NCBI GenBank assembly: GCA_008632985.1
Contig: QPGO01000085.1
Span: forward strand, 62,001-126,000
DNA length: 64,000 bases
Direction of reading: 5' to 3'
Origin: Psammoneis japonica
Lineage: Eukaryota
Shown: positions 1 to 64,000 of the stretch, one piece after another
Numbering within the stretch: the first letter of the stretch is position 1
Layout of the letters: each line of letters starts with the position of its first letter
Translations under genes and position numbers: made by a program
Notes under the pieces: model-generated
Database searches by the model: none
What the model was told of the DNA's origin: nothing
Seen by the model: only the letters and a program-made list of their open reading frames with translations

Positions 1-200
1 TGCGGAAACGGATTCATTACGGAATCGTCTCAAACACCATCGGTCAAAGGGTGGTGCGTGGAAGCACGCCCATGCCGCTGACATGGCTGTCTCCGGTGAC
101 AAGACACAAGCTCGCAATGTTTAGAGAGTAGTGATCCAGACGCTGGCCAAAGAAGGCTTTGACTTGCAAATCCGTCCTTCATTGCGGATTGCTATCGACC
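1..200 (+). CDS. MSH1: 3' end of a GIY-YIG endonuclease-domain protein resembling the C-terminus of organellar MutS homolog MSH1 (partial, frameshifted)
   Basis: Manual translation from base 2 gives AETDSLRNRLKHHRSKGGAWKHAHA..AVSGDKTQARN and, after an indel, ..IQTLAKEGFDLQ. This matches the GETDxLxxRxxxHR ... KxxAxxLExxxIxxLxxxGFxL pattern of MSH1 GIY-YIG domains. The gene starts upstream of the window and the end coordinate is approximate. Confidence 0.5.
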
Positions 201-397
201 CGGAAAATGAATGCAGTATTTTGGGCCGACCGCGTCTATGCCCGCAAGTACCAAAGAAAAGCACCAATTCGAAAACAGCACACAATGTAGAAAGTCAATA
301 GCGTCTAAATCTTGCTTTTACTGGGGTTTAGAGACTGCCTTATCACCCTACAATACAAACAAACTATAGGTTGCTTTCGACAATGGCGGCCATCAAG

Positions 398-2700
398 CTA
401 GTGCCGAGCCTTGACGTCTTCGTTCCTATGGTCGCTCGTTTCCGGCTGCTCTTTCAAGGCTGTCCCTTCGTGCGTGATTGAGCAACCCCAGTTCCGAGGC
501 TCACTCTGCCCCAAGCGTGCTGCTGCTTCGTTCTCAAAGTTACAGGCATACTTAACTTGCTCTACTTGAAATCGTTCCATAATTACGTCCTGGATATGGT
601 AGCCATATTCGTTTGACATTTTGAGGGCAATTCGAACGTCATCTTCGTTTACCTTAGCCAATCGTTCCCACCAAAACAAGCTGTCCCGATCATGTTCTTT
701 CGCCCTTCCATTGTTATTTATAGTTCGGTTCATCGATTGGAGAACTGTCCGCAGTGTATCTAGGTTGGGGCACGGTTCCCCGCCATAAACTTCCAAACAC
801 AAGTCCCACGTGTGGATTGGATCGCTCGACAGATCCTCGATCGAAACACGCCAAGCTGCATGCTGCGAAACAAACGAGTTGCGATTGATCCAATGTCGGA
901 GCGCAAGGGAACCGTACATATGGCTGCTGATGTTATGATGAAAATGGTAGCTGAATTCTGATCCATCGCCAAGGAAATCTAAGTTCTCCCACCCGTCAAT
1001 CATTTTCAGCAAAAACCGCACAGATTGTGGCAGCGATTTTCGGCGCGAAAGACGAGACTTCACAGTAGATAGAGGTTCACGGACCAAGTGGACCACTTTT
1101 GCAACACTCAATGCAAAGCGATATCCTGCTTCTTCTTTGATTTTCTGTCTAAATGCGTGAACCCAAGAAGAAGCTCCGTTTGCACCTCCAAACGGCCCGC
1201 AGTCGTAGCTGTTGTCATGGCTAATGTTCCACCCAAACCGATTCAAGTAATTACAAACAAAAGTTGTGCCACTGCGCCCCACACCGGTAATCAGCAGAGG
1301 TCTATCTTTAGCATCCGTCTGGTTGACGAGACTGGAGCTCTGAAAGACAAGGTCGTCGACTAATGAAGGATCACGAAATCGGGTGCTGTTGTGGTATTCG
1401 GTCAGATTTATTTGTAAAGTTGCCGCGCCGATTGCTTGTTCGCCTCGGAGTGTATAGAACAAAGTACCTCTCAACTCATCATCTTTTTCATCTTGATCTG
1501 GAACAAAGAATGGATCGCGGAGCTCTTGTACCGGATCGCAGGGAGCGGGGCCCATCTTGCTTGGTCGCCTTGAACCAATCTCTTGAGGATTCATAATCAC
1601 GGGACCGGGAAGCAGAGTCCACGTTTCCTCCGTCAGATCCATTGTTCCAAGTAAGATTCGCTCTGGCTCGTCACCGATCAAAGTGAAGAATATGAAGAGA
1701 ATGTCTCCCTTGCGATGTATGCAGGCATGCCGAGGTCCTTTCGCAAGGATGCTTACAGTCTTGTATGGGCCTAGCGGGCTTTCGCTCCGCATCAGCGTCA
1801 TAGAACCAATGTTGTCCTCTTGGGACTTGGCGATTGCATATATGACATCCTTGTACACAACAATTTAGAATAAAAGTGGTCCCTTGATACGTATCTATCG
1901 GCTGCATCATTTGGCGCAAAATCCCAGTGAACAAGGTCGTCGCTCACCAAAGCGATGGTCGGCTGACGCTGTCCTTTGGGTACGCCCTTGCAACTGTGTT
2001 TGTGAACGTGCGCATGCATATAGAAGCGACCGTCAAACTCAAGGATGGAAGGGGAGTAGATGCCCCCATCGTTGCATTCTGGAAAACTCGGGATCTGCAA
2101 TTCTGCCACTTCTTGCCATGGACCTGCAGTTGACTTTGATCGAAACAAACGTATCGGACCGCCACTCCTGTGTACATGCTCCCCAACAAAGAGATGGTGT
2201 GTGCCGTTCCACGTGACAACAACTGGGCCATTGATGTTCGGGCATTTGTCCCCTGGATCTTTGTTGGGTGCGACGAGGTCGCAGTCTCCGTGTGGCCTAC
2301 ATAAGGGAGAAATCGTACCAATGGCGTTGTTTTGGAACAAGATTGTTCTTGATTCTGAGGTTGATGCTTCAGAATCAAACGTCGACGTGGTCTCCCTTGA
2401 CAGACGGTCCTCCAATCTTGACAAAGCATCGGCACCTTGCTCTTCTTGGTTCAAATAATGTTTCAACTGACTAACTGTCTGTTGTGGAATGGTTGGGGAC
2501 GACCCAGGAGTGCGTTGAACGGACGACGCAATTACAACGCCGTCATTCCCAGCTTCTACAATGTTGGGACGAAGCTTCAAATCATCATCTTTGAGCCCTT
2601 CTATGTTTTTCCAGTATTCTCGAACCAAAAGCACGGTAGTCAACACCTGCAAGTGTGCTATTGTAAGAAGGATGATCAGTGGTCCTCTTTTTACAGCCAT
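398..2700 (-). CDS. Type II membrane protein: N-terminal anchor, glycoside-hydrolase-like beta-propeller repeats, C-terminal sulfotransferase-like P-loop domain (one frameshift near 1860)
   Basis: ORFs 1798..2700 and 398..1858 overlap and join at HFYSK/VYKDVIYAIAK. There is a hydrophobic N-terminus, propeller-blade motifs (LFRSKSTAGPW, IYSPSILEFDGRFYM, VSDDLVHW, LRDPF) and a PAPS-binding-like LLITGVGRSGTT with VHLVREP. Confidence 0.65.
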
Positions 2701-3052
2701 GTTTTATTGCACAGAAGAACGTCAACTACCAGCAAGGCACAGCGCAGACATCTCCGTTGGACTTGGTTGATGGTTGAGCCGCAGTCACTTCCTTGATGAC
2801 GAATGGAGGATTTGTTTCAAACAAACGCGTACTTTTCTTGCCTGTCAGGAACAACACTGCCATAAATGGTCGAGGGAAAGAGGAGAAAAATGGCGGGCAA
2901 TGGAAACTGCATCCAACGCTCCGCGCTCCAACGCACGCACGGGTGCGCACAAAAGCCCATACCGTACGACCCAAGTCAGTCCGTCGCACGCGGATTTGTA
3001 AATCGGAACGTTTTTTTGCGGACGATGACATTGCAACCTTTTAGCAAAGCGT

Positions 3053-4751
3053 ATGGTTCTTTCTCTGTCGACGTTGGTCGGCCTTGCCTTTGTTCTGTCT
3101 GTGAGAAGTGTCTTTGCAGCCAGCAAGAGTGCCGATGCCAGTGGAGAGTTCCTCTTGTTTTCGGATACTCATTACGACAGATACTATGGCACCGAATATG
3201 CTTTTCAGCACGAGAGCTTTGATGCCTGCCGTCGAGTTTCCTTGTCGGAACAGCAATGCATCCAAATTTGGTTCGTATGGATGTGGATCTTCCAAGGATC
3301 TCATAAGATCAGCCGTGGCGAGTGCGGCTGAAGCGTTGCCCAATCCCGACTTTGTACTCTTTACGGGGGACGCAACTCGGCACGGAACGCCGCAAGTGCC
3401 AAACGTGTCTGATACAGTCCAATTGAGCATGTCGCTTATACCTCAATTGATGAATGAGTACTTTTCAAATACACAAGTAGTATATCTGCCTCCTATTGAC
3501 CTTGGAAATAACGATTTCAAGGGAGACTACAGCCTCAACATTACTTCAACTAAACCTTGCTACATTGAAACGCTCGAGAATGGCACCGTGATTTATCCTA
3601 AACCAACAAATGACTGGCTCAAAACCGTGGCAGCTCGATTCAATTCGTCGTTTGCCTCAGAAAAGGAACTTGCCACGTTTCGCTGTGGAGGATACATGGT
3701 GCGGCATGTCACACCGCAACTCTCAATTATTGTTCTAAACACGGTGCTGTGGTCTCGGTACCTCAATACAGATGCATATGCACAAGACCTGGCATCGGAC
3801 GTTTTTGACCCATTTGGTCAACATGCATGGCTCAATACAACCTTGGCCGACTTGAAGCAATCAGGCAGACGAGTGTATATCAGTGGTCACATTCCACCCA
3901 TGCTTCAGAGCTTTCAATTTGCACTCGGGCAGTCGCTTGTCTACCCACAGCACGCAGAGCGGTATTACGACACGATTGCTCGATATCAAGATTCTGTAGT
4001 GGCGGGTCAATTCTTTGGTCACGTCCATACCAATGAGTTGAGGCATTTGCCTCAAATGGACAACCACTATCCTCCAATGGTGGTTTCAGGATCAATATCG
4101 CCGTGTTATCGTTCAACGCCGTTTTATTCAGTGGTGACATATGATAAAAACACTTCCTATCCGACGGACCTTGTCACGTACAACACCGATTTAGATGCAG
4201 CGAGCGACAATGATACAATGCTTTCCTTTCAACCCATGTTTGACTCTTTGGTAGTCTACTTGGGCATGGACAATCTGACAAACGGTGAGGTGGCCCGACT
4301 GTCGTCTCGATTGGCAGTGGCGGCAGCAAGTGAGGAGGGTTCGACAAGCAAGGGAAATCTATGGCAGAAATACTGGAATACGTGGCGCCAGGGCATGCCT
4401 CAGCCTGAATGTAATTCCCAATGTCAATTGCAGGAAGCGTGCATTATCAAGTGCGGAACTCACACCCTTTTGTACGAGGGTTGCATCTCCAACAACAACC
4501 CAGAGTGCGTCTTGTCAGATGAAGCGTACGCATCCACAATGGCTTCACCCAGTCAACTAAGTTTCGCTTGGATTGGGATTGCAGTAGTTGCTGTTGTATT
4601 CGTTATCTTTGTCTCATTCAAGGCTGTGCGTACATGTCGGAGGCGGCGAAGCGGTCGGGTTCCACTTCCTGATATCGACGAGACTGTGATGGAAGCGTCA
4701 ATCCCCAACACGGAGATGAATGGCGGCCGACCGATACCAGCAGTTGCATAG
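3053..4751 (+). CDS. Acid sphingomyelinase-like (SMPDL3-type) calcineurin-like metallophosphoesterase with signal peptide and C-terminal TM helix (one frameshift near 3230)
   Basis: Signal peptide plus FSDTHYD in ORF 3053..3331. FGSYGCGS, FTGD, LGNND, GHIPP and GHVH metal-binding motifs and a TM helix (WIGIAVVAVVFVIFVSF) are in ORF 3108..4751. Confidence 0.85.
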
Positions 4752-4827
4752 AGCATAGAGCAGTCATGAACGTAGCGAGAATTACGAATGCTTCTTTCGA
4801 GGCCATTTGGGGGGGAGGCTCAACTCT

Positions 4828-7800
4828 TTAGGCATCATCTTGATCTGAAATAGAAAAATCGAGCTTTTCAATATCAATGCCCACTGCTTGAAGCTTTCTT
4901 TGGAAACCAGAAGGAGTGTTGAGAGTGTGAACATAGCACGTGTTTTCCTCTTGTCCGCAGCTGCTCTTTTCGCTTATGACATAGGTGATGAGACCTTGCG
5001 TTTTGGATTTTTTCATCACAATAATGTCATCTCGACGGTCTGGTAACAAAGCTTCTGCTAAGCAAACATGGTTTGTACTCCAGCCCTCGTCAAGAATTCT
5101 ACTGGCGGCAATTTCGAAGCTGAATGATTGCGACACGTGTAGCGACCCGTGCAGTTCACAATAGGCTTCCAAGGATAGTAGCGATACAATTTTAACAGCT
5201 CTCCTCCTGTGGTTTCTTCTACATCTCCTTTGCTGCCTCCGACAGTTGCTATTGCTGCGTCGCCCGCTTCGGAGTTCTCCGACCTTGTACCGCCCCATCG
5301 TCATGTAAGCTCGAAAAGGCGCCGTGGCCAACACTTAAGAAGGCTTAATCGAGGATGATTCAATGGACGTACATAGAGCAAACGCATCGTCACCAATAAC
5401 TTCGACGGACGAAGGAATCTCAACCGATTTGAGAGATAGGCATTCCTTGAAGGCGCCTTTGCCAATACTCTTGACAGAGGAAGGAATCCTAATGGATTCG
5501 AGCGACGTGCACTGATAAAAGGTGTATTCACAAATGCTTTCAACGGATGAAGATATCTCAATCGATATGAGAGATGTGCAATGACGAAAGGCAAATTCGC
5601 CAATTCTTTCAACAGAAGAGGGAATCTCCAACGATTTAAGTAATTTGCAATCACCAAAGGCGCCCACGCCAATAACCGTAACAGAGCAAGGAATCTTCAA
5701 TGATTCGAGGGATCCGCAGTGATCAAAGGCGTAGTCGCCAATAATTTCGACAGATGCAGGGATATCTATCGACCTTAGTGATTTGCATCCACTGAAAGCA
5801 CCGTGCCCAATGTCTTTGACGGATGAAGGAGCATAATCGATTCAAGGGCTTCACAGTGAGCAAAGGAATTGTTACCAAGAACTTTGACTGAAGGAGGAAT
5901 CTCAATTGATTCGAGTGATTTGCATCCATGAAAGGCTCCATGAATGCTCGTGACAGAGGAAGGGATAATAAATTCAATCGACCTGAGTGATTTGCATCCA
6001 TAAAAGACACCATTGCCAACACTTCCGAGGGAGGAAGGAATCTTAATCGATTTGAGACATGTGCATTCACCAAAGGCGCATTCCCCGATGCTTCTGACGG
6101 AAGGAGGAATCTCAATCGACTTGAGGGATGTGCATTGAGCAAAAGCATCGTCACCAATAACTTCAACGGATGAACCATTCTCGATGGATTTGAGTGATTT
6201 GCATCCTCTGAAGGCGCCACTGCCAACACGCTTGACGGAGGAAGGAATTTCAATCGATTTGAGGGCGGCACAATAAGCAAAAGCATGGTCACCAATGGCT
6301 TTGACGGATGAAGCAATCTCAACCGAATTGAGTGATTTGCATCCGGTGAAGGCGCCACTACCGACTGTTGTGACGGAGGGAGGAATCTTAATCGTTTTCA
6401 GGGATGGGCATTGAGCAAAGGTATCATCACCAATAGATTCGACGGATGGATGAATCATAATCTTTTTGAGTGCCTCACATTTACTAAATGCGCCGTTGCC
6501 GACACTCTTGACGGAGGAAGGAAGCTCAATCGATACGAGAGAAGCACACTGAGAAAAGGCGTTTTCACCAACACTCGTAACGGATGAAGGAATCACAATC
6601 GACTTCAATGAATTGCATTCTTGAAAGGCACAACCGCCGATTCTATCGACAGAAGAAGGAACCTTTATCGATTCGAGAGATGAGCAAAATTCAAAGGCAT
6701 TATCGCCGATAGCTTTGACGGATGCAGAAATATCAATCACTTTGAGAGCTTTGCACTTGCTAAAGGCTCCTTGGCCAAGACTCTTGACAGAGTAAGGAAC
6801 CTTGATCGATTCGAGTGATACGCATTGAGCAAAGGTATACGCGTCAACAACTTCGACAACGGGAGGATCTGGGCGGATTGGAGTGAAAAGCATTTACCGA
6901 AAGCGCCCACTCCAATGCTCTTGACGGAGGATGGAATCTTGAATAATCTGAGGCGATGGCATCCCCAAAAACTTTCTACACCAATGGTTTCAACAGAAGA
7001 AGGAATCTCGACTGATTCGAGGGAAACGCAATTAATAAAGGCGGAATTGCCGATGCTCTTGACGGACGAAGGAATCCCAAAGTAAATTGATTTAAGGGAT
7101 TTGCATTCTGCAAATGCAGAACAACCAATACTTTCAACGGATGAAGGAATGGTAATCGATGACAGCAATGTGCAACAACTAAAGGCGTCTTTTCCAATGC
7201 TTGTGACGGAGGTCGGCATATGAACTGATTCGAGGCATGTGCACCAAGAAAAGGCGCCTTCACCAATGCTTGTGACGGAGAAAGGAATTTGAATAGATTT
7301 CAGGGATTTGCAATAAGCAAAAGTACAATCCCCAATAACTTTGACGCGTGAAGGCATCTGAATCGATCCGAGTGATCTGCATCCACGAAACGCGCCATTG
7401 CCAACACTCTTGACCGAGGAAGGAATCTTGATCGCTCCAGAGATTCACACAGAGAGAACGTATGATCGCCAATAATTTCCACTGAGGATGGAATCTCGAT
7501 CGATTTGAGGGAAAAGCAACGACAAAAGGTGCAATTGCCAATGCTCCAGACAGAGGAGGGAATCTTTATCGATTCCAAGGAAAAGCAATTTTCGAAGGCA
7601 TGGTCGTCAATGACCTGGACAGACGAAGGAACCCCAATCGATTTGAGTGCTTTGCATTCCCAAAAGACTCCTTTACCAATGCTGGTGATGGATGAAGGAC
7701 TCCCAAAATCAACTTGGTCGAGGGATTCGCATGCGGCAAAGGCAGACCAACCGATACTGTTGATGCATGAAGGAATATCAATTGCCTTGAGCGATTTGCA

Positions 7801-7992
7801 AGCATAAAAGGCGCGTTTCCCAATGCTTGTGATGGAGGAAGGAAGCTGTATCGACTCGAGGGATTCGCATTCTTCAAAGGCTCCATCACCAATGGTCTTG
7901 ACCGAGGAAACAACAATCACTCTCGTCACGTCCTTGGGAACCGCTTGATTGCCTCCTTTGTAAATGAACGCATCATCACGAGGTAAACTCAT
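4828..7992 (-). CDS. BspA/TpLRR-like leucine-rich repeat (LRR_5) protein, roughly 35 repeats of 23 aa, split by several frameshifts
   Basis: Consecutive ORFs 7300..7992, 6737..7357, 5775..6893 and 5335..5700 all consist of IPSSVxSIGxxAFxxCxSLxSI repeats. The N-cap FIYKGGNQAVPKDVTRVIV is typical of diatom LRR_5 proteins. The 3' end is uncertain. Confidence 0.85.
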
Positions 7993-8449
7993 ATTGTTGC
8001 TTTTTCATCAAAAAATCTATGTCTTTGGAAGTGGTTCGGTGCTGCGTTTATGTTGTCGTTCGCTTATTATGCGCCTTCATGGCTGTCACGTATGGTATGT
8101 AGTCAGTCGTGCACGGGCAAAACGCGATCTCCCTCGGACATCGTTTCAAAAAATCCATGCTGGATCCTTTCAGATGCCCGTTACAGCGTGTCGCTTGTCA
8201 CTTTGCATGCATTGTCAATGTTCACTTTGGGGTCGACCATCGAGCATCGAGTCGTCGTCGAGATAGTCGTCGAGATAGTATGATAGTCGAAGCATGCTGC
8301 AGTATGAGAATGATGAAACTAAGACCTTGCTACTCCGCATGCGGACAGACGCAAGGTCATTTTTTGACGTACGCCACAACCGGTCCATCCGCCCACCCGT
8401 CTCGTCTCGCCCTTTCTCACAAAAACACATGGATTGCGGCAGTGTCGCA

Positions 8450-9900
8450 ATGGCAATGGGCTGTCGCTCCGTGCGTCTTTTGGATGTGGATTCGAGCCCA
8501 CAAATACATCCAGAGTGACAGGAGTTGCGGTTGGTCAAGGTTGTGCCACACAGCCAAGGGGAGAGCAAAAAAAACAACACCCGCTCTTCTCACAAAATGC
8601 TCTGGTTGGTGTGCCGCCCTTTGTGAGCTGGTTGTCATTGTCGAAGGGGGGGGGGAGAAAGATTGAATCAATTGGGCATTTTCATGCTCCTCCCTTCCCT
8701 GCCCTCATGTCTGACAGAAGGGGACATCCACCTGCCCCCATGATGTGCTTGGGCTTCAAAAAGGTGCCGCTCTGCCATTGAGTGCTTGAATTTGAGCACC
8801 CCCACAGTGACAAGGGGCCACAGCTCAGGAACTCAGGTGCGTTTGTGATTTAAGAAAGTGGTGGCAAGCTGTGGCTGGTTGGGGAGAGCAAAAAGGCCAG
8901 CCTCTGTCTCTGATTTTGCTTGGGGAACGTCTCGCCTCTCCAGTGGCCTGAGCACCCCGCTCCACCAAACCCTTTGCAAGATTTGCAATTTGCACCCTTC
9001 ATGCAGACATCAAGCAAAAGCAGAACTTGTCTTGCTCCTTTCAGCATTGATCAGACTTGCCACAAAAAAAGCAAAGATGCAAGCAGTGCACAGTGAAAAA
9101 GGCAGAGAAAGTGTGGGTGTGGCATTGATGTCATCAACCAGTGCATCAAGGAGGAGCAAGTGGGCAGGAACACACAAAGTGGTGACCCACAAAACACATG
9201 AGATGAAAAAGCATTGCTCTGTCATTGGAGCCACTTTTGCACACCAGACCAAGGGGTCAGCAAACAAAACACTTGCTGGGTCACTCTCACGCAAGCAAAG
9301 TGGTGGAGGTGTTCAGGGTCTGTGTGCAGGTTGCCAGTGCCTTTGTGAGAGTTGTCAATGGGGGTGGGAGTTGTGATTTTGCACACCCACTTGGTGGCCA
9401 TGTGGGAGTGCCGAGACTTGCTCTGCACCCTGAAGAGCGGGAATTTGTCAAATTGGTTGTTGAACCTGCAATGTGCAGCAATGCTGTGGGCACCACACAA
9501 TGTCAACAGCCTGCTCTGGCCTGGGTCACCCCATGGGGGCAAGCCTGAGTTTCTCCTCAGAGATCCCTCGCCCCAGCATGTGCAATGTTTTGGAAAAAGA
9601 CACACCCGCCTGCGGGGGTCGGGTGTGGAGTGCAGCACCCACCCTCCCCACCCAGGCACAACTTGTCTGCATCTGCTGAGTGCAACAATCCATGAGACTC
9701 TCAGCAGCACCCAGCTGTTGTGGTTTTGAATGCTCTCTCAGAGGCTTGCTGGCTCCTGGACTTCAAAAAAGTCTTTGTGAGCCACGGCAGCAAGAGCCCT
9801 TGCAAGGCCACACATGCGGCTGAGCAGGAGTCGTGTGCCTCAAGAATGAAGAGCCAAAAAGCAACAAATTTCAACTCCTCAGTCTCAACCTTGGCCCCAC
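8450..9900. repeat. CpG/TpA-depleted, TpG/CpA-rich decayed repeat block 1
   Basis: Near absence of TA and scarcity of CG by inspection, with only spurious Cys/His/Gln/Trp-rich ORFs. Boundaries are approximate. Confidence 0.7.
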
Positions 9901-10121
9901 TCTCTCCGATCACCTACCTCACCACCTGCTAAACAAACAACTCCACACGGTTGCGTTGCCATCGCTCGCCCACTTGCCGGCACTTGCTCACTTCCCGACC
10001 CCCGCCGTCTGTCCGCACTGCCGCCCCCCCTTCGTCTCTTCCGCCCACTCTGCCGGTGCCGACCATGGGCCCTCGCCTCAGCCTTACCCCTTCGCGAAAT
10101 CCGACTTGTTGACCACGACGA

Positions 10122-10580
10122 ATGTTTCTATTTCCATCGATTCTATTGACAGGCATGCTGGTTCTAATGATTGGGCGAAAGCCCGAAAACCTCAACATGA
10201 TTGCCACAAGTCTTGCCAATGAAGACTTTCACATGATTGTGTGGAGCGGCATGGATGAAGATTACGACGCGTTGCGTGCCGTTTGTCAACCACAAAAGCC
10301 CGACATTGTATGTGTCGGAGATGGCATGTCACCCGATCTTCGCAGTCGAATCCTTGAAAAGCTATCAAACGAGTATGAAGACTTCAATTTGCCCGAGTTG
10401 CCCAAATACGCGTATCTGAGAAATGTTGGGCCAGACGAAAAGCCAGAGGTAATTGGCAAAATCATGGCTAGTGGGGACGAAGCGAAAATCCAAGAGTTAA
10501 AGGACAAGAAGCTTGGACCGTATGGGACGCCACAATTTGTGATTGATTCGGTCAAGGCCTTTCAGAGCGGTGAGAAATAA
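10122..10580 (+). CDS. Small hypothetical protein (about 140-150 aa)
   Basis: Clean ORF with normal composition and globular alpha/beta-like sequence (LVLMIGRKP..PDIVCVGDGM). No family recognised, and the start may be the Met at 10155. Confidence 0.55.
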   Translation: MFLFPSILLTGMLVLMIGRKPENLNMIATSLANEDFHMIVWSGMDEDYDALRAVCQPQKPDIVCVGDGMSPDLRSRILEKLSNEYEDFNLPELPKYAYLRNVGPDEKPEVIGKIMASGDEAKIQELKDKKLGPYGTPQFVIDSVKAFQSGEK

Positions 10581-10919
10581 AATATCCTAGCAGCTACTGT
10601 ACATTCAGACGATCCACGGAGATTCCGCAGAAAAATGAGAACAAGCTTTCTACTAGAGAAGTGGAAGAACGAAGTAAGACTAATTCCAGAAAGCTGTTAA
10701 GGACACATCAGCTAGTTGTGCAGCTCTCTAATAGAGGGGTCAAGAAGCACAAATACTGTAGTGGCTTGGAACTTTTCCATGGAACCGAGGATACAGAGAG
10801 TAGGTACAATAGCGCTTGTTGCAACGTTGATGGACCAACAAACTCTGGAGTGTGAAGTAGCCTCTAGTAGAAGTTTCTAATGTTGTGTCGCCTACTCAAA
10901 CCAAACCTTCACGTCCTCC

Positions 10920-13265
10920 TCATGCCGCCTTCTCTTTGTCCTCACGTTCGTCCCTGTACTTCTGCATCAGCTCCTCCTGAACATTAGGAGTGACAGCCTG
11001 ATGCTTCAAATATTCCATCGTAAACTCACCCTTGCCTTGCGTTTGACTTCGCAACTCGGTCGAGTAACCAAACATATTGGCGAGGGGGACTTCTGACAAG
11101 ATGTGAACGCCACTACCGTCCTCACTCACGTCGGACGATTGAATAAGTCCCATGCGCCGATTCAACCCGGCAACAACGGTTCCTTGGAATTCACTTGGAA
11201 CGTCGACCTCAACGCTCATGACTGGTTCCAGCACTGAAGGATTGGCTTGCTTCATGGTATCTCGGATAGCGTTTGCCATGCAAATGCGGAAAGCCATGTC
11301 GGAAGAATCCACAGCGTGACTTGCTCCGTCTTCCAGTACAACACGAACACCCTCGACCTCACAACCAACCATACCGCCCTCGGTGACCGCATCATCCATT
11401 CCCTTCGCACAACTTGGGTAGTACTCGGGAGGGATGTTCGTTCCAATACAACGGTTCTCGAAAATGTTTGACTGCCCGCTTTCGGCCATTTCGTTCTCAT
11501 CCAGAGGCTCAATGTAGCCCATAACACGAGCGTATTGACCTGCACCACCCGTTTGCTTCTTGTGAATCCAGTCAAAGGTTTGCTTGGAATTGATAGTTTC
11601 CTTATAGTTGACGTTTGGTTGACCAACCGAGCATTCGACTTGATACTCTCGATTCATTCGTTCAATGTACACCTCCAAATGCAACTCTCCCATTCCACTG
11701 AGAATGGTTTCTTGCGTATCTTCATCGACTCTAACCCGAAGCGTAGGATCTTCTTTGGTAAACTTGGTCAAAGCTTTGCTAAAGTTTTGCTGCATGGTTG
11801 TCTTTTGTGGTTTGACAGCCAAACTCATGACGGGATCCGGAACAAACATGGTACTCATGGCCAAATTCATATTGCCATCCGAGAAGGTATCCATGGACTT
11901 GCATCGACACCAAACATGGCCACGACTTCACCAGCACCAGCTTCGGTAATGTCCTCCATGTCATCCGAGTGCATGCGCACGATCCGTGCCAATTTGATCT
12001 TCTTTCCAGCATCGTTCACGTTGGCAATCATGTTGCCCTTCTTCAGCATACCCTGGTAGATGCGCATGTACGTCAATTGACCAAAAGGAGTTTCTTCCAA
12101 CTTGAATGCTAACGCTAGTAGCGGATCGTCCCGTTTACACGTGACTGGCACCTTGGCTTCATTGTTGGATCGATCAAGGGCAAAATTCTCCTTTTCGTGC
12201 GGTTCCGGCAGATAGTCAACCACACCATCCAAGAGGGGTTGGACACCCTTGTTTTTGAATGCGGATCCCATAAAGACGGGTACAAACTTACAGGCAATCG
12301 TTTGTCGTCGAATGCTTCCTTCAAGGTTTCCGTGTCGGGCGTTTCTTCCATGATGAACAACTCCGCAATCTCATCATCCACGTCTGCCAATCGTTCAATC
12401 AATTCCAATCTCGTTTGTTCCACAACATCCACCATGTCTGCCGGAACCTCTTGTTCAACAACCTTTTCTCCATTGTCACCCTCAAAAATATACGCCTTGT
12501 TTTCAATCACATCAACAACACCGACATGTTTGTCTTCCAGTCCAATTGGCACTTGGACGGGTGCCGCATTCAAACCAAGCTGAGACTGCAATTCCGAAAT
12601 CACTTTTGCAGGATTCGACCCCTGACGGTCCAACTTGTTGACAAAGGCCAATCGTGGAACGTGGTAGCGTTTCATTTGACGATCGACCGTGAGCGATTGA
12701 GATTGAACACCCGAGACTCCGCACAAGACCAAAATGCCACCGTCCAACACCCGAAGAGCTCGTTCTACCTCGATGGTGAAATCTACGTGACCGGGGTGTC
12801 GATAATGTTAATGTGAGCATCGTTCCACTAAGAATTTCGAAACAACAAGAGTTACAGAAACAGTGTAAGTCACACTACTTATTCTCGGCATTCACGTAAA
12901 AAGTGGGACTGAAACAGAAGAACAGACATACCTTACAAAACGTCGCGGCAGATTGAATGGTAATTCCTTTTCTCGTTCCAAATCCATGGAATCCATTTGG
13001 CTCCAACACCATCTTTTCCTCGAACATCATGAATGGAATGGATACGTCCCGTGTAAAACAAAATTCGTTCCGTAAGCGTCGTTTTCCCCGAATCAATGTG
13101 AGCGGATATTCCAATGTTGCGCAATTTGTGTTGTTCGTCGGAAGAAAACCATTGACGAGTAGAACCAAAGGACGAGAGCACTTGAGAGTTCTTCGTGAAT
13201 AGTGTCTTGGAGGGAATGAGCGAATTCCTGCCAAGGGCGCATCGTCTCAGCAGCGTAGCCGCCAT
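10920..13265 (-). CDS. GFM1: Mitochondrial translation elongation factor G1 (intron 12828..12931, several single-base frameshifts)
   Basis: Transit peptide, [111 protein letters not shown]. Confidence 0.95.
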
Positions 13266-13828
13266 GGTCCCTTACCTTTTCAAAGAAAAATGACGCGTCG
13301 GAGGGAGTTTCTTACGTGGTCGGAGGATTTTGTGTGGATCCTGGCGGCGAGAAAGATCCAAAGCAAAGATTCCATTAGAGCATTGAATTTATTCATGTTA
13401 TATTTCGATAAGGAATCTTGGGTCAGCTTAACTTGAATCAATCTCAGGCACTCGTGCTACCCACAACCGATATTTTCCGATCGGCCAGCTTTGGCTACCG
13501 GTAGACCTAAAGCATCTACTCTCTAGCTAGAGAGGACTATCTTCTACAATAGAACAGAATCATAATAAATTTAAGTACTAACTCCTATGATCCACGTTAT
13601 AAGGGATTTCAAGGGTAGATTAACTTTCAAAACTGATGTCTGGCAACATGCAGCTCATCTAGTTCCCATTCCATAGGTAGATGATTCCTTTCTCTGGCTA
13701 TCCTCCCGCACCAAAAATCATTCACCGCACCATGTACTATTTGCCTCTCTTCAACTTTTCGACAGAGTTGTTGATGACGTATGGACAACTTATCATGCCT
13801 TACGAATCGTAGAACTTTTTCTTCAACT

Positions 13829-14674
13829 CTAACGTTGCTGCGAACCATAGTTTGGAGTACTGGCATTATTGTTTGGGTTATTCTCCACCACTACTCGACT
13901 GGACGGACCACCGCATTCTTCAATGTCACTTGCAAAGAGTGCCGCCGCACAGGCATTGGTGAGGGGGAAGACAATTGGTCCAATCATGGGCGTCGCCTCG
14001 AGAAAGGCACACATGAAACCAAACTGCGCGTATTCACTCGATTGATCATATGTCGACGGACTCCACAATGCCCTGCATTCGGATTTGTCTTCTCCAAAGA
14101 CTTCTATTCTTTGTAATTTGGCAGGAAGTGAAATGGCATCAAAATATCGATCCATCATGTCCCACCCAATAAATGTTGCATTGATGGATGCGTACAGAGC
14201 CGTGCCGACAAACGGAACGATATTGAGAGGATATGTCAAGACTCGTACAAAGAATGCCTTTCGAAGTATACTCAAATCCTTGCAAATGGATTGCTTGTGC
14301 ATTTCTCCCTCTTTCCATGTTCCTCGGATACGCATGGTTTCCACAAAAACTTCGGTTTGGCATCGCGATTGAGCCACCACGGTCAAGAGCGCTGCACAAA
14401 CGGCCGCTTCCAACAGCACAGCCAAAACAGCCAACAGCCAACTCCACCACTGTCCACCACCAAACAACTCTGCTTGCGGTTTGAGCGCAAGTGCAAATAG
14501 CAAAATCATGCAAGCAAAGGCAACCATCATTCCGACGCATGCCACCTTGAACACCTTGGTCCAGAGTTGTGAATGTTTCAGTACAAATTGAACGCCCTTG
14601 AGGGGATAATGTGAAGGGTTATGGCCATAGCGATGGCGTGAAAGAGAGACAACAGCAGAAAGCTTGGGTTTCAT
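13829..14674 (-). CDS. EI24/DUF540 (CysZ-like) multi-pass membrane protein
   Basis: YPLKGVQFVLKHSQLW N-terminal motif, several TM helices, LNIVPFVG and FLEATPMIGP motifs. The start codon is uncertain (14674 or 14746). Confidence 0.7.
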   Translation of the reverse strand: MKPKLSAVVSLSRHRYGHNPSHYPLKGVQFVLKHSQLWTKVFKVACVGMMVAFACMILLFALALKPQAELFGGGQWWSWLLAVLAVLLEAAVCAALLTVVAQSRCQTEVFVETMRIRGTWKEGEMHKQSICKDLSILRKAFFVRVLTYPLNIVPFVGTALYASINATFIGWDMMDRYFDAISLPAKLQRIEVFGEDKSECRALWSPSTYDQSSEYAQFGFMCAFLEATPMIGPIVFPLTNACAAALFASDIEECGGPSSRVVVENNPNNNASTPNYGSQQR

Positions 14675-15079
14675 GTTGTAATGTTGGAATAACTGTGCAG
14701 TAGGAGACGAATGAAAGCGATGACATGCTTCGTCGCGTGCCGTCATTTTTTGACGTTGGCAGCAGATCGGCAAGATATATTCGACATTCTTCAGCAACAA
14801 AGATACAGTAAATATACAGCACAAGTTGATCCTCACCATTGCTGGCGCAAAAGCAAGAATGAGGAGCAATGAGGCCGTCATTGTACACTCTGCTAGAGCA
14901 CACTGTAGATTCCATTCAATGCAAATCACAAATTGTGCCATTACAAATGCAGTGCAATCCAACTAACAAGAGCAAGAAGACGAGATGTGCCACACACAAG
15001 GCATTGATGGACACTCTCAGAAAAAAAGAGTCGCTGCCCTTGGCATGACAAGCAAGCACCACACAGACTGACAAGTGCC

Positions 15080-15570
15080 TTGAGATGTCAATCAAAGGGC
15101 TTGCTGCGGGAAGCAGAAATGGCACGTTGGAGCTCGTTGCACAAGTGTGGGACTGTCATTGGTGCATTGCCTGGATTCAAAACCTTCATCTCGTCGACAC
15201 AGGAGGGTCGTCACCCTTTTCTTTGGGGTCACGCGTCGATCCTCCTTGCAGCTCTCTTGTGCTTCAGATGTGGTTCCAGGACCTCCCACTCCTTCTTGAG
15301 CCCTTCATTGATTTTTGTTGTGTCCTCAAAACCTCAAGGTGCAACAGAATTTGATGATGCACTTCAACTCAATTTGTCAAACAATCTTTGGCTTTTGAAA
15401 GCCACATTGCTCACTGAAAACTTGATGAGTTTGTTGTTTTTGGCACAGCCCCTGATGCAATTCCATGTTGAAGATGCAAAGAGCAGTTCTGTGTCACTCT
15501 CATGCAACATGTGGTGCTTGCTCTCATCTCTCATCACCTGGCCTGATCTTGGCAAGGAAGCAAGAAGCAC
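15080..15570 (-). pseudogene. Hypermutated paralog of the gene at 20315..21668
   Basis: Aligns by eye to 20520..21045, e.g. 15489 ctgtgtcactctcatgcaacatgtggt vs 20974 ctgtatcattctcatacagcacgtggt. Confidence 0.85.
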
Positions 15571-15809
15571 AATCTGCAGCAGCTGCCCGCCAGAAACCCC
15601 TGCATGTGTGTTTCTGCGAACACGCTCTCCTTTTGCCCAGCTTGCCCTTGGATTCTTCATTCTTGGCAATTGTCAGAGTGGCTCTCTGGACAGCCCCATC
15701 TCAGTTTCTGTTTGCACCATTTTCTTTCCCAAGATCAGTGCATTTGTTGGACTTGCTCAGCAGCTGTTCACCAGACGAACAATGGGCATCTTTGTGTGTC
15801 AAATGCATC

Positions 15810-16915
15810 CTGATGTGCACTGGTGTGGTCTCTGGTGGGCCCCAGGGGACACTCCAAAACTGTTTCTGAACATTGCAAAGTTGATGTTGTGGGCTTGTAA
15901 CTCCTTGTCACTTTTCCCCCAATGGGAGGCAGCAGTCTTGAGTGCCCAAACTCCAGAGTGAGAGGATCCCATGATGATGCCAACCCAACAACTGCCAGCA
16001 GCATGGGATGCTGGCAGGCAGTGTGTGGTGAACCCCAGGCAACACTTAAGAGCTGTGGCCAGCTGGGCATTGCAAGGTTGATCTTGTGGTGTGTGGCCCC
16101 ATGTCACCTTTTCTCTGACAGGAGGCAGCAGCCTTGAGTTTCCCAACTCCACGGCAAGGACTCCATTGTGTGGCACTTGCTGACCTGACACAGCCAGCTG
16201 CAAGCTGAGGGCACTGGTGGTGTCTGGTGGGCCCTGGATGTAACTTCAAGAACTGTGGTTGAGCATTGAAAGGTTTGTCTTTTGGCGTTGTGTGGCCCCA
16301 TGTCACCTTGTTCCCAACAGGAGCAGACTTGAGCTTCTTGGCTCCAGAGCAAAAGGGGATCCCATGATGGCACCAATCAACCTGACAAACTGCCAGCAGA
16401 GGGCATTGGCGGTCTTCAGACGAGGACCTCAGGCAAGACTTCAAGAGCTGTTGGTGGGCATTGCAAGGTTGATCTTGAAGTGTTGTGGCCCCATGCACCA
16501 TGTTTTGCCCAACAGCAGCAGACTTGAACCTCCAAACTCCAGAGCAAAATGACCCCATGACAGTGCCAACCAACCCAACAACAGCAAACTGAGGACCCTT
16601 GCAGTGTCTGGTGCTCCCCACCAGGTGACACTTTGTGCTGGGCATTGCAGTTGACCTTGTGGCATTGTGGCCCCATGCAACCTTGTTCCCCACAGCAGCA
16701 GACTTGAAGCCAGGGTGAAACGAACCCATGACAGTGCCAACCAACCTGACAACTGCCGGCAGAGGGCATTGGTGGTTTTCAGCAGAGAACCTCAGATGAG
16801 ACCACAAGAACTGTTGTTGGGAATTGCAAGGTTGGTCTTGAAGTGTTGTGGCCCCATGTCACCTTGTTCTCCCAACAGCAGCAAACTTGAGTTTCTGAAC
16901 TCCACTGGAGTTGCT
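15810..16915. repeat. Degenerate tandem array, about 6 units of 180-196 bp
   Basis: The motif ggcattgcaaggttgatcttg..tgtggccccatg recurs at about 15870, 16067, 16262, 16457, 16641 and 16821. Confidence 0.85.
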
Positions 16916-18314
16916 GATTCAAAGGTTTGATGGCCTGAGTGGCAGTGGGTGAGTGAAGCTGCACAAAGCAATGCACTTGGAATGCCAGAAATGCAAATTT
17001 GTTTTGCAGTGGCAAATGGCTTGAGGAAGAGAATGGCAAAATTTGGAGGGCATTTTTTCAACAAGTTTCTCTTCATTGAAAGCAATGAAGAACTGCAATG
17101 AGTGCTCAAGCTGCCCTCTGTTTTGTCCTGATGTTAAGTTCAAGAAAGAGGATCTTGTGGGGGGATCATTTGGGGTGCAAGTCAAAATGTGTGGCTGAGC
17201 TTTGTTGGTTGCAAACCCCACAATTTTGGAGGCTCACAGCCTTGCCAAGCTTTCCTTCCCCAATCTTCATGGCAAATCTTGTTGATGATGCAGTTGTTGC
17301 AATGTGGCATCAATTGTCTGCACTGACCTTTGCACAAAGTCTTCATGTCAAACAAGTTTTCTGTTGCCAAAGCCTTGGTTGCAACTGCCACTCATTCAGT
17401 CTGGGTCCTGGAGTCAGGCGCATGGAGAGCACTCACCCTTCTCTCTGAAAAGCAAATTGATGCCAGCACTGGGACAAGCATGACATCTGAACACCCCTCC
17501 CCCCTCTGTGATCTTCTGTGAGAGACAAAACTGGTGCGCTGTGATCTGGGTTGATGTTGGAATTTGTCAAATTGCAGTGTTGTGATGACAAGGTCAAATT
17601 GGTCAATGAGCATTTGTGGCAACAGGAAGCATGAGTGGTGACAGGGGCCAAAGAACAACAATGTGGTCATTTTCCAGGGCTGCTTGACAAGATGAATCAG
17701 GCTCCAGCGTGGTGCAAATTGACATTGGGTGGAAGGAAATGATTCAAGTTTGCAGCTGTGTTGTCTGTCAAAAGGGGGTGGTTCAATGGGAAGTTTGTTT
17801 TGAGAGAAGAGCTTTTTGTTGTTGTCAATCAGCACTTTGTCCTTGTTGCATGGCACACAAAAATGACAAAATGGTTTTTGATGGGGGTGCACCACCACCA
17901 TGCAAAAAAAGGATGAGTGTCTGAGTTGTGTGGAGCCCAATGCGCAACAAAGAGACAAGTGCAGCAGAAACACCAAAAAATGAGGTGGGCAATTGAGCTG
18001 AAGCTGTTCCAAACAAAAAATTGTTCAACTCTGAACAAGGTGCTGGGCCACAAAACAAAACATGGCAACTCTGCCCATGCTGACAACTGGAAAAATCAAG
18101 TGTCAACCTTGCACGACAATTTTGGCAATGCCAGATTTGAGATTTGTGGCTGAAAATGAGCCAGTGTCAGAACATTGCTTGTTCACTGCAGCTGCAGTTG
18201 CACCCACCTTGGGTGATTTTGAAATGTTGTGCCACCTGTGAAGACAGTGCAGCCACAAGTGCACAATTTTGATTCTTGATGGATCTTCCTGTCAAGAGCA
18301 AAAACATCATGTCA

Positions 18315-19325
18315 CAGACAAATGTGGCAAGGACTCAAGGGGAAAATCCTGGATCCAGTCCAGGGGGTGATTCAAGCCATGCCAGGCACCAGCTTGGCAA
18401 TGGAGAAGGTGTCATGGCATTGCACATTGCAGGATCATCCTCCCATTGAACAAATCACCACATCAAGGGATTTTTCTCATTGCCCCCCTCAACCTCAACC
18501 CCCAGATCAAAATCCAATTGCTCCCCCTTGCTCACAACATTGGCAACTCCCTTGGCTGCTCATGTGACACATGGTGAGCACATCAAGACCAAACTTTGAC
18601 AGCTCTTGGCTGGTCCAGTCTTGCTGGTGGAGGGGCTCCCATCTCAACAAAGTGGTGGGAAAGTGAAAAGAGGCTGAAAAGGCCTCTGAAGGTGCCAGCA
18701 CAAATGCTCGATGAAAGAACCCTTGCACCCATGGGACATGGAGAAGGTTTGGGTTTGCTGCAAATCCAAAGGACAGGATTGGCATCCCAAGAAACAGGCA
18801 GTCATGCTTTGGCATTTTGTCTCCATCTTGAGTTCTTGGGCCCTGTGAGAGAACTTGTTTGCCATCATGCATGTTGCCCAGCACCACACTCAGGCGTGGT
18901 CAACAACCAACACCACTGAGAAAGTGTCCAATGCCAAAAAGGCCAAATGCTGTTGAGAGTCTTGCAATCAGTGGCATTTGGTGGATGCACACAAGTCACA
19001 CCAGGGGGTTGGGTGTCACTCAACCCTGCCGTCTGCAGGGTCTTGCCACACAAATGTGGCAACTGCTCAAAGGGAAAACCCTGGATCTGGTCCAGGGGGT
19101 GATCTGAGCCACACTGGCTTGGCAATGGAAAGGATGCTGCAGCACCGCGCATTGTGGAATTGACCCATTGAACAAATCACCACATGTCCATGGATTCTTC
19201 TCAGTGCACCCTCAATGCCCAGATCAAATCCAGTCATCCCCCCTTGCTTGTGTCACTGGCAACTCCCCCCAGCTGCTCAGATGGTGTGCAAGCATGCTCC
19301 CTTTCATTGAGAGCTCTTGCCAGCA
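18315..19325. repeat. Two diverged direct copies of an approximately 280-bp segment (about 18315-18610 and 19050-19325)
   Basis: Both copies share acaaatgtggcaa..gggaaaa..ctggatc..gtccagggggtgat, cccattgaacaaatcaccacat and cccagatcaaa. Confidence 0.8.
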
Positions 19326-20314
19326 GTGGCTGCATGTGAAGGAAATGAAATGGACTCATTAGAGTGCACGCAACTTTGGAGCAGTGTGACATGGGAGGCC
19401 AACTCTTGAGTCTGCATCCTGCAGGTGTGCCTCAAAAATGGTTTCAGGAGCAGAGAATGTCTGCACTGTGCTGCTTCATTGGGCAAGAGGCCACTTCAAG
19501 CCCACTTCTCCTTCTTGACCAACAGTGGCTGATCCTGTCAATGTCATCAGTGTCAGTCTTTTCTGTGATGGCATGCAAGTCAGCCAAAACCACCACAACA
19601 AATGACCACAGAAAATGTCATTTTGGACTTTCTCAATGTCCACAGGTGAGGAAGCATCCAACTGAAAAACAATGGGTGCAAATCAAAAATTCTGTGCAAA
19701 ACCTGATGAAGCAAAGTGTTGAGGGCAGCAGAGGCAAGATGTCTCCCCCAGCAATCAGAGATGGCCAGCCCACTGACTCTCTCCAGTCTGTCATGGCTTG
19801 CCACCACCTTGTTGAGCCACAGCCACATCTGAGTTCCCAAGCTGGTCTTGTTGACACACAAGAAGAGATGTTGACACTCCCTGTGCTCTCCTTTGACCTT
19901 TCTGAGAAGTGCAAGGATGATGTGATCCTTGTGAAAGTTCAAGTGTGCTGTGTGCTTGGAGACCTGCCAAATCCAACAGAGCTTCCGGCCCACAAAATGA
20001 CAAGATGCAGTTTGCAGCAAAGTGGAGACCAGCCATAAGCCATGCATGAGCCAAAGCCAGAGAGCTTGGAGTGTTTGCCTTGTTTGCCACTCATGATGGC
20101 AGATGACTTGTCAACTCCACCAAGACAGCATGCTCGGGTCACCAATTTTGGCCCATCTGGAAAACATTTACCCCTTCACAGTCGCAACTTTTATTTCCAC
20201 GAGGCAATGGTTTTTGGAATTTAAAAAGGGCCGTAAATAAAAGAAAAAGAAGTGTTGTGTGCCATGTTTGCGTTGCGGCAGATTCCCTGTTTTGGTTTCA
20301 AAGGAGGTGGTAAA

Positions 20315-21668
20315 TCAGGTGCTTGTACCGGGAGGGTCCCACCTGTAGTAGGGATCGTAGGCCCCACTTGGCAGGCCCATACCTGGCATTCCCCCATTTC
20401 CATTTCTACGCCTATAGGAGCCCTTAGGCGTTGTCATCGGTGTGGTTTCAGGTGTGTCAACCGGTGTCGCCAGTCGCATCAAAGCCTCTGATATCTGATC
20501 AACCACAGAAGGCGATTCCCAGACATCAATTACAGGGCTTGCTGCTGGAAGCGGAAGTGGCGTCGGCATGCGTTGCAAGTGCGGTGCCGGTTCATTGCCG
20601 GGATTCAATACCTTCGTCTCATCGACTAACAACTTGGGCAACTTGGTAGGAGGGTTCTCGTCAGCCGCTCCTTCCTTGCCCTTTTCTCCGGCAGGACTCT
20701 TTCTAGCCCTCTTGCGCTTTAGGTGCGGTTGTAGGACCTCCCACTCATTCTTCAGCCTTTCGCTGACTTTCTTTGTGTCCTCCAACTCCTCGAGGACCGA
20801 TAAAGTTTGACGATACGCTTCGCCTCTTTCTTGAGATACCGGATCGTCTTTAACAGTCCAACTCGTCAAACGATCCTCAGCCTTTGAAATCAAATCACTC
20901 ACTGAAAACTTCAGTTTGTTCTTTCTGACATAGTCCCTGATGTCATCGTACGTTGAAGGTGCAAAAAGCAGTCCTGTATCATTCTCATACAGCACGTGGT
21001 GCTTGTTCTTGTCGCCCGGCCTGACCTTGGTAAGGAATCGAGGTAAATCATAGTGTCCCTTCACTTCTTTCAAGAACTTAATAAAACGATAATATATTTC
21101 AGAAGCTTCCAAGTTGCTGAGTTCATCATCATCTGGCTTTCTTTGGGCAAATTCCCGCCACCACGACATTACGTTGTTCTTTTCTTTACGATTTCCGTTT
21201 CCGTTGTATTTAAGAAGAACACAATCGTGTGGAAGCCTGTACATGTAGGGTTGTCTATACACTGGGGGTGGCAGTGGCGCGTCGAAGGCATTCGATGTTG
21301 GAATAACATCTGAGGGAGCGGTGACCTGGTGGGTGCCGTTATTTCTTCGGTGGGTTTTTCTTCCACAGTATTCCATTATTTCCATTGACTCGCAAGCTGT
21401 TATGATTCGAAAAAAGAACAAACGTGTCAGCAGTGATCAATAGTTTAGCAAACACACGAAATTTTAATGACCCATTTGGTACTATTTTCTTACCTTTTCT
21501 GAAGTTTGATCCCCCAAAAGAGACTTGTAGTTTTGTGACTTTGTCTTCGAGCGTTTTCGTTCTCTTCTGCAAATCAGCAATTATTTCGTCCTTTCGCTCA
21601 TTCTCGTTTTTCAGAATGACAATATCTCTTTCAAGGATTTCGATCCTTAACTGATCAACACCCCTCAT
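20315..21668 (-). CDS. Unknown 418-aa protein, two exons (intron 21397..21493), N-terminal coiled coil, Pro-rich tail; probably belongs to a repeat or mobile family
   Basis: Removing a GTAAG..ACAG intron joins ORF 21339..21668 in frame to 20315..21421 (..SNFRK-A-CESMEIM..). A decayed paralog lies 5 kb away. Confidence 0.65.
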
Positions 21669-22380
21669 TCCTTCTGTTCTATTTATTTGAATGTTTCTTA
21701 TAGAGGTAGCGACGTTCTAGTGCAGAGTCCATTGTTTGTGTGTTGGAGGAAATGAAAGTGTCATGATTCCTTGATGGGTGTCACTACCGGTATTGTAATT
21801 ATCTTGGCTCTTTGGTCTTCCGCGCTCTTCCCCGGAAGGCAAAAAAATGATATACTGTATGAGCGGTACAGTTTCTACGTGGATTTGAAGTACGTACATC
21901 AGTGTTGAAGAGTGTATATAAACAGACAGTATGGTTCTGCTGTGCGTATCTTATTGGATTTTATCTTTTAATATCCAATAGATTACACACAATAATTGAT
22001 ACTAAACCAATGCATATGACTTTTTATGTAATACGTGTACAATACAAACATAAATGAAACATACATGTTGACTATAGTGTGATTCAAATTCGGAGTAAAC
22101 AAAACGGAGTATCGGCAGTTTGTATAATATATAATTTTAATGTATGAACCTTTGAGGAAAATTTGTATGATGTGGGTAGGCAGGTACGGTATGTATTGAC
22201 ACCTCTTCCGATGATGTGTTTGTTTAGATAACGGAAATCCTTCAGTCTTTTAAGATATATTACGTCGACAGTGTCGAGACAGAAGATACTGTCTGTGGCA
22301 TGACTTGTCAGAACAGGCAGGGATGAGCTCACTTTTTTTCCCTACTCACAAATCCAGCATGGATTGAGAATCGCGAAACC

Positions 22381-22914
22381 ATGGACTTACGATACCCAGA
22401 CAATCCCGATCCCATCGACAATGATCTCACTAACGCTGATGTCCCACAGGAACGTGGTGGGTTTAGGAACCACCATGTTGGGGGGCAGAGATTCCTTCAG
22501 TTGGTTCGTCAGGAGTTGGACGCATATTTGGCTGCCAACAAGCGGGGTAAAACCGCAATCTCCACTGCTCTTGTTGAGCAAATCCACCGTGAAGGCGGTC
22601 GGTTCGTTCGGAGGAACCGAACCACGGGACTTTGGCACGAGATGCATCCCACTCGAGCCAGGTACAAGACATCTCAAGCTTTTCGAGATATGTTGTGCCG
22701 TGATAGGAGAAACGGACGCAACGCTCCAAGGAGGATCATTCGCCGCGCCACTCCTCCACAAGACGCACCTGACCTTATAGATGAGGGCCCAAACAGGCTG
22801 GAGAATCATGATCCTCCAAACTTGGAGATTGACGTCCTTGCCGACCTGAATTTTGAGTTCAACGACGATCAATCTTGGACGCCCGAAGACATTGAAGCCT
22901 TACTTGAACTCTGA
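22381..22914 (+). CDS. DUF6824-domain protein (diatom-expanded family)
   Basis: ADVPQERGG..NHHVGGQRFLQLV..Y..K.AIS..LV..I...GGRF....W.E....AR.KTSQAFRD consensus, followed by an acidic tail. Confidence 0.8.
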   Translation: MDLRYPDNPDPIDNDLTNADVPQERGGFRNHHVGGQRFLQLVRQELDAYLAANKRGKTAISTALVEQIHREGGRFVRRNRTTGLWHEMHPTRARYKTSQAFRDMLCRDRRNGRNAPRRIIRRATPPQDAPDLIDEGPNRLENHDPPNLEIDVLADLNFEFNDDQSWTPEDIEALLEL

Positions 22915-24541
22915 GAAAACCCATCGTCATGCAAGGGGTTTCATGATGAAGTGTCGAGTGAACCCATGTTGCATGAGGTAAAACGTAGAATGAACCGCTC
23001 AAGAAAACGAGCCAGTCAACATAATCGTTTGTAGTATATTATACGTTGCATGCCACTTCCGCCATATCGATCTTGTTAGCAAAAGAGCTGAACGTGAAAC
23101 TCTTTCAGTCTGCTGAATTGCAGACAGTATCTGTCCATCACTTTATTCAAAGATGAGTGGGAATCCTTGCTGCCTTTTTACTCCTCGAGTACTTAATTGA
23201 CTATTGCACGACCTTTCGAGCGTCCAGCGTCCGTCGATTGTTTTCTGAAATGGATGTGCACCAACACGGGTCCGTCGATTGGCTGACGCTTCCCTTCAGG
23301 TATGCCAATAGTGAAGGCAAAGCAACGGCAAAACAGAGCTATACTGCCAGCGCAGACAGTCATTTGAAGCCATACAGCGATGGATCCAAATAGGTTACGG
23401 CAATCGTATGGAGCGAGTCCTCCACCACGAGATGTCGTGCAGATACTGCACCGTTTACAACGAGGGGCCGACTTCACGTCAATCGCATTCACGACGGGCG
23501 TCAGAATGATGAGACATCCACCAAGGCACGACATAACATCCGATCCTGGAGTGCAACTCACAAAAACAGTGGTCAGCTCACGAAACAGGAGACCATTGGT
23601 CTAACAGAACAAGGTCCCAACTTGGTCTTCGACGCTGTCCTGCGTGTTCGCTTGATCGACCGGATTAGTAACATCACTGAAAGAATTCCCTCCTGCTTCC
23701 GTCGTTTCATCGCTGTCGAAAAGAGCCAACAGATTACCTTGCCACTCTGGATCCATGTCCATCTGTGCCGCTTCTGGCGGGGACGTGGAGACTCCACCAG
23801 AAAGCTGAGCTACAAAGTCAATATCCGTTGCAATAGACGTGCTGAGCAACACGGGTAGGGGGCAACGAGGCGCATGACGCTTTTCTGACTACTTTTGAAA
23901 TACAGTTACTTCGTATTGTGAGCAACCGGGTGAAAGAAATACAAGCTGCAATTTCGCACGAATCGACTTATGGATGGCTGACGAATTCCAAGTCAAGGTA
24001 CGAACAGAAGGTACCTTGAACCTTCCAGAACTTTGAGCTCTGACACCTTTTGATTTGCTGTACTGCATGGAGGCGATGTGTTAATCACGTGTCTTAATGA
24101 TCAAGTCGTGCTGGTAATTGCTTTGACCGTGACGTGTTAGCTTCCCTCCTCTTTTCATCTGGGAAGTTCGACTGACAACACCATAGACTCGACTTGACTT
24201 GTGGAAACGCCAGCGGGGGAAACGTGCTTAGGAGCGTGTTTTCAATCGCGAAATACTTGTTGGGTCATGCTTTTCATTTCGGGGCATTGCCCATCACTAG
24301 TTCTTCATTTGATTAGAAACTGGAAGGAGCAATGAAACTCTTCTCGCTGACGTTCCTCGAAACTCTCATTCGTGCATCACGGCCTCAGTCAAACTCAACG
24401 GGACGTAAATGATAACGTGGCTCGTGACCATCAAGATCGTTTCGCAAGCGTTAAGGGCGAAGCGTAACGTCTGCAGGTGAGAAATAAAAAAAAGCAAAAG
24501 TTGGTATGGTGCCTCGTATAAGCGCGAGATGCGCAAAGGTG

Positions 24542-25597
24542 CTAACCGGCATGGCGGACTACTCTGTTGCTCTGATGAAGGAAAGAGCTGGGAGATTCGG
24601 ACTTGAAGGTCACAACCATCATTCCATAATATGTGACGTTTCGATTGGCAATGAGATTTGATTGATATCTGATCCCACTCGTTCTGTTACCGTACAGTGC
24701 ACCGTGAAGCATGACAATGCCTGTAAAGCCACAGCTCATCGCCTCATCCTGTAGGCTTTTGCCCGTCCGCAACAAGCAATCCTCATTCTTTATAGGATCT
24801 GTTGCCCATCTTCCTAGAGCGTGGTCAAAGGCACTGCTTGCGTTGGAATATCCGTAGGGTCCACTTGGCAAATGGGTGTGAGACAAATCCGATGAAATAA
24901 CCATTGCGATTCTTTCGCTTTGGGCGTTGGCCCACTTTGCCATTCGATTACCAACAGTCAACAATTCTGGAACCATACTGATAGAGTCATTGTAGCGTCG
25001 AAGAGGATGAGACCAAATTATAAATCGCCGTGGCTCTTGCTGATTCGAATCACGAGGTGGAATCATCAAGAGCGGAATCACCTCTCCCCAACGCAGTTCC
25101 ATGTCTTCTGAATCTGCAAAGTTCATAATGCCAGATACATTCATATGCTCTTGCTCAAGCGTCATCAAGAGATCGTTCGACATTAATTGATGTAGCGGAA
25201 TTCGAGGCAGATGGACTCTTCGACTGGTACGATTGTCGTGCATGTCTTGGCCAATCGAAGCAAAGCCACTCGCGTGCGAGTTTAGGTAGAGAGCAAAATC
25301 GTTGGTCAGCTCCTGACCGTGTGGAGTTGAAAGAATAATAATTTCTGGGTCAAGATTGTTCGCAAGCCAATGTCCCGCATATCTTGCAGCCTTGGCAATT
25401 TCGTCAGCCGCACGACGCTCCTTGGTATTTGGTTGAACCAGCGTTGGATCCCATGCAAAATCGCCATGAGGCAAAATCAATCCGCCAACCAACTCTCCCT
25501 CCACCAGCGGGGCAATCCAGATCAAAAGCAGCAAACTAGTAACAACTACAAGAGGGAAAGCATCCCATAAGAATAACGTTGTAATGATTCGGCTCAT
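24542..25597 (-). CDS. Secreted LigB/Memo-fold (class III extradiol dioxygenase-like) protein
   Basis: Signal-like N-terminus, GGLILPHG, IILSTPHG, ISSDLSH and YYGMMV motifs. Confidence 0.75.
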   Translation of the reverse strand: MSRIITTLFLWDAFPLVVVTSLLLLIWIAPLVEGELVGGLILPHGDFAWDPTLVQPNTKERRAADEIAKAARYAGHWLANNLDPEIIILSTPHGQELTNDFALYLNSHASGFASIGQDMHDNRTSRRVHLPRIPLHQLMSNDLLMTLEQEHMNVSGIMNFADSEDMELRWGEVIPLLMIPPRDSNQQEPRRFIIWSHPLRRYNDSISMVPELLTVGNRMAKWANAQSERIAMVISSDLSHTHLPSGPYGYSNASSAFDHALGRWATDPIKNEDCLLRTGKSLQDEAMSCGFTGIVMLHGALYGNRTSGIRYQSNLIANRNVTYYGMMVVTFKSESPSSFLHQSNRVVRHAG

Positions 25598-25628
25598 CGC
25601 TTGACGGACTTGGATTTGATTTCATTCA

Positions 25629-26959
25629 GGCACGTTCCCACCCCGATAATTTCGGCCGTAAAATAAATATAATTTCGTTCTACACAAAATTCCTGTAGAA
25701 ACTCTCGTACAAGAAAAATCGCACGTCTGTTTTCCATCCTTCAATTTACATCCGTAATTATCAGCAAATTACGACGACAGGTGTCGGTCGTCGTAAATTC
25801 TCTCCCGTAAATATAATTTTCACGGTAAATTCGGCGTTTTGGGAGCTCGAACGTGCCACGTCACAAGCTCCCCATTTTTCTTTCTCCGCTCCGATCGCAC
25901 AACAACCATGATGGCTGCTGCGATGAACGGACCCGTTCATACACGAACGACCGTCCTGTCTACGAAGGTAAGAATATAGAGATAGGTTAATAATACTACG
26001 CTTGATGCGATCAAGTTGTCAGAATTATGATTTTTCGTTGTTGTTGTGGCTTATGACGACCGTGTCGACTAACAGTATTTTTGATGTCTTTGTTTCTCTT
26101 GTTCAGATTTCGCGTTGGGATTCTTCACAAACCATACGTCTACAGACTTGAGGTCGAATCTTCATAGCAACATATGATCTGATGTTACATTGAGGGGGTT
26201 CTTTGGTGCATGCTCGAGGTTGTTACTTGATGGACTGTCAAGAGTCAAGAATGCAAGAATTTTGGTCACGTCGACGACAACAGCAAGGCTTGTGCTCCGT
26301 TTTGATGGAACATGACTATGAAGAAGGCTGTGTGCACTCATTTCATTAATCTTGTCGTAAGTTTGGACAATGATGCTGGTGGGGGTCAATGTTTTGCACA
26401 CCGTCGTTGGCTCCATTGTCTGCAGCCCTTCTGTTGCTCTTTGAAATGGATTTAGGCCATTGGTAAACCGCAAGAGTTAAGAACAGTGCCTTTTAGCACC
26501 TAACATTCTGTAGAAATTTCATTTAATAGTTTTGCATGCTGTGGTCTTACTGCATGCCAATGTTTCGTGCTTTTTCATGCTCGCTCTGCAACTCTTGCTA
26601 TCAACAGAGGATTGAATGTTGGTGTGTTTCTTCTGTCCTTCACTGGTGTTATCATTAGTCTTGGGTTACCGTAGAGCAATCGCAAAATGGACAACGATTG
26701 TCCCTGACAATGTTATGGTGACTCTCTAGTCCTAATAGCTAGCAGCTCTCTAGAGCTAGCTACTACTAGCAGTAGAGAGTAGTAGTGTAAACAGTGCTGT
26801 AGCGTGGTACTGTAGCGTGTAGCGTCCTCACCGAGCTCGACATGAGATTTTGATCTTTTTTACCGATCGAATCCGTTCCCAGCCTGACGCCCGTAAATAC
26901 GTAAATTTGGCCAAATTATATTTATTTTACGGCCGAAATTATCAGGGTGGGAACGTGCC
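25629..26959. mobile_element. Non-autonomous PIF/Harbinger-like DNA transposon, 1331 bp
   Basis: 47-bp TIRs GGCACGTTCCCACCC(C/T)GATAATTTCGGCCGTAAAATAAATATAATTT at 25629-25675 and 26913-26959 (one mismatch). A 3-bp TCA duplication flanks them at 25626-25628 and 26960-26962. No transposase ORF. Confidence 0.88.
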
Positions 26960-27271
26960 TCAATCTGCTGTGCCCCTCTTTGTCAGGCAGGACGTGCCAT
27001 TGGAGGGAATTTCCGAGGAATTTCGATTTTTGCTGTCGGAGGGAACTTTTTGAAATTGTGGCGCGACTTCAACGTGTCAAAAGATCCTGCGATCGTAGAA
27101 ATCTACGTAGAATTTGGTACTCCTACCAACTACGAAGCACCCGCCGAGTGACAGGAAATGCTGTTGAGCTGACTCTTTGTGTTCGTTTGATCGTTCATTT
27201 TCCCTTGTGGCGGTCCATCAACAAATTAGAGAGAGAGTCACTTTTTTGTTTTCTATTCATAGTTGGAAAAA

Positions 27272-28368
27272 ATGAAGTCAATACCTTTGCTTTTTGTGGT
27301 TTCATCATGCCCATTGACCGTTTCGGGCTTTCTTCCGATGACAACACTTTCATCGTGCAGATCGAGTCAGAGAGTCGATGTTTCCTCACAAATGAAACAA
27401 CAGGTAAACAACGAAGACGATGACGCAGCAGACAACGCATCGTCACGACGAAAATTCCTGCAGACGGGTTTGGTTACTGCCGCTTCGTGCGGAGCTTGGA
27501 GCCGACAAGCTTCAGCCGCAGACTTTTTTTCTGGACTGAAACTACCTGGTCAAGGCGGCGGTGGTGGCGTAACTGGTGATGATCCCAAGAATAAGAAACG
27601 ATTGGGTGGAGTTGTCAATAAGATTCGAGACAATGTAGGACATGTAATGGTACGCTTAGAAATGGGATTTTTTAGAGTGTTTTCTTTCGTCTTTGTTGAC
27701 TGACTCACAATTTTCTGTGCTGATTTCTTGTTCTTTCTGTTGTTGTTCTTGATTCGCAACAACAGGATGAGTTGCAAAGAGATTTAATGCAAGAGCGTTG
27801 GGACTTGGTGGAAACGTATCCAGCACAACTTCGAAGCTATGTGCCAGTCTTTACAACGTATACGGATTCGGCGTTCCCCTCGGACATTCCCACCGACAAG
27901 GGTTTGCGAATTGCGCTGCGATATGAAGTTGGTAGGTTCTTTGCAGCTTTGGAACGTTTTCGGCAAGCGGCATCTCGTAAAGCCCTGGATGAAGCGTACG
28001 TTGCGTACGGAGATATGAGTTTGCATTTGGATCGATACATGCGAGTTGGAGGGATTTACACCTATTATGATGATACCATTACCAATGAACCGTACTTTGC
28101 CGGAATTAGTGAGCGTGACTTGGTGTATGCCGATCCCAAAAAGGATCCCGCCTTGGTTCGAGACTTGATCGTCTTGTGCAAGGGACCCGACAAGGGTAAG
28201 ACGGGTATTGTGATTGCACTGTCTCCCGACGATGGATCAAATACGTGCATTGTCAAGTTGGACCGTATCAAGGGCATGAGAGAAATCAAAGTTGTCCCAC
28301 GAAATTGGGTAGCAAAGAGACTTGGTGAACAAGATCCTGACGATGTCTTTCTTATTCCGCGATCATAG
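27272..28368 (+). CDS. Plastid (probably thylakoid-lumen) protein with a PsbQ-like helical region and C-terminal KOW-like motif; intron 27650..27765
   Basis: Signal peptide with VSG-FLP cleavage motif, twin-arginine SRRKFLQTGL..ASA, in-frame GT-AG splice, and VLCKGPDKGKTGIV KOW pattern. Confidence 0.65.
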
Positions 28369-28512
28369 CAAAAGACTTATTCATCATAAGGTATAGGAAT
28401 ATATTCCCGTTCTCGCGTTGCTTGGTGGTTAGGAATAGAAGCGCAGGTGCTTTGTTATTGAACTTGCCATCAGCAACAAGCCCTCTGGTCTACTATAACT
28501 GTAGGTCAAATA

Positions 28513-29361
28513 CTACAGTAACAGGCTATCGCAATCCGTCATTAGTGCAATTGTTGACAATCGCAACCACAAGCGACGTCGGAGCACGTCGGCTGCATCC
28601 TGTTCGAGTAGGGTCGTGTCGTCCTCGACATGAAACCACGGAACACGCAACACCCGTTTACCATCTTGCCACTCGAGGGTCAAGAGAGCCACTCCAGCAA
28701 GTGTACCATCGACTTTGTGCTCCTTGTCGTCGCTATTGCCATTGCTACTATTAGTATGCGCCAAAATACCAAACACGGCCGGCGGCGTCCGCTCTTCGTT
28801 TCCAAAGCCGTCGGCGAGCCACATTACAAGTGGATCTTCTTCTGGCTGCCTCTGCCGTTCTAGTGAGTCTTGAGTACCTTCATCCTTGTCGTCTTGAGTT
28901 TCCTCTTTGGAATCCTCTTTTGCATTCCGTTTTGTTTTGCGATACCACGATGCCAACCGAGCGGCGTCTCCAGAGTGTGCGCGACGAAACTGCACCCACG
29001 TACCCTCCTCCCCATTACCGCCCAACGACAAGAACTCCTTTTCTTCAGTGTTTCCCGTCATGACTGTCTGCAGCGCTGTCTCTAAATCCAACACCGTTCT
29101 CGGCGGTTCATTTGCAACTGGATTCGATGGAGGTGTTTCAACTTGCGCTTCGGATGCGACTGAAGCGGTCTTGGTCTCGTCGTTCGCACACGTGTCTGAT
29201 CGCACAGTATTGGTACTCTGGTTTTTCTTTGTCTGGTGGTTACAGGGCTTTTTCGATCTTTCCTCCTTACTGTCAGTTTGTCGTCGGCCTTTTGATTTCG
29301 TCAAAGAATTATTGTCGTCTTTGGGAAAATTGCGTTTCTTGCGGACATCGTCGTCTGCCAT
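28513..29361 (-). CDS. Hypothetical protein, charged low-complexity N-terminus and possible GNAT-like C-terminal fold
   Basis: 282-aa ORF from MADDDVRKK. FRRAHSGDAARLA and LAGVALL segments resemble GNAT strands. Confidence 0.55.
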   Translation of the reverse strand: MADDDVRKKRNFPKDDNNSLTKSKGRRQTDSKEERSKKPCNHQTKKNQSTNTVRSDTCANDETKTASVASEAQVETPPSNPVANEPPRTVLDLETALQTVMTGNTEEKEFLSLGGNGEEGTWVQFRRAHSGDAARLASWYRKTKRNAKEDSKEETQDDKDEGTQDSLERQRQPEEDPLVMWLADGFGNEERTPPAVFGILAHTNSSNGNSDDKEHKVDGTLAGVALLTLEWQDGKRVLRVPWFHVEDDTTLLEQDAADVLRRRLWLRLSTIALMTDCDSLLL

Positions 29362-30397
29362 TGTTTTGTTTTCAATCTGTAATGATTCTTTGTAAGGACC
29401 AATATGATGTCGGGTGTCAGTCGGATACAGCGTTGGAGTGCTTGGAAGGTGATTACAGTACTGCTGCACAGCGGCTTCTTATGCCATGGGCCATGGGCAA
29501 GGGATAACATATTGTGGAGGTAGCCGGAAAGAATACAACTCTGGGTGCAACTGTGTAGGTTCTAGTACTTTTCCTACGTTGTAGGTTGAGAACTCGAGCA
29601 TCACCAGTGAAGCACAGACACCGACTTCCGCTACATCAACCTGCAGCACCCTCCAAGACGCGCAGCGGCGAAGACAACCACAAAAGAAAAAGATCGCGAC
29701 AATGGCCTACTTTGCGTCGCTGATATCTATATCTATTTTTGCCGTATTTTCCCGTTTCTTTTCGCAGTATTCGGAGCTTTTATACAAGGAATATGATGGG
29801 CTAGTGGAGCTGGCGTTGAATTCATTCCATCGAGGCGGATTTGTCGCTGAAGGTACCACACAGAAATTGTGAGAATTGAGCATCAACATGACGGATTTTT
29901 GTGATATTGTAATGCATCTTTGGTGTTGTTTCTCACTTCTTGTCATTATTTTGACGTTTGTGATATAAGGTGTCTATAGGGCTTGGTTTTATTCCGTACT
30001 GACTTGCTCCTCGGAACTTATCGTTGAATAATCAAAATTGCGTTTCAATTGGATTTGATGATCAAGAGTTGGCGGCGGTGATGTCTAAACATCCCTTTGG
30101 CCGATATTCGCGGTTCTTGTTTCATTTTCAACGGTACTTCTACAATGAATCCGACAGGCCTGGTTTTATTGTGCAAAATTTCATTCCATAGAGATGGATT
30201 TATTGGATGTCGATTGACACCCAAATGCTGCTTCAATTGGAAGGGACGCTACAGTAATGTTTTGGATTGAAATAGGAAGAATGAAGACCTAGACATGTAT
30301 GACATGTAACATGAATATTAAATATGGTATGTAATACAAACAAACATGAACTGACATGGAATGCAATCGCCATCTGACCCCTTCTTTCTTTCTACCA

Positions 30398-32353
30398 CTA
30401 AACCTGCAGCAATGGACTCAGACGGTTGTTGCGCTTGTCGTGTTTCAATGCATTGATAATCTGAGTCACTGGTTTTGCTGCACCATAAACCTGATACACG
30501 CGATCACAAGCTACCTGGGCACTCAATCCAGCTCGGACAAGCCCAGCCACCACGTCCCATAGAACCTTCCTTCTGTGGTACTTGTGCTTGACTCGACCGC
30601 GCTCCTCTCTGGTAAAGTCTCGTGCTGCTTTCCTGCCACCAATTCCATTCTCATACTCTTGCCACAGAATGTGAACAGTCCTTGGATTAGGGCTCAGGGT
30701 GCTCTCATAAGGGACGTGATTTGGATTATTATTGTTGTTTGCACCTTGCTGAGGCGGGACGTTTCCTGCCGCTTGTTGGTTACCCTCTTGGTTTCGTACA
30801 ACTCTAAATGCCGGCTGGGAAGCAAGGCGTCGCATGTTGCGTTCTACATTTGCAAGTCGGCGCTCCAGCTGTGCATGACGATCATCGGAGCTGGCTTTGA
30901 GCTCCTCCACGATGCGACGCAATGACCTCACCTCGGAGTGCATCGCGAGCAATAGATTTCGATCGGCAAGCCCGCGGCCGGCTGCGACGCCCCCATTCTG
31001 AGCGCCATTCCCCCCATCATCAACATCCACCACTTCATTGAAATATACCTCGGCATCTTCACCAGTCACCACCATCAATACTTTTTTAATTGGGTTCTCG
31101 CCAATCGGCAGTTGACGCACTCCATTGTATGCTTGGAGAATGCGCTCTCTCAGATGTTGCGGAAGGTACTCGCTTTCCTCTGAAAAAGCAAACCACAGCA
31201 GTGCTTTCCCAAGCACCAAAGCAATCTCAGAACCAAATTTGTTGTTTATTGCCGGCACTACATGCTCCAATAAAAAATCATTTGAAACTCCAGCGCCCTC
31301 CTTGACAATGTATTTGCACGGGCCTCCAACACAGAGTGCCGAGGCAACCTTGGCATCCGGCCATGGCAACTCTACATCATCATACAAATCCGATATGCGC
31401 TTGGATATTTTCCAACGGCCACGATAGTCCTTCTCGTCTTTTTGGCACCCGTTTTTGCGGGCACGCGTTGAGCCATGTTTTCTGTTGCTGTGCCCTTTGG
31501 TGCTTCCTGTTGCAGCAACAAATTCTGGATGAATGTGTGCTTCGTTTGCGAGTATCTTGGTGACTGCATCCTTCACCTTTTCTCCTCCTTCTGGCACACG
31601 AAGGTCATCGGTTAATCCAAAAATGTAAGGTGTACGTTCTGCGGCACCTCCTGCACCATGGAACACTTCTAGCCAAATTGCCAAGCCAAGCAAAGAACAA
31701 AACTGTGGGTCCATTGCCCCAATGAGAATTTGGTTTGGGGCATCTCTTTCTTCCAGACAGTTCTTTGACCAATTTAGCCTTGCCCGTAGCGTAAAGTCAT
31801 TGGCTGGATGGGGGGTGAAATTCTCATTGAGGAACTGCGTGCAATCGTCGATTCGACCAATCATGTGAACCTGAAACCGGAACAAGCTTGGCATGAGACA
31901 CTTTCGCAGCATGGAATTGGTCTGGTTTTCCTCGAGTATTTTGATTTGAGCCCGGTACTCCTCGTCTTTCAATGGTCGTCTCTTTTTTGACGGCGCACCC
32001 CTGTTCCGAGTTTCCTCTTTCTTGACCTTTTTGATGAGTTCGTTTACGTCGGTTGATCGTGTCGGGTTGCCTTGGTTTGATTGAACATTCCACGGCATCA
32101 ACCGGTTTGGCATGTAGCTGGAAATCGCCTTCTTCCAGTATTCCAACGAACTTGACCTTGCTTGCTTGGGCAAGTCGTCATCGCCTGGTTCGGGCGTTCC
32201 ATGCGCCTTTAGATTCATCCACCGCTTGACATCGTCGGGGGTCATTTGAAGCAGCCTCTGGTTGGTGAACTCTTGTTCACACTGATAAGTCACCCCATCA
32301 AGAAATGACATGAGTGCTATCAAGGTTGGCTTGTAATCATTTTTAGACGGCAT
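30398..32353 (-). mobile_element. Crypton-type (stramenopile CryptonS-like) tyrosine recombinase with C-terminal GCR1_C-like DNA-binding region, intact 651-aa ORF
   Basis: YR catalytic set in order: GRIDD (R), WSKN (K), GHSNRK (HxxR), GRWK (W), DLYDD (Y). N-terminal GNPTRS motif, a coiled coil, and TVHILWQEYENGIGG..RRKVLWD C-terminus. Intronless. Confidence 0.85.
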
Positions 32354-32792
32354 GGTCTTCGTTGTATTGTTGCATAAATCGATCAGAAACGCGACGTACC
32401 ATGCAACAAATCGGTTGTTTCAATACGGAAAAAACTCCCGTGCTTCCTCCAAAAAAACACGGAAGGTACGGTTGCTGAAGAGGGGGTAACGGTCAGTACA
32501 ATGTGTAGAATTCAACGGGGAAATACTACGGAATACAACATGGGTTGTATTCCCGGGATAATGTGAGTGTACGGTATCGTGAAGGCAGGAGCTCGTGGCT
32601 CGTGGGTGATAATAGTGTCACAAACCACAAACCCCAAACAAAAACACAGGTAAATTCGAGCTCGTGGCCAGTACAATCTACGTACAGACAGTACCGCTGC
32701 GGTGATGGGCATGCATAGCAGCGACAAGCGCAAAAAGACAACCATGACGAGCACCGTCGGACGCAACGCGTCTAAGGATAGTGTAGCGTCGG

Positions 32793-32867
32793 TCTCCACT
32801 TGCCCATTTCAAGAAGATGATTCATAATGCACTGAATCATCTGTGGTTGAAAATGGGCAAGTGGAGA
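32793..32867. repeat. 75-bp imperfect palindrome/hairpin
   Basis: tctccacttgcccattt (32793-32809) is the exact reverse complement of aaatgggcaagtggaga (32851-32867). There is an inner stem agatgattca/tgaatcatct. Confidence 0.85.
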
Positions 32868-33040
32868 TAAAAAACTTAGGAAAAAAAAAACAGAAACTGA
32901 GAGGCATCTTTTCTGTCGCGGTGTGTAAACCTCCGTCAACATTGGCGTCTACAGTATTCTCTGGCAAAAGTCCTTCTGTCAGCAGTTTCAGTTTGTGTGT
33001 CTGACTTCGGCGAAAAAAGTTGATGGATGAAGTCGTCCGC

Positions 33041-33118
33041 TCTAGTTGCTCTTGGCTTAGTAGCTAGAACCTAACATTCTAGTTGCTCTTGGCTTAGTAG
33101 GTACTAGAACCTAACATT
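33041..33118. repeat. Two-copy tandem repeat of 37-40 bp
   Basis: ctagttgctcttggcttagtag(gta)ctagaacctaacatt occurs twice in tandem. Confidence 0.85.
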
Positions 33119-33169
33119 CCCCTGTCGTTCTGTTCTCCATTGCTTAGTCTCTATATCCCAGAATCAAAA

Positions 33170-35509
33170 CTAATCCAAGTTGATGACTTCTGGGTGACTC
33201 TGCTTTGCACGCTTCGAACTGCTCCAGTCTTGTTGAGGGCCATCGTTCGGCCGTTTACGTCCCCCGTCGCCACCGCTGGAGTATCGCTTTTTGGTTTCAT
33301 CCATGAGAAACCACGTTCCATTGGTCATGAATTTGACCCGATCCCGAGCCGCATGTGCCTGGGTGGCATATTGCGCCAAGACATTTTCGTACAAGCCGCA
33401 ATGTTGCAAATCGCGCAACGAGACAAACTCCTCGCACACGGCACACCGCCATCGACCACCGCTGACCCATTCATTGGTTTCGATGTAATTCTTCAAATCA
33501 AAGCATTGAAAATGCTTGCAGCGTAATCCCCGAACCGGTGTTCGAATAAGCGTCTTGGACATGGGACAAATGAGTGAAAACGTCAAGGCATTGTCCGACG
33601 CCTTGTCTGCGGTCGAGCCGTCGTCATCTAAAAGAAAAAACGTAGATCGATTGATGCATTCAATAGCCCGATCTATAGAGTCCTTGAGGGACAAACGATG
33701 CACCGATTTGGTCTTTACAACATCGACGAGAGAATCGACAGAAACGTATCGGCAGAGCGCGATGCAAAAGGCATAGTCCTCTGTGTCATATGCGCAAAGA
33801 CTGATTTTGCATGTATCGTGGAAATTGTGAATCAGCGATGTCAGATTCAGCGCATGGCTGTTGCCTTTCCACAAGGACGAGTCATGGGACTGCTGCCTTC
33901 GCAAATGGCGAATGCCAACGGGAAGACAATTGACCTGTACAAAGATTCCCTTGGGCCACAAGTGAGTGTCGGCACGTTTCTTCTTTTCCTTTTTCCCCGG
34001 AGACCGCAACGGAAGCATACGCAAGAGTACACGGAGTTCGCCATGTTTGGGACTAGCAGTTTGCTTTACGCCCCATCCCTTGACTTGCCGCACTAAATCT
34101 TTGGGCAAGTCCTTGGACGGACAAAAGCTGACTTCTGCAGCAGTCACGGGTTTCTCTCCCGTACTAATTGCGTTGGCTACAGCGGGAAAGTGGCTGTGAA
34201 TCTTGCTCGTACGTCCCATGATTAGCGGCTGACAGGTCCCCCAAAAGGGATCCCACTTGACGAGTCGAGAGAAAACCTGCTTTTCCTCATCACGTGTCAA
34301 GGATTGAGGCGTAAAGGACACTCCCATGGCAGATCGCCCATTACAAGCGCCCGATAGAAATGGCTTTTTTAGATCTTCTGCAAATATTACTTCTCGTACT
34401 GGCTGCTTGTGCTCTGAAGGTTGAAATGCTTTTGAAGGTTCAGCGAGTGTCGGAGTCGGTGCACGTGCCGATGAAAGCTGATTCGACACGCGGCCCTGTT
34501 TTGGACGCCGCATCTCTGTTTGACGCCGTAGCGCTCAAGACGACACCCATGCTAGAATTAGAAGAAGTCGAAACGTCAGTCGACGGCGGTAGAGTGCCTA
34601 GTGTCTCTTCCAAGTGAAGATTGTCTTCTGAAAGTGTCGATGGGTCGGTATGCTGTTGTTGTTGCTGCTGCGGCGGCGGATCCTGCTGACCTCGCGCGGC
34701 TGCTAATTGAGCTGCTTGTCCCGCAGTAAGAGGCGCAGTGATTGCCGGAGCTCTGCCGTTTTGGATGATGCGGCTTTGATGCAGAGAGGCGGTTTGTTGC
34801 TCAGGTCGCTTAGACGGCTCATTTACCGCTGCAACGCTGTCGAATGATGTCGTCGCAGTGTGTTGTTGCTGGTTGTTTTGAGGGTTGGAAGCGGCAACAA
34901 TTTCGCCATTTCTTATTCCTTTTCCAATTCCTGTAGTCTTTCTCGCCGCAATTTTCTTTTTTCGAAAGGCCTTTCCTTATTCAATGTTGGGTGCGCGATC
35001 TGCCTGGGATCAGGAAGATGTCCATTCTCCATGTCTGAAGAATGTTGATTTGTCCCGTCATTATTACTATTATTTGTCTAGAAATTCTTGGTCCCCAACG
35101 AGAAGTCTTATTCGTTGCTGAGGACATTTCTGTATTCTCATTTGCAATTTCCGTATTCATTGGCATTGTCTCGTCATCAGAGGTGCTCGCTGCGGCGACA
35201 AGCTTGTCTGTTTTGCCAAGAGGCTCTTGACTGTGTTCCATGCGTGTCGCCGTTTCTTTGAGTGAACTGTGGTATCTAAGATCTAAATAAATACTGCTGC
35301 ATTATATAACCGAACCGCTCGTGAGGATCGGTGGCCGTTGGTGGCGGCAAGTCTCCCTTTTTCAGGAGTGGCTCGACGATTTCTTGAATGTCTTTGGAAT
35401 TGATTTGGGACAATTCTTTTGTTCTTTTTGAATATATGCGCGTCCATATTTCAATGTCCTCTTGTGGAGCGGACGATGGAGCTGATAATTCATCGCATTG
35501 CTGGTCCAT
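33170..35509 (-). CDS. SP-RING (zf-MIZ) E3 SUMO ligase, PIAS/SIZ-like; 5' part interrupted by frameshifts or introns
   Basis: FSLICPMSKTLIRTPVRGLRCKHFQCFD..WRCAVC SP-RING, PINIT-like WPKGIFVQVN, and a terminal SIM-like EVINLD. Upstream ORF pieces 35276..35509 and 34981..35241 are assumed to belong to it. Confidence 0.8.
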
Positions 35510-36181
35510 GACGACGCTAAAAACAACGCCATGGGAACAGGGAACAGGAGGTGTGTGCGGTGATGATCTCTCTTCGTGTGGTGGTTGGTGGTCGTCGCCA
35601 CCGTTGCTGTCTCATCAGAGTCGGTCTTGCGTGTGAGCGACACACCCGCATTATTTGTCGGACAAACGTGCTTGCAAAAGAAAAATTGAATGAATCCTCC
35701 GACTGGAGCGGAAGGACGGATGGGCCTGACATCATGCTTTGTGCGCGCGGTCGGTCCGCATCCGTACAAATATTCCAGCTACGGAGTTGTATATCGTTCT
35801 GTGGAGTATCGCTCGGACAAACCAATGACACCATGTGATAGACCGACAGAAACGACAAGGATATATGCATAAGTGATAGTAAATTGTATATTTTTCTTAA
35901 TACGGGATTATTTAAAATGCAAAACCCGCAACACAAAATTTTGCGATAGGAAACTTGATCGTTTAACGGTAAAATACCGTTTTCGTTAATAAATGAGTCG
36001 AAAAGCGTTACACGAGAAAAAAACGGACGTGGCAGGCGGAGGGCGTTTCCCGCTCAAAATCCCAATCGCCTTCACTTTCCCGCAGAAAATCGTCTCACTT
36101 TTTCTTCTTTGCTGGGTCGACCAAGCTCCTTTCGTACATTACAACCAAAACGTAAAGCAGAAAAGAAAAGTTTATCCAACC

Positions 36182-37862
36182 ATGAGTGGTAAGTCTCTCT
36201 CTCGTACGTTCCGGCTGCTCGTTCTATTCCTCTCCGTTGTTTGCTCATTCGGTCGCTCTTTCGCTCCTTTCGCTCGTTCTGCTTACAGAGAAATCAGACT
36301 TGCACAAAGCTCTCAGCATCTTCAAGATGTTCTACTCGACCGTTCTCCTAGTCTTCTCGCTGGTGATCGTGATGGGCTTGATCTTCACGAGGCAGACGGC
36401 GTGGTCCGAGCAATACCATCCTGCTCTTGCCTTTATTATCCTTTGGGTGATGTTGATTTGGCTCTCGTTCGTCGAGGGCGGACAGGCTTCGTTGGTTGGT
36501 CTTCACCCGATTGACCGTGAGCTCTACAAGGACACCCACCCGATCGCTTACAAGGGCAATGCCATGACCCAAAAGGGAGACAACCTCGATCGCTACCTTA
36601 TGGGCCGTCAGTTCATGGTCATCTTTATCGTTTTCCTCATCAACAAGTGTGGAGCCCCTATCGACGGTGCTGAACTCTGGGGATTGCCCAAGTGGATTGT
36701 CGACATCTTCCTTGTCACCGGGTTCGCCATGATCCTCTTTACGGCACAGGTCGGGCAGTTGCAGTCCCAGGTCAACGCATCGCTCTGTATGCTTGACTAC
36801 TTCAACGACTATGCCAACCTCTTCACGCTCTACACTGCCAGGGCGATTGAGTTCACTGGTCTCATGCACTTCTCCTACTTTATCCAGATTTGTGTTGGAT
36901 ACCTTGCTGGCAAGCCCATCGAGTCCAAGGAGCCTCCGCGCAGCACCGGTCAATCTCTCTTCTTCTGGTTCCGTGTCCTTGTCTCGTTTGTCGTCCTCGG
37001 CTTTGCTTTGGCAGTCACCCTATCTGCTCTTTTCCAAGGACAAACCACCATGTGGGGTAGTGTTCCCGAGGCAGTTGCCGTGATTCTTTTTTTCCTCCTC
37101 ATGTCTGTCGTTGGTATGCTCGAAGGTATGCAGATTGCCTTCTTTGCCGTCGCCAAGCTTACCAAGGACGAGCGTGGAAAAGCCAAGTGTGCCAAGATGA
37201 CTTGCGATCTCCTCTACAAGGGCAGGGGACACAACCTTCCCAATTTCATGATTGGCCGTCAGCTCAGTGTCGTGTCTTGCTTCTTTATCATCTCTCGTGT
37301 CACCACTGTCTCGATGGACGAGGGCAAGGGCAACCTGTGGGGTGTTAGCGATGGACTCCAGGAACTCTTTGAAACTGGTTTCCTTGGTGCCACCATTACT
37401 ACCATTCTCGGATCCATCTCGTGGCAGCTTGTCGCGTCTGCCTTTCCCATTGCCTTTTTGTCAAACCCCATCACCTACCTGTTCCTCCGCATTTGTCTAT
37501 TTTTGGAGGCTACCGGTATTTGCTCTGGAGCTTGGTTCCTTGCCAAGATTGACAAGAAGGTCCGTGGCTTCAAGCGCGACGAAGTTTACATTGGCACTGC
37601 CGAGGAACGTGCCGCGCGCAAGGGCGGAAAGGAAGACGAAGAGGAAAGTGTCGAGGCTGGCCATTTGTACCCTGCTGTTCCACTCTTGCCCAAGGACGTG
37701 GAATACAATGACCTTTCTCTCGAACAAATTGAAGAGCTCGAGAGCGAGATTGATGAACACATGAAGGAACTTCAGGAGCGCAAGGCAGGTTTGACACTGC
37801 AGAAGCAAAAGCTGATGGATCCTCAGGGTTCAGAGGACACTTCTGAAGTTGGAGAACCCTAG
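36182..37862 (+). CDS. SIT: Diatom silicon (silicic acid) transporter; intron 36189..36288
   Basis: Four GXQ motifs (EGGQ, MGRQ, EGMQ, IGRQ), CMLD motif, about 10 TM helices and a C-terminal coiled coil. ATG at 36182 splices (GTAAGT..TTACAG) in frame to give MSEKSDLHKALS. Confidence 0.96.
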
Positions 37863-39692
37863 GCGCTATCATGCGCCCTTTTGATGTTGGTAGTATTTGC
37901 CTTTGTTCCTAACACAATGGCTCAAAATTAGCGTAATCCACCGGATATAATTACTTTGTTCATAACACAATGGCACAAACTGGTTATAATATTTAGACCA
38001 CTCAATCACCTCCGCCTCCAGTTATTCTTATACGGTACGTATCAATCTACGTATCGATTGAACACGAAGGCGCCGACGTGCAACATCGTCGTGCGTCAAG
38101 ATCAGTATAAAAACAACAACAACATGCATGGACTTGCTCTTGAACCGGTACTAACTAGTAGAGGCAACTCCGTGCTGCTGCACCTGATGCTCCGCACCTG
38201 ACGAAAATAGTGAGGACACTAGAGTAAAGAGGATAAGCGAGAGAACACCACACCTACTGGATATTCGAGTCCTTCACTAGATCAAAATACTGAGGACTCT
38301 CGAGCGGACCACGACTAGCTAGAGAAACTGGTAATGCCCGATAGCGCTACTGGAGGTATTTTACTCCTTGTAGGATAGGGCCCTACAGCTAGCACCGGAA
38401 GTTGAATAGAAGTACATATGGCCCTACCGGTACCGGTACCGGTATTGTGTCGTAGCCAGACGACCGATTGCAAGCAGACAAACGAATCTTGCGCGAATCT
38501 TTTTTGTGCGCGCCGCGGTTTTTGCTCCCACGCACGCACCGACCACCGACCGGCCATGGACATGGAGCGCCTGATTCATTCCACTCATCATGGCGATGCA
38601 GCAACGCAAAGTCAAACAGCGCAATGCTGATGCTCTCTCCTCCAATCCAAGACCAACATCGGTTCGTGAAGGATCGCGTCAATACCAAAATGTTGTCAAT
38701 TCGAGATTGAATGTACACTTTGCACTCTTGGTAATTTTGTTTCTCGTTGCCGCACTCGTTTTGTGGTACTTTATGCTGAGCTTGCAACAAGTGAGTATCG
38801 ATAGAAGGTTTTACCATTATCGAATTGCATTCTCACTCTGCTATTGTTTTTTTTCTACCTATACCCTTGCAGAAAAAAATGTACCAACACTTGGAAAACA
38901 AACAAGCTGCAGACGAATTGATGGAGGAACAAGAGGGTGCCCGCTAGAGCAGAGTCTTTTCTATTCCTTGTGTAGTATTCTCCCCATATCGCGGTTCGTT
39001 TTGGAAACAACAAGATGAGACACATGGTTGCTCTTGACAGTTGAAAATGTAAATGCTGTTGGCCAAGAGGTACACTCTATGTGCTTGCATTCGTTCCAGG
39101 GCTTGCAGACACTAGCGTAGCACTAAAATAGTTGGTTATTGCTCTCGTCAAGTTACCACATGTCACCTTGCAATATTTTGGGCTTTGCCTGTTTTCATTG
39201 GGGCTCTTGTGTTGCAGAACTTTTGATTTCTTAAATCCGGCATGGTTCCGTAGTGCAGGCACCTTTGAACCTTCTGAATGTCTTGTTGGGCCTCCTCGTT
39301 CACGATACAAGCTGTCACACGAGTTACAAAATAAAACTTGTGCATGCGCTGCTTGAAACTTGCCGTCTTTGTATGCTGTATCGTAGTGTGTGGCGACGGA
39401 GGTGACACATAGCGTGATGTTAACTACCAGTTTCATTTCTTTTATGGTACTGTAGCGCCTTGTTGTTGGCAACAAGCCCGCAAAAACGTCGTGCTATCCG
39501 TGTCATCAAGTGTGGTTTTCACTTTTCTCGGGCCAGTCTAGTCGGCGTAACGAAAAACTGTGATGTTATACATTGTTAACAAAAAGGAAGGATACTGTTG
39601 ATGCAAGGCAAATGGATAGCAAAATGGGGGTATAAAAAGAAACGACAATTTGGCAAGAAAATGGTAGAGGACCACACAATAGCACAGCTTGC

Positions 39693-40648
39693 TCACTTTG
39701 CAAGCTCCTTCTCGGGCGGCAGTGCCACATCTCGATGCTGAACAAGACTCAGGTAGCAATTCCAAAACACGGAAAAGCCCATGAGTGCCAAGGGTTGGCA
39801 GTGGCGTGGCAAAACCGAAAAACACAGCGCGTTGAATGGGATCCAAACCTTGGCCGATGTCACTACAGTGTTGTGGAGTTCGGCATCCAGTTTAAGTTGC
39901 GCTGTGGACCACATGAGTTCCCAATCAAAGGGTGGTAGTGACGACAGGGATAGTGTCGTGTTGCTGTAGTCGTCGTTGCTCCTATTGAGCGCTTCGTTTT
40001 CATCGTACATGTCTTCCACCTTATCCAACCACTCGGTGGTGTGGTGAACAAAACTCCCATAGGTAAAAAACACAGCATTGGTTGGGATCGAAAAACCAAC
40101 ATTGCAAGCCACTTGAAAGGCAACGACGGCAGGAGTCTTGATGGGTAAGTATCGATCGTAAAGTCGATACAAGGCCATGAATGCAGGTGAGTACATGCCT
40201 GCACCCCACACAGCCATGGTAAACGTTCGAAACCCGTCCCAAGAGTCAATGTCATCTCGAGTGACTTGTGAAAGCGCTTCCAACAGTCGTCTCCAATCAC
40301 GCGAGTCGTTCTCATCCTTGTATCGCAATTGGGATCCCAGCGGTTGCTCGTCGTCGTCGTCATTGTTTTATCATTTTGGTGTTGTTGTTGTTGTTGCTGT
40401 TCCTTGTGTACGACGTGTTGATTTTGATGATGCAAAAACTTATTGTACTGTCTCATGTGCAGCAGACGTCCTTCTGGAACACCCTCTAGCTCCGAACTAC
40501 TTCCCGTAACGGCATCTCCCAGCTTGTATCGCTCCAACTCTTGAGCCATTACGTCTCCAACAGACATTATGACGAGAGCCGACGCCAAGTTTGTCGCGGT
40601 GGGATGTGACTTGAGCTTGCTCAGATACCATGACAGAAACAAACCCAT
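39693..40648 (-). CDS. Mpv17/PMP22 family membrane protein (frameshift near 40335)
   Basis: WYLSKLKSHP.ATN..S..I.SVGDVMAQ N-terminus and WDGFRT, KVWIPFNALCF..LP, FWNCYLS C-terminal motifs. Confidence 0.85.
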
Positions 40649-41194
40649 ATTTTTTCTAATCGACTGTGAGCTCGAAAACGGTAGAACGATTAACTCTCTG
40701 TAGCAAAGTTAGGATCTCCTGCAAGTCAGTAATCAGCAATAGTTGTTGTTGCTGTCGCTATTTTTTATTCAGTGTTGCTTTGTCGCGTTAGCGTTTGCAT
40801 TCAAACGAAAAATGTGGCGAACCTTCCGTTTGAAGGTGGTGCGATTGGCAGGAGGTTGTGTAGATTCTACGTGGCTTTTGTACCATGATGATTGAAGGTT
40901 GGCGTTTCTCGAAGATTCGTTTTGGGCGCACGTCAGCGCGATTATCATACAATGTCAAACTTTTCATGACGTGTGATATTTTGATTGGCCCATTCTAAAA
41001 ATAGCATTCCATATAGGCAAAGATGTATAATACGAATGTCCCTCATTTTTCTTCCTCCGATCTCTTGCTTGCCGATCTAGCTCCTTGTGCCCTACCGTAT
41101 GCCCTACTCTCTAGTATCTCGATTCGAACCTCAATACCGGTACCTTCGTCCACCATGGCCCAACAACAACGATCTTGAGAGTTGTTTGCTAGTC

Positions 41195-42134
41195 ATGAAA
41201 TTGTCGTCGCAATGCATCTTTTGACTTTTGTTATCGTGACGCTCATTGTTCTCACGAGACAGAGTAATGCTTTGAGCACCGCGTCCGGTTTGCTGACCGT
41301 CAAGACTTGGGCCAAAAATGTGGCGGTGGGATACCAACAGCGTGTCGAGGCCGATCCACAATTTCCAACCAAATCGGCGACCGAACTCATCCTGGCGGTA
41401 TCGACGCAATTTGCGGCTGAAGTCAATCGTCGAGGTGTATCGCGCATGCTTCCAGAGCTGGATTTTGTAATTCCCGGCATTCTAACAGCCATGGTGAGTA
41501 TGGTACATGACGAAAACAACACGCAATTGGTGAGTCAAACTTTGGCGCGACAAAAAGACATATTCTAATTCTGGATGCATTTCCTACTCTATTTCGATTA
41601 TAGGCTGGCAAGTATTATAGCATGTGGCGCGTAGCTCCGACAAAATCAAACGACAACAACGTGAATGCCAAAGACATGACTCTGGGCGGAATGGCTGTTC
41701 CGACCAATGCGTTTCAACCAACTCTTCTAGATGGAACCACACGTCCGACACTGGTTCAAAGACTTGGATCCTTTGTGGTTCCCGTGCCCAGTCTGTTTCA
41801 GGCTGGATTTCTAGCGAGTACGGCTGGGTACGGATCAACCGCCGTCATGATTGCTGTGCGCACTCTCGTCATGCCGTCCTATGAGGCTGCCACTCGGAAT
41901 GTGAATGTGTTGTATGCGAGCATCTACACGGGTTTCTTCGTTGCCATTGTGAGCAATATCCGTTATCAGTTGTTACAAGGCATCATTGAACCAAAAATCA
42001 TTGACAAAATCAAAGACCGCAGTCCGGCGCTATATTCCGTCCTCTTGTTTGCGGTGCGGACAGCCAACGGGCTGTTGGGAGCCAACCTTGCAATCATGGG
42101 CATGAGATGGTTGGGCCTTCAACAAGTAAAATAA
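41195..42134 (+). CDS. RETICULATA-related (DUF3411) plastid membrane protein; intron 41494..41603; start approximate
   Basis: RVEADPQFPTK..E, AEVNRRG..ELDFV, VPTNAFQ and SNIRYQLLQG motifs, with an in-frame splice to AGKYYSMWRVAPT. Confidence 0.8.
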
Positions 42135-42141
42135 TGAGTCA

Positions 42142-43315
42142 TTAGCTGGAAGATTCAGGAAAGGTCAATCCCAATTCCTGAGCAATTTGTAGCCCTTCTT
42201 CCACCGTTATATCACAATGTCGCACACCGTGAAGGAGCGACCACGCCTGCTTTCGGTCTTTACTCCAACCAACTCCAGTTCCGATTCGTTGATCCTGTTT
42301 ATATATGCACATATCAAGGATACCATTCGGCCATATGTAAGACCCAGGTCCATCACGGGTACCATATTTGTATTCTCCGATAAAAACGCCGTCCATTACA
42401 TCCTTGAGCGTCGCTTGCCCGTGTCTTCTATGGTCTCTCCATTCGCCCTCGTACTCATTCCCGTCTACATCCATGCATTTTCCGAAACCATGTCGCTTTC
42501 CCATTAGCCATTCGCCCTCATAGACATCACCATTGGCACAATACATGATTCCGTGTCCTTGGAACTTGCCTTCGTGGAACTGACCCTTGTACACATTTTG
42601 AGAAGCATCAATATACTCTCCCTCTCCGTGCATTTTATCTCGATACCAATCACCCTTGTACTTGGATCCATGGGCGTCAGTATAAATACCTTTTCCATGA
42701 AATACATCTTTTTCCCATGCTCCTTCATATCTAGCGACACACACACACACACAACACGCGCGTCATTCAGATGTACAAGTAGAAAGTAGTCTTCACAAGA
42801 CGGGAAAACGAAAAAATGGTCCTTACTTGTCACCATTGGCATAGGTGTATATGCCATGACCATCAAAATTGCCATTCTTAAAGCACCCTTTGTACTCGTC
42901 CCTGTGGCATCGAAACGAAAAAAAAAAGCTGAATAAGAATGCTCATACCTCTTGGCAGCTAGCTGCACTGTCTCGAAAAAGGTACACTAGTTGTATGAAC
43001 GAAAGCCTTACCCATCAGAATACATTATTCTCCCATGTCCTTGCATGTTATCATTTTTCCATTCTCCTTCGTAGATATCCCTAGGAAAGATGAAAGATAT
43101 CTGTGAGTCTGAACGAATCAAAAGGCAATGATACGAAGAATCAAGCGTGCGTACCCATCGTTGTAACTCATGGTTCCATAACCTTCGCGATCTCCCACGG
43201 AATTAATACCACCACTGAATGTTCCATCAGAGAATGTCTTTTGTGTCTGACGAAGATTACGATTAATTTCTATAGGTGATCGAACTGGTTCATCGTCGGT
43301 GCTGCCGTCCATCAT
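42142..43315 (-). CDS. MORN-repeat protein, multi-exon
   Basis: Repeated YEGEW...HGxGxxxxxDGxxY units in ORF 42142..42750 and in upstream exons (GDREGYGTMSYNDG). GT-AG introns lie near 42735-42825 and 42905-43150. Confidence 0.85.
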
Positions 43316-43583
43316 TGTCGCTGTGTTTTTGGGATTTCCTTTTGCTACATGCGTTGGAAGCGTCGAACGACACAGGCTTCTGTGCTTTTGAGACCATCTG
43401 CCTGTCCGCCCGCCCGCCCGCCCAAAAAAATCCGTCTGTCCATTGCATTGCTTCATGTCTCCACGCTGTGTCTGCAATTAGCATGGAGCTTCACGCAACA
43501 AGTGCGTCATCACCACACATCTCAAGTCTGATCCTCGGCACCTCATTGTCACACATGAATGTTTGCAGCACAACTCACACCTT

Positions 43584-46500
43584 GGTCTGCCAGCTGCAGC
43601 TCATTTTTCCATGTGTTGTTGCGTTTTTTGCCACCCCTTTGATTTGTTGTCTGCTTCACCTTTTGGGCACCAGGCAGCTGTGCTTTGTCAGGATGAGAAG
43701 AGCGACAAAGGACTGCTTCCTGCCAGGCTTGGAGGCATGTTGACTTCTTGCTGCGCTTGGATGCATGTTGGCGGATGTGGCGCCACATCCATGTTGCTTT
43801 TGCTTTGCACACCAGGCGCCTGTGCTCTCATTGCAGAAAGATGCAGAGGTGTTTGCAGCATTTTTCTGTGTCTTCTCTTCTTGCAACCCTCACAGACTTG
43901 AAAGAGCTTTTGTCAATGATGACCATTCTCCCAGTCTTGTTTGCCATCAGTCTCAGCACTCAGCCTCCATGTTGAGAGAAGGGGGTGGTGCAAAAGCAGC
44001 AAAGGTGGTTTTTTGCAGCATCGCATCTGTTGGCACACTTGCCATGTGGAAAGAGATAACCCACAGGCTTGGCAATCTTGTGCTCTGGTGACCACATGGT
44101 GACAAGCACAGAGCTGGCAATGGCTGGGAGCTTGTGGCACATTCAAGGGCAACATCAGGGAGGCAGGAGGGAGAGGTGTGCTCTTTTGCATTGTCGCGCC
44201 ATTGCTGGCTGTTTGCGCAGCTCCAGGTGGGCACGCAGGTTGCATGTGGAACATGCAAAAATCACATGGAGAAGCAGTTGGTTGCCAGAATTAAGCTGTG
44301 CAATGACCTGCAGGAGCAGCCATGGCCCAACAAATGCAGCAAGTTTGAGAGGTTGTTTGGTCATGAGATTTTTCACCAAAGTGCATTTTTTGACTTGTTT
44401 GTTTTTGTGGTGCTCATTGTTCTCTCAAGATGGAGCAGAAAAATGGAGCCCAACTTCCACATTTCATGCATCAAGCTTTTGGCTAGAAATGCCAGAGCAA
44501 TGCCCCAAACATGTGACAGTGAGACAGCCACACATTTGGGAGCAATGTGTCCAACCCACCAGCTGTGTGTGAATGTCTTGCCCACCCATCACAACCCACC
44601 CCACACATTTGGCACCTCTTGCCATCCCTGGACACACCTGTCATTTTCTGTGTCATGGCATCAAGCTTTTTGACACATTCGACAAATTCCTGGCTGAAAC
44701 TTGCTGGGTTAGATGAGTTTGTTCCTTTGCACCTCACTTGGCAATTGCTCTTTTAGAATTTCACCAAAGAGTTTGATGTCATGCCCCTCAAGCTTTTTCA
44801 GATTAAATGTTGCAACTGCTTGGGCAAGGCAGCAATGCACATTGCTTCAAGCTCATCTCTGATTGCCTCCAATGCAGCAAGCAAGCAGTTTTGCAGTGTG
44901 AGCCTGCCTTCTTGCAGCCTCAACAAACTGAGGCAAACTTGTGAGAAATGCAGTGTTGGAGTTTTGCTTTTGTTTTGACAACTCACAGTTTGCAAAACAC
45001 TGCACCAAGCCATTTCCAGTTTTTCACATGTGGGGGGCAGATTGCTTGTGGTGACATTGCCCATCATCACACCCACACCTTCAAATTGCCAAACTCATGT
45101 TGGATGGGGGGGGGGGGGGCAACAGCAGAAGATGCCAAGCAGCAGAATGCTGCCTCTTGAAAAGCTTGTGCAACATTTGGCTCACATCAAGTTGAGCAAA
45201 GGTGGCATCTGGTTGCACCTGTGTTGTTCATCTGAGCAATTGCAGCAAGACCAGCCAACTCCAAGGAAGTGTGAGCTGTGCCTGCAATGTGCAAGACTTG
45301 AGAGCCCCTGGAATGGAAATGACAGTGGGGCCACAAAGAGCAAGAGAGCAGACTTCTGAAGTTGTTGCAGTGCCAGAAGGATCTGAAGCTGCAAATGCCA
45401 TTGTGGTGCATGCTGGACTGCAACATTGGTGCAAGAGATGGACCAGCTGCAACACTGGTGCAAGAGATGGACCGCCAAGCCTTTTTCTGGTTGGAGCACA
45501 TGTGCTGGCATCAGCTGGCGCTGCTTGAATTTTGTCATTTTTTGGAGTTGAGTTGTAGCAAGCTGCAACACATCATTTGGGGCTGAGCAACACAGTGATG
45601 AGCCCAGTGGTCACATTTGGCTCAGCTCAAAAGACAAGAAACCTTCAAGATGCCTCAGCAAAGACATGGCATTCTGGGGCAGACAGGCTTTTTGGGCTTT
45701 TTGTTTTTCTTCTAGCAAGCTGGCTCTGCTCAAGGTGTTTGTTCATTTTCTTGCTTGCTTGCATTGCAGCTGACACAACTGATGTTGTCTCCATCATGGA
45801 ACAAAACATGCATGGTGCTGCAGAGTGGTGCCTCTCTGTTGGCATGGGCAGGGTGTGGACAGACCAGGGTGCATCAGCCTGCTCTCTGTGTGGCTCTTGT
45901 TTGAGTGCTGGCTCAAAGGCATTTGTTCATTTTCTCACTTGCTTGCATTGCAGCTAACAGCACAACTGATGCCATCTCCAACATGGAACAAAATGTGCAT
46001 GAATGCTGCAGAGCAGTGCCTCTCTGTTGGCAACAAGGGTTGTGTGTGGACAGACCAGGGTGCATCAGCCTGCTTTCTGTGTGGTTCCTGTTGAGTGCCA
46101 GCTCATCATCTTGTGAAAACTGAGAATGACAAGTCTGTTTCAGGGCTGCTCTTGTCAAGTGTGGTTTGCTGCATCACCACAATTTCCTTTCACATTCATG
46201 TTTCCAAGGAAACCCAAAAAATTGTGCCATGTGCTCGCCTTCCAACCCAAGTGCAGGGTGCACTTTCTGGCTGTGCTGACCAACAAGAAATTTCATTTTT
46301 GAAATCTTAAATGGCAACATGATGAGAACAGCAGTCAAGAGGCAGTTGTTTGAAAAAAAGTCTCCCACGTGCTGTGAAATGGTGATTGTGGCACAAGAAT
46401 GGTGCGAGGGGGGTGCTGGGCATGGAGGGCAATTCCAGGCCATGTGGCAATGTGGTGAGCCACTGCACTCAACAAGAGTGACCCTCAACAGAGCTGCAGT

Positions 46501-49500
46501 TTCCTGAGCATGGCACACATCATGTCCATTGTCTGGAGATCAAGAAGAGCAACTTTGGTGTTGCTCAAGAGGAGGCCTGACATGAGAAGATCTTGAGGCC
46601 TCCTGCAGATCTCAAAAAAAGCCCATGGTTCATTGTCAAAACAAAGAAAAAGCCTCAAGACATGAGCCTGGTCAGACAAGGGGTGCAGGAGCAATGGCCC
46701 TGCTTTGAGCTAGAGCAAGAGAAGGAACTTAGTTTCAGCGCAATGTGGAGCAGCACATGCAGACAATTTTTCCATTTTTCTGAAGTTTGTTTGCACCGTG
46801 CATTGACCACACACAATGTTTGAAATTTGTGTCACCTTTTTTCAGTGCAGTGCCCATGTCTGAGGTTGTTGTTTGTTGCCCATGACATCAAACCCTCTGT
46901 GATGCAACAAAACAGCATGGAGAGGCAAACACCTGATGAGGGCATGGAGACTGGGGGTGACTGCTTTGTGAGGACAGAAAAAATGGTTCCATGGTCAGAG
47001 CCACAGCATTTTGTTCACAGTCTGCAGGGTGCTGCTTCTCATTTTGTTCAGTGCAAGTGCAGTGGGCCCAATGCTGTTGGTGACTTCAGCAAAAGGCAGG
47101 TTGGCCGGTTTTGCACCCTCTCTCATCTCAGGCCATTTTGACCTCCCTGCTCCTCCAAAGGCAGTCAGAACACACAAAAATTGCTGTTGAGTTTGTCACA
47201 TCTAAACCAGCGTGTGTGGTCATTGATGCATTTCATGGGCCCAGTTTCAGCACACCTCATGAGCTCACTTTGTGCACCACAACAAGACAGAGAACAACCT
47301 TTGAACACCCCAGGTGTCTGTTTTGGCAAGTGGCACACATTTTGCCATTGCTTTTGCAGCACATGCCACATCTGCCCCATGCTCTGGCTGTTGTGACTGG
47401 CTCCACTTCTGCTGTTGTGAAGTTGAAAGATGTTGTGAAAAAATGACCACACACTGCTGCAGTGACTTGTGCAAAAAGCACACATCTTGCTCCAAGCAGA
47501 GTTTTTTGAGAATGGCCCAGTTCTGCATGAAATTGCTTTTGCACATCTGCTGGCATGAAGGTTTGCATCACTGGGTCCAGTGCACTCTTTGTGTGATCCA
47601 AAACATGTGCTGCCACAAATTTGTCACATTGCAAACTTGCAGTGATGGCCAACTTTTCTTTTGCAACAACTCTGGGAGCTCACGTTGATCTGTCCATCCA
47701 CAAGGACAACAAAACAAGAATTTTTCTCTCAAGATCAGCCACCCTTCTTTCTGCTGGGGGGTTGCACCTCCTCTTTTTCTCAACAAACTGCCCAAAAATG
47801 TGTGCTTTCCAGCACAGAGCAGGATGGCCTTGCTTGTGATGGGGGGTGCACTCATGTTCTTGTGGTGAGCAAATCTTTTTTGATGGAGTGAGAGGCACAA
47901 CCCTTCAGCACAGAGCACACATGCAAGAAAATTGTGCAAAATGCAAGCAGAAATCTGTTGACTTTTCAGCTGCAAGTCTTCTGTTTGAGAAAAAGCCAAT
48001 GTTTTGTTTCTGTCAAAAGGCTGTCAACCCAGAAGGATTTTTTCAATGAAAGAGTGTGCATCTCATGTGCAAAACTGAGTGGTCAAATTTAGACGTGTTC
48101 TGGCCCTGCCAGCAGGTGGTGGGGCTGCACGTGACATCAGGCCAGCAGAGTTCTGCATGCAAGCTCCATGATGAAATTGTCAGGCAATGCACAACACACA
48201 GGGGTGATTGCCAAGAGAAGAAGAGGCAATTTTGTGAGTGAATGGACTCCTCCAGCACACTTGAAGCACATCATTTCCATTTTGCCTGGGTGTGTTCTGC
48301 GGACATTGAAGAACACAGCAAATGTGCTGCAGAAGCAAAAGGCCTTTGGCTGTGCAAAACAGGGAGCCCAAAACAGTTTTGTTTTGAAGATCATGCATGG
48401 AAATGCATGTGCATGACATGTTGCACATGACCAAGAAACTCTTGTGTCACAATGCAGCAGTGCAAGGTCCCACCCAGAGCTGTGGTGCATCTTTTGCAGC
48501 TTTTGCTGCTCTTTTGCACAAGCACCACCCACTGGCAACCCCTGTGTGCATTTCCATGCATGCTCTTGTGCTGATGTTGCCCTTTTCAGATGGCATTTTG
48601 CCAGGTCCTCCGACACCCTTTTGGCCCCTTCCACCGTTGGTGCACCCTCATTTTTCACCATGATGTGCAACAAGTTTTTCAGTGGAAAAAGACTGGCGTC
48701 AACACCTCATGGTTTGCATGCTTGTCGTCTCATTTGGCAATTTTTTGCAGATTCACAGAAAATCTGGCACAAATTCTGTGTGCTTCAGAAATGTCCACCA
48801 AAGATCATGTCATTTCAAAGTCATCACTCCACAAGTGTTCCCACACAAGCACTCTTCTGTGCAAGCACCCACTGGCAACCCCTGTGTGTGTTTCCACGCG
48901 TGCTCTTGTGCTGATGTTGCCCTTTTCAGATGGCATTTTGCTGGGTCCCTCAACAACCTTTTGGCCCCTTCTGCCATTGGTGCACCCTCATTTCACCATG
49001 ATGTGCAACAATTTCCAGTGGAAAAAGACTGGCATTGACGCCACATGGTCCACATGCTTGTTGTCTTGTTTGGCATTTTTTTGCGGATTTGGTGCATTTT
49101 TTCTACACAGAATCTAGTGCAAATTCCACACACTTCAGAAATGACCACCAACGACCATTGCATCTTTGATGTGATCAACTTCCATCTGCGCCTGCAAGCC
49201 CCCAACAATTTCTTTTGCTCCTGCTTGCTGCTCAAGTTCTTCACCTCATGTGGTGAAAAAGCACTCCCTGTTGTGGCACCTGTGAGTGTTTGTTTGGACA
49301 AACCATCAGCGTTGCCTGACGACCATGTCCATCCACTGTGTGGATTGGCATTTCTGTGCAAGACTCAGCATCAACTCCATGTGAGAACCACATTTCTTCT
49401 GACAACCTTCTCGTCACATCACCAAGGCTTCCTGTTTCACACCTGCAAGTCCCGAACACTCCCTTTTCCACTTGCTGGCCCACCAAGACAACTGCTCCAA

Positions 49501-50940
49501 GCAGTGAACCACTGCATGCTTTTTGTTTTGGTGCGCGCAATTGTGAAATTTGGCCAGTCTTTGTTGAAGACAAGACCCACCCTCAGAAGCAAAGTTTTTC
49601 TCCCAGAGTTTGTGCTGACTTTGCTTGAATTCTCTGCTTGATGCAATTGTCCTTTGCTGTGGCAGCTTGGGTGCATTGAATCCTCTAAAAAAAAGAAAGC
49701 AATGACCTCATTCTTGTGCAATTTCTCCTTGACCTGTTGTCTCCGGTGTGCATTGCTGCAAAGTGGTGCATTGACCGGCTGACTGCATGAGCTTCTGCTG
49801 CACCCCTCGCAGGGTGCACTGGAAGCATGGGTTGGCCAGTGCCAGTGTTTCTGGGCAAAGGTGCAACAGCACTTAAAATCAGGTTTGAGTTTTTTGCAGC
49901 TTTTGCTGGCTCAGCAGAAGGGTCTCACTTTGCAGGCAACCTGTGACAAGCGCTGGAGCATCCTTTGCCAAAAAATGCCATGCAAAAGCACACCAAAAAC
50001 TTGCTCACAATCTGGTGGTCATGAAAAACATGTGTGAAATTCCAGGGAGCTCATGGTTCATTCAACAACAGGTGGCGCTGATGGGGCTGCTTCTGCACAA
50101 ATGCACAGCCACCTTCTCAGAGTGTCTTGTTGCTTTGTTGGTCCTGTGATTCAGAGCAGGGACAGATGGAGCCAGGCTTTGTTGTTGTTCAGGTGCAAGC
50201 GCTGTGTTCAGTGAACTCAATTTCATGTGCCAAAGTCAACGGTTTTCTTCTCTCGACAACATTTGACATTGTTGACAATGCTGTGATGATCCATGTTGTG
50301 CATTGCAGCCTCAGAGTTGTGCCAGTCTTTTGGGCCCTAAATTCCCCAAACCCACCCTGTGTCAATTGCGGCACTGCCAGGTCCCTGGGGAATGTTCATT
50401 TGCAGGAATGAAAATTTCCCATGCCAACTTGACTTCACACTTGCACTGCACATGACTTGAGGCAAGGACTTGGTTTGATGGGTCATTCTTGCTGCAAACT
50501 CAAGCTCATGTGCGGGGGCAGCATGACAATTTTTGATGCATGCGTGTCAAGAAAAATGCCAAGTTGGCTGCCTTGCATGACCAGCAAGCAACAAAATGTT
50601 GGAGATGGGGAGTCAAGCCAAGTGCTGACTGGGTTGAGACTCCTGGCACAAGATCCAGTTTGAGATGATTTGACAAGCTGTGAGGAGAACCTCCAAAGCC
50701 CAGGAGCTCTCCCAATGTCTGGCACATTGTTGGCTGACATGCATGTGTCAGAGGAGGCATCCTCAACATGAAGCACAAGCAGCAAAAGCCACCCACTCTT
50801 CCCCTGCATGGGTGCATTCCAGCCAGCATTGTTTCCATGCAGGGTGTCTTAGGATCACCTTTGTCACCTCCTGCTGTTGTCTTGTTCTCTTGTGCTTGCT
50901 GCCACGATGCAGCAGCCAATGTTGGTGCAAGAGCCATCTC
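43584..50940. repeat. CpG/TpA-depleted decayed repeat block 3, with internal duplications (about 45745-45910/45925-46100 and 48520-48810/48860-49140)
   Basis: Hand count for 44041-44640 gives 3 TpA and 4 CpG in 600 nt. The duplicated segments share long matches such as cccactggcaacccctgtgtg..gctcttgtgctgatgttgcccttttcagatggcattttg. Confidence 0.85.
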
Positions 50941-50963
50941 AAGAAGGCGTTGCGGGCAAGAAC

Positions 50964-51689
50964 GAAAGTGGTATGACGACGTTGTTCAGAGCCTCACAAG
51001 TGTGATTTGGGTCACATCAAAACATTTTTGACTGGTGCCTCACTCACGAAGCTTTGCAGCCCAGCCGCAGCTCTCGTAGATGCAAGTGAGATCATTACCG
51101 TATTCGATATATCCTATTAAAAATCCTACTCTAGGACACCTTATGCTGTAGCTAGTCTTGACAATTACCGCGCAAAGCTTGATCCATTCGCTTCATGAGA
51201 TCCGGTCGAGAGCTTCTTGTCGCAACGCCAAACGGTGATATTCCGTCGTTATCTTTAAGATTCTCGTCTGCACCGTGCTGCACAAGCTCGTCAAATACCT
51301 TTTNTGCGGCATGATCAACAATGGCTTGGAACAGTCTCTCTGGCTCTCGAAATAAAGAAAGTGGCAAGACGATGTTCAGAGCCTCACAAGTGTGATTGGG
51401 TCCATCAAAACATTTTTGACTAGTGCCTCACTCACGAAGCTTTGCAGCCAGCCGCAGCTCTCGTAGATGCAAGTGAGATCATTACCGTATTCGATATATC
51501 CTATTAAAATCCTACTCTAGGACACCTTATGCTGTAGCTAGTCTTGACAATTACCGCGCAAAGCTTGATCCATTCGCTTCATGAGATCCGGTCGAGAGCT
51601 TCTTGTCGCAACGCCAAACGGTGATATTCCGTCGTTATCTTTAAGATTCTCGTCTGCACCGTGCTGCACAAGCTCGTCAAATACCTTTT
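50964..51689. repeat. Near-identical duplication of about 335 bp (50964-51303 and 51357-51689), with an N at 51304 in the intervening ~50 bp; probable assembly junction
   Basis: Both copies carry the ankyrin gene 3' end and flank, and the only N I saw is at 51304. Confidence 0.75.
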
Positions 51690-52425
51690 CCCACGAGCAA
51701 CATTGTTTCCACGGATAAGCAAAGCTGTCGTTGTAAGGAGCGGCGAAACGCCGTCTTTGTCTTGTATGTTGACTTCTGCCTTTTTGTCGGACAACAAGAC
51801 ATGAGCAAGCTCATGATGTCCCGTACGAGCACACCAATGCAAAGCCGATTTGCCTTCATCGTCCTTGCATTACATCGACCCTGGCCTGAATTAACTTTTG
51901 GGCAATGCGTGCATCTTTCTCATAATCCTGTTTTACTGCTTGGCCTGGCGGAATGGGGTCCGCTAGAATGATCAGTGGGGTCGCACCCCTGCTCGTTGCG
52001 ATCTTCGCATCGGCGTTATGCTCCAACAAGAGCTCAATGATTTCCTCATATCGGTTATTCATGGCAAGGATAAGGGGTGTCTGGCCTAAACCATCCTGCA
52101 CATTCACTTCCGCTCCCGCCTCCAATAGCACCTTGACGATCTTTGCACGGCCAGCCGCACAGGCATAATGCAAGGCACGCATGTTGCTTGGATTATTATT
52201 AATGCTGGCTGCAAATTCCAGAGCACATCCATGGTGCAATAGTTCCTTGACAATAGGAACTAAATCGTCTTCTGGTGCTGTGCTAAAGGCCGCCGCAATG
52301 ATGAGGCCAGTGGCACCTGGACCGTTGTCGCGCCCAAAATTCACGTCGCCGCCATCAGCCAAAAAGCGCCTGATTCCATCCAGATCGGCTTCCAAGACCA
52401 ACTGTAGCAAATTAACTTTAGACAT
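51538..52425 (-). CDS. Ankyrin-repeat protein (frameshifts near 51860 and 51700)
   Basis: ALHYACAAGRAKIVKVLLEAGAEVN, GQTPLILA, GATPL, DKDGVSPL and DNDGISPF ankyrin motifs. Confidence 0.85.
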
Positions 52426-52699
52426 GTTGGTGTAGTTTGTGTTTTAAGGTCGCAAGAAGTAAGTGTCGAAGAATAGAACGTCACGTCACATACAAACGCA
52501 GAGCAACTCGTTTTTTGTTTTTTCATCCTGCGGTTCAACTTGAAACTGTCTTGCCTGTCTGCGCATGCCATGGCGGGCGGGCGTCATGACGTCTGGCGAC
52601 TGGCCGGCCGGGCAGTGCTGTGGTTTTGGCTTACAGTAGAAGGAGCACATGTCACAAGAGACAGCTCTCAGCGCACTTCCCTCTCAGTCTCAGACCACT

Positions 52700-55600
52700 C
52701 TATGTACATGGATGCTAGCATCTTACAATCATGGTGAAGATTGGGCCTCACAAGACCGAGGAGGAGAGGGAAACGAGAAACGAGAGACGTGGGAAGGCGA
52801 GCCGGGTGTGGAGGCTGGCGTCGACACTGCAGACCAGCAACAAGAGGGGAAAGCCCTGTGTGCACAAACCTTTCAAGTGGTCCAAGTCTGCTCCCAATGG
52901 TCTGTCAAGGATCTGATTGTGACAAACAAGCAACAGGACAATGATCTTGTTGCGCCTGCAGCACTGGGTGTGTCAGAACATCACGCTGCTGTTGCCCTGT
53001 GGTCCTCACGCTGATTGTGGGAGCCATCCTTTCAGTGACTGAGTCCTGTGTCAACACCCATGAGCTTGATTTGTGCATCAACAAGGGGGTGCTTGTTCTT
53101 GCTGGTGTTCTGTCTTGTTGACTGTGGGCAGAGCCCCGCGGGCTTTTGTGTCTCCTCTGTTGCTGCTGTGCAGTGTGTGCTCTGCACATGTTGCACCCTT
53201 CATGGGAGGATGGAGCAAGGTGGAGCTTTCAACAGTGGTGCACACAATGATCCTCATGTTTTGTTGCAACATCTCAATGACCACTTGGGCCATGCTGAGG
53301 ATGTGCTCTTGACACTGCAAAAGTGGGTGTTTGTTCAGCAGCCTTGGCAAAAAGAGGTGCTTCTGGTGCAATGAAAGGAGGCCCAGAAGCACAAAAAGGA
53401 AGAGCACCAAAAACAAGGAGGAGCTGCAACAGAAAGTGAAACAAGATCTGGAAAGAGGATTGACACTCAAGAGACTTGCCAAAGCTGTTGCCCAGCAGCT
53501 TTTTTTGTGAGATTTCATGGTGGTGCTGCAATCATCTCTCATGCATGGATTTGCTGAGAAAGCAGGCTTCAGTTGTTGTGTGCCACCAGATGCCACCATC
53601 CTGTGGGAAGTTGGGAGGCCTGCCAGCATTTCATGGCAGTGAGTGGCAGAGTGGATGCAGAGGGGTTCAGAGTGCTGCGCCAAGGAACCAACCAAAGAAT
53701 GTGTGCAGCAACTGACACAACAGCCTGCAGGACAAGTCAAAGGGAGTGCAACATGCTCCTGGATGAAGGAACACAGAGTGTTGGCCTGCAGCATGACAGG
53801 TGACTTTTTCTCTGCTGTGCCATGGGCAGCAGGCCAGCAGCCACACTTGGCACACCAGGGCCAAAGCTTTCCCTCAACCATCTTGCTTGTTGGCTCGCTG
53901 TTCTCAGGTGCCTTCTTTTTCCAATTGGTTGTTGAGCAGCCATTTCCATCATTTTGCTGACCACATCTGTCATCATGGCAGCCAATTCAAGTGCCTCTTG
54001 TGAGAGAACCAAAAGAAGTCAGACATGAGCTGCCCATTGAGACCATGTTCAAAACTGCAGGCAATGCCAAGTGCAGCACATGCAAAGCTGGGACTTGCCT
54101 GTGACCTGCTTCTCTGCCTGTGCCTCAGGTTGATGCAACCACTTTTTGAGAGCAACAACTGCTGGGGTCCCACCAAGCATGCAACAGACTTCAAGGCAGC
54201 ACCCAAAAGGTTTGGGCTGATGGTCCAGACCACCCCTGATGGCCTTGCTGTGCTCTTGACCCAGCCCATGCTGGCAGCACCAGTGAGCTCAGGTCTTCTT
54301 GATGAAGTGGGGGGCAGCACAAGCAGCTCACCTTCTTGGGTGTGAGTCACAACTTAGATGACAAAAAGAGCCAAGAGAAGCAGATGGAACCAAAGGTTGG
54401 GTGAGTTGCTGGTGGGTGGAGAGATGGGTGCAAATCCACCAATGTCAAGAGGGAGACAGAGCAGGTTGAACATGGTGCCAGAAGCACCACGAATGTGAGC
54501 TGCTCTTGCCACAGGAGAAGCCCCTTTTCTTGTGGCAATGGTGCAGATGCATCATGTGATGCTGAAAATCTTCCTTTTCACTGTGCATGGTGGGCCAAAG
54601 AGCAAAGGCAAGCAAGCTTGACAGGTCTTGAGCTGCTTGCGCATGACATGACTCAACTTGTCCGTCACAACATCGATTGCTGAACGGGCCATCAAGGTGG
54701 TCATGTCTGTGCACCCACCATGATGCCATCCATTGGCCAGATGTGCCATTGGCCAATGCTGGCACTCTGGCCTTTCACTGCAAGCCATGCTGTTGCTTTG
54801 CACAGTGCAAAACCCAATTCCTCTGCTGGTTTGAGTGTCCCAGGACTTGTTTGCAAAGACACATTGGCAGCACTTTGACTTCCAAGATTGTCGTGTTGGG
54901 GAGATCCAATTTGTGTGCTCCAAAAGAAAGTGATTGCTGGTGGTGTGTGGTTTTGCCACACACATGCATCAGAGGAGAGGCACCCACCCTCAACATGAAG
55001 CACAAGTGACCAAAGCCACACCCTTGTTCCCCTCCATGTGGTGCAAGTGACCACACTGTAGACCACACGGTTTGGTTGCCAAACTTGAACTCCACAAGGG
55101 AGAAAAGGGAAAAGAAAACCCTCAGCTTGAGCCAGTGTTGCCTGACAAATGTCAATTTGCCCAATGATTTGTGGCACTCCAAACACCAAAAATTCCCATT
55201 GGCACAGACTTGTGCTGCCCCAAATGGACCAACTGCTCAAGCACCCACCAACTTGGCAAAATTCTCAATGGGCTTGGTCAAAACATCTTGCTCAGCTTTA
55301 CAGTCAAAGGGCACCCACTTTGTGATCTGTCATGAAAGGCTCTTGCTTGACAAATGTTGGCAAGCTGCTGAAAAAGTCCAGCTGGTGTGGGGCAAACAAG
55401 TGCTCCTTTCTGACACAGAGGATGGTCTTGCCCATGTTGGAGCTCATCCACACATGCACACAAAACCATTTTTGATGAAGAAAGTGCACAACCCCAACAC
55501 AAAGCATGCGCAAAAAACAAAAATCACATGAAACATCTGCTCTCCTCAAGTGCTTTTGTTTTGCACACAACTGGGGCAAGTTTGGGATGAAAAGCCAAGA

Positions 55601-56230
55601 GGAAAAATGGATGTGAGAGCTGTGCAGCTGGCTGACAAAGCTGTGAGCATCCCTTTTGCCTTCCATTTTGACAAATTTGGAAGCTCATCTCTGTTGGTGG
55701 TTGCACTGCAAGTGATTGCTGGAGAAATTCAAGAGCGTTGTTTTCCATCTGACAAGCAAGTGAGGCTCACAGTCGTGCTTCTACAACAGCAATTTTTTCT
55801 GATTTCTGATGATGCTCTTGCTTTTTGTGCCTCTCCTGCCACTGTCACAGCTTTGTGTGGCCAGCCAGACAAGATCTCTTGCACCTGTGTGTGTGTGCGT
55901 GGGGGGGGGCGAGCTTGCTGCTGCTGCTGCTGACAAACTCTGTGCAAGGATGTTGCTTGCTTTTTCCTCACAGTTTTGTAAAAAAATTATGTCCCACTGA
56001 GCACTTTCTTCTCCAATTGCCTGTGCATGCTGCAAGTTTCTTGTTGCCATTTGTGTGCATCCGAGACCCTCCTGGCAAAGCAGCGCACTTCTCTTTTGTC
56101 TTTTGCAGCCTCTGCCTGGTGCCAGTCAGTGCCAAGACACTTTAAAGAATGGCACACCATGCAGTGCAAGCAGGACAGTTTTATCACAGAACAAGCACCC
56201 TCACCTTGTCTCTTTGTTGTCCATTTTGGG
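52700..56230 (-). mobile_element. CpG/TpA-depleted block 4, containing a decayed Ty1/copia-like gag remnant
   Basis: Minus-strand translation near 53810-53925 gives NWKKKAPENSEPTSKMVEGKLWPWCAKCGCWPAAHGTAE, resembling the zinc-knuckle region of diatom copia gag. The dinucleotide skew matches the other blocks. LTRs were not identified. Confidence 0.6.
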
Positions 56231-56492
56231 TTTACTTTTCCATGCGTTGTGCGTTGTGCGTTGTGGACGGAATTTGCAATGGATTCGCGATTGATGAGAA
56301 CCCAGTCTGTGCGGCCTTCCTTCAACTCGTGATTGGCGAGAGGCGCGTGACAACGTTGTAGACTACTCGTCACGTTTCTGCGACCTCTTGAGTCCCGTGA
56401 GCGAATGCGAACGCATGCAACGAGAACCCTAAAATGAAGTCCGTTTCGAGTGTCGACTCGCCGATCCCATAAAATCACAAACTAACAAAGCC

Positions 56493-57401
56493 ATGCTAAT
56501 TGTTATGAACTACTCTAAGCTCCTCTTCCTTTCCACTCTCTTCCATGTGGTTTCACGGACGAACGCTCAAGGGTGTCCGGATCGAGAAGCGATCTGTGCT
56601 GGGGTGACGATCCCTCCAGACATTGGATCCCCATTCACCGATCACAAATCCCTGCGAAATGCGGTGAGCAGAGGCGATTACATTGGAATAAACTGTTGGG
56701 ATGTTTCCCAAATAACAAGCATGACGTACATGTTCTTTGAGAAAAGGACCTTCAACGAAAACATTGCGTGCTGGGACACCTCCAACGTAAGAAGCATGCG
56801 GCAAATGTTTGTCAACAGCCTCCGATTCAATCAAGACATAAGTAGCTGGAATACATCCCAAGTAACCACCATGTTTCAAATGTTTGATGGTGCCACCGAC
56901 TTCGACCAAGACATTGGCAAGTGGGACGTTTCAAAAGTTACAGACATGGGCGGCATGTTTTCGGACGCGCATGCTTTCAATCAAGACATTAGTTCGTGGG
57001 ACATTTCTTCCGTGATCAACATGAAATACATGTTTGATTTTGCATGGGATTTCAACCAAGATCTTTGTCGGTGGGGAACGATCACTTCAATCCCAGATCA
57101 AACAAGGTTCGAACGAATGTTCCGACAAGCCACTTCATGCCCGTCGCAAGATGAACCCAACATCTCGGCTACTCCCAAGGGCCCATTTTGCACCGAGTGT
57201 CTATTCACGCCGACTTCAAATCCCGACTCTACGCTTGCGCCCAGCACGGTTGATCCCGTTAGCACGCCGCCACCCAGCAGTAGCGTAACTTCCCAAGAAG
57301 GAGCCCAGCCCACCGATCCACCCAGTGACGCTTCTTCCATCGTTCTGCAACTCGTCTCCTTCCTCATGCGTGTAACGATTTTGAGCTTCCATCTCATTTA
57401 A
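56493..57401 (+). CDS. DUF285 (bacterial surface-protein 25-aa repeat) secreted protein with Ser/Thr/Pro stalk and possible GPI signal
   Basis: Signal peptide, five WDxSxVTxMxxMF..FNQDI repeats, S/T/P-rich linker and hydrophobic C-terminus. Confidence 0.88.
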   Translation: MLIVMNYSKLLFLSTLFHVVSRTNAQGCPDREAICAGVTIPPDIGSPFTDHKSLRNAVSRGDYIGINCWDVSQITSMTYMFFEKRTFNENIACWDTSNVRSMRQMFVNSLRFNQDISSWNTSQVTTMFQMFDGATDFDQDIGKWDVSKVTDMGGMFSDAHAFNQDISSWDISSVINMKYMFDFAWDFNQDLCRWGTITSIPDQTRFERMFRQATSCPSQDEPNISATPKGPFCTECLFTPTSNPDSTLAPSTVDPVSTPPPSSSVTSQEGAQPTDPPSDASSIVLQLVSFLMRVTILSFHLI

Positions 57402-57545
57402 ACGGGCAAAAATCAAGCGCTTCCCTTCTTTTGTAGATAACGTGCCTACCTGTTGAGGTACTGGAGTAAAACGAATTCCTTTCCTTGTTATAAGCCCAAC
57501 AATGCCATGCGCTGCAGCTCTTGTCGTATGAGTGCATTCCGTCAT

Positions 57546-58555
57546 CTCTCCGTGCATTTTATCTCGATACCAATCACCCTTGTACTTGGATCGATGGGCG
57601 TCAGTATAAATACCTTTTCCATGAAATACATCTTTTTCCCATGCTCCTTCATATCTAGCGACACACACACACACACAACACGCGCGTCATTCAGATGTAC
57701 AAGTAGATGGTCCTTACTTGTCACCATTGGCATGGGTGTATATGCCATGACCATCAAAATTGCCATTCTTTAAACACCCCTTGAACTCGTCCCTGTGACA
57801 TCAAAACGAAAAAAAAGCTGAATAAGAATGCTCATACCTCTTGGCAGCTAGCTGTACTGTGCTCGAGCATCATCGATCCGTGTGTGCAGGTGATGTATAA
57901 ACAAATTGCTTAGGCCTTACCCATCAGAATACATTATTCTCCCGTGTCCGTGCATGTTATCATTCTTCCATTCTCCTTTGTATATATCCCTAGGAAAGAA
58001 TAAAGATACAATTGTTGTAAGTCTGAACGAATCAAGGCGAATTTCGCAGAAAAGCGTGTTGCATGGTGCACCCATCGTTGTAAGTCATGGTTCCATAACC
58101 TTCGCGATCTCCCACGGAATTAATGGCACCATTGAATGTTCCATCAGAGAATACTTTTTGTGTGTGATGAAGATTACGATGGATCTCATTGGGTGATCGA
58201 ACTGGTTCATCCGCATTCTTTTTTTTTTTTTTTTTTTTCGGCGAATCGGGGTCTGCCGTCCATCAATTGGTCGTCTGGTGTTCCTGGGAGATCTTTTTTT
58301 TTTTTTTTTGCGGCGGAATAATCTCAGCGTTGAACGATAAAGGTTTCTGTGCTTTTCAGATCATCGGCCTGTCCGCCCGTCCATCTATCCGTCCTTCCAT
58401 CTGTCTGCTCGCATCTAATTGGCTGCTTCATCTCCACGTGCAATTTGTATGGAGCTCTACACAAGTACGTCTTCACCACACAACATCACACGGCTGATCG
58501 GCACATCACACAACATCACAAATTCATTTGCAGAACACAGAACAACTCACACCTT
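57546..58555 (-). pseudogene. Truncated duplicate of the 5' half and upstream region of the MORN gene (copy of 42622..43583)
   Basis: Near-identical from ctctccgtgcattttatctcg, through the (CA)n tract, to caactcacacctt. It has an intron deletion, poly-T tracts in the first exon region, and lacks the 3' MORN repeats. Confidence 0.85.
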
Positions 58556-58640
58556 CCTTTCTGCAACTTGTTTTCGACGTGGGGTTGGTTGATATTCCAT
58601 TGCTATTGTTGCTACTGATACTCTAGTTTTACGCGTTTCA

Positions 58641-60716
58641 ATGTTGTTGGGTAGTCGTTTCTGCATTAGTATGGCGTTCCTCTTGGGATTGGTGGCAACT
58701 CGACAAACCGTTGCCTTTTCGACAACGACGACGGCGTTTCGGTCTGCCAATCGGTTGCTTCCGTTGAAATTTTCTTCTTGTCGAGCAACGACAAGAATTT
58801 CACGTCTCGTCATGAGCAGTACAGCAGCATCAGCGGATGTGGAGGAAATTGAACGACAAATCAAAGCAAAAGGTGATGAAATTAGGCATTGAAGCTGACA
58901 ATATCGATAAAGAAAGTTTGGCGCCGCACATTGAGGAATTGTTGGCTCTCAAGGCTCAATTGCCTCAGGATGAAACGAAAGAGGCACCCAAAAAGAAAAA
59001 GAAGCAGCCTCAAAAGAAGAAAGCTCCCCCGAAAAAGGCTCAGAAGAAATGTCGGAATCTGAATTGCGTCAGACACGTCTTGCCAAGGTGGAAGCTATGC
59101 GCGAGGCCCAAATCGAACCGTACGAATACGCCTATCAACCGACTCATTCGGCCATGCAATTACAAAATGAATACGAGGAACGTTTGGAACCTGGACAAGA
59201 AGACGAAGAATCCGACGTGGCTGTGGCAGGACGCATCATGACGCGACGAGTGTTTGGAAAATTAGCATTCTTTACTTGCAGGATGAAACGGGAACTATTC
59301 AATTGCAAATGGAAAAGAAACGTCTAGGCGATACCTTCAAGGTGTGTATCATGTATGCGAATGAATTGCTCTTCTCGGATTTTTTCTTGCTTCGGTGCTG
59401 CTCACAAAATCTTCTCAAATATTTGTAGAATCTCAAAGCATGGACGACGGTGGCGACATTATTGGAGTCAAGGGCACCATTCGTCGAACAGACAAGGGTG
59501 AGCTCAGTGTCTACGCAAAGGAGTGGACCATGCTGACAAAGTCCGCCTTACCTCTCCCAGACAAGTTTCACGGTTTGACGGATATTTCCAAACGATACCG
59601 ATCTCGTCATTTGGATTTGATTGTCAACCCCGATGTGCGTGATACCTTTCGAAAGCGTGCCACCATTACCTCCAGGCTCCGTCGTATTTTGGATGATAAG
59701 GGTTTCTTGGAAATTGAAACGCCCGTTTTGCACTCACAGAGTGGTGGTGCCGAAGCAAAGCCGTTTGAAACCTTTCACAATTCCATGGGGCTGGATTTGA
59801 CACTCCGTATTGCCACGGAACTTCATCTCAAGAGACTCATTGTGGGAGGATTCAATCGCGTCTACGAGTTGGGACGTATCTTTCGTAACGAAGGAATATC
59901 AACTCGTCATAATCCTGAGTTCACATCCGTGGAACTTTATCAAGCATATGCGGACTACAATGACATGATGGATTTGACAGAGGAGTTGATTTGTGGTGAG
60001 TGAATAGTGTCACATTCCAAGTGCTCCCCTCTTCGGGTGTTCCTCTGCTTCTACTCACAGCTGTTTTTTATACATAAGGTGTTGCGGAAAGCGTTTGCGA
60101 TTCTCTCACCATGCCATATGGTGAGCACACGGTCGAGCTCGATCGTCCCTGGAGACGCGTCACAATGCACGACATTGTCAGGGAATCCATGCCGGACTTT
60201 GATTTTGCTTCCCTCGATCTCGAGGATCCAGAGTCACTTATTTTAGCCAAGGCAGCGGCTGCAGAGGCTGGGGTGCCTAACGTTGCCGATTTACCCAGTG
60301 TTGGTTATGTTCTCAACGCTTGTTTCGAAGAGCTCTGTGAGCCCAAGTTGATTCAGCCGACCTTTGTCATTGACTATCCTGTCGAAGTAAGTCCGCTGGC
60401 AAAGCCACACAGAAATAAACCGGGTTTGGTCGAACGCTTTGAGCTCTTTGCGGTGGGAAGGGAATTGGCAAATTCTTTTAGCGAACTAACAGATCCGGTG
60501 GATCAGAGAGAACGCTTTGAAGAACAGGCAGCGAAAAAGGCAGCCGGCGACGAAGAGGCTTGTGACGTGGATGAAGACTTTTTGTTGGCGTTGGAGCAAG
60601 GAATGCCACCAACGGGTGGTCTTGGAATTGGAATTGATCGACTGATTATGCTCTTGACCGATTCGCCGTCCATACGAGATGTCATTGCGTTCCCTCTGTT
60701 GAAACCCGATTCGTAG
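58641..60716 (+). CDS. KARS: Organellar class II lysyl-tRNA synthetase with N-terminal WHEP-like helix-turn-helix; introns near 59342-59428 and 59996-60078, several frameshifts
   Basis: Bipartite presequence (TVA-FST), [71 protein letters not shown] and [15 protein letters not shown]. Confidence 0.95.
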
Positions 60717-60984
60717 CAACATTTGTTTTGAAGTAACGATACGTTGTACTAATGGGGCGTCTTACATGTTATCTTCCTAATTAGGAGTATTCATTACGAT
60801 GCTTGATCCACTGCCGCAAACCAGAATGATGATCGCCCCTTCATCATTCGTCTCTAATTGAGACAGAATACTGCTCAGTAAGTTTTCCTGTACTGATTTA
60901 GGAAAGTCAGACAAAAGTCTGTAGCAGTTGCATGGCATCGAATGGTGAATCAAAGGTGGTGTATATTGTTATTCGGCATTCCAT

Positions 60985-62295
60985 TCAAACCTCAGAGGTT
61001 TTAGTGGCTGTTGAAGCAAGCTCAAATATCGAGACGGGGTGCGGCACTCCTTTTACGGAATGTTCGCCTCGACAATTCCAGTCTTCCATGCTCCTGTCCA
61101 GCTCTGTGAATTCTTTCGTCGCCAGGACAGATGCGCCAAGTTTGGAGCACAATCCTTCGACACGCGATGCCAAGTTCACGTGAGGACCGATTACAGTGAA
61201 ATCAAGTCTTGATGTTGCTCCCACATTACCATAAGAACAGTCGCCATAGTGTAAACCAACCCCGACTGAAGCTGACTGCAATCCGTCTTCCTCTCGTTTC
61301 CGACTCCATGCCGCAAGTGAATCCTGTAGCTCCGCAGCCGCCTGCTTTGCCTTTGAGCAAATGGTATGACCAGAATCAACCGAATCGCCTTCCTCATTTA
61401 CCATTCTTGCTGCTGATCGAGCAGAGTCCCACATACTCACGTCGTCTGATCTCGAATGCTGGACTGGATCTGCAAAGATGGCCAACACTCCATCTCCCAT
61501 GAATTTTAAAATTTCTCCCCCGTTCCGAGTAATACAATTGTTTGTCAGCTCAAACACATCATTGATTAGAGAAATCACGCTGTCCCGTTCAAGTCTACTC
61601 GACATGGCTGTAAAGCCTCGAATATCCGAGAACCAAATGACACTCTTGACAGTCACTCCATCTCCACGCTCAATCGCCCCCGTATGCACTCTCAAGCCTA
61701 CATCGCGGCCCAAATACAAACAAAGAAGCGTATGCGAGACGATTTTTTGTGAATACAAGTGATGGACCACTTTGAATGCGGGCATGGTTTTATCAAAAAA
61801 CCGAATGTGCTCATCCGAGAAACCATTCGAATCTTTGGTGGACCAGGTTATCCCAAACCGAAACACATTCTTAAAGAAGCCTGGAAGGCCATACAAGTCA
61901 GTAATACCTTTCTCTGTAAATAATTCTCTCAAAGTACCGGGTGGAAAGTACGAATCTGATTTTCGGTGTCGTACAAAAGGCACTCGTTCGTGTTCCATCT
62001 TGACAAGGGGTTCATCAGGGTCAAACGTTTCTTGAAACCGTTTAAATTGTTCCTTTTCAATGCTAATTTCCCTAAATTCGTCTCCTTCTTCTCTACCCTT
62101 TTCGTACATAAAGTTCCAAGCAGTCGCTTGTGGGTGGAGTACGTAGCATCCGATAAAAAGACGATCCACTGGTATCCCATACGACTGAACTCGTGCGACA
62201 TAGTTTCGGACAAAGTCAAGCATGCCGTCGCGCTCAATTGCATCGCTCAAAAGCCAGTCAATCATATCCTGAATTGCGTCTTTCGAAGCAAGCAT
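60985..62295 (-). CDS. Class III adenylate/guanylate cyclase with GAF-like N-terminus, bacterial type
   Basis: IWFSDIRGFT, ILKFMGDGVLAIF, GVGLHYG, GNVG...RLDFTVIGPHVNLASRVE and VKG motifs. Intronless. Confidence 0.9.
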   Translation of the reverse strand: MLASKDAIQDMIDWLLSDAIERDGMLDFVRNYVARVQSYGIPVDRLFIGCYVLHPQATAWNFMYEKGREEGDEFREISIEKEQFKRFQETFDPDEPLVKMEHERVPFVRHRKSDSYFPPGTLRELFTEKGITDLYGLPGFFKNVFRFGITWSTKDSNGFSDEHIRFFDKTMPAFKVVHHLYSQKIVSHTLLCLYLGRDVGLRVHTGAIERGDGVTVKSVIWFSDIRGFTAMSSRLERDSVISLINDVFELTNNCITRNGGEILKFMGDGVLAIFADPVQHSRSDDVSMWDSARSAARMVNEEGDSVDSGHTICSKAKQAAAELQDSLAAWSRKREEDGLQSASVGVGLHYGDCSYGNVGATSRLDFTVIGPHVNLASRVEGLCSKLGASVLATKEFTELDRSMEDWNCRGEHSVKGVPHPVSIFELASTATKTSEV

Positions 62296-62613
62296 TCTGT
62301 TCGACGGGACTGCACTGAAGTTCTTCTTTCACCACGATCAAACAAAATGGCAACTCTCTCTCTCTCTCTAAGGTACAATAGGTAGAGTGAAGTGTCAGGT
62401 GTAAGGTCACTTCTTGTGTCAAAAACTGCATCAAAAAGCGGCCATCAACTTCCCCGCCCTCTGAGACCCGGAATCAGGATTTCGATGGAAGCGCGATTCC
62501 GCGAGTTGCCGCGTGTCAAGTTTTGGCGCGCAGGAAAGATCGCGTTCGAGCTTGTGTTGACACGCAACGGTGACACCTGTTAGTAATTCTATCACACCTT
62601 CAACACTTTCACA

Positions 62614-63228
62614 ATGGCTCGTTCGCTTGTATTCTTCAGCGTTTGCTTCTTTTATCTTGGTTCCGTGAATGCATTCATAGTTCCTTCGACAACCTTCGTT
62701 GCGCCGTCACGGAGCCGTCCAGCGCAGCCGATTGGCCAGCAAAACATGCTGCCGCCATTTTTACTCGCCGACGAGCAGTTTGAGAAAGCGGTGGAAAGCT
62801 TTGAAGCCGCTGGGGCGAGTGGTTCACCAATTCTCGATACGATCAAGTCCATCGGTCTTGCCATTACGGCCATTTTGTTTCTTGGGGTCGGATTGACGTA
62901 CCTCACCGCAAGTGTCTTGATCCCCCAGGCGGCAGAGCAGCTTGAAAAAGAGACAAAGCGACTCCGTCCCGATCTATGGGATGAATACCAAAGGAAACTT
63001 GAGCCAGGGGAGAATATTTCAATGCGTCCTGACCTTTTGAAGGAGTTGGGAGACATTATGCAGCCAATTATCATAGCCGACATGGAAGCTCAAGCAGGAC
63101 AGATTGAGAAAGAAAATGACGACCTATTGATCAAACTTGACTACGATGAAAACGAATTGGGTAATGCGGGTGCAGTTGATGCGGAAATTGTCGACGAGAG
63201 TATCGGCGCACCCAAAAATGACAAATGA
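62614..63228 (+). CDS. Plastid-targeted hypothetical membrane protein
   Basis: Signal peptide with VNA-FIVP (ASAFAP-like) motif, transit peptide and one TM helix. Confidence 0.65.
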   Translation: MARSLVFFSVCFFYLGSVNAFIVPSTTFVAPSRSRPAQPIGQQNMLPPFLLADEQFEKAVESFEAAGASGSPILDTIKSIGLAITAILFLGVGLTYLTASVLIPQAAEQLEKETKRLRPDLWDEYQRKLEPGENISMRPDLLKELGDIMQPIIIADMEAQAGQIEKENDDLLIKLDYDENELGNAGAVDAEIVDESIGAPKNDK

Positions 63229-64000
63229 TGGCGATCTGTCGTCGAGTGTGCAAATAGCACCCGCTAAACAAAATGCCTTCAGAAACGAGGTGGAATACGA
63301 CCAATCATATATAACTACTTCTGGAGGTAACAGTGATGATTCACGAGACAAATAACGACACACGTGTAAGCGAAAGGAAACAAGCAATATTCGTCACGTA
63401 GAGCATCTTTTTTATATTCTTGTCTCCTTGAGTGGGAGGAGGTCGAATGCGAAATTTTCATAGTCCTCCATTACGCCTGTTTGGTTGCTGATTTCGATTC
63501 ATAAGCGTTCCCTATTAGGTGGGACTTGTTGCTATGTCCAGACCATTTAGGTTTGTCGTCGTGCATATCGGCGTATCTCTGAGTCGGGTAAGAAAACACG
63601 AAATTGATTTGAATCGCACCTTTCTCTTGTAATTCAAAGCCGCCTGATTAAGTACAATAGGAAATATTTAGAACTTACCATACCATAAAATAGATGACAC
63701 TGATGACGAAAAGATTTAGGTACAACATCTCCTGGGAAATCAAATAATGGACCATAGGCTAGCCACATGCGACGTCCCTCATCGGCGATTGGCGTTCGAC
63801 AAGTAATGCAAGAAACCTTGACGGGAAGAACTCGATGCTCGCCTGATATCTTTGACTCCCACCCTTGATTGATTTCTCCATTGAAAAAGTACAGATTATC
63901 AGTGCCTGAAACAAAGCGGACCTTTTCTTTGTGGAAAATGCAAACCCATTCATAAGGAGCTCCGTGGAGTTTCTGATAACCACGACAGTGACACAGCTTT

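Follow-up and report, generated by a model that had tools for sequence, protein, structure and literature searches.

The 64-kb window, by which we mean the whole stretch of diatom DNA that was analysed and to which the domain findings apply, carries a silicon transporter (SIT) gene and contains four sharply bounded intergenic domains, 17.2 kb in total, that are depleted in both TA and CG. These domains (D1 to D4), and the genes and repeats in and around them, are the following.

8505..9915, no strand: domain D1, a TA- and CG-depleted intergenic block with 3 TA and 20 CG in 8501-9925.
13829..14962, minus strand: an EI24/CysZ-like ORF adjoining D2 on its left, with a match to Pfam PF07264 (E 2.5e-6) that falls short of the curated cut-off.
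14964..20036, no strand: domain D2, which begins at the last TA before it (14964), spans the gap from the EI24-like ORF to ORF P0001 and contains a decayed gene copy.
15088..15559, minus strand: the decayed relic of a P0001-like gene within D2 (blastn E 8e-34 against 20526-21037).
15804..16904, no strand: diverged internal repeats in D2, with offsets of about 190 and 395 bp and 67-71% identity by self-BLAST.
20315..21436, minus strand: ORF P0001, an orphan of 373 aa from stop to stop, the intact paralog and unmutated reference for the relic (homologous part 20526-21037).
42622..43650, minus strand: a MORN-repeat gene copy (MORN Pfam E 1e-34) with its 5' flank reaching about 200 bp into D3.
43479..50950, no strand: domain D3, the most extensive of the TA- and CG-depleted blocks, with eight consecutive 1-kb windows over the cluster thresholds of a preprint on Bigelowiella natans (Mettrop et al., bioRxiv 10.64898/2026.01.13.699255, 2026).
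51859-52443: an ankyrin-repeat ORF of normal composition between D3 and D4.
52724..~56000, no strand: domain D4, with three consecutive 1-kb windows over the same thresholds.
57546..58616, minus strand: the unmutated MORN-repeat paralog and 5' flank against which the D3 edge was read.

Pooled over 17,233 bp, the domains hold 36 TA (observed/expected, o/e, 0.03) and 137 CG (o/e 0.13), with TG at 1.82 and CA at 1.83, whereas the remaining 46,766 bp of the window show an o/e of 0.55 for TA, 0.99 for CG and 1.20 for TG/CA. At the outside densities the domains should hold 664 TA and 941 CG, and the resulting deficit of 1433 is matched by an excess of 1362 TG+CA; (TG)n or (CA)n runs account for only 186 of the 3936 TG/CA dinucleotides. 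Since the change of TA to TG/CA compensates CpG decay, G+C is essentially unaltered (49.4% within domains vs 47.1% outside), in agreement with the roughly GC-neutral process of the original prediction. In D1, the 1-kb window 9001-10000 has Rho values of 0.04 for TA, 1.76 for TG+CA and 0.24 for CG. D2 (5.07 kb) contains approximately 7 TA and 27 CG (counted over 15201-20175), includes gaps of 934, 894, 2225 and 676 bp without TA, the longest of which has a probability of about e^-87 given the outside TA density, and comprises five consecutive 1-kb windows with Rho of 0-0.04 for TA, 1.72-1.85 for TG+CA and 0.05-0.23 for CG. Altogether, 17 of the 64 1-kb windows exceed the preprint's thresholds, with three clusters of 5, 8 and 3 windows among them. 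The effect is thus larger than originally claimed, extending far beyond a single paralog pair and beyond chance.

Self-BLAST aligned 15088-15559 with 20526-21037 at 65.4% identity over 534 columns (E 8e-34), and tblastn matched P0001 to the relic at 41% identity over 164 aa (E 7e-21), bearing out the pair of decayed and intact copies first proposed from the sequence; a global alignment, in which 365 of the 475 aligned columns were identical in addition to 102 gap columns, recovered all six string pairs that had been quoted as examples. P0001 has an open frame and normal TA and CG density, and the relic carries five in-frame stops in the same minus frame, all of which must be TGA because the stretch contains no TA. 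Moreover, all three aligned Tyr codons were lost in the relic, giving H, W and C according to our reading of the alignment and translations. P0001 has no Pfam family and no homologue in either of two protein libraries, and the pair was therefore compared without an outgroup, its polarity being read from coding intactness, the Tyr codons and the lack of TA throughout the domain.

None of the 12 TA of the intact copy was kept in the relic (8 became CA, 3 TG and 1 AA), and only 5 of its 28 CG persisted (11 became CA, 9 TG and 3 other), compared to 27/32 TG and 19/30 CA. Counted per strand-site, A>G occurred at 11/25 TpA as opposed to 5/66 ApA, 8/60 CpA and 3/73 GpA (Fisher p = 1.5e-5), and C>T at 21/54 CpG as opposed to 25/178 elsewhere (p = 1.6e-4). 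TpA is hence hotter than any other NpA, contrary to the outcome that had been named at the outset as refuting the idea, and the same DNA bears two separate context-specific transition signatures, as had been suggested. The background divergence of the pair is high, at about 23% of aligned columns, and our arithmetic on the pair rates gives a bias of approximately 17-fold for TpA and 6-fold for CpG; a long-acting chronic bias of this size would suffice, and episodic 1000-fold hypermutation would not be required. The second, independent pair gives the direction of change as well. The MORN-repeat copy at 42622..43650 aligned with 57546-58508 at 75.7% identity by self-BLAST, and its aligned TA were kept at 30/38 positions before 43440 but at 0/5 after it (3 CA, 1 TG and 1 other; p = 0.0013), the left edge of D3 cutting through the 5' flank of this gene. 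The TA that remain in the domains are YTAR, with TTAA at 0.29, CTAA at 0.25 and CTAG at 0.16 of the outside density, whereas RTAY is erased (ATAT 0 vs 149 outside, GTAC 0 vs 142, ATAC 1 vs 291).

Contigs of the public run X1, built from exact 31-letter words and possibly derived from the assembly's own sample, tile 8000-22000 at a word depth of 49-70 and carry the same TA- and CG-poor sequence with 0.1-1% differences. Among the 40 of 91 differences listed, transitions between CG and TG/CA made up 9 of the 20 in-domain differences, and 9/51 CG sites differed inside domains vs 0/365 outside (p = 3e-9); since these differences concentrate at in-domain CG sites, CpG decay in the domains is recent. 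Polymorphism between TA and TG inside domains was seen only once among the same 40 of 91. The internal repeats at 15804..16904, in which TRF found no tandem repeat, reached a summed word depth of 1175-1444 vs approximately 50 in the flanks, and many X1 contigs at 90-95% likeness represent related copies elsewhere in the sequenced sample. Nevertheless, the claim that repeats as such are targeted was not supported. Targeting looks domain-wise rather than homology-wise, because one copy of each pair is untouched, D1 (word depth 49.5) and the relic are present at single-copy depth, and the edge of D3 lies inside a gene flank.

We consider it probable that silent intergenic blocks of 1.4-7.5 kb, consisting of degenerate repeats and gene relics, underwent mutation in situ through two transition processes, each specific to its context, that have common domain boundaries. 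The first would change CpG to TpG/CpA, most simply by deamination of 5-methylcytosine in CG-methylated silent DNA. The second would change TpA to TpG/CpA (A>G after a T, on either strand), and appears to be faster and further advanced than CpG decay and to favour an A followed by a pyrimidine (TAY). It may be of the same kind as the process seen arising live in B. natans, and its chemistry is most likely the conversion of adenine to hypoxanthine in DNA by a putative nucleic-acid deaminase recruited to silent chromatin. Such an adenine deaminase would fit the data, and we infer that the system might play a role in defence. The end state would be DNA of unchanged G+C without TAA/TAG stops, Tyr codons, or TATA-type and AATAAA-type signals.

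A single coupled mechanism, in which 5mC deamination creates T:G mismatches and a Pol-eta-like non-canonical mismatch or long-patch repair mutates neighbouring A:T as in phase 2 of somatic hypermutation, had also been offered as a candidate and is unlikely. It could explain why CG and TA are lost from the same domains and agrees with the currently hot in-domain CpG sites, and repeated correct repair of CpG lesions might provide many error-prone patches per TA. However, the WA motif of Pol-eta predicts a loss of AA, whereas AA is not depleted (o/e 1.28 within domains vs 1.19 outside) and A>G at ApA is far rarer than at TpA in the relic, where 11 of the 12 changed TA show clean transitions; likewise, only one of 231 mutations in B. 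natans was other than A>G or T>C (Mettrop et al., 2026). Furthermore, the left edges of D2, D3 and D4 show a TA-free zone that extends 100-350 bp further out than the CG-poor one, and the order is reversed at the diffuse right edge of D4, where TA reappear from 55750 to 56200 and CG only from 56250. The offset between TA and CG edges therefore speaks for two processes and not one.

It is very unlikely that no targeting took place and that the domains are old neutral DNA at a general mutational equilibrium, with the remainder held by selection. TA is indeed low throughout the window, also outside the domains, where TG/CA is raised, and 3 of the 20 outside polymorphisms among the 40 of 91 differences listed are between TA and TG/CA. 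Yet non-ORF sequence outside the domains (4.7 kb) keeps an o/e of 0.75 for TA and 0.96 for CG, the MORN paralog retains TA in its untranslated 5' flank (58400-58616) where the D3 counterpart lost 5/5, and differing CG sites, among the differences listed, were confined to the domains. As the domain boundaries are in addition sharp at the 50-bp scale, the composition is domain-specific and not a product of neutral drift.

Editing at the RNA level is highly improbable. In this case an ADAR- or ADAT-like enzyme would have hyperedited UA sites in retroelement transcripts before these were reverse-transcribed into DNA. A-to-I editors do typically favour a 5' U/T, as is also described in the B. natans preprint. 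ADARs, however, have a 3' G preference, and here, on the contrary, TAG is among the better-surviving contexts. Both strands were hit equally (CA 1908 vs TG 2028), a runs test of TG/CA order revealed no strand-coordinated clusters (z = -0.5, in a test of low power), no reverse transcriptase domain was found, and the footprint, with its sharp chromosomal edges, takes in diverged repeats, a gene relic and sequence 5' of a host gene.

Two further explanations are scarcely credible. The first is that modified bases (5mC, and modified A or T at TA) were miscalled as T or G by a long-read basecaller and fixed in the consensus. Nanopore-only assemblies do miscall 5mC as T and 6mA as G, and no sequencing platform is recorded for either the assembly or X1, but an artefact of the consensus is unlikely because the same sequence is present in the X1 contigs at approximately 50x word depth, and noisy reads would not reproduce it with exact 31-letter words. 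Besides, approximately 75 of the substitutions that separate the relic from its paralog lie at sites other than CG and TA, the two also differ by gaps of 14-30 bases and by five stops, and the conversion, which removed 97% of the expected TA, is almost complete and strand-balanced. The second, that viral or horizontally acquired DNA was already TA- and CG-poor on arrival, would accord with the viral inserts targeted in B. natans and with the lack of homologues of the domain sequences anywhere we searched. In contrast, in two alignments with host paralogs TG/CA of the domain copy stand opposite TA and CG of the normal copy, the window and X1 are polymorphic for CG/TG, and we know of no genome with a TA o/e of 0.03.

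Among known systems, the CpG decay of methylated transposons and repeats resembles the first of our two processes in changing CG to TG/CA on both strands of silent intergenic DNA and in the strong CG/TG or CG/CA polymorphism at in-domain sites, but in its classical form it spares TA and lowers G+C, whereas here TA is lost and G+C unchanged. Fungal RIP, for which enzymes of the RID/DNMT4 type are responsible, changes C to T mostly at CpA, creating TpA and AT-rich DNA, and mutates all copies of a duplicated sequence. It shares with the domains dense, block-confined transitions in a dinucleotide context that destroy coding capacity, but here TpA is erased at unchanged G+C and one copy of each pair is intact, and RIP is excluded as the cause, as originally argued. 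A-to-I deaminases have tRNA, mRNA or dsRNA as substrates, and DNA only in engineered form. TadA/ADAT2-ADAT3, TadA-derived base editors, fungal sexual-stage mRNA editing and metazoan ADARs all resemble the second process in changing A to G with T (U) directly 5'. In diatoms, TEs are CG-methylated via DNMT5a, and many species carry a RID-related DNMT4 of unknown function, according to Hoguin et al. (2023; PMC9998398).

The closest likeness is to the chlorarachniophyte B. natans, and the original remark that such a system was not recognised as described has been overtaken, since the preprint reports hypermutation of integrated foreign (viral) DNA that is confined to A>G/T>C at TpA (Mettrop et al., 2026). 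In mutation-accumulation lines, 231 of the 302 single-nucleotide mutations fell in two viral inserts, and all but one of these were A>G or T>C, all those at TpA; the genome contains 124 TpA-poor, CpA+TpG-rich clusters, and the leading hypothesis is an ADAT2/TadA-like DNA adenine deaminase, with reference to the DNA activity of amphioxus and trypanosome ADAT2 (Mettrop et al., 2026). Both cases share the change of TpA to TpG/CpA on both strands, clusters of TpA-poor, CpA+TpG-rich windows, confinement to particular genomic regions and many affected predicted ORFs without annotation. In contrast to the rhizarian B. natans, the host here is a diatom (Stramenopila), the TA o/e is 0.03 compared to a Rho of 0.45 in its NCLDV region, and our targets hold no recognisable TE or viral protein domain among those searched for. 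The signature was here read from sequence and there from de novo events. The preference for TAY over TAR is a feature of the present domains that we did not notice in the available text of the preprint, which likewise contains no occurrence of 'CpG' and reports new mutations essentially without C>T. We found no reports of TpA-only A>G hypermutation in diatoms in the literature. A TA-specific A-to-G mutator has thus so far been reported only in one unrelated alga, from which the diatom host and the loss of CpG in the same domains set the present case apart.

Four intergenic domains of the window, D1 to D4, had lost nearly all of their TA and CG dinucleotides. The window comprised 64 kb at about 48% G+C with a single N at 51304, and it carried a silicon transporter gene at 36186-37859 (Pfam Silic_transp, E 2.4e-209) whose best public relatives were diatom proteins of at most 77% identity, indicating that the window is nuclear and comes from a diatom without close representatives in the protein library. 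The domains were mapped with a 500-bp dinucleotide profile together with a list of the gaps between TA; they filled the spaces separating intact genes, and their edges were sharp on a 50-bp scale. The original prediction had singled out one decayed gene copy, and while that copy was borne out, its extent was too narrow a description of what proved to be four domains:

D1, 8505-9915, sharply bounded, TA and CG nearly gone, between a BspA-type LRR gene and an EF-G gene
D2, 14964-20036, sharply bounded, TA and CG nearly gone, between an EI24-like ORF and the orphan ORF P0001
D3, 43479-50950, sharply bounded, TA and CG nearly gone, on one side of an ankyrin-repeat ORF
D4, 52724 to about 56000, TA and CG nearly gone, on the other side of the ankyrin-repeat ORF

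Table. Composition of the domains and of the remaining window (observed/expected ratios, counts in brackets)
Pooled domains, 17,233 bp: TA 0.03 (36); CG 0.13 (137); TG 1.82; CA 1.83; G+C 49.4%
Rest of window, 46,766 bp: TA 0.55; CG 0.99; TG 1.20; CA 1.20; G+C 47.1%

At outside densities, 664 TA and 941 CG would be expected in the domains, of which 1433 were missing, and TG plus CA stood 1362 above expectation, showing that TG and CA account for the lost TA and CG. Simple (TG)n/(CA)n runs made up only 186 of the 3936 TG and CA in the domains. The longest run free of TA measured 2225 bp (P about e^-87). The exchange left G+C little altered, as had been foreseen. Outside the domains, a TA ratio of 0.55 with TG/CA at 1.20 and CG at 0.99 may reflect a weak genome-wide pressure from TpA to TpG/CpA.

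The direction of change was read from two pairs of paralogs, each with one member inside a domain or entering it:

15088-15559, decayed relic in D2, paralogous to 20526-21037 within P0001 (pair 1)
20315-21436, minus strand, P0001, an intact ORF
42145-42986, minus strand, MORN-repeat gene whose 5' flank enters D3, with a paralog at 57219-57686 (pair 2)

Pair 1 proved to be a real pair, as originally predicted (self-BLAST E 8e-34, 65.4% over 534 columns), with 365 of 475 aligned columns identical in a global alignment. P0001 is an open frame of 373 codons, and the relic follows the same minus frame with five in-frame stops. None of the 12 TA of the intact copy was kept (8 became CA, 3 TG and 1 AA), and only 5 of its 28 CG were kept, with 11 changed to CA, 9 to TG and 3 otherwise, which upholds the predicted double signature of CG and TA both turning into TG/CA. 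Counted per strand-site, A>G changes occurred at 11/25 TpA as compared to 5/66 ApA, 8/60 CpA and 3/73 GpA, and thus the test set beforehand, whether A>G at TpA is no commoner than at other NpA, failed to refute the prediction (11/25 vs. 16/199, p = 1.5e-5). Likewise, C>T was concentrated at CpG (21/54 vs. 25/178 elsewhere, p = 1.6e-4) and was lowest among the four contexts at CpA (4/59). All three aligned Tyr codons were lost in the relic, which also differed from P0001 at many positions that are neither CG nor TA sites and by gaps of 14-30 bases. P0001 belonged to no Pfam family, had no match among proteins of near length in a word-indexed library, no homologue among 1.84 billion representatives and no usable Atlas match; hence pair 1 is without an outgroup for its polarisation.

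In pair 2, homology of 75.7% over 1 kb took in the 5' flank and reached some 200 bp inside D3. Of the aligned sites before position 43440, 30 of 38 TA and 28 of 33 CG were retained; of those after it, 0 of 5 TA (3 changed to CA, 1 to TG and 1 otherwise; p = 0.0013) and 3 of 6 CG were, indicating that the edge of D3 cuts through sequence with an untouched paralog. TA and CG remained normal in P0001 (20315-21436) and in the flank of the MORN paralog (58400-58616), although the partner of each was mutated. Since one member of each pair was spared, targeting appears to follow the domain and not homology as in fungal RIP, and the repeat targeting of the original prediction is not supported.

The footprints of the two losses were not coextensive. 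On their left side, D2, D3 and D4 were free of TA for 100-350 bp past the CG-poor zone, whereas at the right edge of D4 this order was reversed and the CG-poor zone extended beyond the TA-free one. Loss of TA was also further advanced, with 36 of 664 surviving as compared to 137 of 941 CG. Combining domain survival with the background rates of pair 1, we estimate an excess of at least 17-fold for A>G at TpA and of about 6-fold for C>T at CpG, figures that are rough as TA is saturated. Relative to outside density, the residual TA survived as YTAR (TTAA 0.29, CTAA 0.25, CTAG 0.16), and TA in which a pyrimidine follows the A on one strand or the other was nearly extinct: counts inside and outside the domains were 0 and 149 for ATAT, 0 and 142 for GTAC, 1 and 291 for ATAC, and 0 and 189 for ATAG. 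Hence, the target is T-A-Y. Among residual CG, GCGC was commonest (0.47) and CCGA, ACGG and TCGA were rarest (0.06-0.08). The domains contained 1908 CA and 2028 TG in near balance, and an order test detected no strand-coordinated runs of TG versus CA (z = -0.5 inside, -1.7 outside).

The sharp edges rule out neutral drift driven by a general mutation bias, as do the 4.7 kb of non-domain DNA without an ORF of 80 aa or more, where TA and CG stood at 0.75 and 0.96 of expectation. An assembly artefact was addressed with public sequencing runs. Of the words sampled from 13500-21500, 83% occurred in the run X1, which may derive from the assembly's own sample, and the X1 contigs, at a word depth of 49-70, tiled 8000-22000, D1 and D2 included, and differed from the window by 0.1-1%; with such exact-word contigs, noisy modification-sensitive reads are an unlikely source of the pattern. 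A second run, X2, matched only 8000-8257, 10060-14498 and 20382-20583, giving no cover in D1 or D2, and a third, X3, matched nowhere; no RNA run was among those listed. The differences between X1 and the window also bear on whether decay continues. Among the 40 of 91 differences that were listed, 20 lay inside D1/D2 and 20 outside. The listed differences inside comprised nine transitions between CG and TG/CA, one between TA and TG (TpA substrate being nearly exhausted there), four letters forming two adjacent CA/TG double differences, one A>C creating a CG and five others. Such double differences are expected when an ancestral CG or TA has mutated independently in two alleles. Of the 20 listed outside, none was a CG-site transition and three were between TA and TG/CA. 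Among the differences listed, 9 of 51 CG sites thus differed inside as compared to 0 of 365 outside (p = 3e-9), suggesting that CpG decay in the domains is recent or ongoing.

Searches of the domain DNA identified little beyond the relic. Read from stop to stop, the 17 kb of domains contained 94 ORFs of 90 aa or more (the longest 317 and 302 aa), and none of the 94 reached the Pfam cut-off, the only two sub-threshold matches being Sdh_cyt (E 0.0024) and DUF7255 (E 0.0029). Long false ORFs are to be expected here, since TA-free DNA can have TGA stops only, and gene finders may call them as genes. Reading the three plus frames of D4 through stops as X yielded no Pfam family, and the 302-aa ORF at 53081-53986 in D4 had no homologue; scans of viral contigs with this ORF and with P0001 were empty. 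A tblastn search of the domains with 122 outside ORFs recovered only the relic of P0001 and its antisense frame, and TRF reported no tandem array in the domains except one 29-bp repeat of 1.9 copies. Within D2, the stretch 15804-16904 is made up of internal repeats that have diverged, with a summed X1 word depth of 1175-1444 and many contigs at 90-95% likeness, indicating that related copies exist elsewhere in the X1 sample; D1 and the gene relic were at single-copy depth. Part of the domain material may plausibly be of foreign or repeat origin. In other diatom DNA, ten metagenome loci around relatives of the silicon transporter (about 47 kb), a sample too small for generality, contained no TA-free stretch above 310 bp.

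Several other features of the window were recorded. At the right edge of D3, the N at 51304 is flanked by stretches of 96.5% identity (50958-51303 and 51351-51689), and the region 50958-51689 resembles an assembly join in which both alleles, or overlapping ends, were retained. The BspA-type LRR gene at 5357-8004 (Pfam LRR_5, E 1e-154) is made of numerous internal repeats that are 63-75% identical as DNA, and this repeated coding sequence is unmutated. At 25624-26964, a 52-nt inverted repeat, 96% complementary, surrounds 1237 bp and possibly marks a terminal-inverted-repeat element; with TA and CG normal or high, this stretch has escaped the mutational process. A 673-aa ORF of normal composition at 30401-32419 (minus) carries a GCR1_C DNA-binding domain (E 5.8e-7), a domain known from Crypton-type tyrosine-recombinase elements. 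The EF-G-like gene at 10923-12807 (minus) spans at least two ORFs, of which 10923-11927 encodes domains III, IV and C and 12118-12807 the GTPase domain, and this split implies an intron or a frame change. Adjoining P0001, a DUF6824 ORF at 22327-22911 (plus; E 3.7e-21) sits in an AT-richer local stretch (38-42% G+C at 21001-22500).

Eukaryotic mutational genome defence is known mainly as C>T, in fungal RIP and in AID/APOBEC activity. Of the known processes, decay of methylated CpG agrees with one half of the footprint, as CG was lost and TG/CA gained (20 of 28 CG became CA or TG in pair 1). For the other half, an error-prone repair by Pol-eta through non-canonical mismatch repair, as in phase 2 of somatic hypermutation, had been offered as a candidate. 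Its WA hotspot covers TA as well as AA and it produces transversions too, whereas here AA was not depleted (o/e 1.28 inside vs. 1.19 outside), A>G at ApA was rare and the TA changes of pair 1 comprised 11 transitions and 1 transversion; the candidate therefore fails. Hyperediting of double-stranded RNA by ADAR, fixed by retrotransposition, would place A>G on the transcribed strand only, but CA and TG were balanced without runs. ADAR moreover prefers a G 3' of its target, whereas TAG here survived better than TAT or TAC; editing of this type thus fails on strand balance as well as 3' context, and Pfam detected no reverse transcriptase domain in the 94 domain ORFs or the plus frames of D4. Fungal RIP was rejected, as originally predicted, since it creates TpA, enriches AT and mutates all copies in a homology-dependent manner, whereas here TpA was removed, G+C was slightly higher inside, C>T at CpA was low and one copy of each pair stayed normal.

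We consider it rather probable that the domains exemplify, in a diatom, the TpA-specific A>G process described in Bigelowiella natans, operating in the same silent domains as methyl-CpG decay and GC-neutral in combination with it. A TpA-specific A>G process would act on silent domains, ordinary methyl-CpG decay would act in the same domains, and the two together would erase sequence without shifting its G+C. The methylation state, the chromatin signal setting the edges and the enzyme are parts of this reading that we infer; the process may be either episodic hypermutation or a chronic bias, and the targets may or may not have been foreign DNA. As to methylation, the concentration of listed CG-site differences in the domains (9 of 51 vs. 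0 of 365) is the one piece of indirect evidence. Diatom transposable elements are CG-methylated through DNMT5a, and a RID-related DNMT4 whose function is unknown occurs in 31 of 60 diatoms surveyed (PMC9998398). More tentatively, and with somewhat less than even confidence, a DNA adenine mutator specific for TpA(Y) and directed by chromatin may form an ancient genome-defence arm across SAR, in diatoms and chlorarachniophytes, sharing its domains with CG methylation in diatoms. If so, silent or invading DNA would be erased GC-neutrally, losing every TAA and TAG stop, every Tyr codon and every TA-based signal, and the enzyme responsible would be an as yet uncharacterised type of natural DNA adenine deaminase. 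Any candidate must reproduce the TAY flank rule, and a natural, context-defined DNA adenine deaminase would be of interest for base editing.

A mutator removing TA had been thought undescribed, but one is reported in a 2026 preprint on B. natans (bioRxiv 10.64898/2026.01.13.699255), the only relevant match in PMC open-access papers and bioRxiv, where no account of TpA being erased in diatoms came up; the text of the preprint does not mention CpG, diatoms or stramenopiles. Of the 302 new single-nucleotide mutations in that mutation-accumulation study, 231 lay in two viral regions integrated in the genome; all but one of the 231 were A>G or T>C, every one of which was at TpA. They arose only in some of the lines, at about 6e-7 (range about 1e-7 to 1e-6) per site per generation. 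The B. natans reference genome contains 124 TpA-poor clusters in which CpA and TpG are enriched, and the authors proposed an ADAT2-like DNA adenine deaminase (bioRxiv 10.64898/2026.01.13.699255). With the thresholds of that study, 17 of the 64 1-kb windows qualify here, in clusters at 15001-20000 (5 windows), 43001-51000 (8) and 53001-56000 (3) and a single window at 9001-10000, and CG Rho was also low in every one of them (0.03-0.25, with 0.61 in an edge window). The targets in B. natans are viral inserts, whereas no viral or transposable element family was recognised in the domain ORFs searched here. The substitutions are alike, being A>G or T>C at TpA that yield TpG/CpA. So far, such a process has been seen in one rhizarian alga only, in a preprint; a saturated diatom footprint would make it phylogenetically broad, gives its long-term end state, kilobases without one TA, and ties it to the same domains as CpG decay.

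Follow-up and report, generated by a model that had tools for sequence, protein, structure and literature searches.

Four stretches of the 64-kb window, the whole stretch of DNA that was analysed, are almost devoid of TpA and poor in CpG. These blocks, A to D, together make up 17.6 kb; their limits were drawn from the positions of TA and CG and are listed in Table 1 with the other features discussed here. The observed/expected ratio (o/e) of TA was 0.03 in the blocks vs 0.55 in the rest of the window, that of CG was 0.13 vs 0.99, and that of CA/TG was 1.83 vs 1.19. The remaining dinucleotides differed between blocks and rest by no more than about 25%, and G+C was 49.4% vs 47%. Among the NA dinucleotides, strong loss was confined to TA; AA/TT was not depleted (o/e 1.26 vs 1.17 outside). 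The block edges are sharp and cross unrelated sequence, TA density being ~2/kb within the blocks and 28-47/kb up to 300 bp beyond them. Over 100-350 bp at the left edges, TA has already vanished and CG is still present. In one stretch counted by the first-pass annotation (44041-44640), the reported 3 TA (44057, 44292, 44484) and 4 CG (44195, 44197, 44216, 44234) proved exact. TA counts per kb were uniform over sub-blocks (p 0.59), CG counts were not, and the CpG context lost fastest in the blocks was TCG. With its different context and footprint, the loss of CpG looks like a process separate from the loss of TpA.

Table 1. Features of the window discussed in the text
Feature	Position	Strand	Remarks
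Block A	8506-9914	none	TA/CG-depleted domain; 1 residual TA (8851, TTAA)
Block B	14965-20168	none	TA/CG-depleted domain; 6 residual TA (3 YTAR, 3 RTAR)
Block C	43480-50971	none	TA/CG-depleted domain; 20 residual TA (17 YTAR, 2 RTAR, 1 YTAY)
Block D	52725-56232	none	TA/CG-depleted domain; 8 residual TA (2 YTAR, 2 RTAR, 4 YTAY)
Dead hypermutated paralogue of ORF 20315-21421	15077-15591	-	TA of the intact copy is CA or TG here; Tyr positions are His, Cys or Trp
Unmutated 368-aa ORF, reference state	20315-21421	-	No Pfam family; no homologue found within the length ranges searched
Tandem array in block B	15833-16960	+	About six diverged ~196-bp units differing by CA/TG alternations
Stretch of block C	44319-44519	+	Related to unmutated 41152-41348, 82% identity scoring purine/pyrimidine only; second block-vs-normal pair
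Two tandem ~185-bp copies	45732-46105	+	87% identical; 6 CA/TG alternations, 1 TA-vs-TG site
Tandem ~343-bp repeat in block C	48466-49655	+	
Residual CTAG	45713-45714	none	CTGG in run X1 contigs
Residual CTAA	45955-45956	none	CTGA in run X1 contigs
Residual TTAG	48090-48091	none	TCAG in run X1 contigs

The blocks contain several kinds of duplicated sequence. When they were aligned with the window by purine/pyrimidine class only, two credible pairs of block and normal sequence were obtained, matches of up to 77% being treated as noise. One pair consists of the dead paralogue and its unmutated ORF 5.4 kb away, the other of the block C stretch and its relative (Table 1). The diverged arrays of the blocks escaped Tandem Repeats Finder and were delimited by hand. 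As the ~196-bp units differ from each other by CA/TG alternations, they must have been mutated after duplication, and over nine pairs of within-block repeat copies (1780 aligned nt) there were 64 sites where one copy had CA and its partner TG. Mutation thus postdates local duplication. Between 48.1 and 50.0 kb, word depth in the public run X1 reached up to 4437 vs ~58 elsewhere, which marks this segment as part of a high-copy family. In a Pfam search that covered 150 of 152 stop-to-stop ORFs of at least 70 aa in the blocks (9464-9676:+ and 9704-9913:- were left out), no transposon or viral domain was found; the only matches were three weak ones below the cut-off (DUF5052, Sdh_cyt, DUF7255). 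Block ORF 53081-53986(-) likewise had no homologue within the length ranges searched.

In the four blocks 35 TA sites remain, and the flank statistics given here rest on these 35 survivors only: 23 are YTAR, 7 RTAR, 5 YTAY, and none is RTAY. The first-pass annotation had tallied blocks 2-4 by eye and reported about two thirds YTAR and no RTAY; the exact count for these blocks is 34, with 22 YTAR and indeed no RTAY. The block parts of 43584-56230 hold 28 survivors (YTAR 19, RTAR 4, YTAY 5, RTAY 0), and a similar picture emerged for the 30 survivors lying at least 250 bp inside block edges (21, 6, 3, and 0, respectively). By comparison, the 1806 TA sites of the non-block window comprise 280 YTAR (15.5%), 498 RTAR and 445 YTAY (52% together), and 583 RTAY (32%). 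The survivors depart from these proportions in both extreme classes (binomial p 2.9e-11 for at least 23/35 YTAR, p 1.2e-6 for 0/35 RTAY) and overall (chi-square p 4.6e-15). The departure persists against non-ORF non-block DNA (YTAR 18.1%, RTAY 29.9%; p 7e-10 and 4e-6) and when a first-order expectation is derived from the composition of the blocks themselves (p 1.4e-4 and 1.3e-3). YTAR is the rarest class outside the blocks, at 12.8% in ORFs and 18.1% outside ORFs, and five low-TA genic stretches with 154 TA showed no YTAR bias (p 0.79). These results confirm the YTAR-biased survival of TA in the blocks: residual TA is spread unevenly over the flank classes, and non-ORF DNA does not share the bias.

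Two further comparisons concern local differences. In the flanks up to 300 bp from the blocks, a marginal shift towards YTAR was seen (YTAR/mixed/RTAY 20/50/20 vs 220/775/474, p 0.057), which is confounded by composition and was not used as evidence. Between the blocks, the YTAR share was unequal, with 17/20 in block C vs 2/8 in block D (Fisher p 0.005). Five of the eight block D survivors lie in its final 450 bp, the end that looks less heavily mutated, and, read post hoc, the difference between C and D may reflect a lower dose at the right end of D.

The survivor counts were then described by a half-site model, in which each strand of a TA site takes one independent hit at a rate set by the base 3' of the A. 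Two rates fitted far better than one (likelihood ratio test p 1.6e-13); assuming that the block ancestors had the tetranucleotide make-up of the remaining window, the dose ratio for a pyrimidine vs a purine 3' of A was 3.7 (CI 2.7-5.4). The fitted counts for YTAR/mixed/RTAY were 23.8/10.3/0.8 vs 23/12/0 observed, so that the flank effect proposed before is borne out and behaves as two independent half-sites. A four-rate fit (deviance 7.4) gave cumulative doses, under the same assumption, of 0.55 for A, 0.99 for G, 2.53 (2.0-3.3) for C, and 3.22 (2.4-4.3) for T at the +1 position. The order of depletion by base is TAT ~ TAC > TAG > TAA, and the block/non-block ratios of the trinucleotides are 0.01, 0.02, 0.09, and 0.12, respectively. 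At the +2 position, G was neutral among survivors (x1.02), T was under-represented (x0.30), and A was over-represented (x1.86); for a purine at +1 the p value was 0.011. The suggestion that YTAR is hit from neither strand did not hold, since only 23 YTAR remain vs ~106 expected, ~22% of expectation, and run X1 has TG or CA at three of the YTAR sites in block C. YTAR is slowed, not spared.

The products of the loss reveal its direction. In a mass balance based on the same assumption about the block ancestors, RxxY sites (RTAY plus RCGY) lost an expected 22.1 per kb and gained 22.5 per kb as RTGY/RCAY; YxxR sites lost 17.1 and gained 14.7 per kb. In the mixed class, losses of 19.8 (TA) and 25.7 (CG) per kb were accompanied by an asymmetric gain, with 31.4/kb for RCAR/YTGY vs 12.2/kb for RTGR/YCAY (share 0.72, bootstrap CI 0.65-0.79). 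Aligned CG sites were split 12:13 over the two product classes (CI 0.28-0.69), and the asymmetry must therefore stem from TA. For CG shares of 0.63-0.5, this implies that TAY→TGY accounts for a share of 0.77-0.93 of the TA sites; the survivor rates predict 0.79. In the two block-vs-unmutated pairs, the unmutated copies have 17 TA sites, of which 15 were TG or CA in the block, 2 were transversions, and none was kept. Among them, all seven RTAR sites had become RCAR, and five of the six RTAY sites were TG or CA. When these pairs and the repeat pairs were taken together, 8/11 mixed-class TA sites followed TAY→TGY, a count that alone is compatible with 50:50 (p 0.11); in the repeat pairs, 2/3 mixed-class sites were contrary to it. 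Strand-coordinated clusters of TG or CA were not detected in the blocks by a runs test (z -2.0 to +1.6), and the local TG/CA strand imbalance was mostly below 0.1 (maximum 0.24), so both strands were hit alike.

Run X1 is the only public run found to contain the stretch (share 0.73); it is available as contigs only and may be the source sample. Of 114 differences from it, 40 are listed. Three of the 20 TA sites left in block C have another reading in run X1 (Table 1; Poisson p 4e-4, direction of change unpolarised), a hint that residual TA sites are still mutable.

Taken together, it is probable that the blocks consist of silent DNA that derives at least in part from repeats, as judged from the tandem arrays, the one high-depth segment, and the one dead paralogue, and that in them a mutator turns TA into TG or CA at a rate set by the base 3' of the A. 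Such a mutator would act on DNA in place, causing A:T→G:C changes at the adenine of TA in either strand, fast when T or C follows the target A and ~3 to 6 times more slowly when G or A follows. Because TA is self-complementary, each site would offer two target adenines: RTAY, with two fast adenines, would be gone, RTAR and YTAY would combine a fast and a slow one, and YTAR, with two slow ones, would make up two thirds of the remainder. The mutator may be a polynucleotide deaminase that reads 5'-T-A-Y-3', is recruited to heterochromatin, and converts adenine to hypoxanthine. The loss of CpG in the blocks would be a separate overlay, probably by deamination of methylated C.

The orientation TAY→TGY, already proposed in the first-pass annotation, had to be separated from its mirror image, R-T-A*→R-T-G, and from a reading of the RTAY duplex as a whole, in which both flanks would speed both strands equally. 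The survivor classes alone (23/12/0) fit all of these equally well. The mirror rule predicts RTAR→RTGR, the class that gained less, and the 8/11 aligned sites run opposite to it (p 5e-4 against the 0.22 it allows); the symmetric rule would need a CG share of ~0.83, at variance with the aligned CG sites (p 7e-5). We therefore regard both rules as very unlikely and favour TAY→TGY. Whether the survivors are the original TA sites is a different matter. They may have been created anew by ordinary C→T or G→A changes at CA and TG, so that the bias reflects a steady state of creation and removal. The potential sources are near even over the classes in the blocks (1061 RTAR, 983 RTAY, 915 YTAR, 1061 YTAY), and the even TA density over sub-blocks, next to the uneven CG, is what would be seen near a plateau. 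Even creation by itself, however, is unable to yield 23:12:0, and removal at TAY would still have to outpace removal at TAR. We consider this origin of the survivors somewhat unlikely; if they were partly new TA at equilibrium, the rule would be the same and the rate ratio larger, ~7 by a hand calculation.

It is quite unlikely that the target is the thymine, modified or excised and then misrepaired to give T→C at 5'-R-T-A-3' with no adenine deaminase involved. In terms of sequence, A→G and T→C on the other strand are indistinguishable, TAY→TGY being the same as RTA→RCA. We know of no thymine-directed pathway, though, with clean T→C at one dinucleotide; the 15/17 aligned sites are pure transitions, with 2/17 transversions, and the main text of the paper on TpA hypermutation in Bigelowiella natans also proposes adenine deamination (bioRxiv 10.64898/2026.01.13.699255). 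A-to-I editing of transposon transcripts by an ADAR-like or ADAT-like enzyme, followed by reverse transcription, would deliver copies that are mutated on arrival. A U before the edited A is indeed preferred by known RNA editors, but the text of PMC4817773 gives G, or A/G, as the preferred base after A for ADAR and fungal ADAT, the reverse of what is seen in the blocks. Moreover, adjacent tandem copies differ by the 64 CA/TG alternations, mutation extends to the dead copy of a host-like ORF and falls equally on both strands, and the sharp domain edges cross unrelated sequence, all of which makes an RNA-level origin extremely improbable. Finally, there might be no mutator preference at all, the pattern being due to YTAR-rich ancestors, selection for YTAR, GC-biased conversion, or Pol eta-type WA errors. 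No point in favour of this was found, and it is scarcely credible in view of the rarity of YTAR elsewhere, the match between RTGY/RCAY gain and expected RTAY plus RCGY loss, and the conversion of 5/6 RTAY sites to TG or CA. Errors of the Pol eta WA type would bring A→G at AA as well as TA and were rejected on the undepleted AA/TT. The earlier preference for an enzyme over GC-biased gene conversion stands as far as the specific motif, the undepleted AA/TT, and the nearly unchanged G+C are concerned, which together fit neither GC-biased conversion nor a Pol eta WA process; a named enzyme family goes beyond these data.

RIP in Neurospora and other fungi is a DNA-level, transition-only mutator that acts in a dinucleotide context on bounded repeat-rich domains and kills gene copies. 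The blocks resemble its targets in their transition-type change at the DNA level, their bounded repeat-bearing domains, the dinucleotide context, and the killed gene copy. RIP, however, creates TpA by C→T changes at CpA, whereas here TpA is destroyed by A:T→G:C changes and CpA/TpG is gained. RIP also hits all copies of a duplicated sequence. Here 15077-15591 is mutated and 20315-21421 is untouched; as their present identity is only 65-72%, the two may have been in another state when the mutation took place, and targeting by homology would be conjectural.

The closest parallel is found in Bigelowiella natans, where integrated DNA of giant viruses and virophages undergoes TpA-restricted hypermutation (Mettrop et al., bioRxiv 10.64898/2026.01.13.699255). 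According to its main text, the changes are nearly all A→G/T→C, all convert TpA to TpG/CpA, and they lie in bounded regions; clusters poor in TpA and rich in CpA+TpG mark past activity, and an adenine deaminase is proposed. The window shares the A:T→G:C change at TpA, as seen from the dinucleotide ratios, the 15/17 aligned sites, and the closing mass balance, and it shares the bounded regions beside normal DNA. Unlike the chlorarachniophyte B. natans, the host here is diatom-like, and TpA depletion is far deeper. The targets in B. natans are viral; here 150/152 block ORFs showed no family at cut-off, but the blocks contain tandemly repeated units, one family of high depth, and the dead paralogue. 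In the running text of that paper, the terms flank, context, trinucleotide, and CpG are all absent, and neither a 3' neighbour rule nor a coupled CpG loss is described. In a full-text literature search, which for bioRxiv covered running text, the B. natans preprint was the only paper found on TpA hypermutation, and neither a flank rule nor an erasure of TpA by mutation in diatoms was reported. No TA-poor stretches were found at 10 silicon transporter loci (~47 kb) in one metagenome, a sample that is uninformative on other diatoms.

The specificity was also compared with known deaminases. For bacterial TadA, the text of PMC5630033 gives the motif TACG in a loop, with TAT unsuitable. The likeness to TadA seen in the first-pass annotation holds for the T before the changed A and the accepted C after it, and Tyr TAC→Cys TGC would conform; it fails in that TAT disappeared no more slowly than TAC, in that G at +2 was neutral, and in that the substrate here is DNA. 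For mRNA editing by Fusarium Tad2/Tad3, the text of PMC4817773 reports U before 86% of edited A and a +1 order of A~G>U>C; for human ADARs it gives a -1 preference of U>A>C>G, with G first at +1 for ADAR and ADARB1, and UAG/UAA as best for ADAR and the fungal editors. The T before A is shared with these enzymes, but TAG and TAA are the slowest here. Amphioxus ADAT2, as described in the text of PMC10354150, deaminates both A and C in DNA when present in E. coli, with TCG as the C motif and GAA as the A motif. TCG is the fastest-lost CpG context in the blocks as well; the A target, however, is TA and not GAA, and TCA and TCT are undepleted (block/non-block 1.21 and 1.12), with TCC lower at 0.74.

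The neighbour rule is the most direct clue to the mutator that sequence by itself provides. It sorts candidate enzymes, arguing against ADAR-like and fungal ADAT-like specificity and giving TadA half a fit, and it can be applied to the 231 published de novo TpA mutations of B. natans (bioRxiv 10.64898/2026.01.13.699255) as a cross-check. Mutated domains can be dated and graded by it, with YTAR-only survivors indicating a high dose, and CpG decay within them appears to run on a separate clock. As a tentative reading, 5'-T-A-Y-3' might be the fingerprint of a new DNA adenine deaminase with a preference unlike that of ADAR, eukaryotic ADAT2/3, or TadA, which diatoms would direct against silent repeats as a defence of the genome that is inherited, the mirror image of RIP; together with Bigelowiella, targeted A-to-G mutation of invading DNA would then be a widespread system in stramenopile-alveolate-rhizarian algae. 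Should an adenine-directed DNA mutator be confirmed in diatoms, a major group of ocean algae would possess a new kind of genome defence, from which natural DNA adenine editors might be obtained.

Counts per kilobase revealed four stretches of the window in which TA and CG were nearly gone and TG and CA were doubled. The limits of these blocks, A to D, were placed after locating each TA and CG, and together they comprise 17.6 kb (see table); the range of the first-pass annotation, 43584-56230, consists of blocks C and D and the normal DNA in between. Pooled over both strands, the observed/expected ratio (o/e) in the blocks versus the rest of the window was 0.03 versus 0.55 for TA, 0.13 versus 0.99 for CG, and 1.83 versus 1.19 for CA/TG, at a G+C content of 49.4% versus 47%. 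The block edges are sharp, with ~2 TA per kb inside and 28 to 47 per kb within 300 bp outside. Because an ORF on the plus strand (36186-37862) matched the silicon transporter family in Pfam (E = 2e-209) and other ORFs of the window matched BspA-type LRR and DUF285, the window most likely stems from the nucleus of a diatom or of a closely related organism. None of the 150 block ORFs scanned (of 152 with at least 70 aa) reached the Pfam cut-off, and a homologue search with two long ORFs found none; within this window, the blocks cannot be called transposons.

Coordinates of the blocks and of features within or next to them
Feature	Position	Orientation	Remark
Block A	8506-9914		limits from TA/CG positions
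Block B	14965-20168		limits from TA/CG positions
Block C	43480-50971		limits from TA/CG positions
Block D	52725-56232		limits from TA/CG positions
Left-edge zone of block B	14965-15240		TA gone, CG kept
Left-edge zone of block C	43480-43820		TA gone, CG kept
Left-edge zone of block D	52725-52825		TA gone, CG kept
Dead copy of 368-aa ORF	15077-15591	-	inside block B at left end, fully TA-stripped
Intact 368-aa ORF	20315-21421	same as dead copy	just outside right edge of block B
Residual CTAG	45713		TG or CA in run contigs
Residual CTAA	45955		TG or CA in run contigs
Residual TTAG	48090		TG or CA in run contigs

Tandem arrays with units of ~196, 343, and 185 bp are present inside the blocks. In the segment 48.1-50.0 kb, the word depth in the public sequencing run X1 rose up to 4437 versus ~58. 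This region (48137-50004; depths 4437, 868, 854, and 2056, with many internal joints) is a high-copy ~343-bp tandem family within block C that keeps more CG (11 to 14 per kb) than the remaining block. To the left of block C and close to its edge, a (CGCC)n run is followed by an A run (43385-43430). A single N occurs at 51304, the depth in run X1 is lower at 50939-51405, and a contig joint of this run skips 365 bases (50941-51307), possibly reflecting, between blocks C and D, a gap in the assembly or a difference in structure.

The first-pass annotation had reported 3 TA and 4 CG in 44041-44640, which is exact, and had claimed that YTAR is spared and RTAY eliminated. The 35 residual TA sites of the blocks comprise 23 YTAR, 7 RTAR, 5 YTAY, and 0 RTAY (19, 4, 5, and 0 of the 28 within its range), a distribution far from even over the four flank classes. 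The other 46.4 kb contain 1806 TA sites (280 YTAR, 498 RTAR, 445 YTAY, and 583 RTAY), so that YTAR, the least frequent class of ordinary DNA, is the most frequent one of the block survivors (p = 2.9e-11 for YTAR and 1.2e-6 for the missing RTAY). The pattern also stands against non-ORF DNA, which has no YTAR bias (18.1% YTAR, 29.9% RTAY), against what block composition itself predicts at first order (p = 1.4e-4 and 1.3e-3, respectively), and among survivors at least 250 bp from block edges (21 YTAR, 9 RTAR or YTAY, 0 RTAY). Low-TA genes (154 TA) showed no YTAR bias (p = 0.79). A BspA-type leucine-rich-repeat gene at 5526-6618 (Pfam E = 1e-154), which carries 69/138/276-bp tandem coding repeats, has a TA o/e of only 0.32 to 0.37, yet its TA flank classes are normal. 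The flank-class bias of the blocks is real and far beyond chance.

If the tetranucleotide composition of the blocks was originally that of the remaining window, 106 YTAR, 358 mixed (RTAR or YTAY), and 221 RTAY sites would be expected, of which 22%, 3.4%, and <0.5%, respectively, survived. A model in which the adenine of each strand is hit independently at a rate set by the next base was fitted with two rates, giving 23.8, 10.3, and 0.8 survivors and a pyrimidine/purine rate ratio of 3.7 (profile CI 2.7-5.4); two rates were favored over a single one (p = 1.6e-13). With four rates the fit was good (deviance 7.4) and the cumulative doses were 0.55 for A, 0.99 for G, 2.53 for C, and 3.22 for T, the same order as in the block/non-block ratios of TAA (0.12), TAG (0.09), TAC (0.02), and TAT (0.01). 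The data support well that the mutator prefers a target A followed by a pyrimidine. A weaker effect was seen at +2 where survivors carried a purine at +1 (T 6/58, A 28/58, p = 0.011), tentatively indicating that T is rare and A common there. In the pooled blocks, A before T is also under-represented where no T precedes (block/non-block AAT 0.69, GAT 0.61), CAT has the lowest ratio of the CAN set, and the o/e of GC is raised (1.26 versus 1.03); the low A-T steps could reflect weak off-target activity or merely ancestral composition.

Survivor classes alone cannot separate the proposed TAY→TGY rule from its mirror, in which the target A is preceded by R-T, but the products can: the former predicts RTAR→RCAR and YTAY→YTGY, the latter RTAR→RTGR and YTAY→YCAY. 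In a mass balance of densities per kb (blocks minus rest of the window), the palindromic classes closed, with 22.1 lost and 22.5 gained for RxxY and 17.1 lost and 14.7 gained for YxxR. In the mixed class, losses of 19.8 (TA) and 25.7 (CG) stood against gains of 31.4 for RCAR/YTGY and only 12.2 for RTGR/YCAY; the share of the former was 0.72 (bootstrap CI 0.65-0.79). As CpG decay yields the same products, its split was measured directly and was 12:13 at mixed-class CG sites (CI 0.28-0.69; 2 block-versus-unmutated pairs and 9 repeat-copy pairs). For CG shares between 0.5 and 0.63, the TA share obeying TAY→TGY comes to 0.93 to 0.77; survivor rates predict 0.79. When unmutated copies (20515-21065 and 41152-41348) were aligned to the blocks, their 17 TA sites read CA (11), TG (4), or a transversion (2), and never TA. 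RTAR was replaced by RCAR at 7/7 sites, the sole usable YTAY site was opposite to the rule, and repeat pairs with TA kept in one copy gave 1 site for and 2 against. This direct evidence, with 8/11 sites obeying the rule, is thinner than the product balance; by this count the mirror rule is rejected (p = 5e-4), whereas an even split is not (p = 0.11). Taken together, direct sites and product share make TAY→TGY, as proposed in the first-pass annotation, the best supported orientation.

YTAR is not spared, as the first-pass annotation had put it, but about 4 times slower, and it is not immune. Contigs of run X1, the one public run found to contain block C, which may be the source sample or the other allele, differ from the window at 114 positions that do not give the direction of change. 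Among the 40 listed differences, 25 lie in block C, 12 of these being CG versus TG/CA and 3 affecting residual TA sites (see table), so that at least 3/20 TA sites of block C differ, far above the block average (Poisson p = 4e-4, listed differences). At 54931-54932, TG in the window stands against CA in the run contig (AGTGAT versus AGCAAT), apparently two opposite outcomes of one ancestral TA or CG.

The mutation occurred in situ, on DNA, and on both strands. Nine repeat-copy pairs within blocks (1780 aligned bases) showed 322 transitions and 107 transversions, and 64 positions were CA in one copy and TG in the other, which requires that, once duplicated, each copy independently converted an ancestral TA or CG. 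The dead copy of the 368-aa ORF lies 5.4 kb from the intact one and has His, Cys, or Trp at Tyr positions of the latter; only one of the two copies escaped the mutator. This ORF belongs to no family, and a homologue search found none. Along the blocks no runs of TG or CA were found (z -2.0 to +1.6), and the local TG-CA imbalance was mostly <0.1 (maximum 0.24), below that of genes. The repeat alternations, the dead copy, the lack of such runs, the strand balance, and the sharp edges together disfavor both RNA editing followed by retrotransposition and a strand-specific process.

The loss of CpG is a second process, separate from TA loss. Its context doses range from 0.43 for GCG, which is slow, to 1.36 for TCG, the fastest. 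At the 1-kb scale, the number of surviving CG differs between sub-blocks (p = 4e-5), that of surviving TA does not (p = 0.59), and CG-rich sub-blocks are not TA-rich. On the left side of blocks B, C, and D, TA disappears 100 to 350 bp before CG becomes scarce (14981-15237 contains 11 CG and 0 TA), and the two depletions therefore differ in footprint. Deamination of methylated C would be the obvious candidate for the CpG loss.

Our literature search found no report of TpA-erasing mutation in diatoms. The nearest report is a 2026 preprint on Bigelowiella natans (bioRxiv 10.64898/2026.01.13.699255): within two integrated viral regions, de novo mutations were confined to TpA and of the A→G/T→C type, and an adenine deaminase was put forward as their source. 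The main text of the preprint contains no flank, context, or CpG analysis. As described in PMC4817773, preference for the base following A runs A~G>U>C in fungal Tad2/Tad3 editing, and G ranks first for human ADARs; both are the reverse of the block pattern. The suggested likeness to TadA is partial: according to PMC5630033, the E. coli enzyme requires TACG, half a match to the block rule, and refuses TAT, the most depleted context here. For amphioxus ADAT2 on DNA, the motifs given in PMC10354150 are GAA for A, which does not match, and TCG for C. The chemical direction of RIP is opposite to that in the blocks, and the WA signature of Pol eta, which the first-pass annotation had named for comparison, is not matched, as such a process would deplete AA too and the o/e of AA/TT is 1.26 in the blocks versus 1.17 in the rest. 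The flank rule thus separates candidate enzyme specificities.
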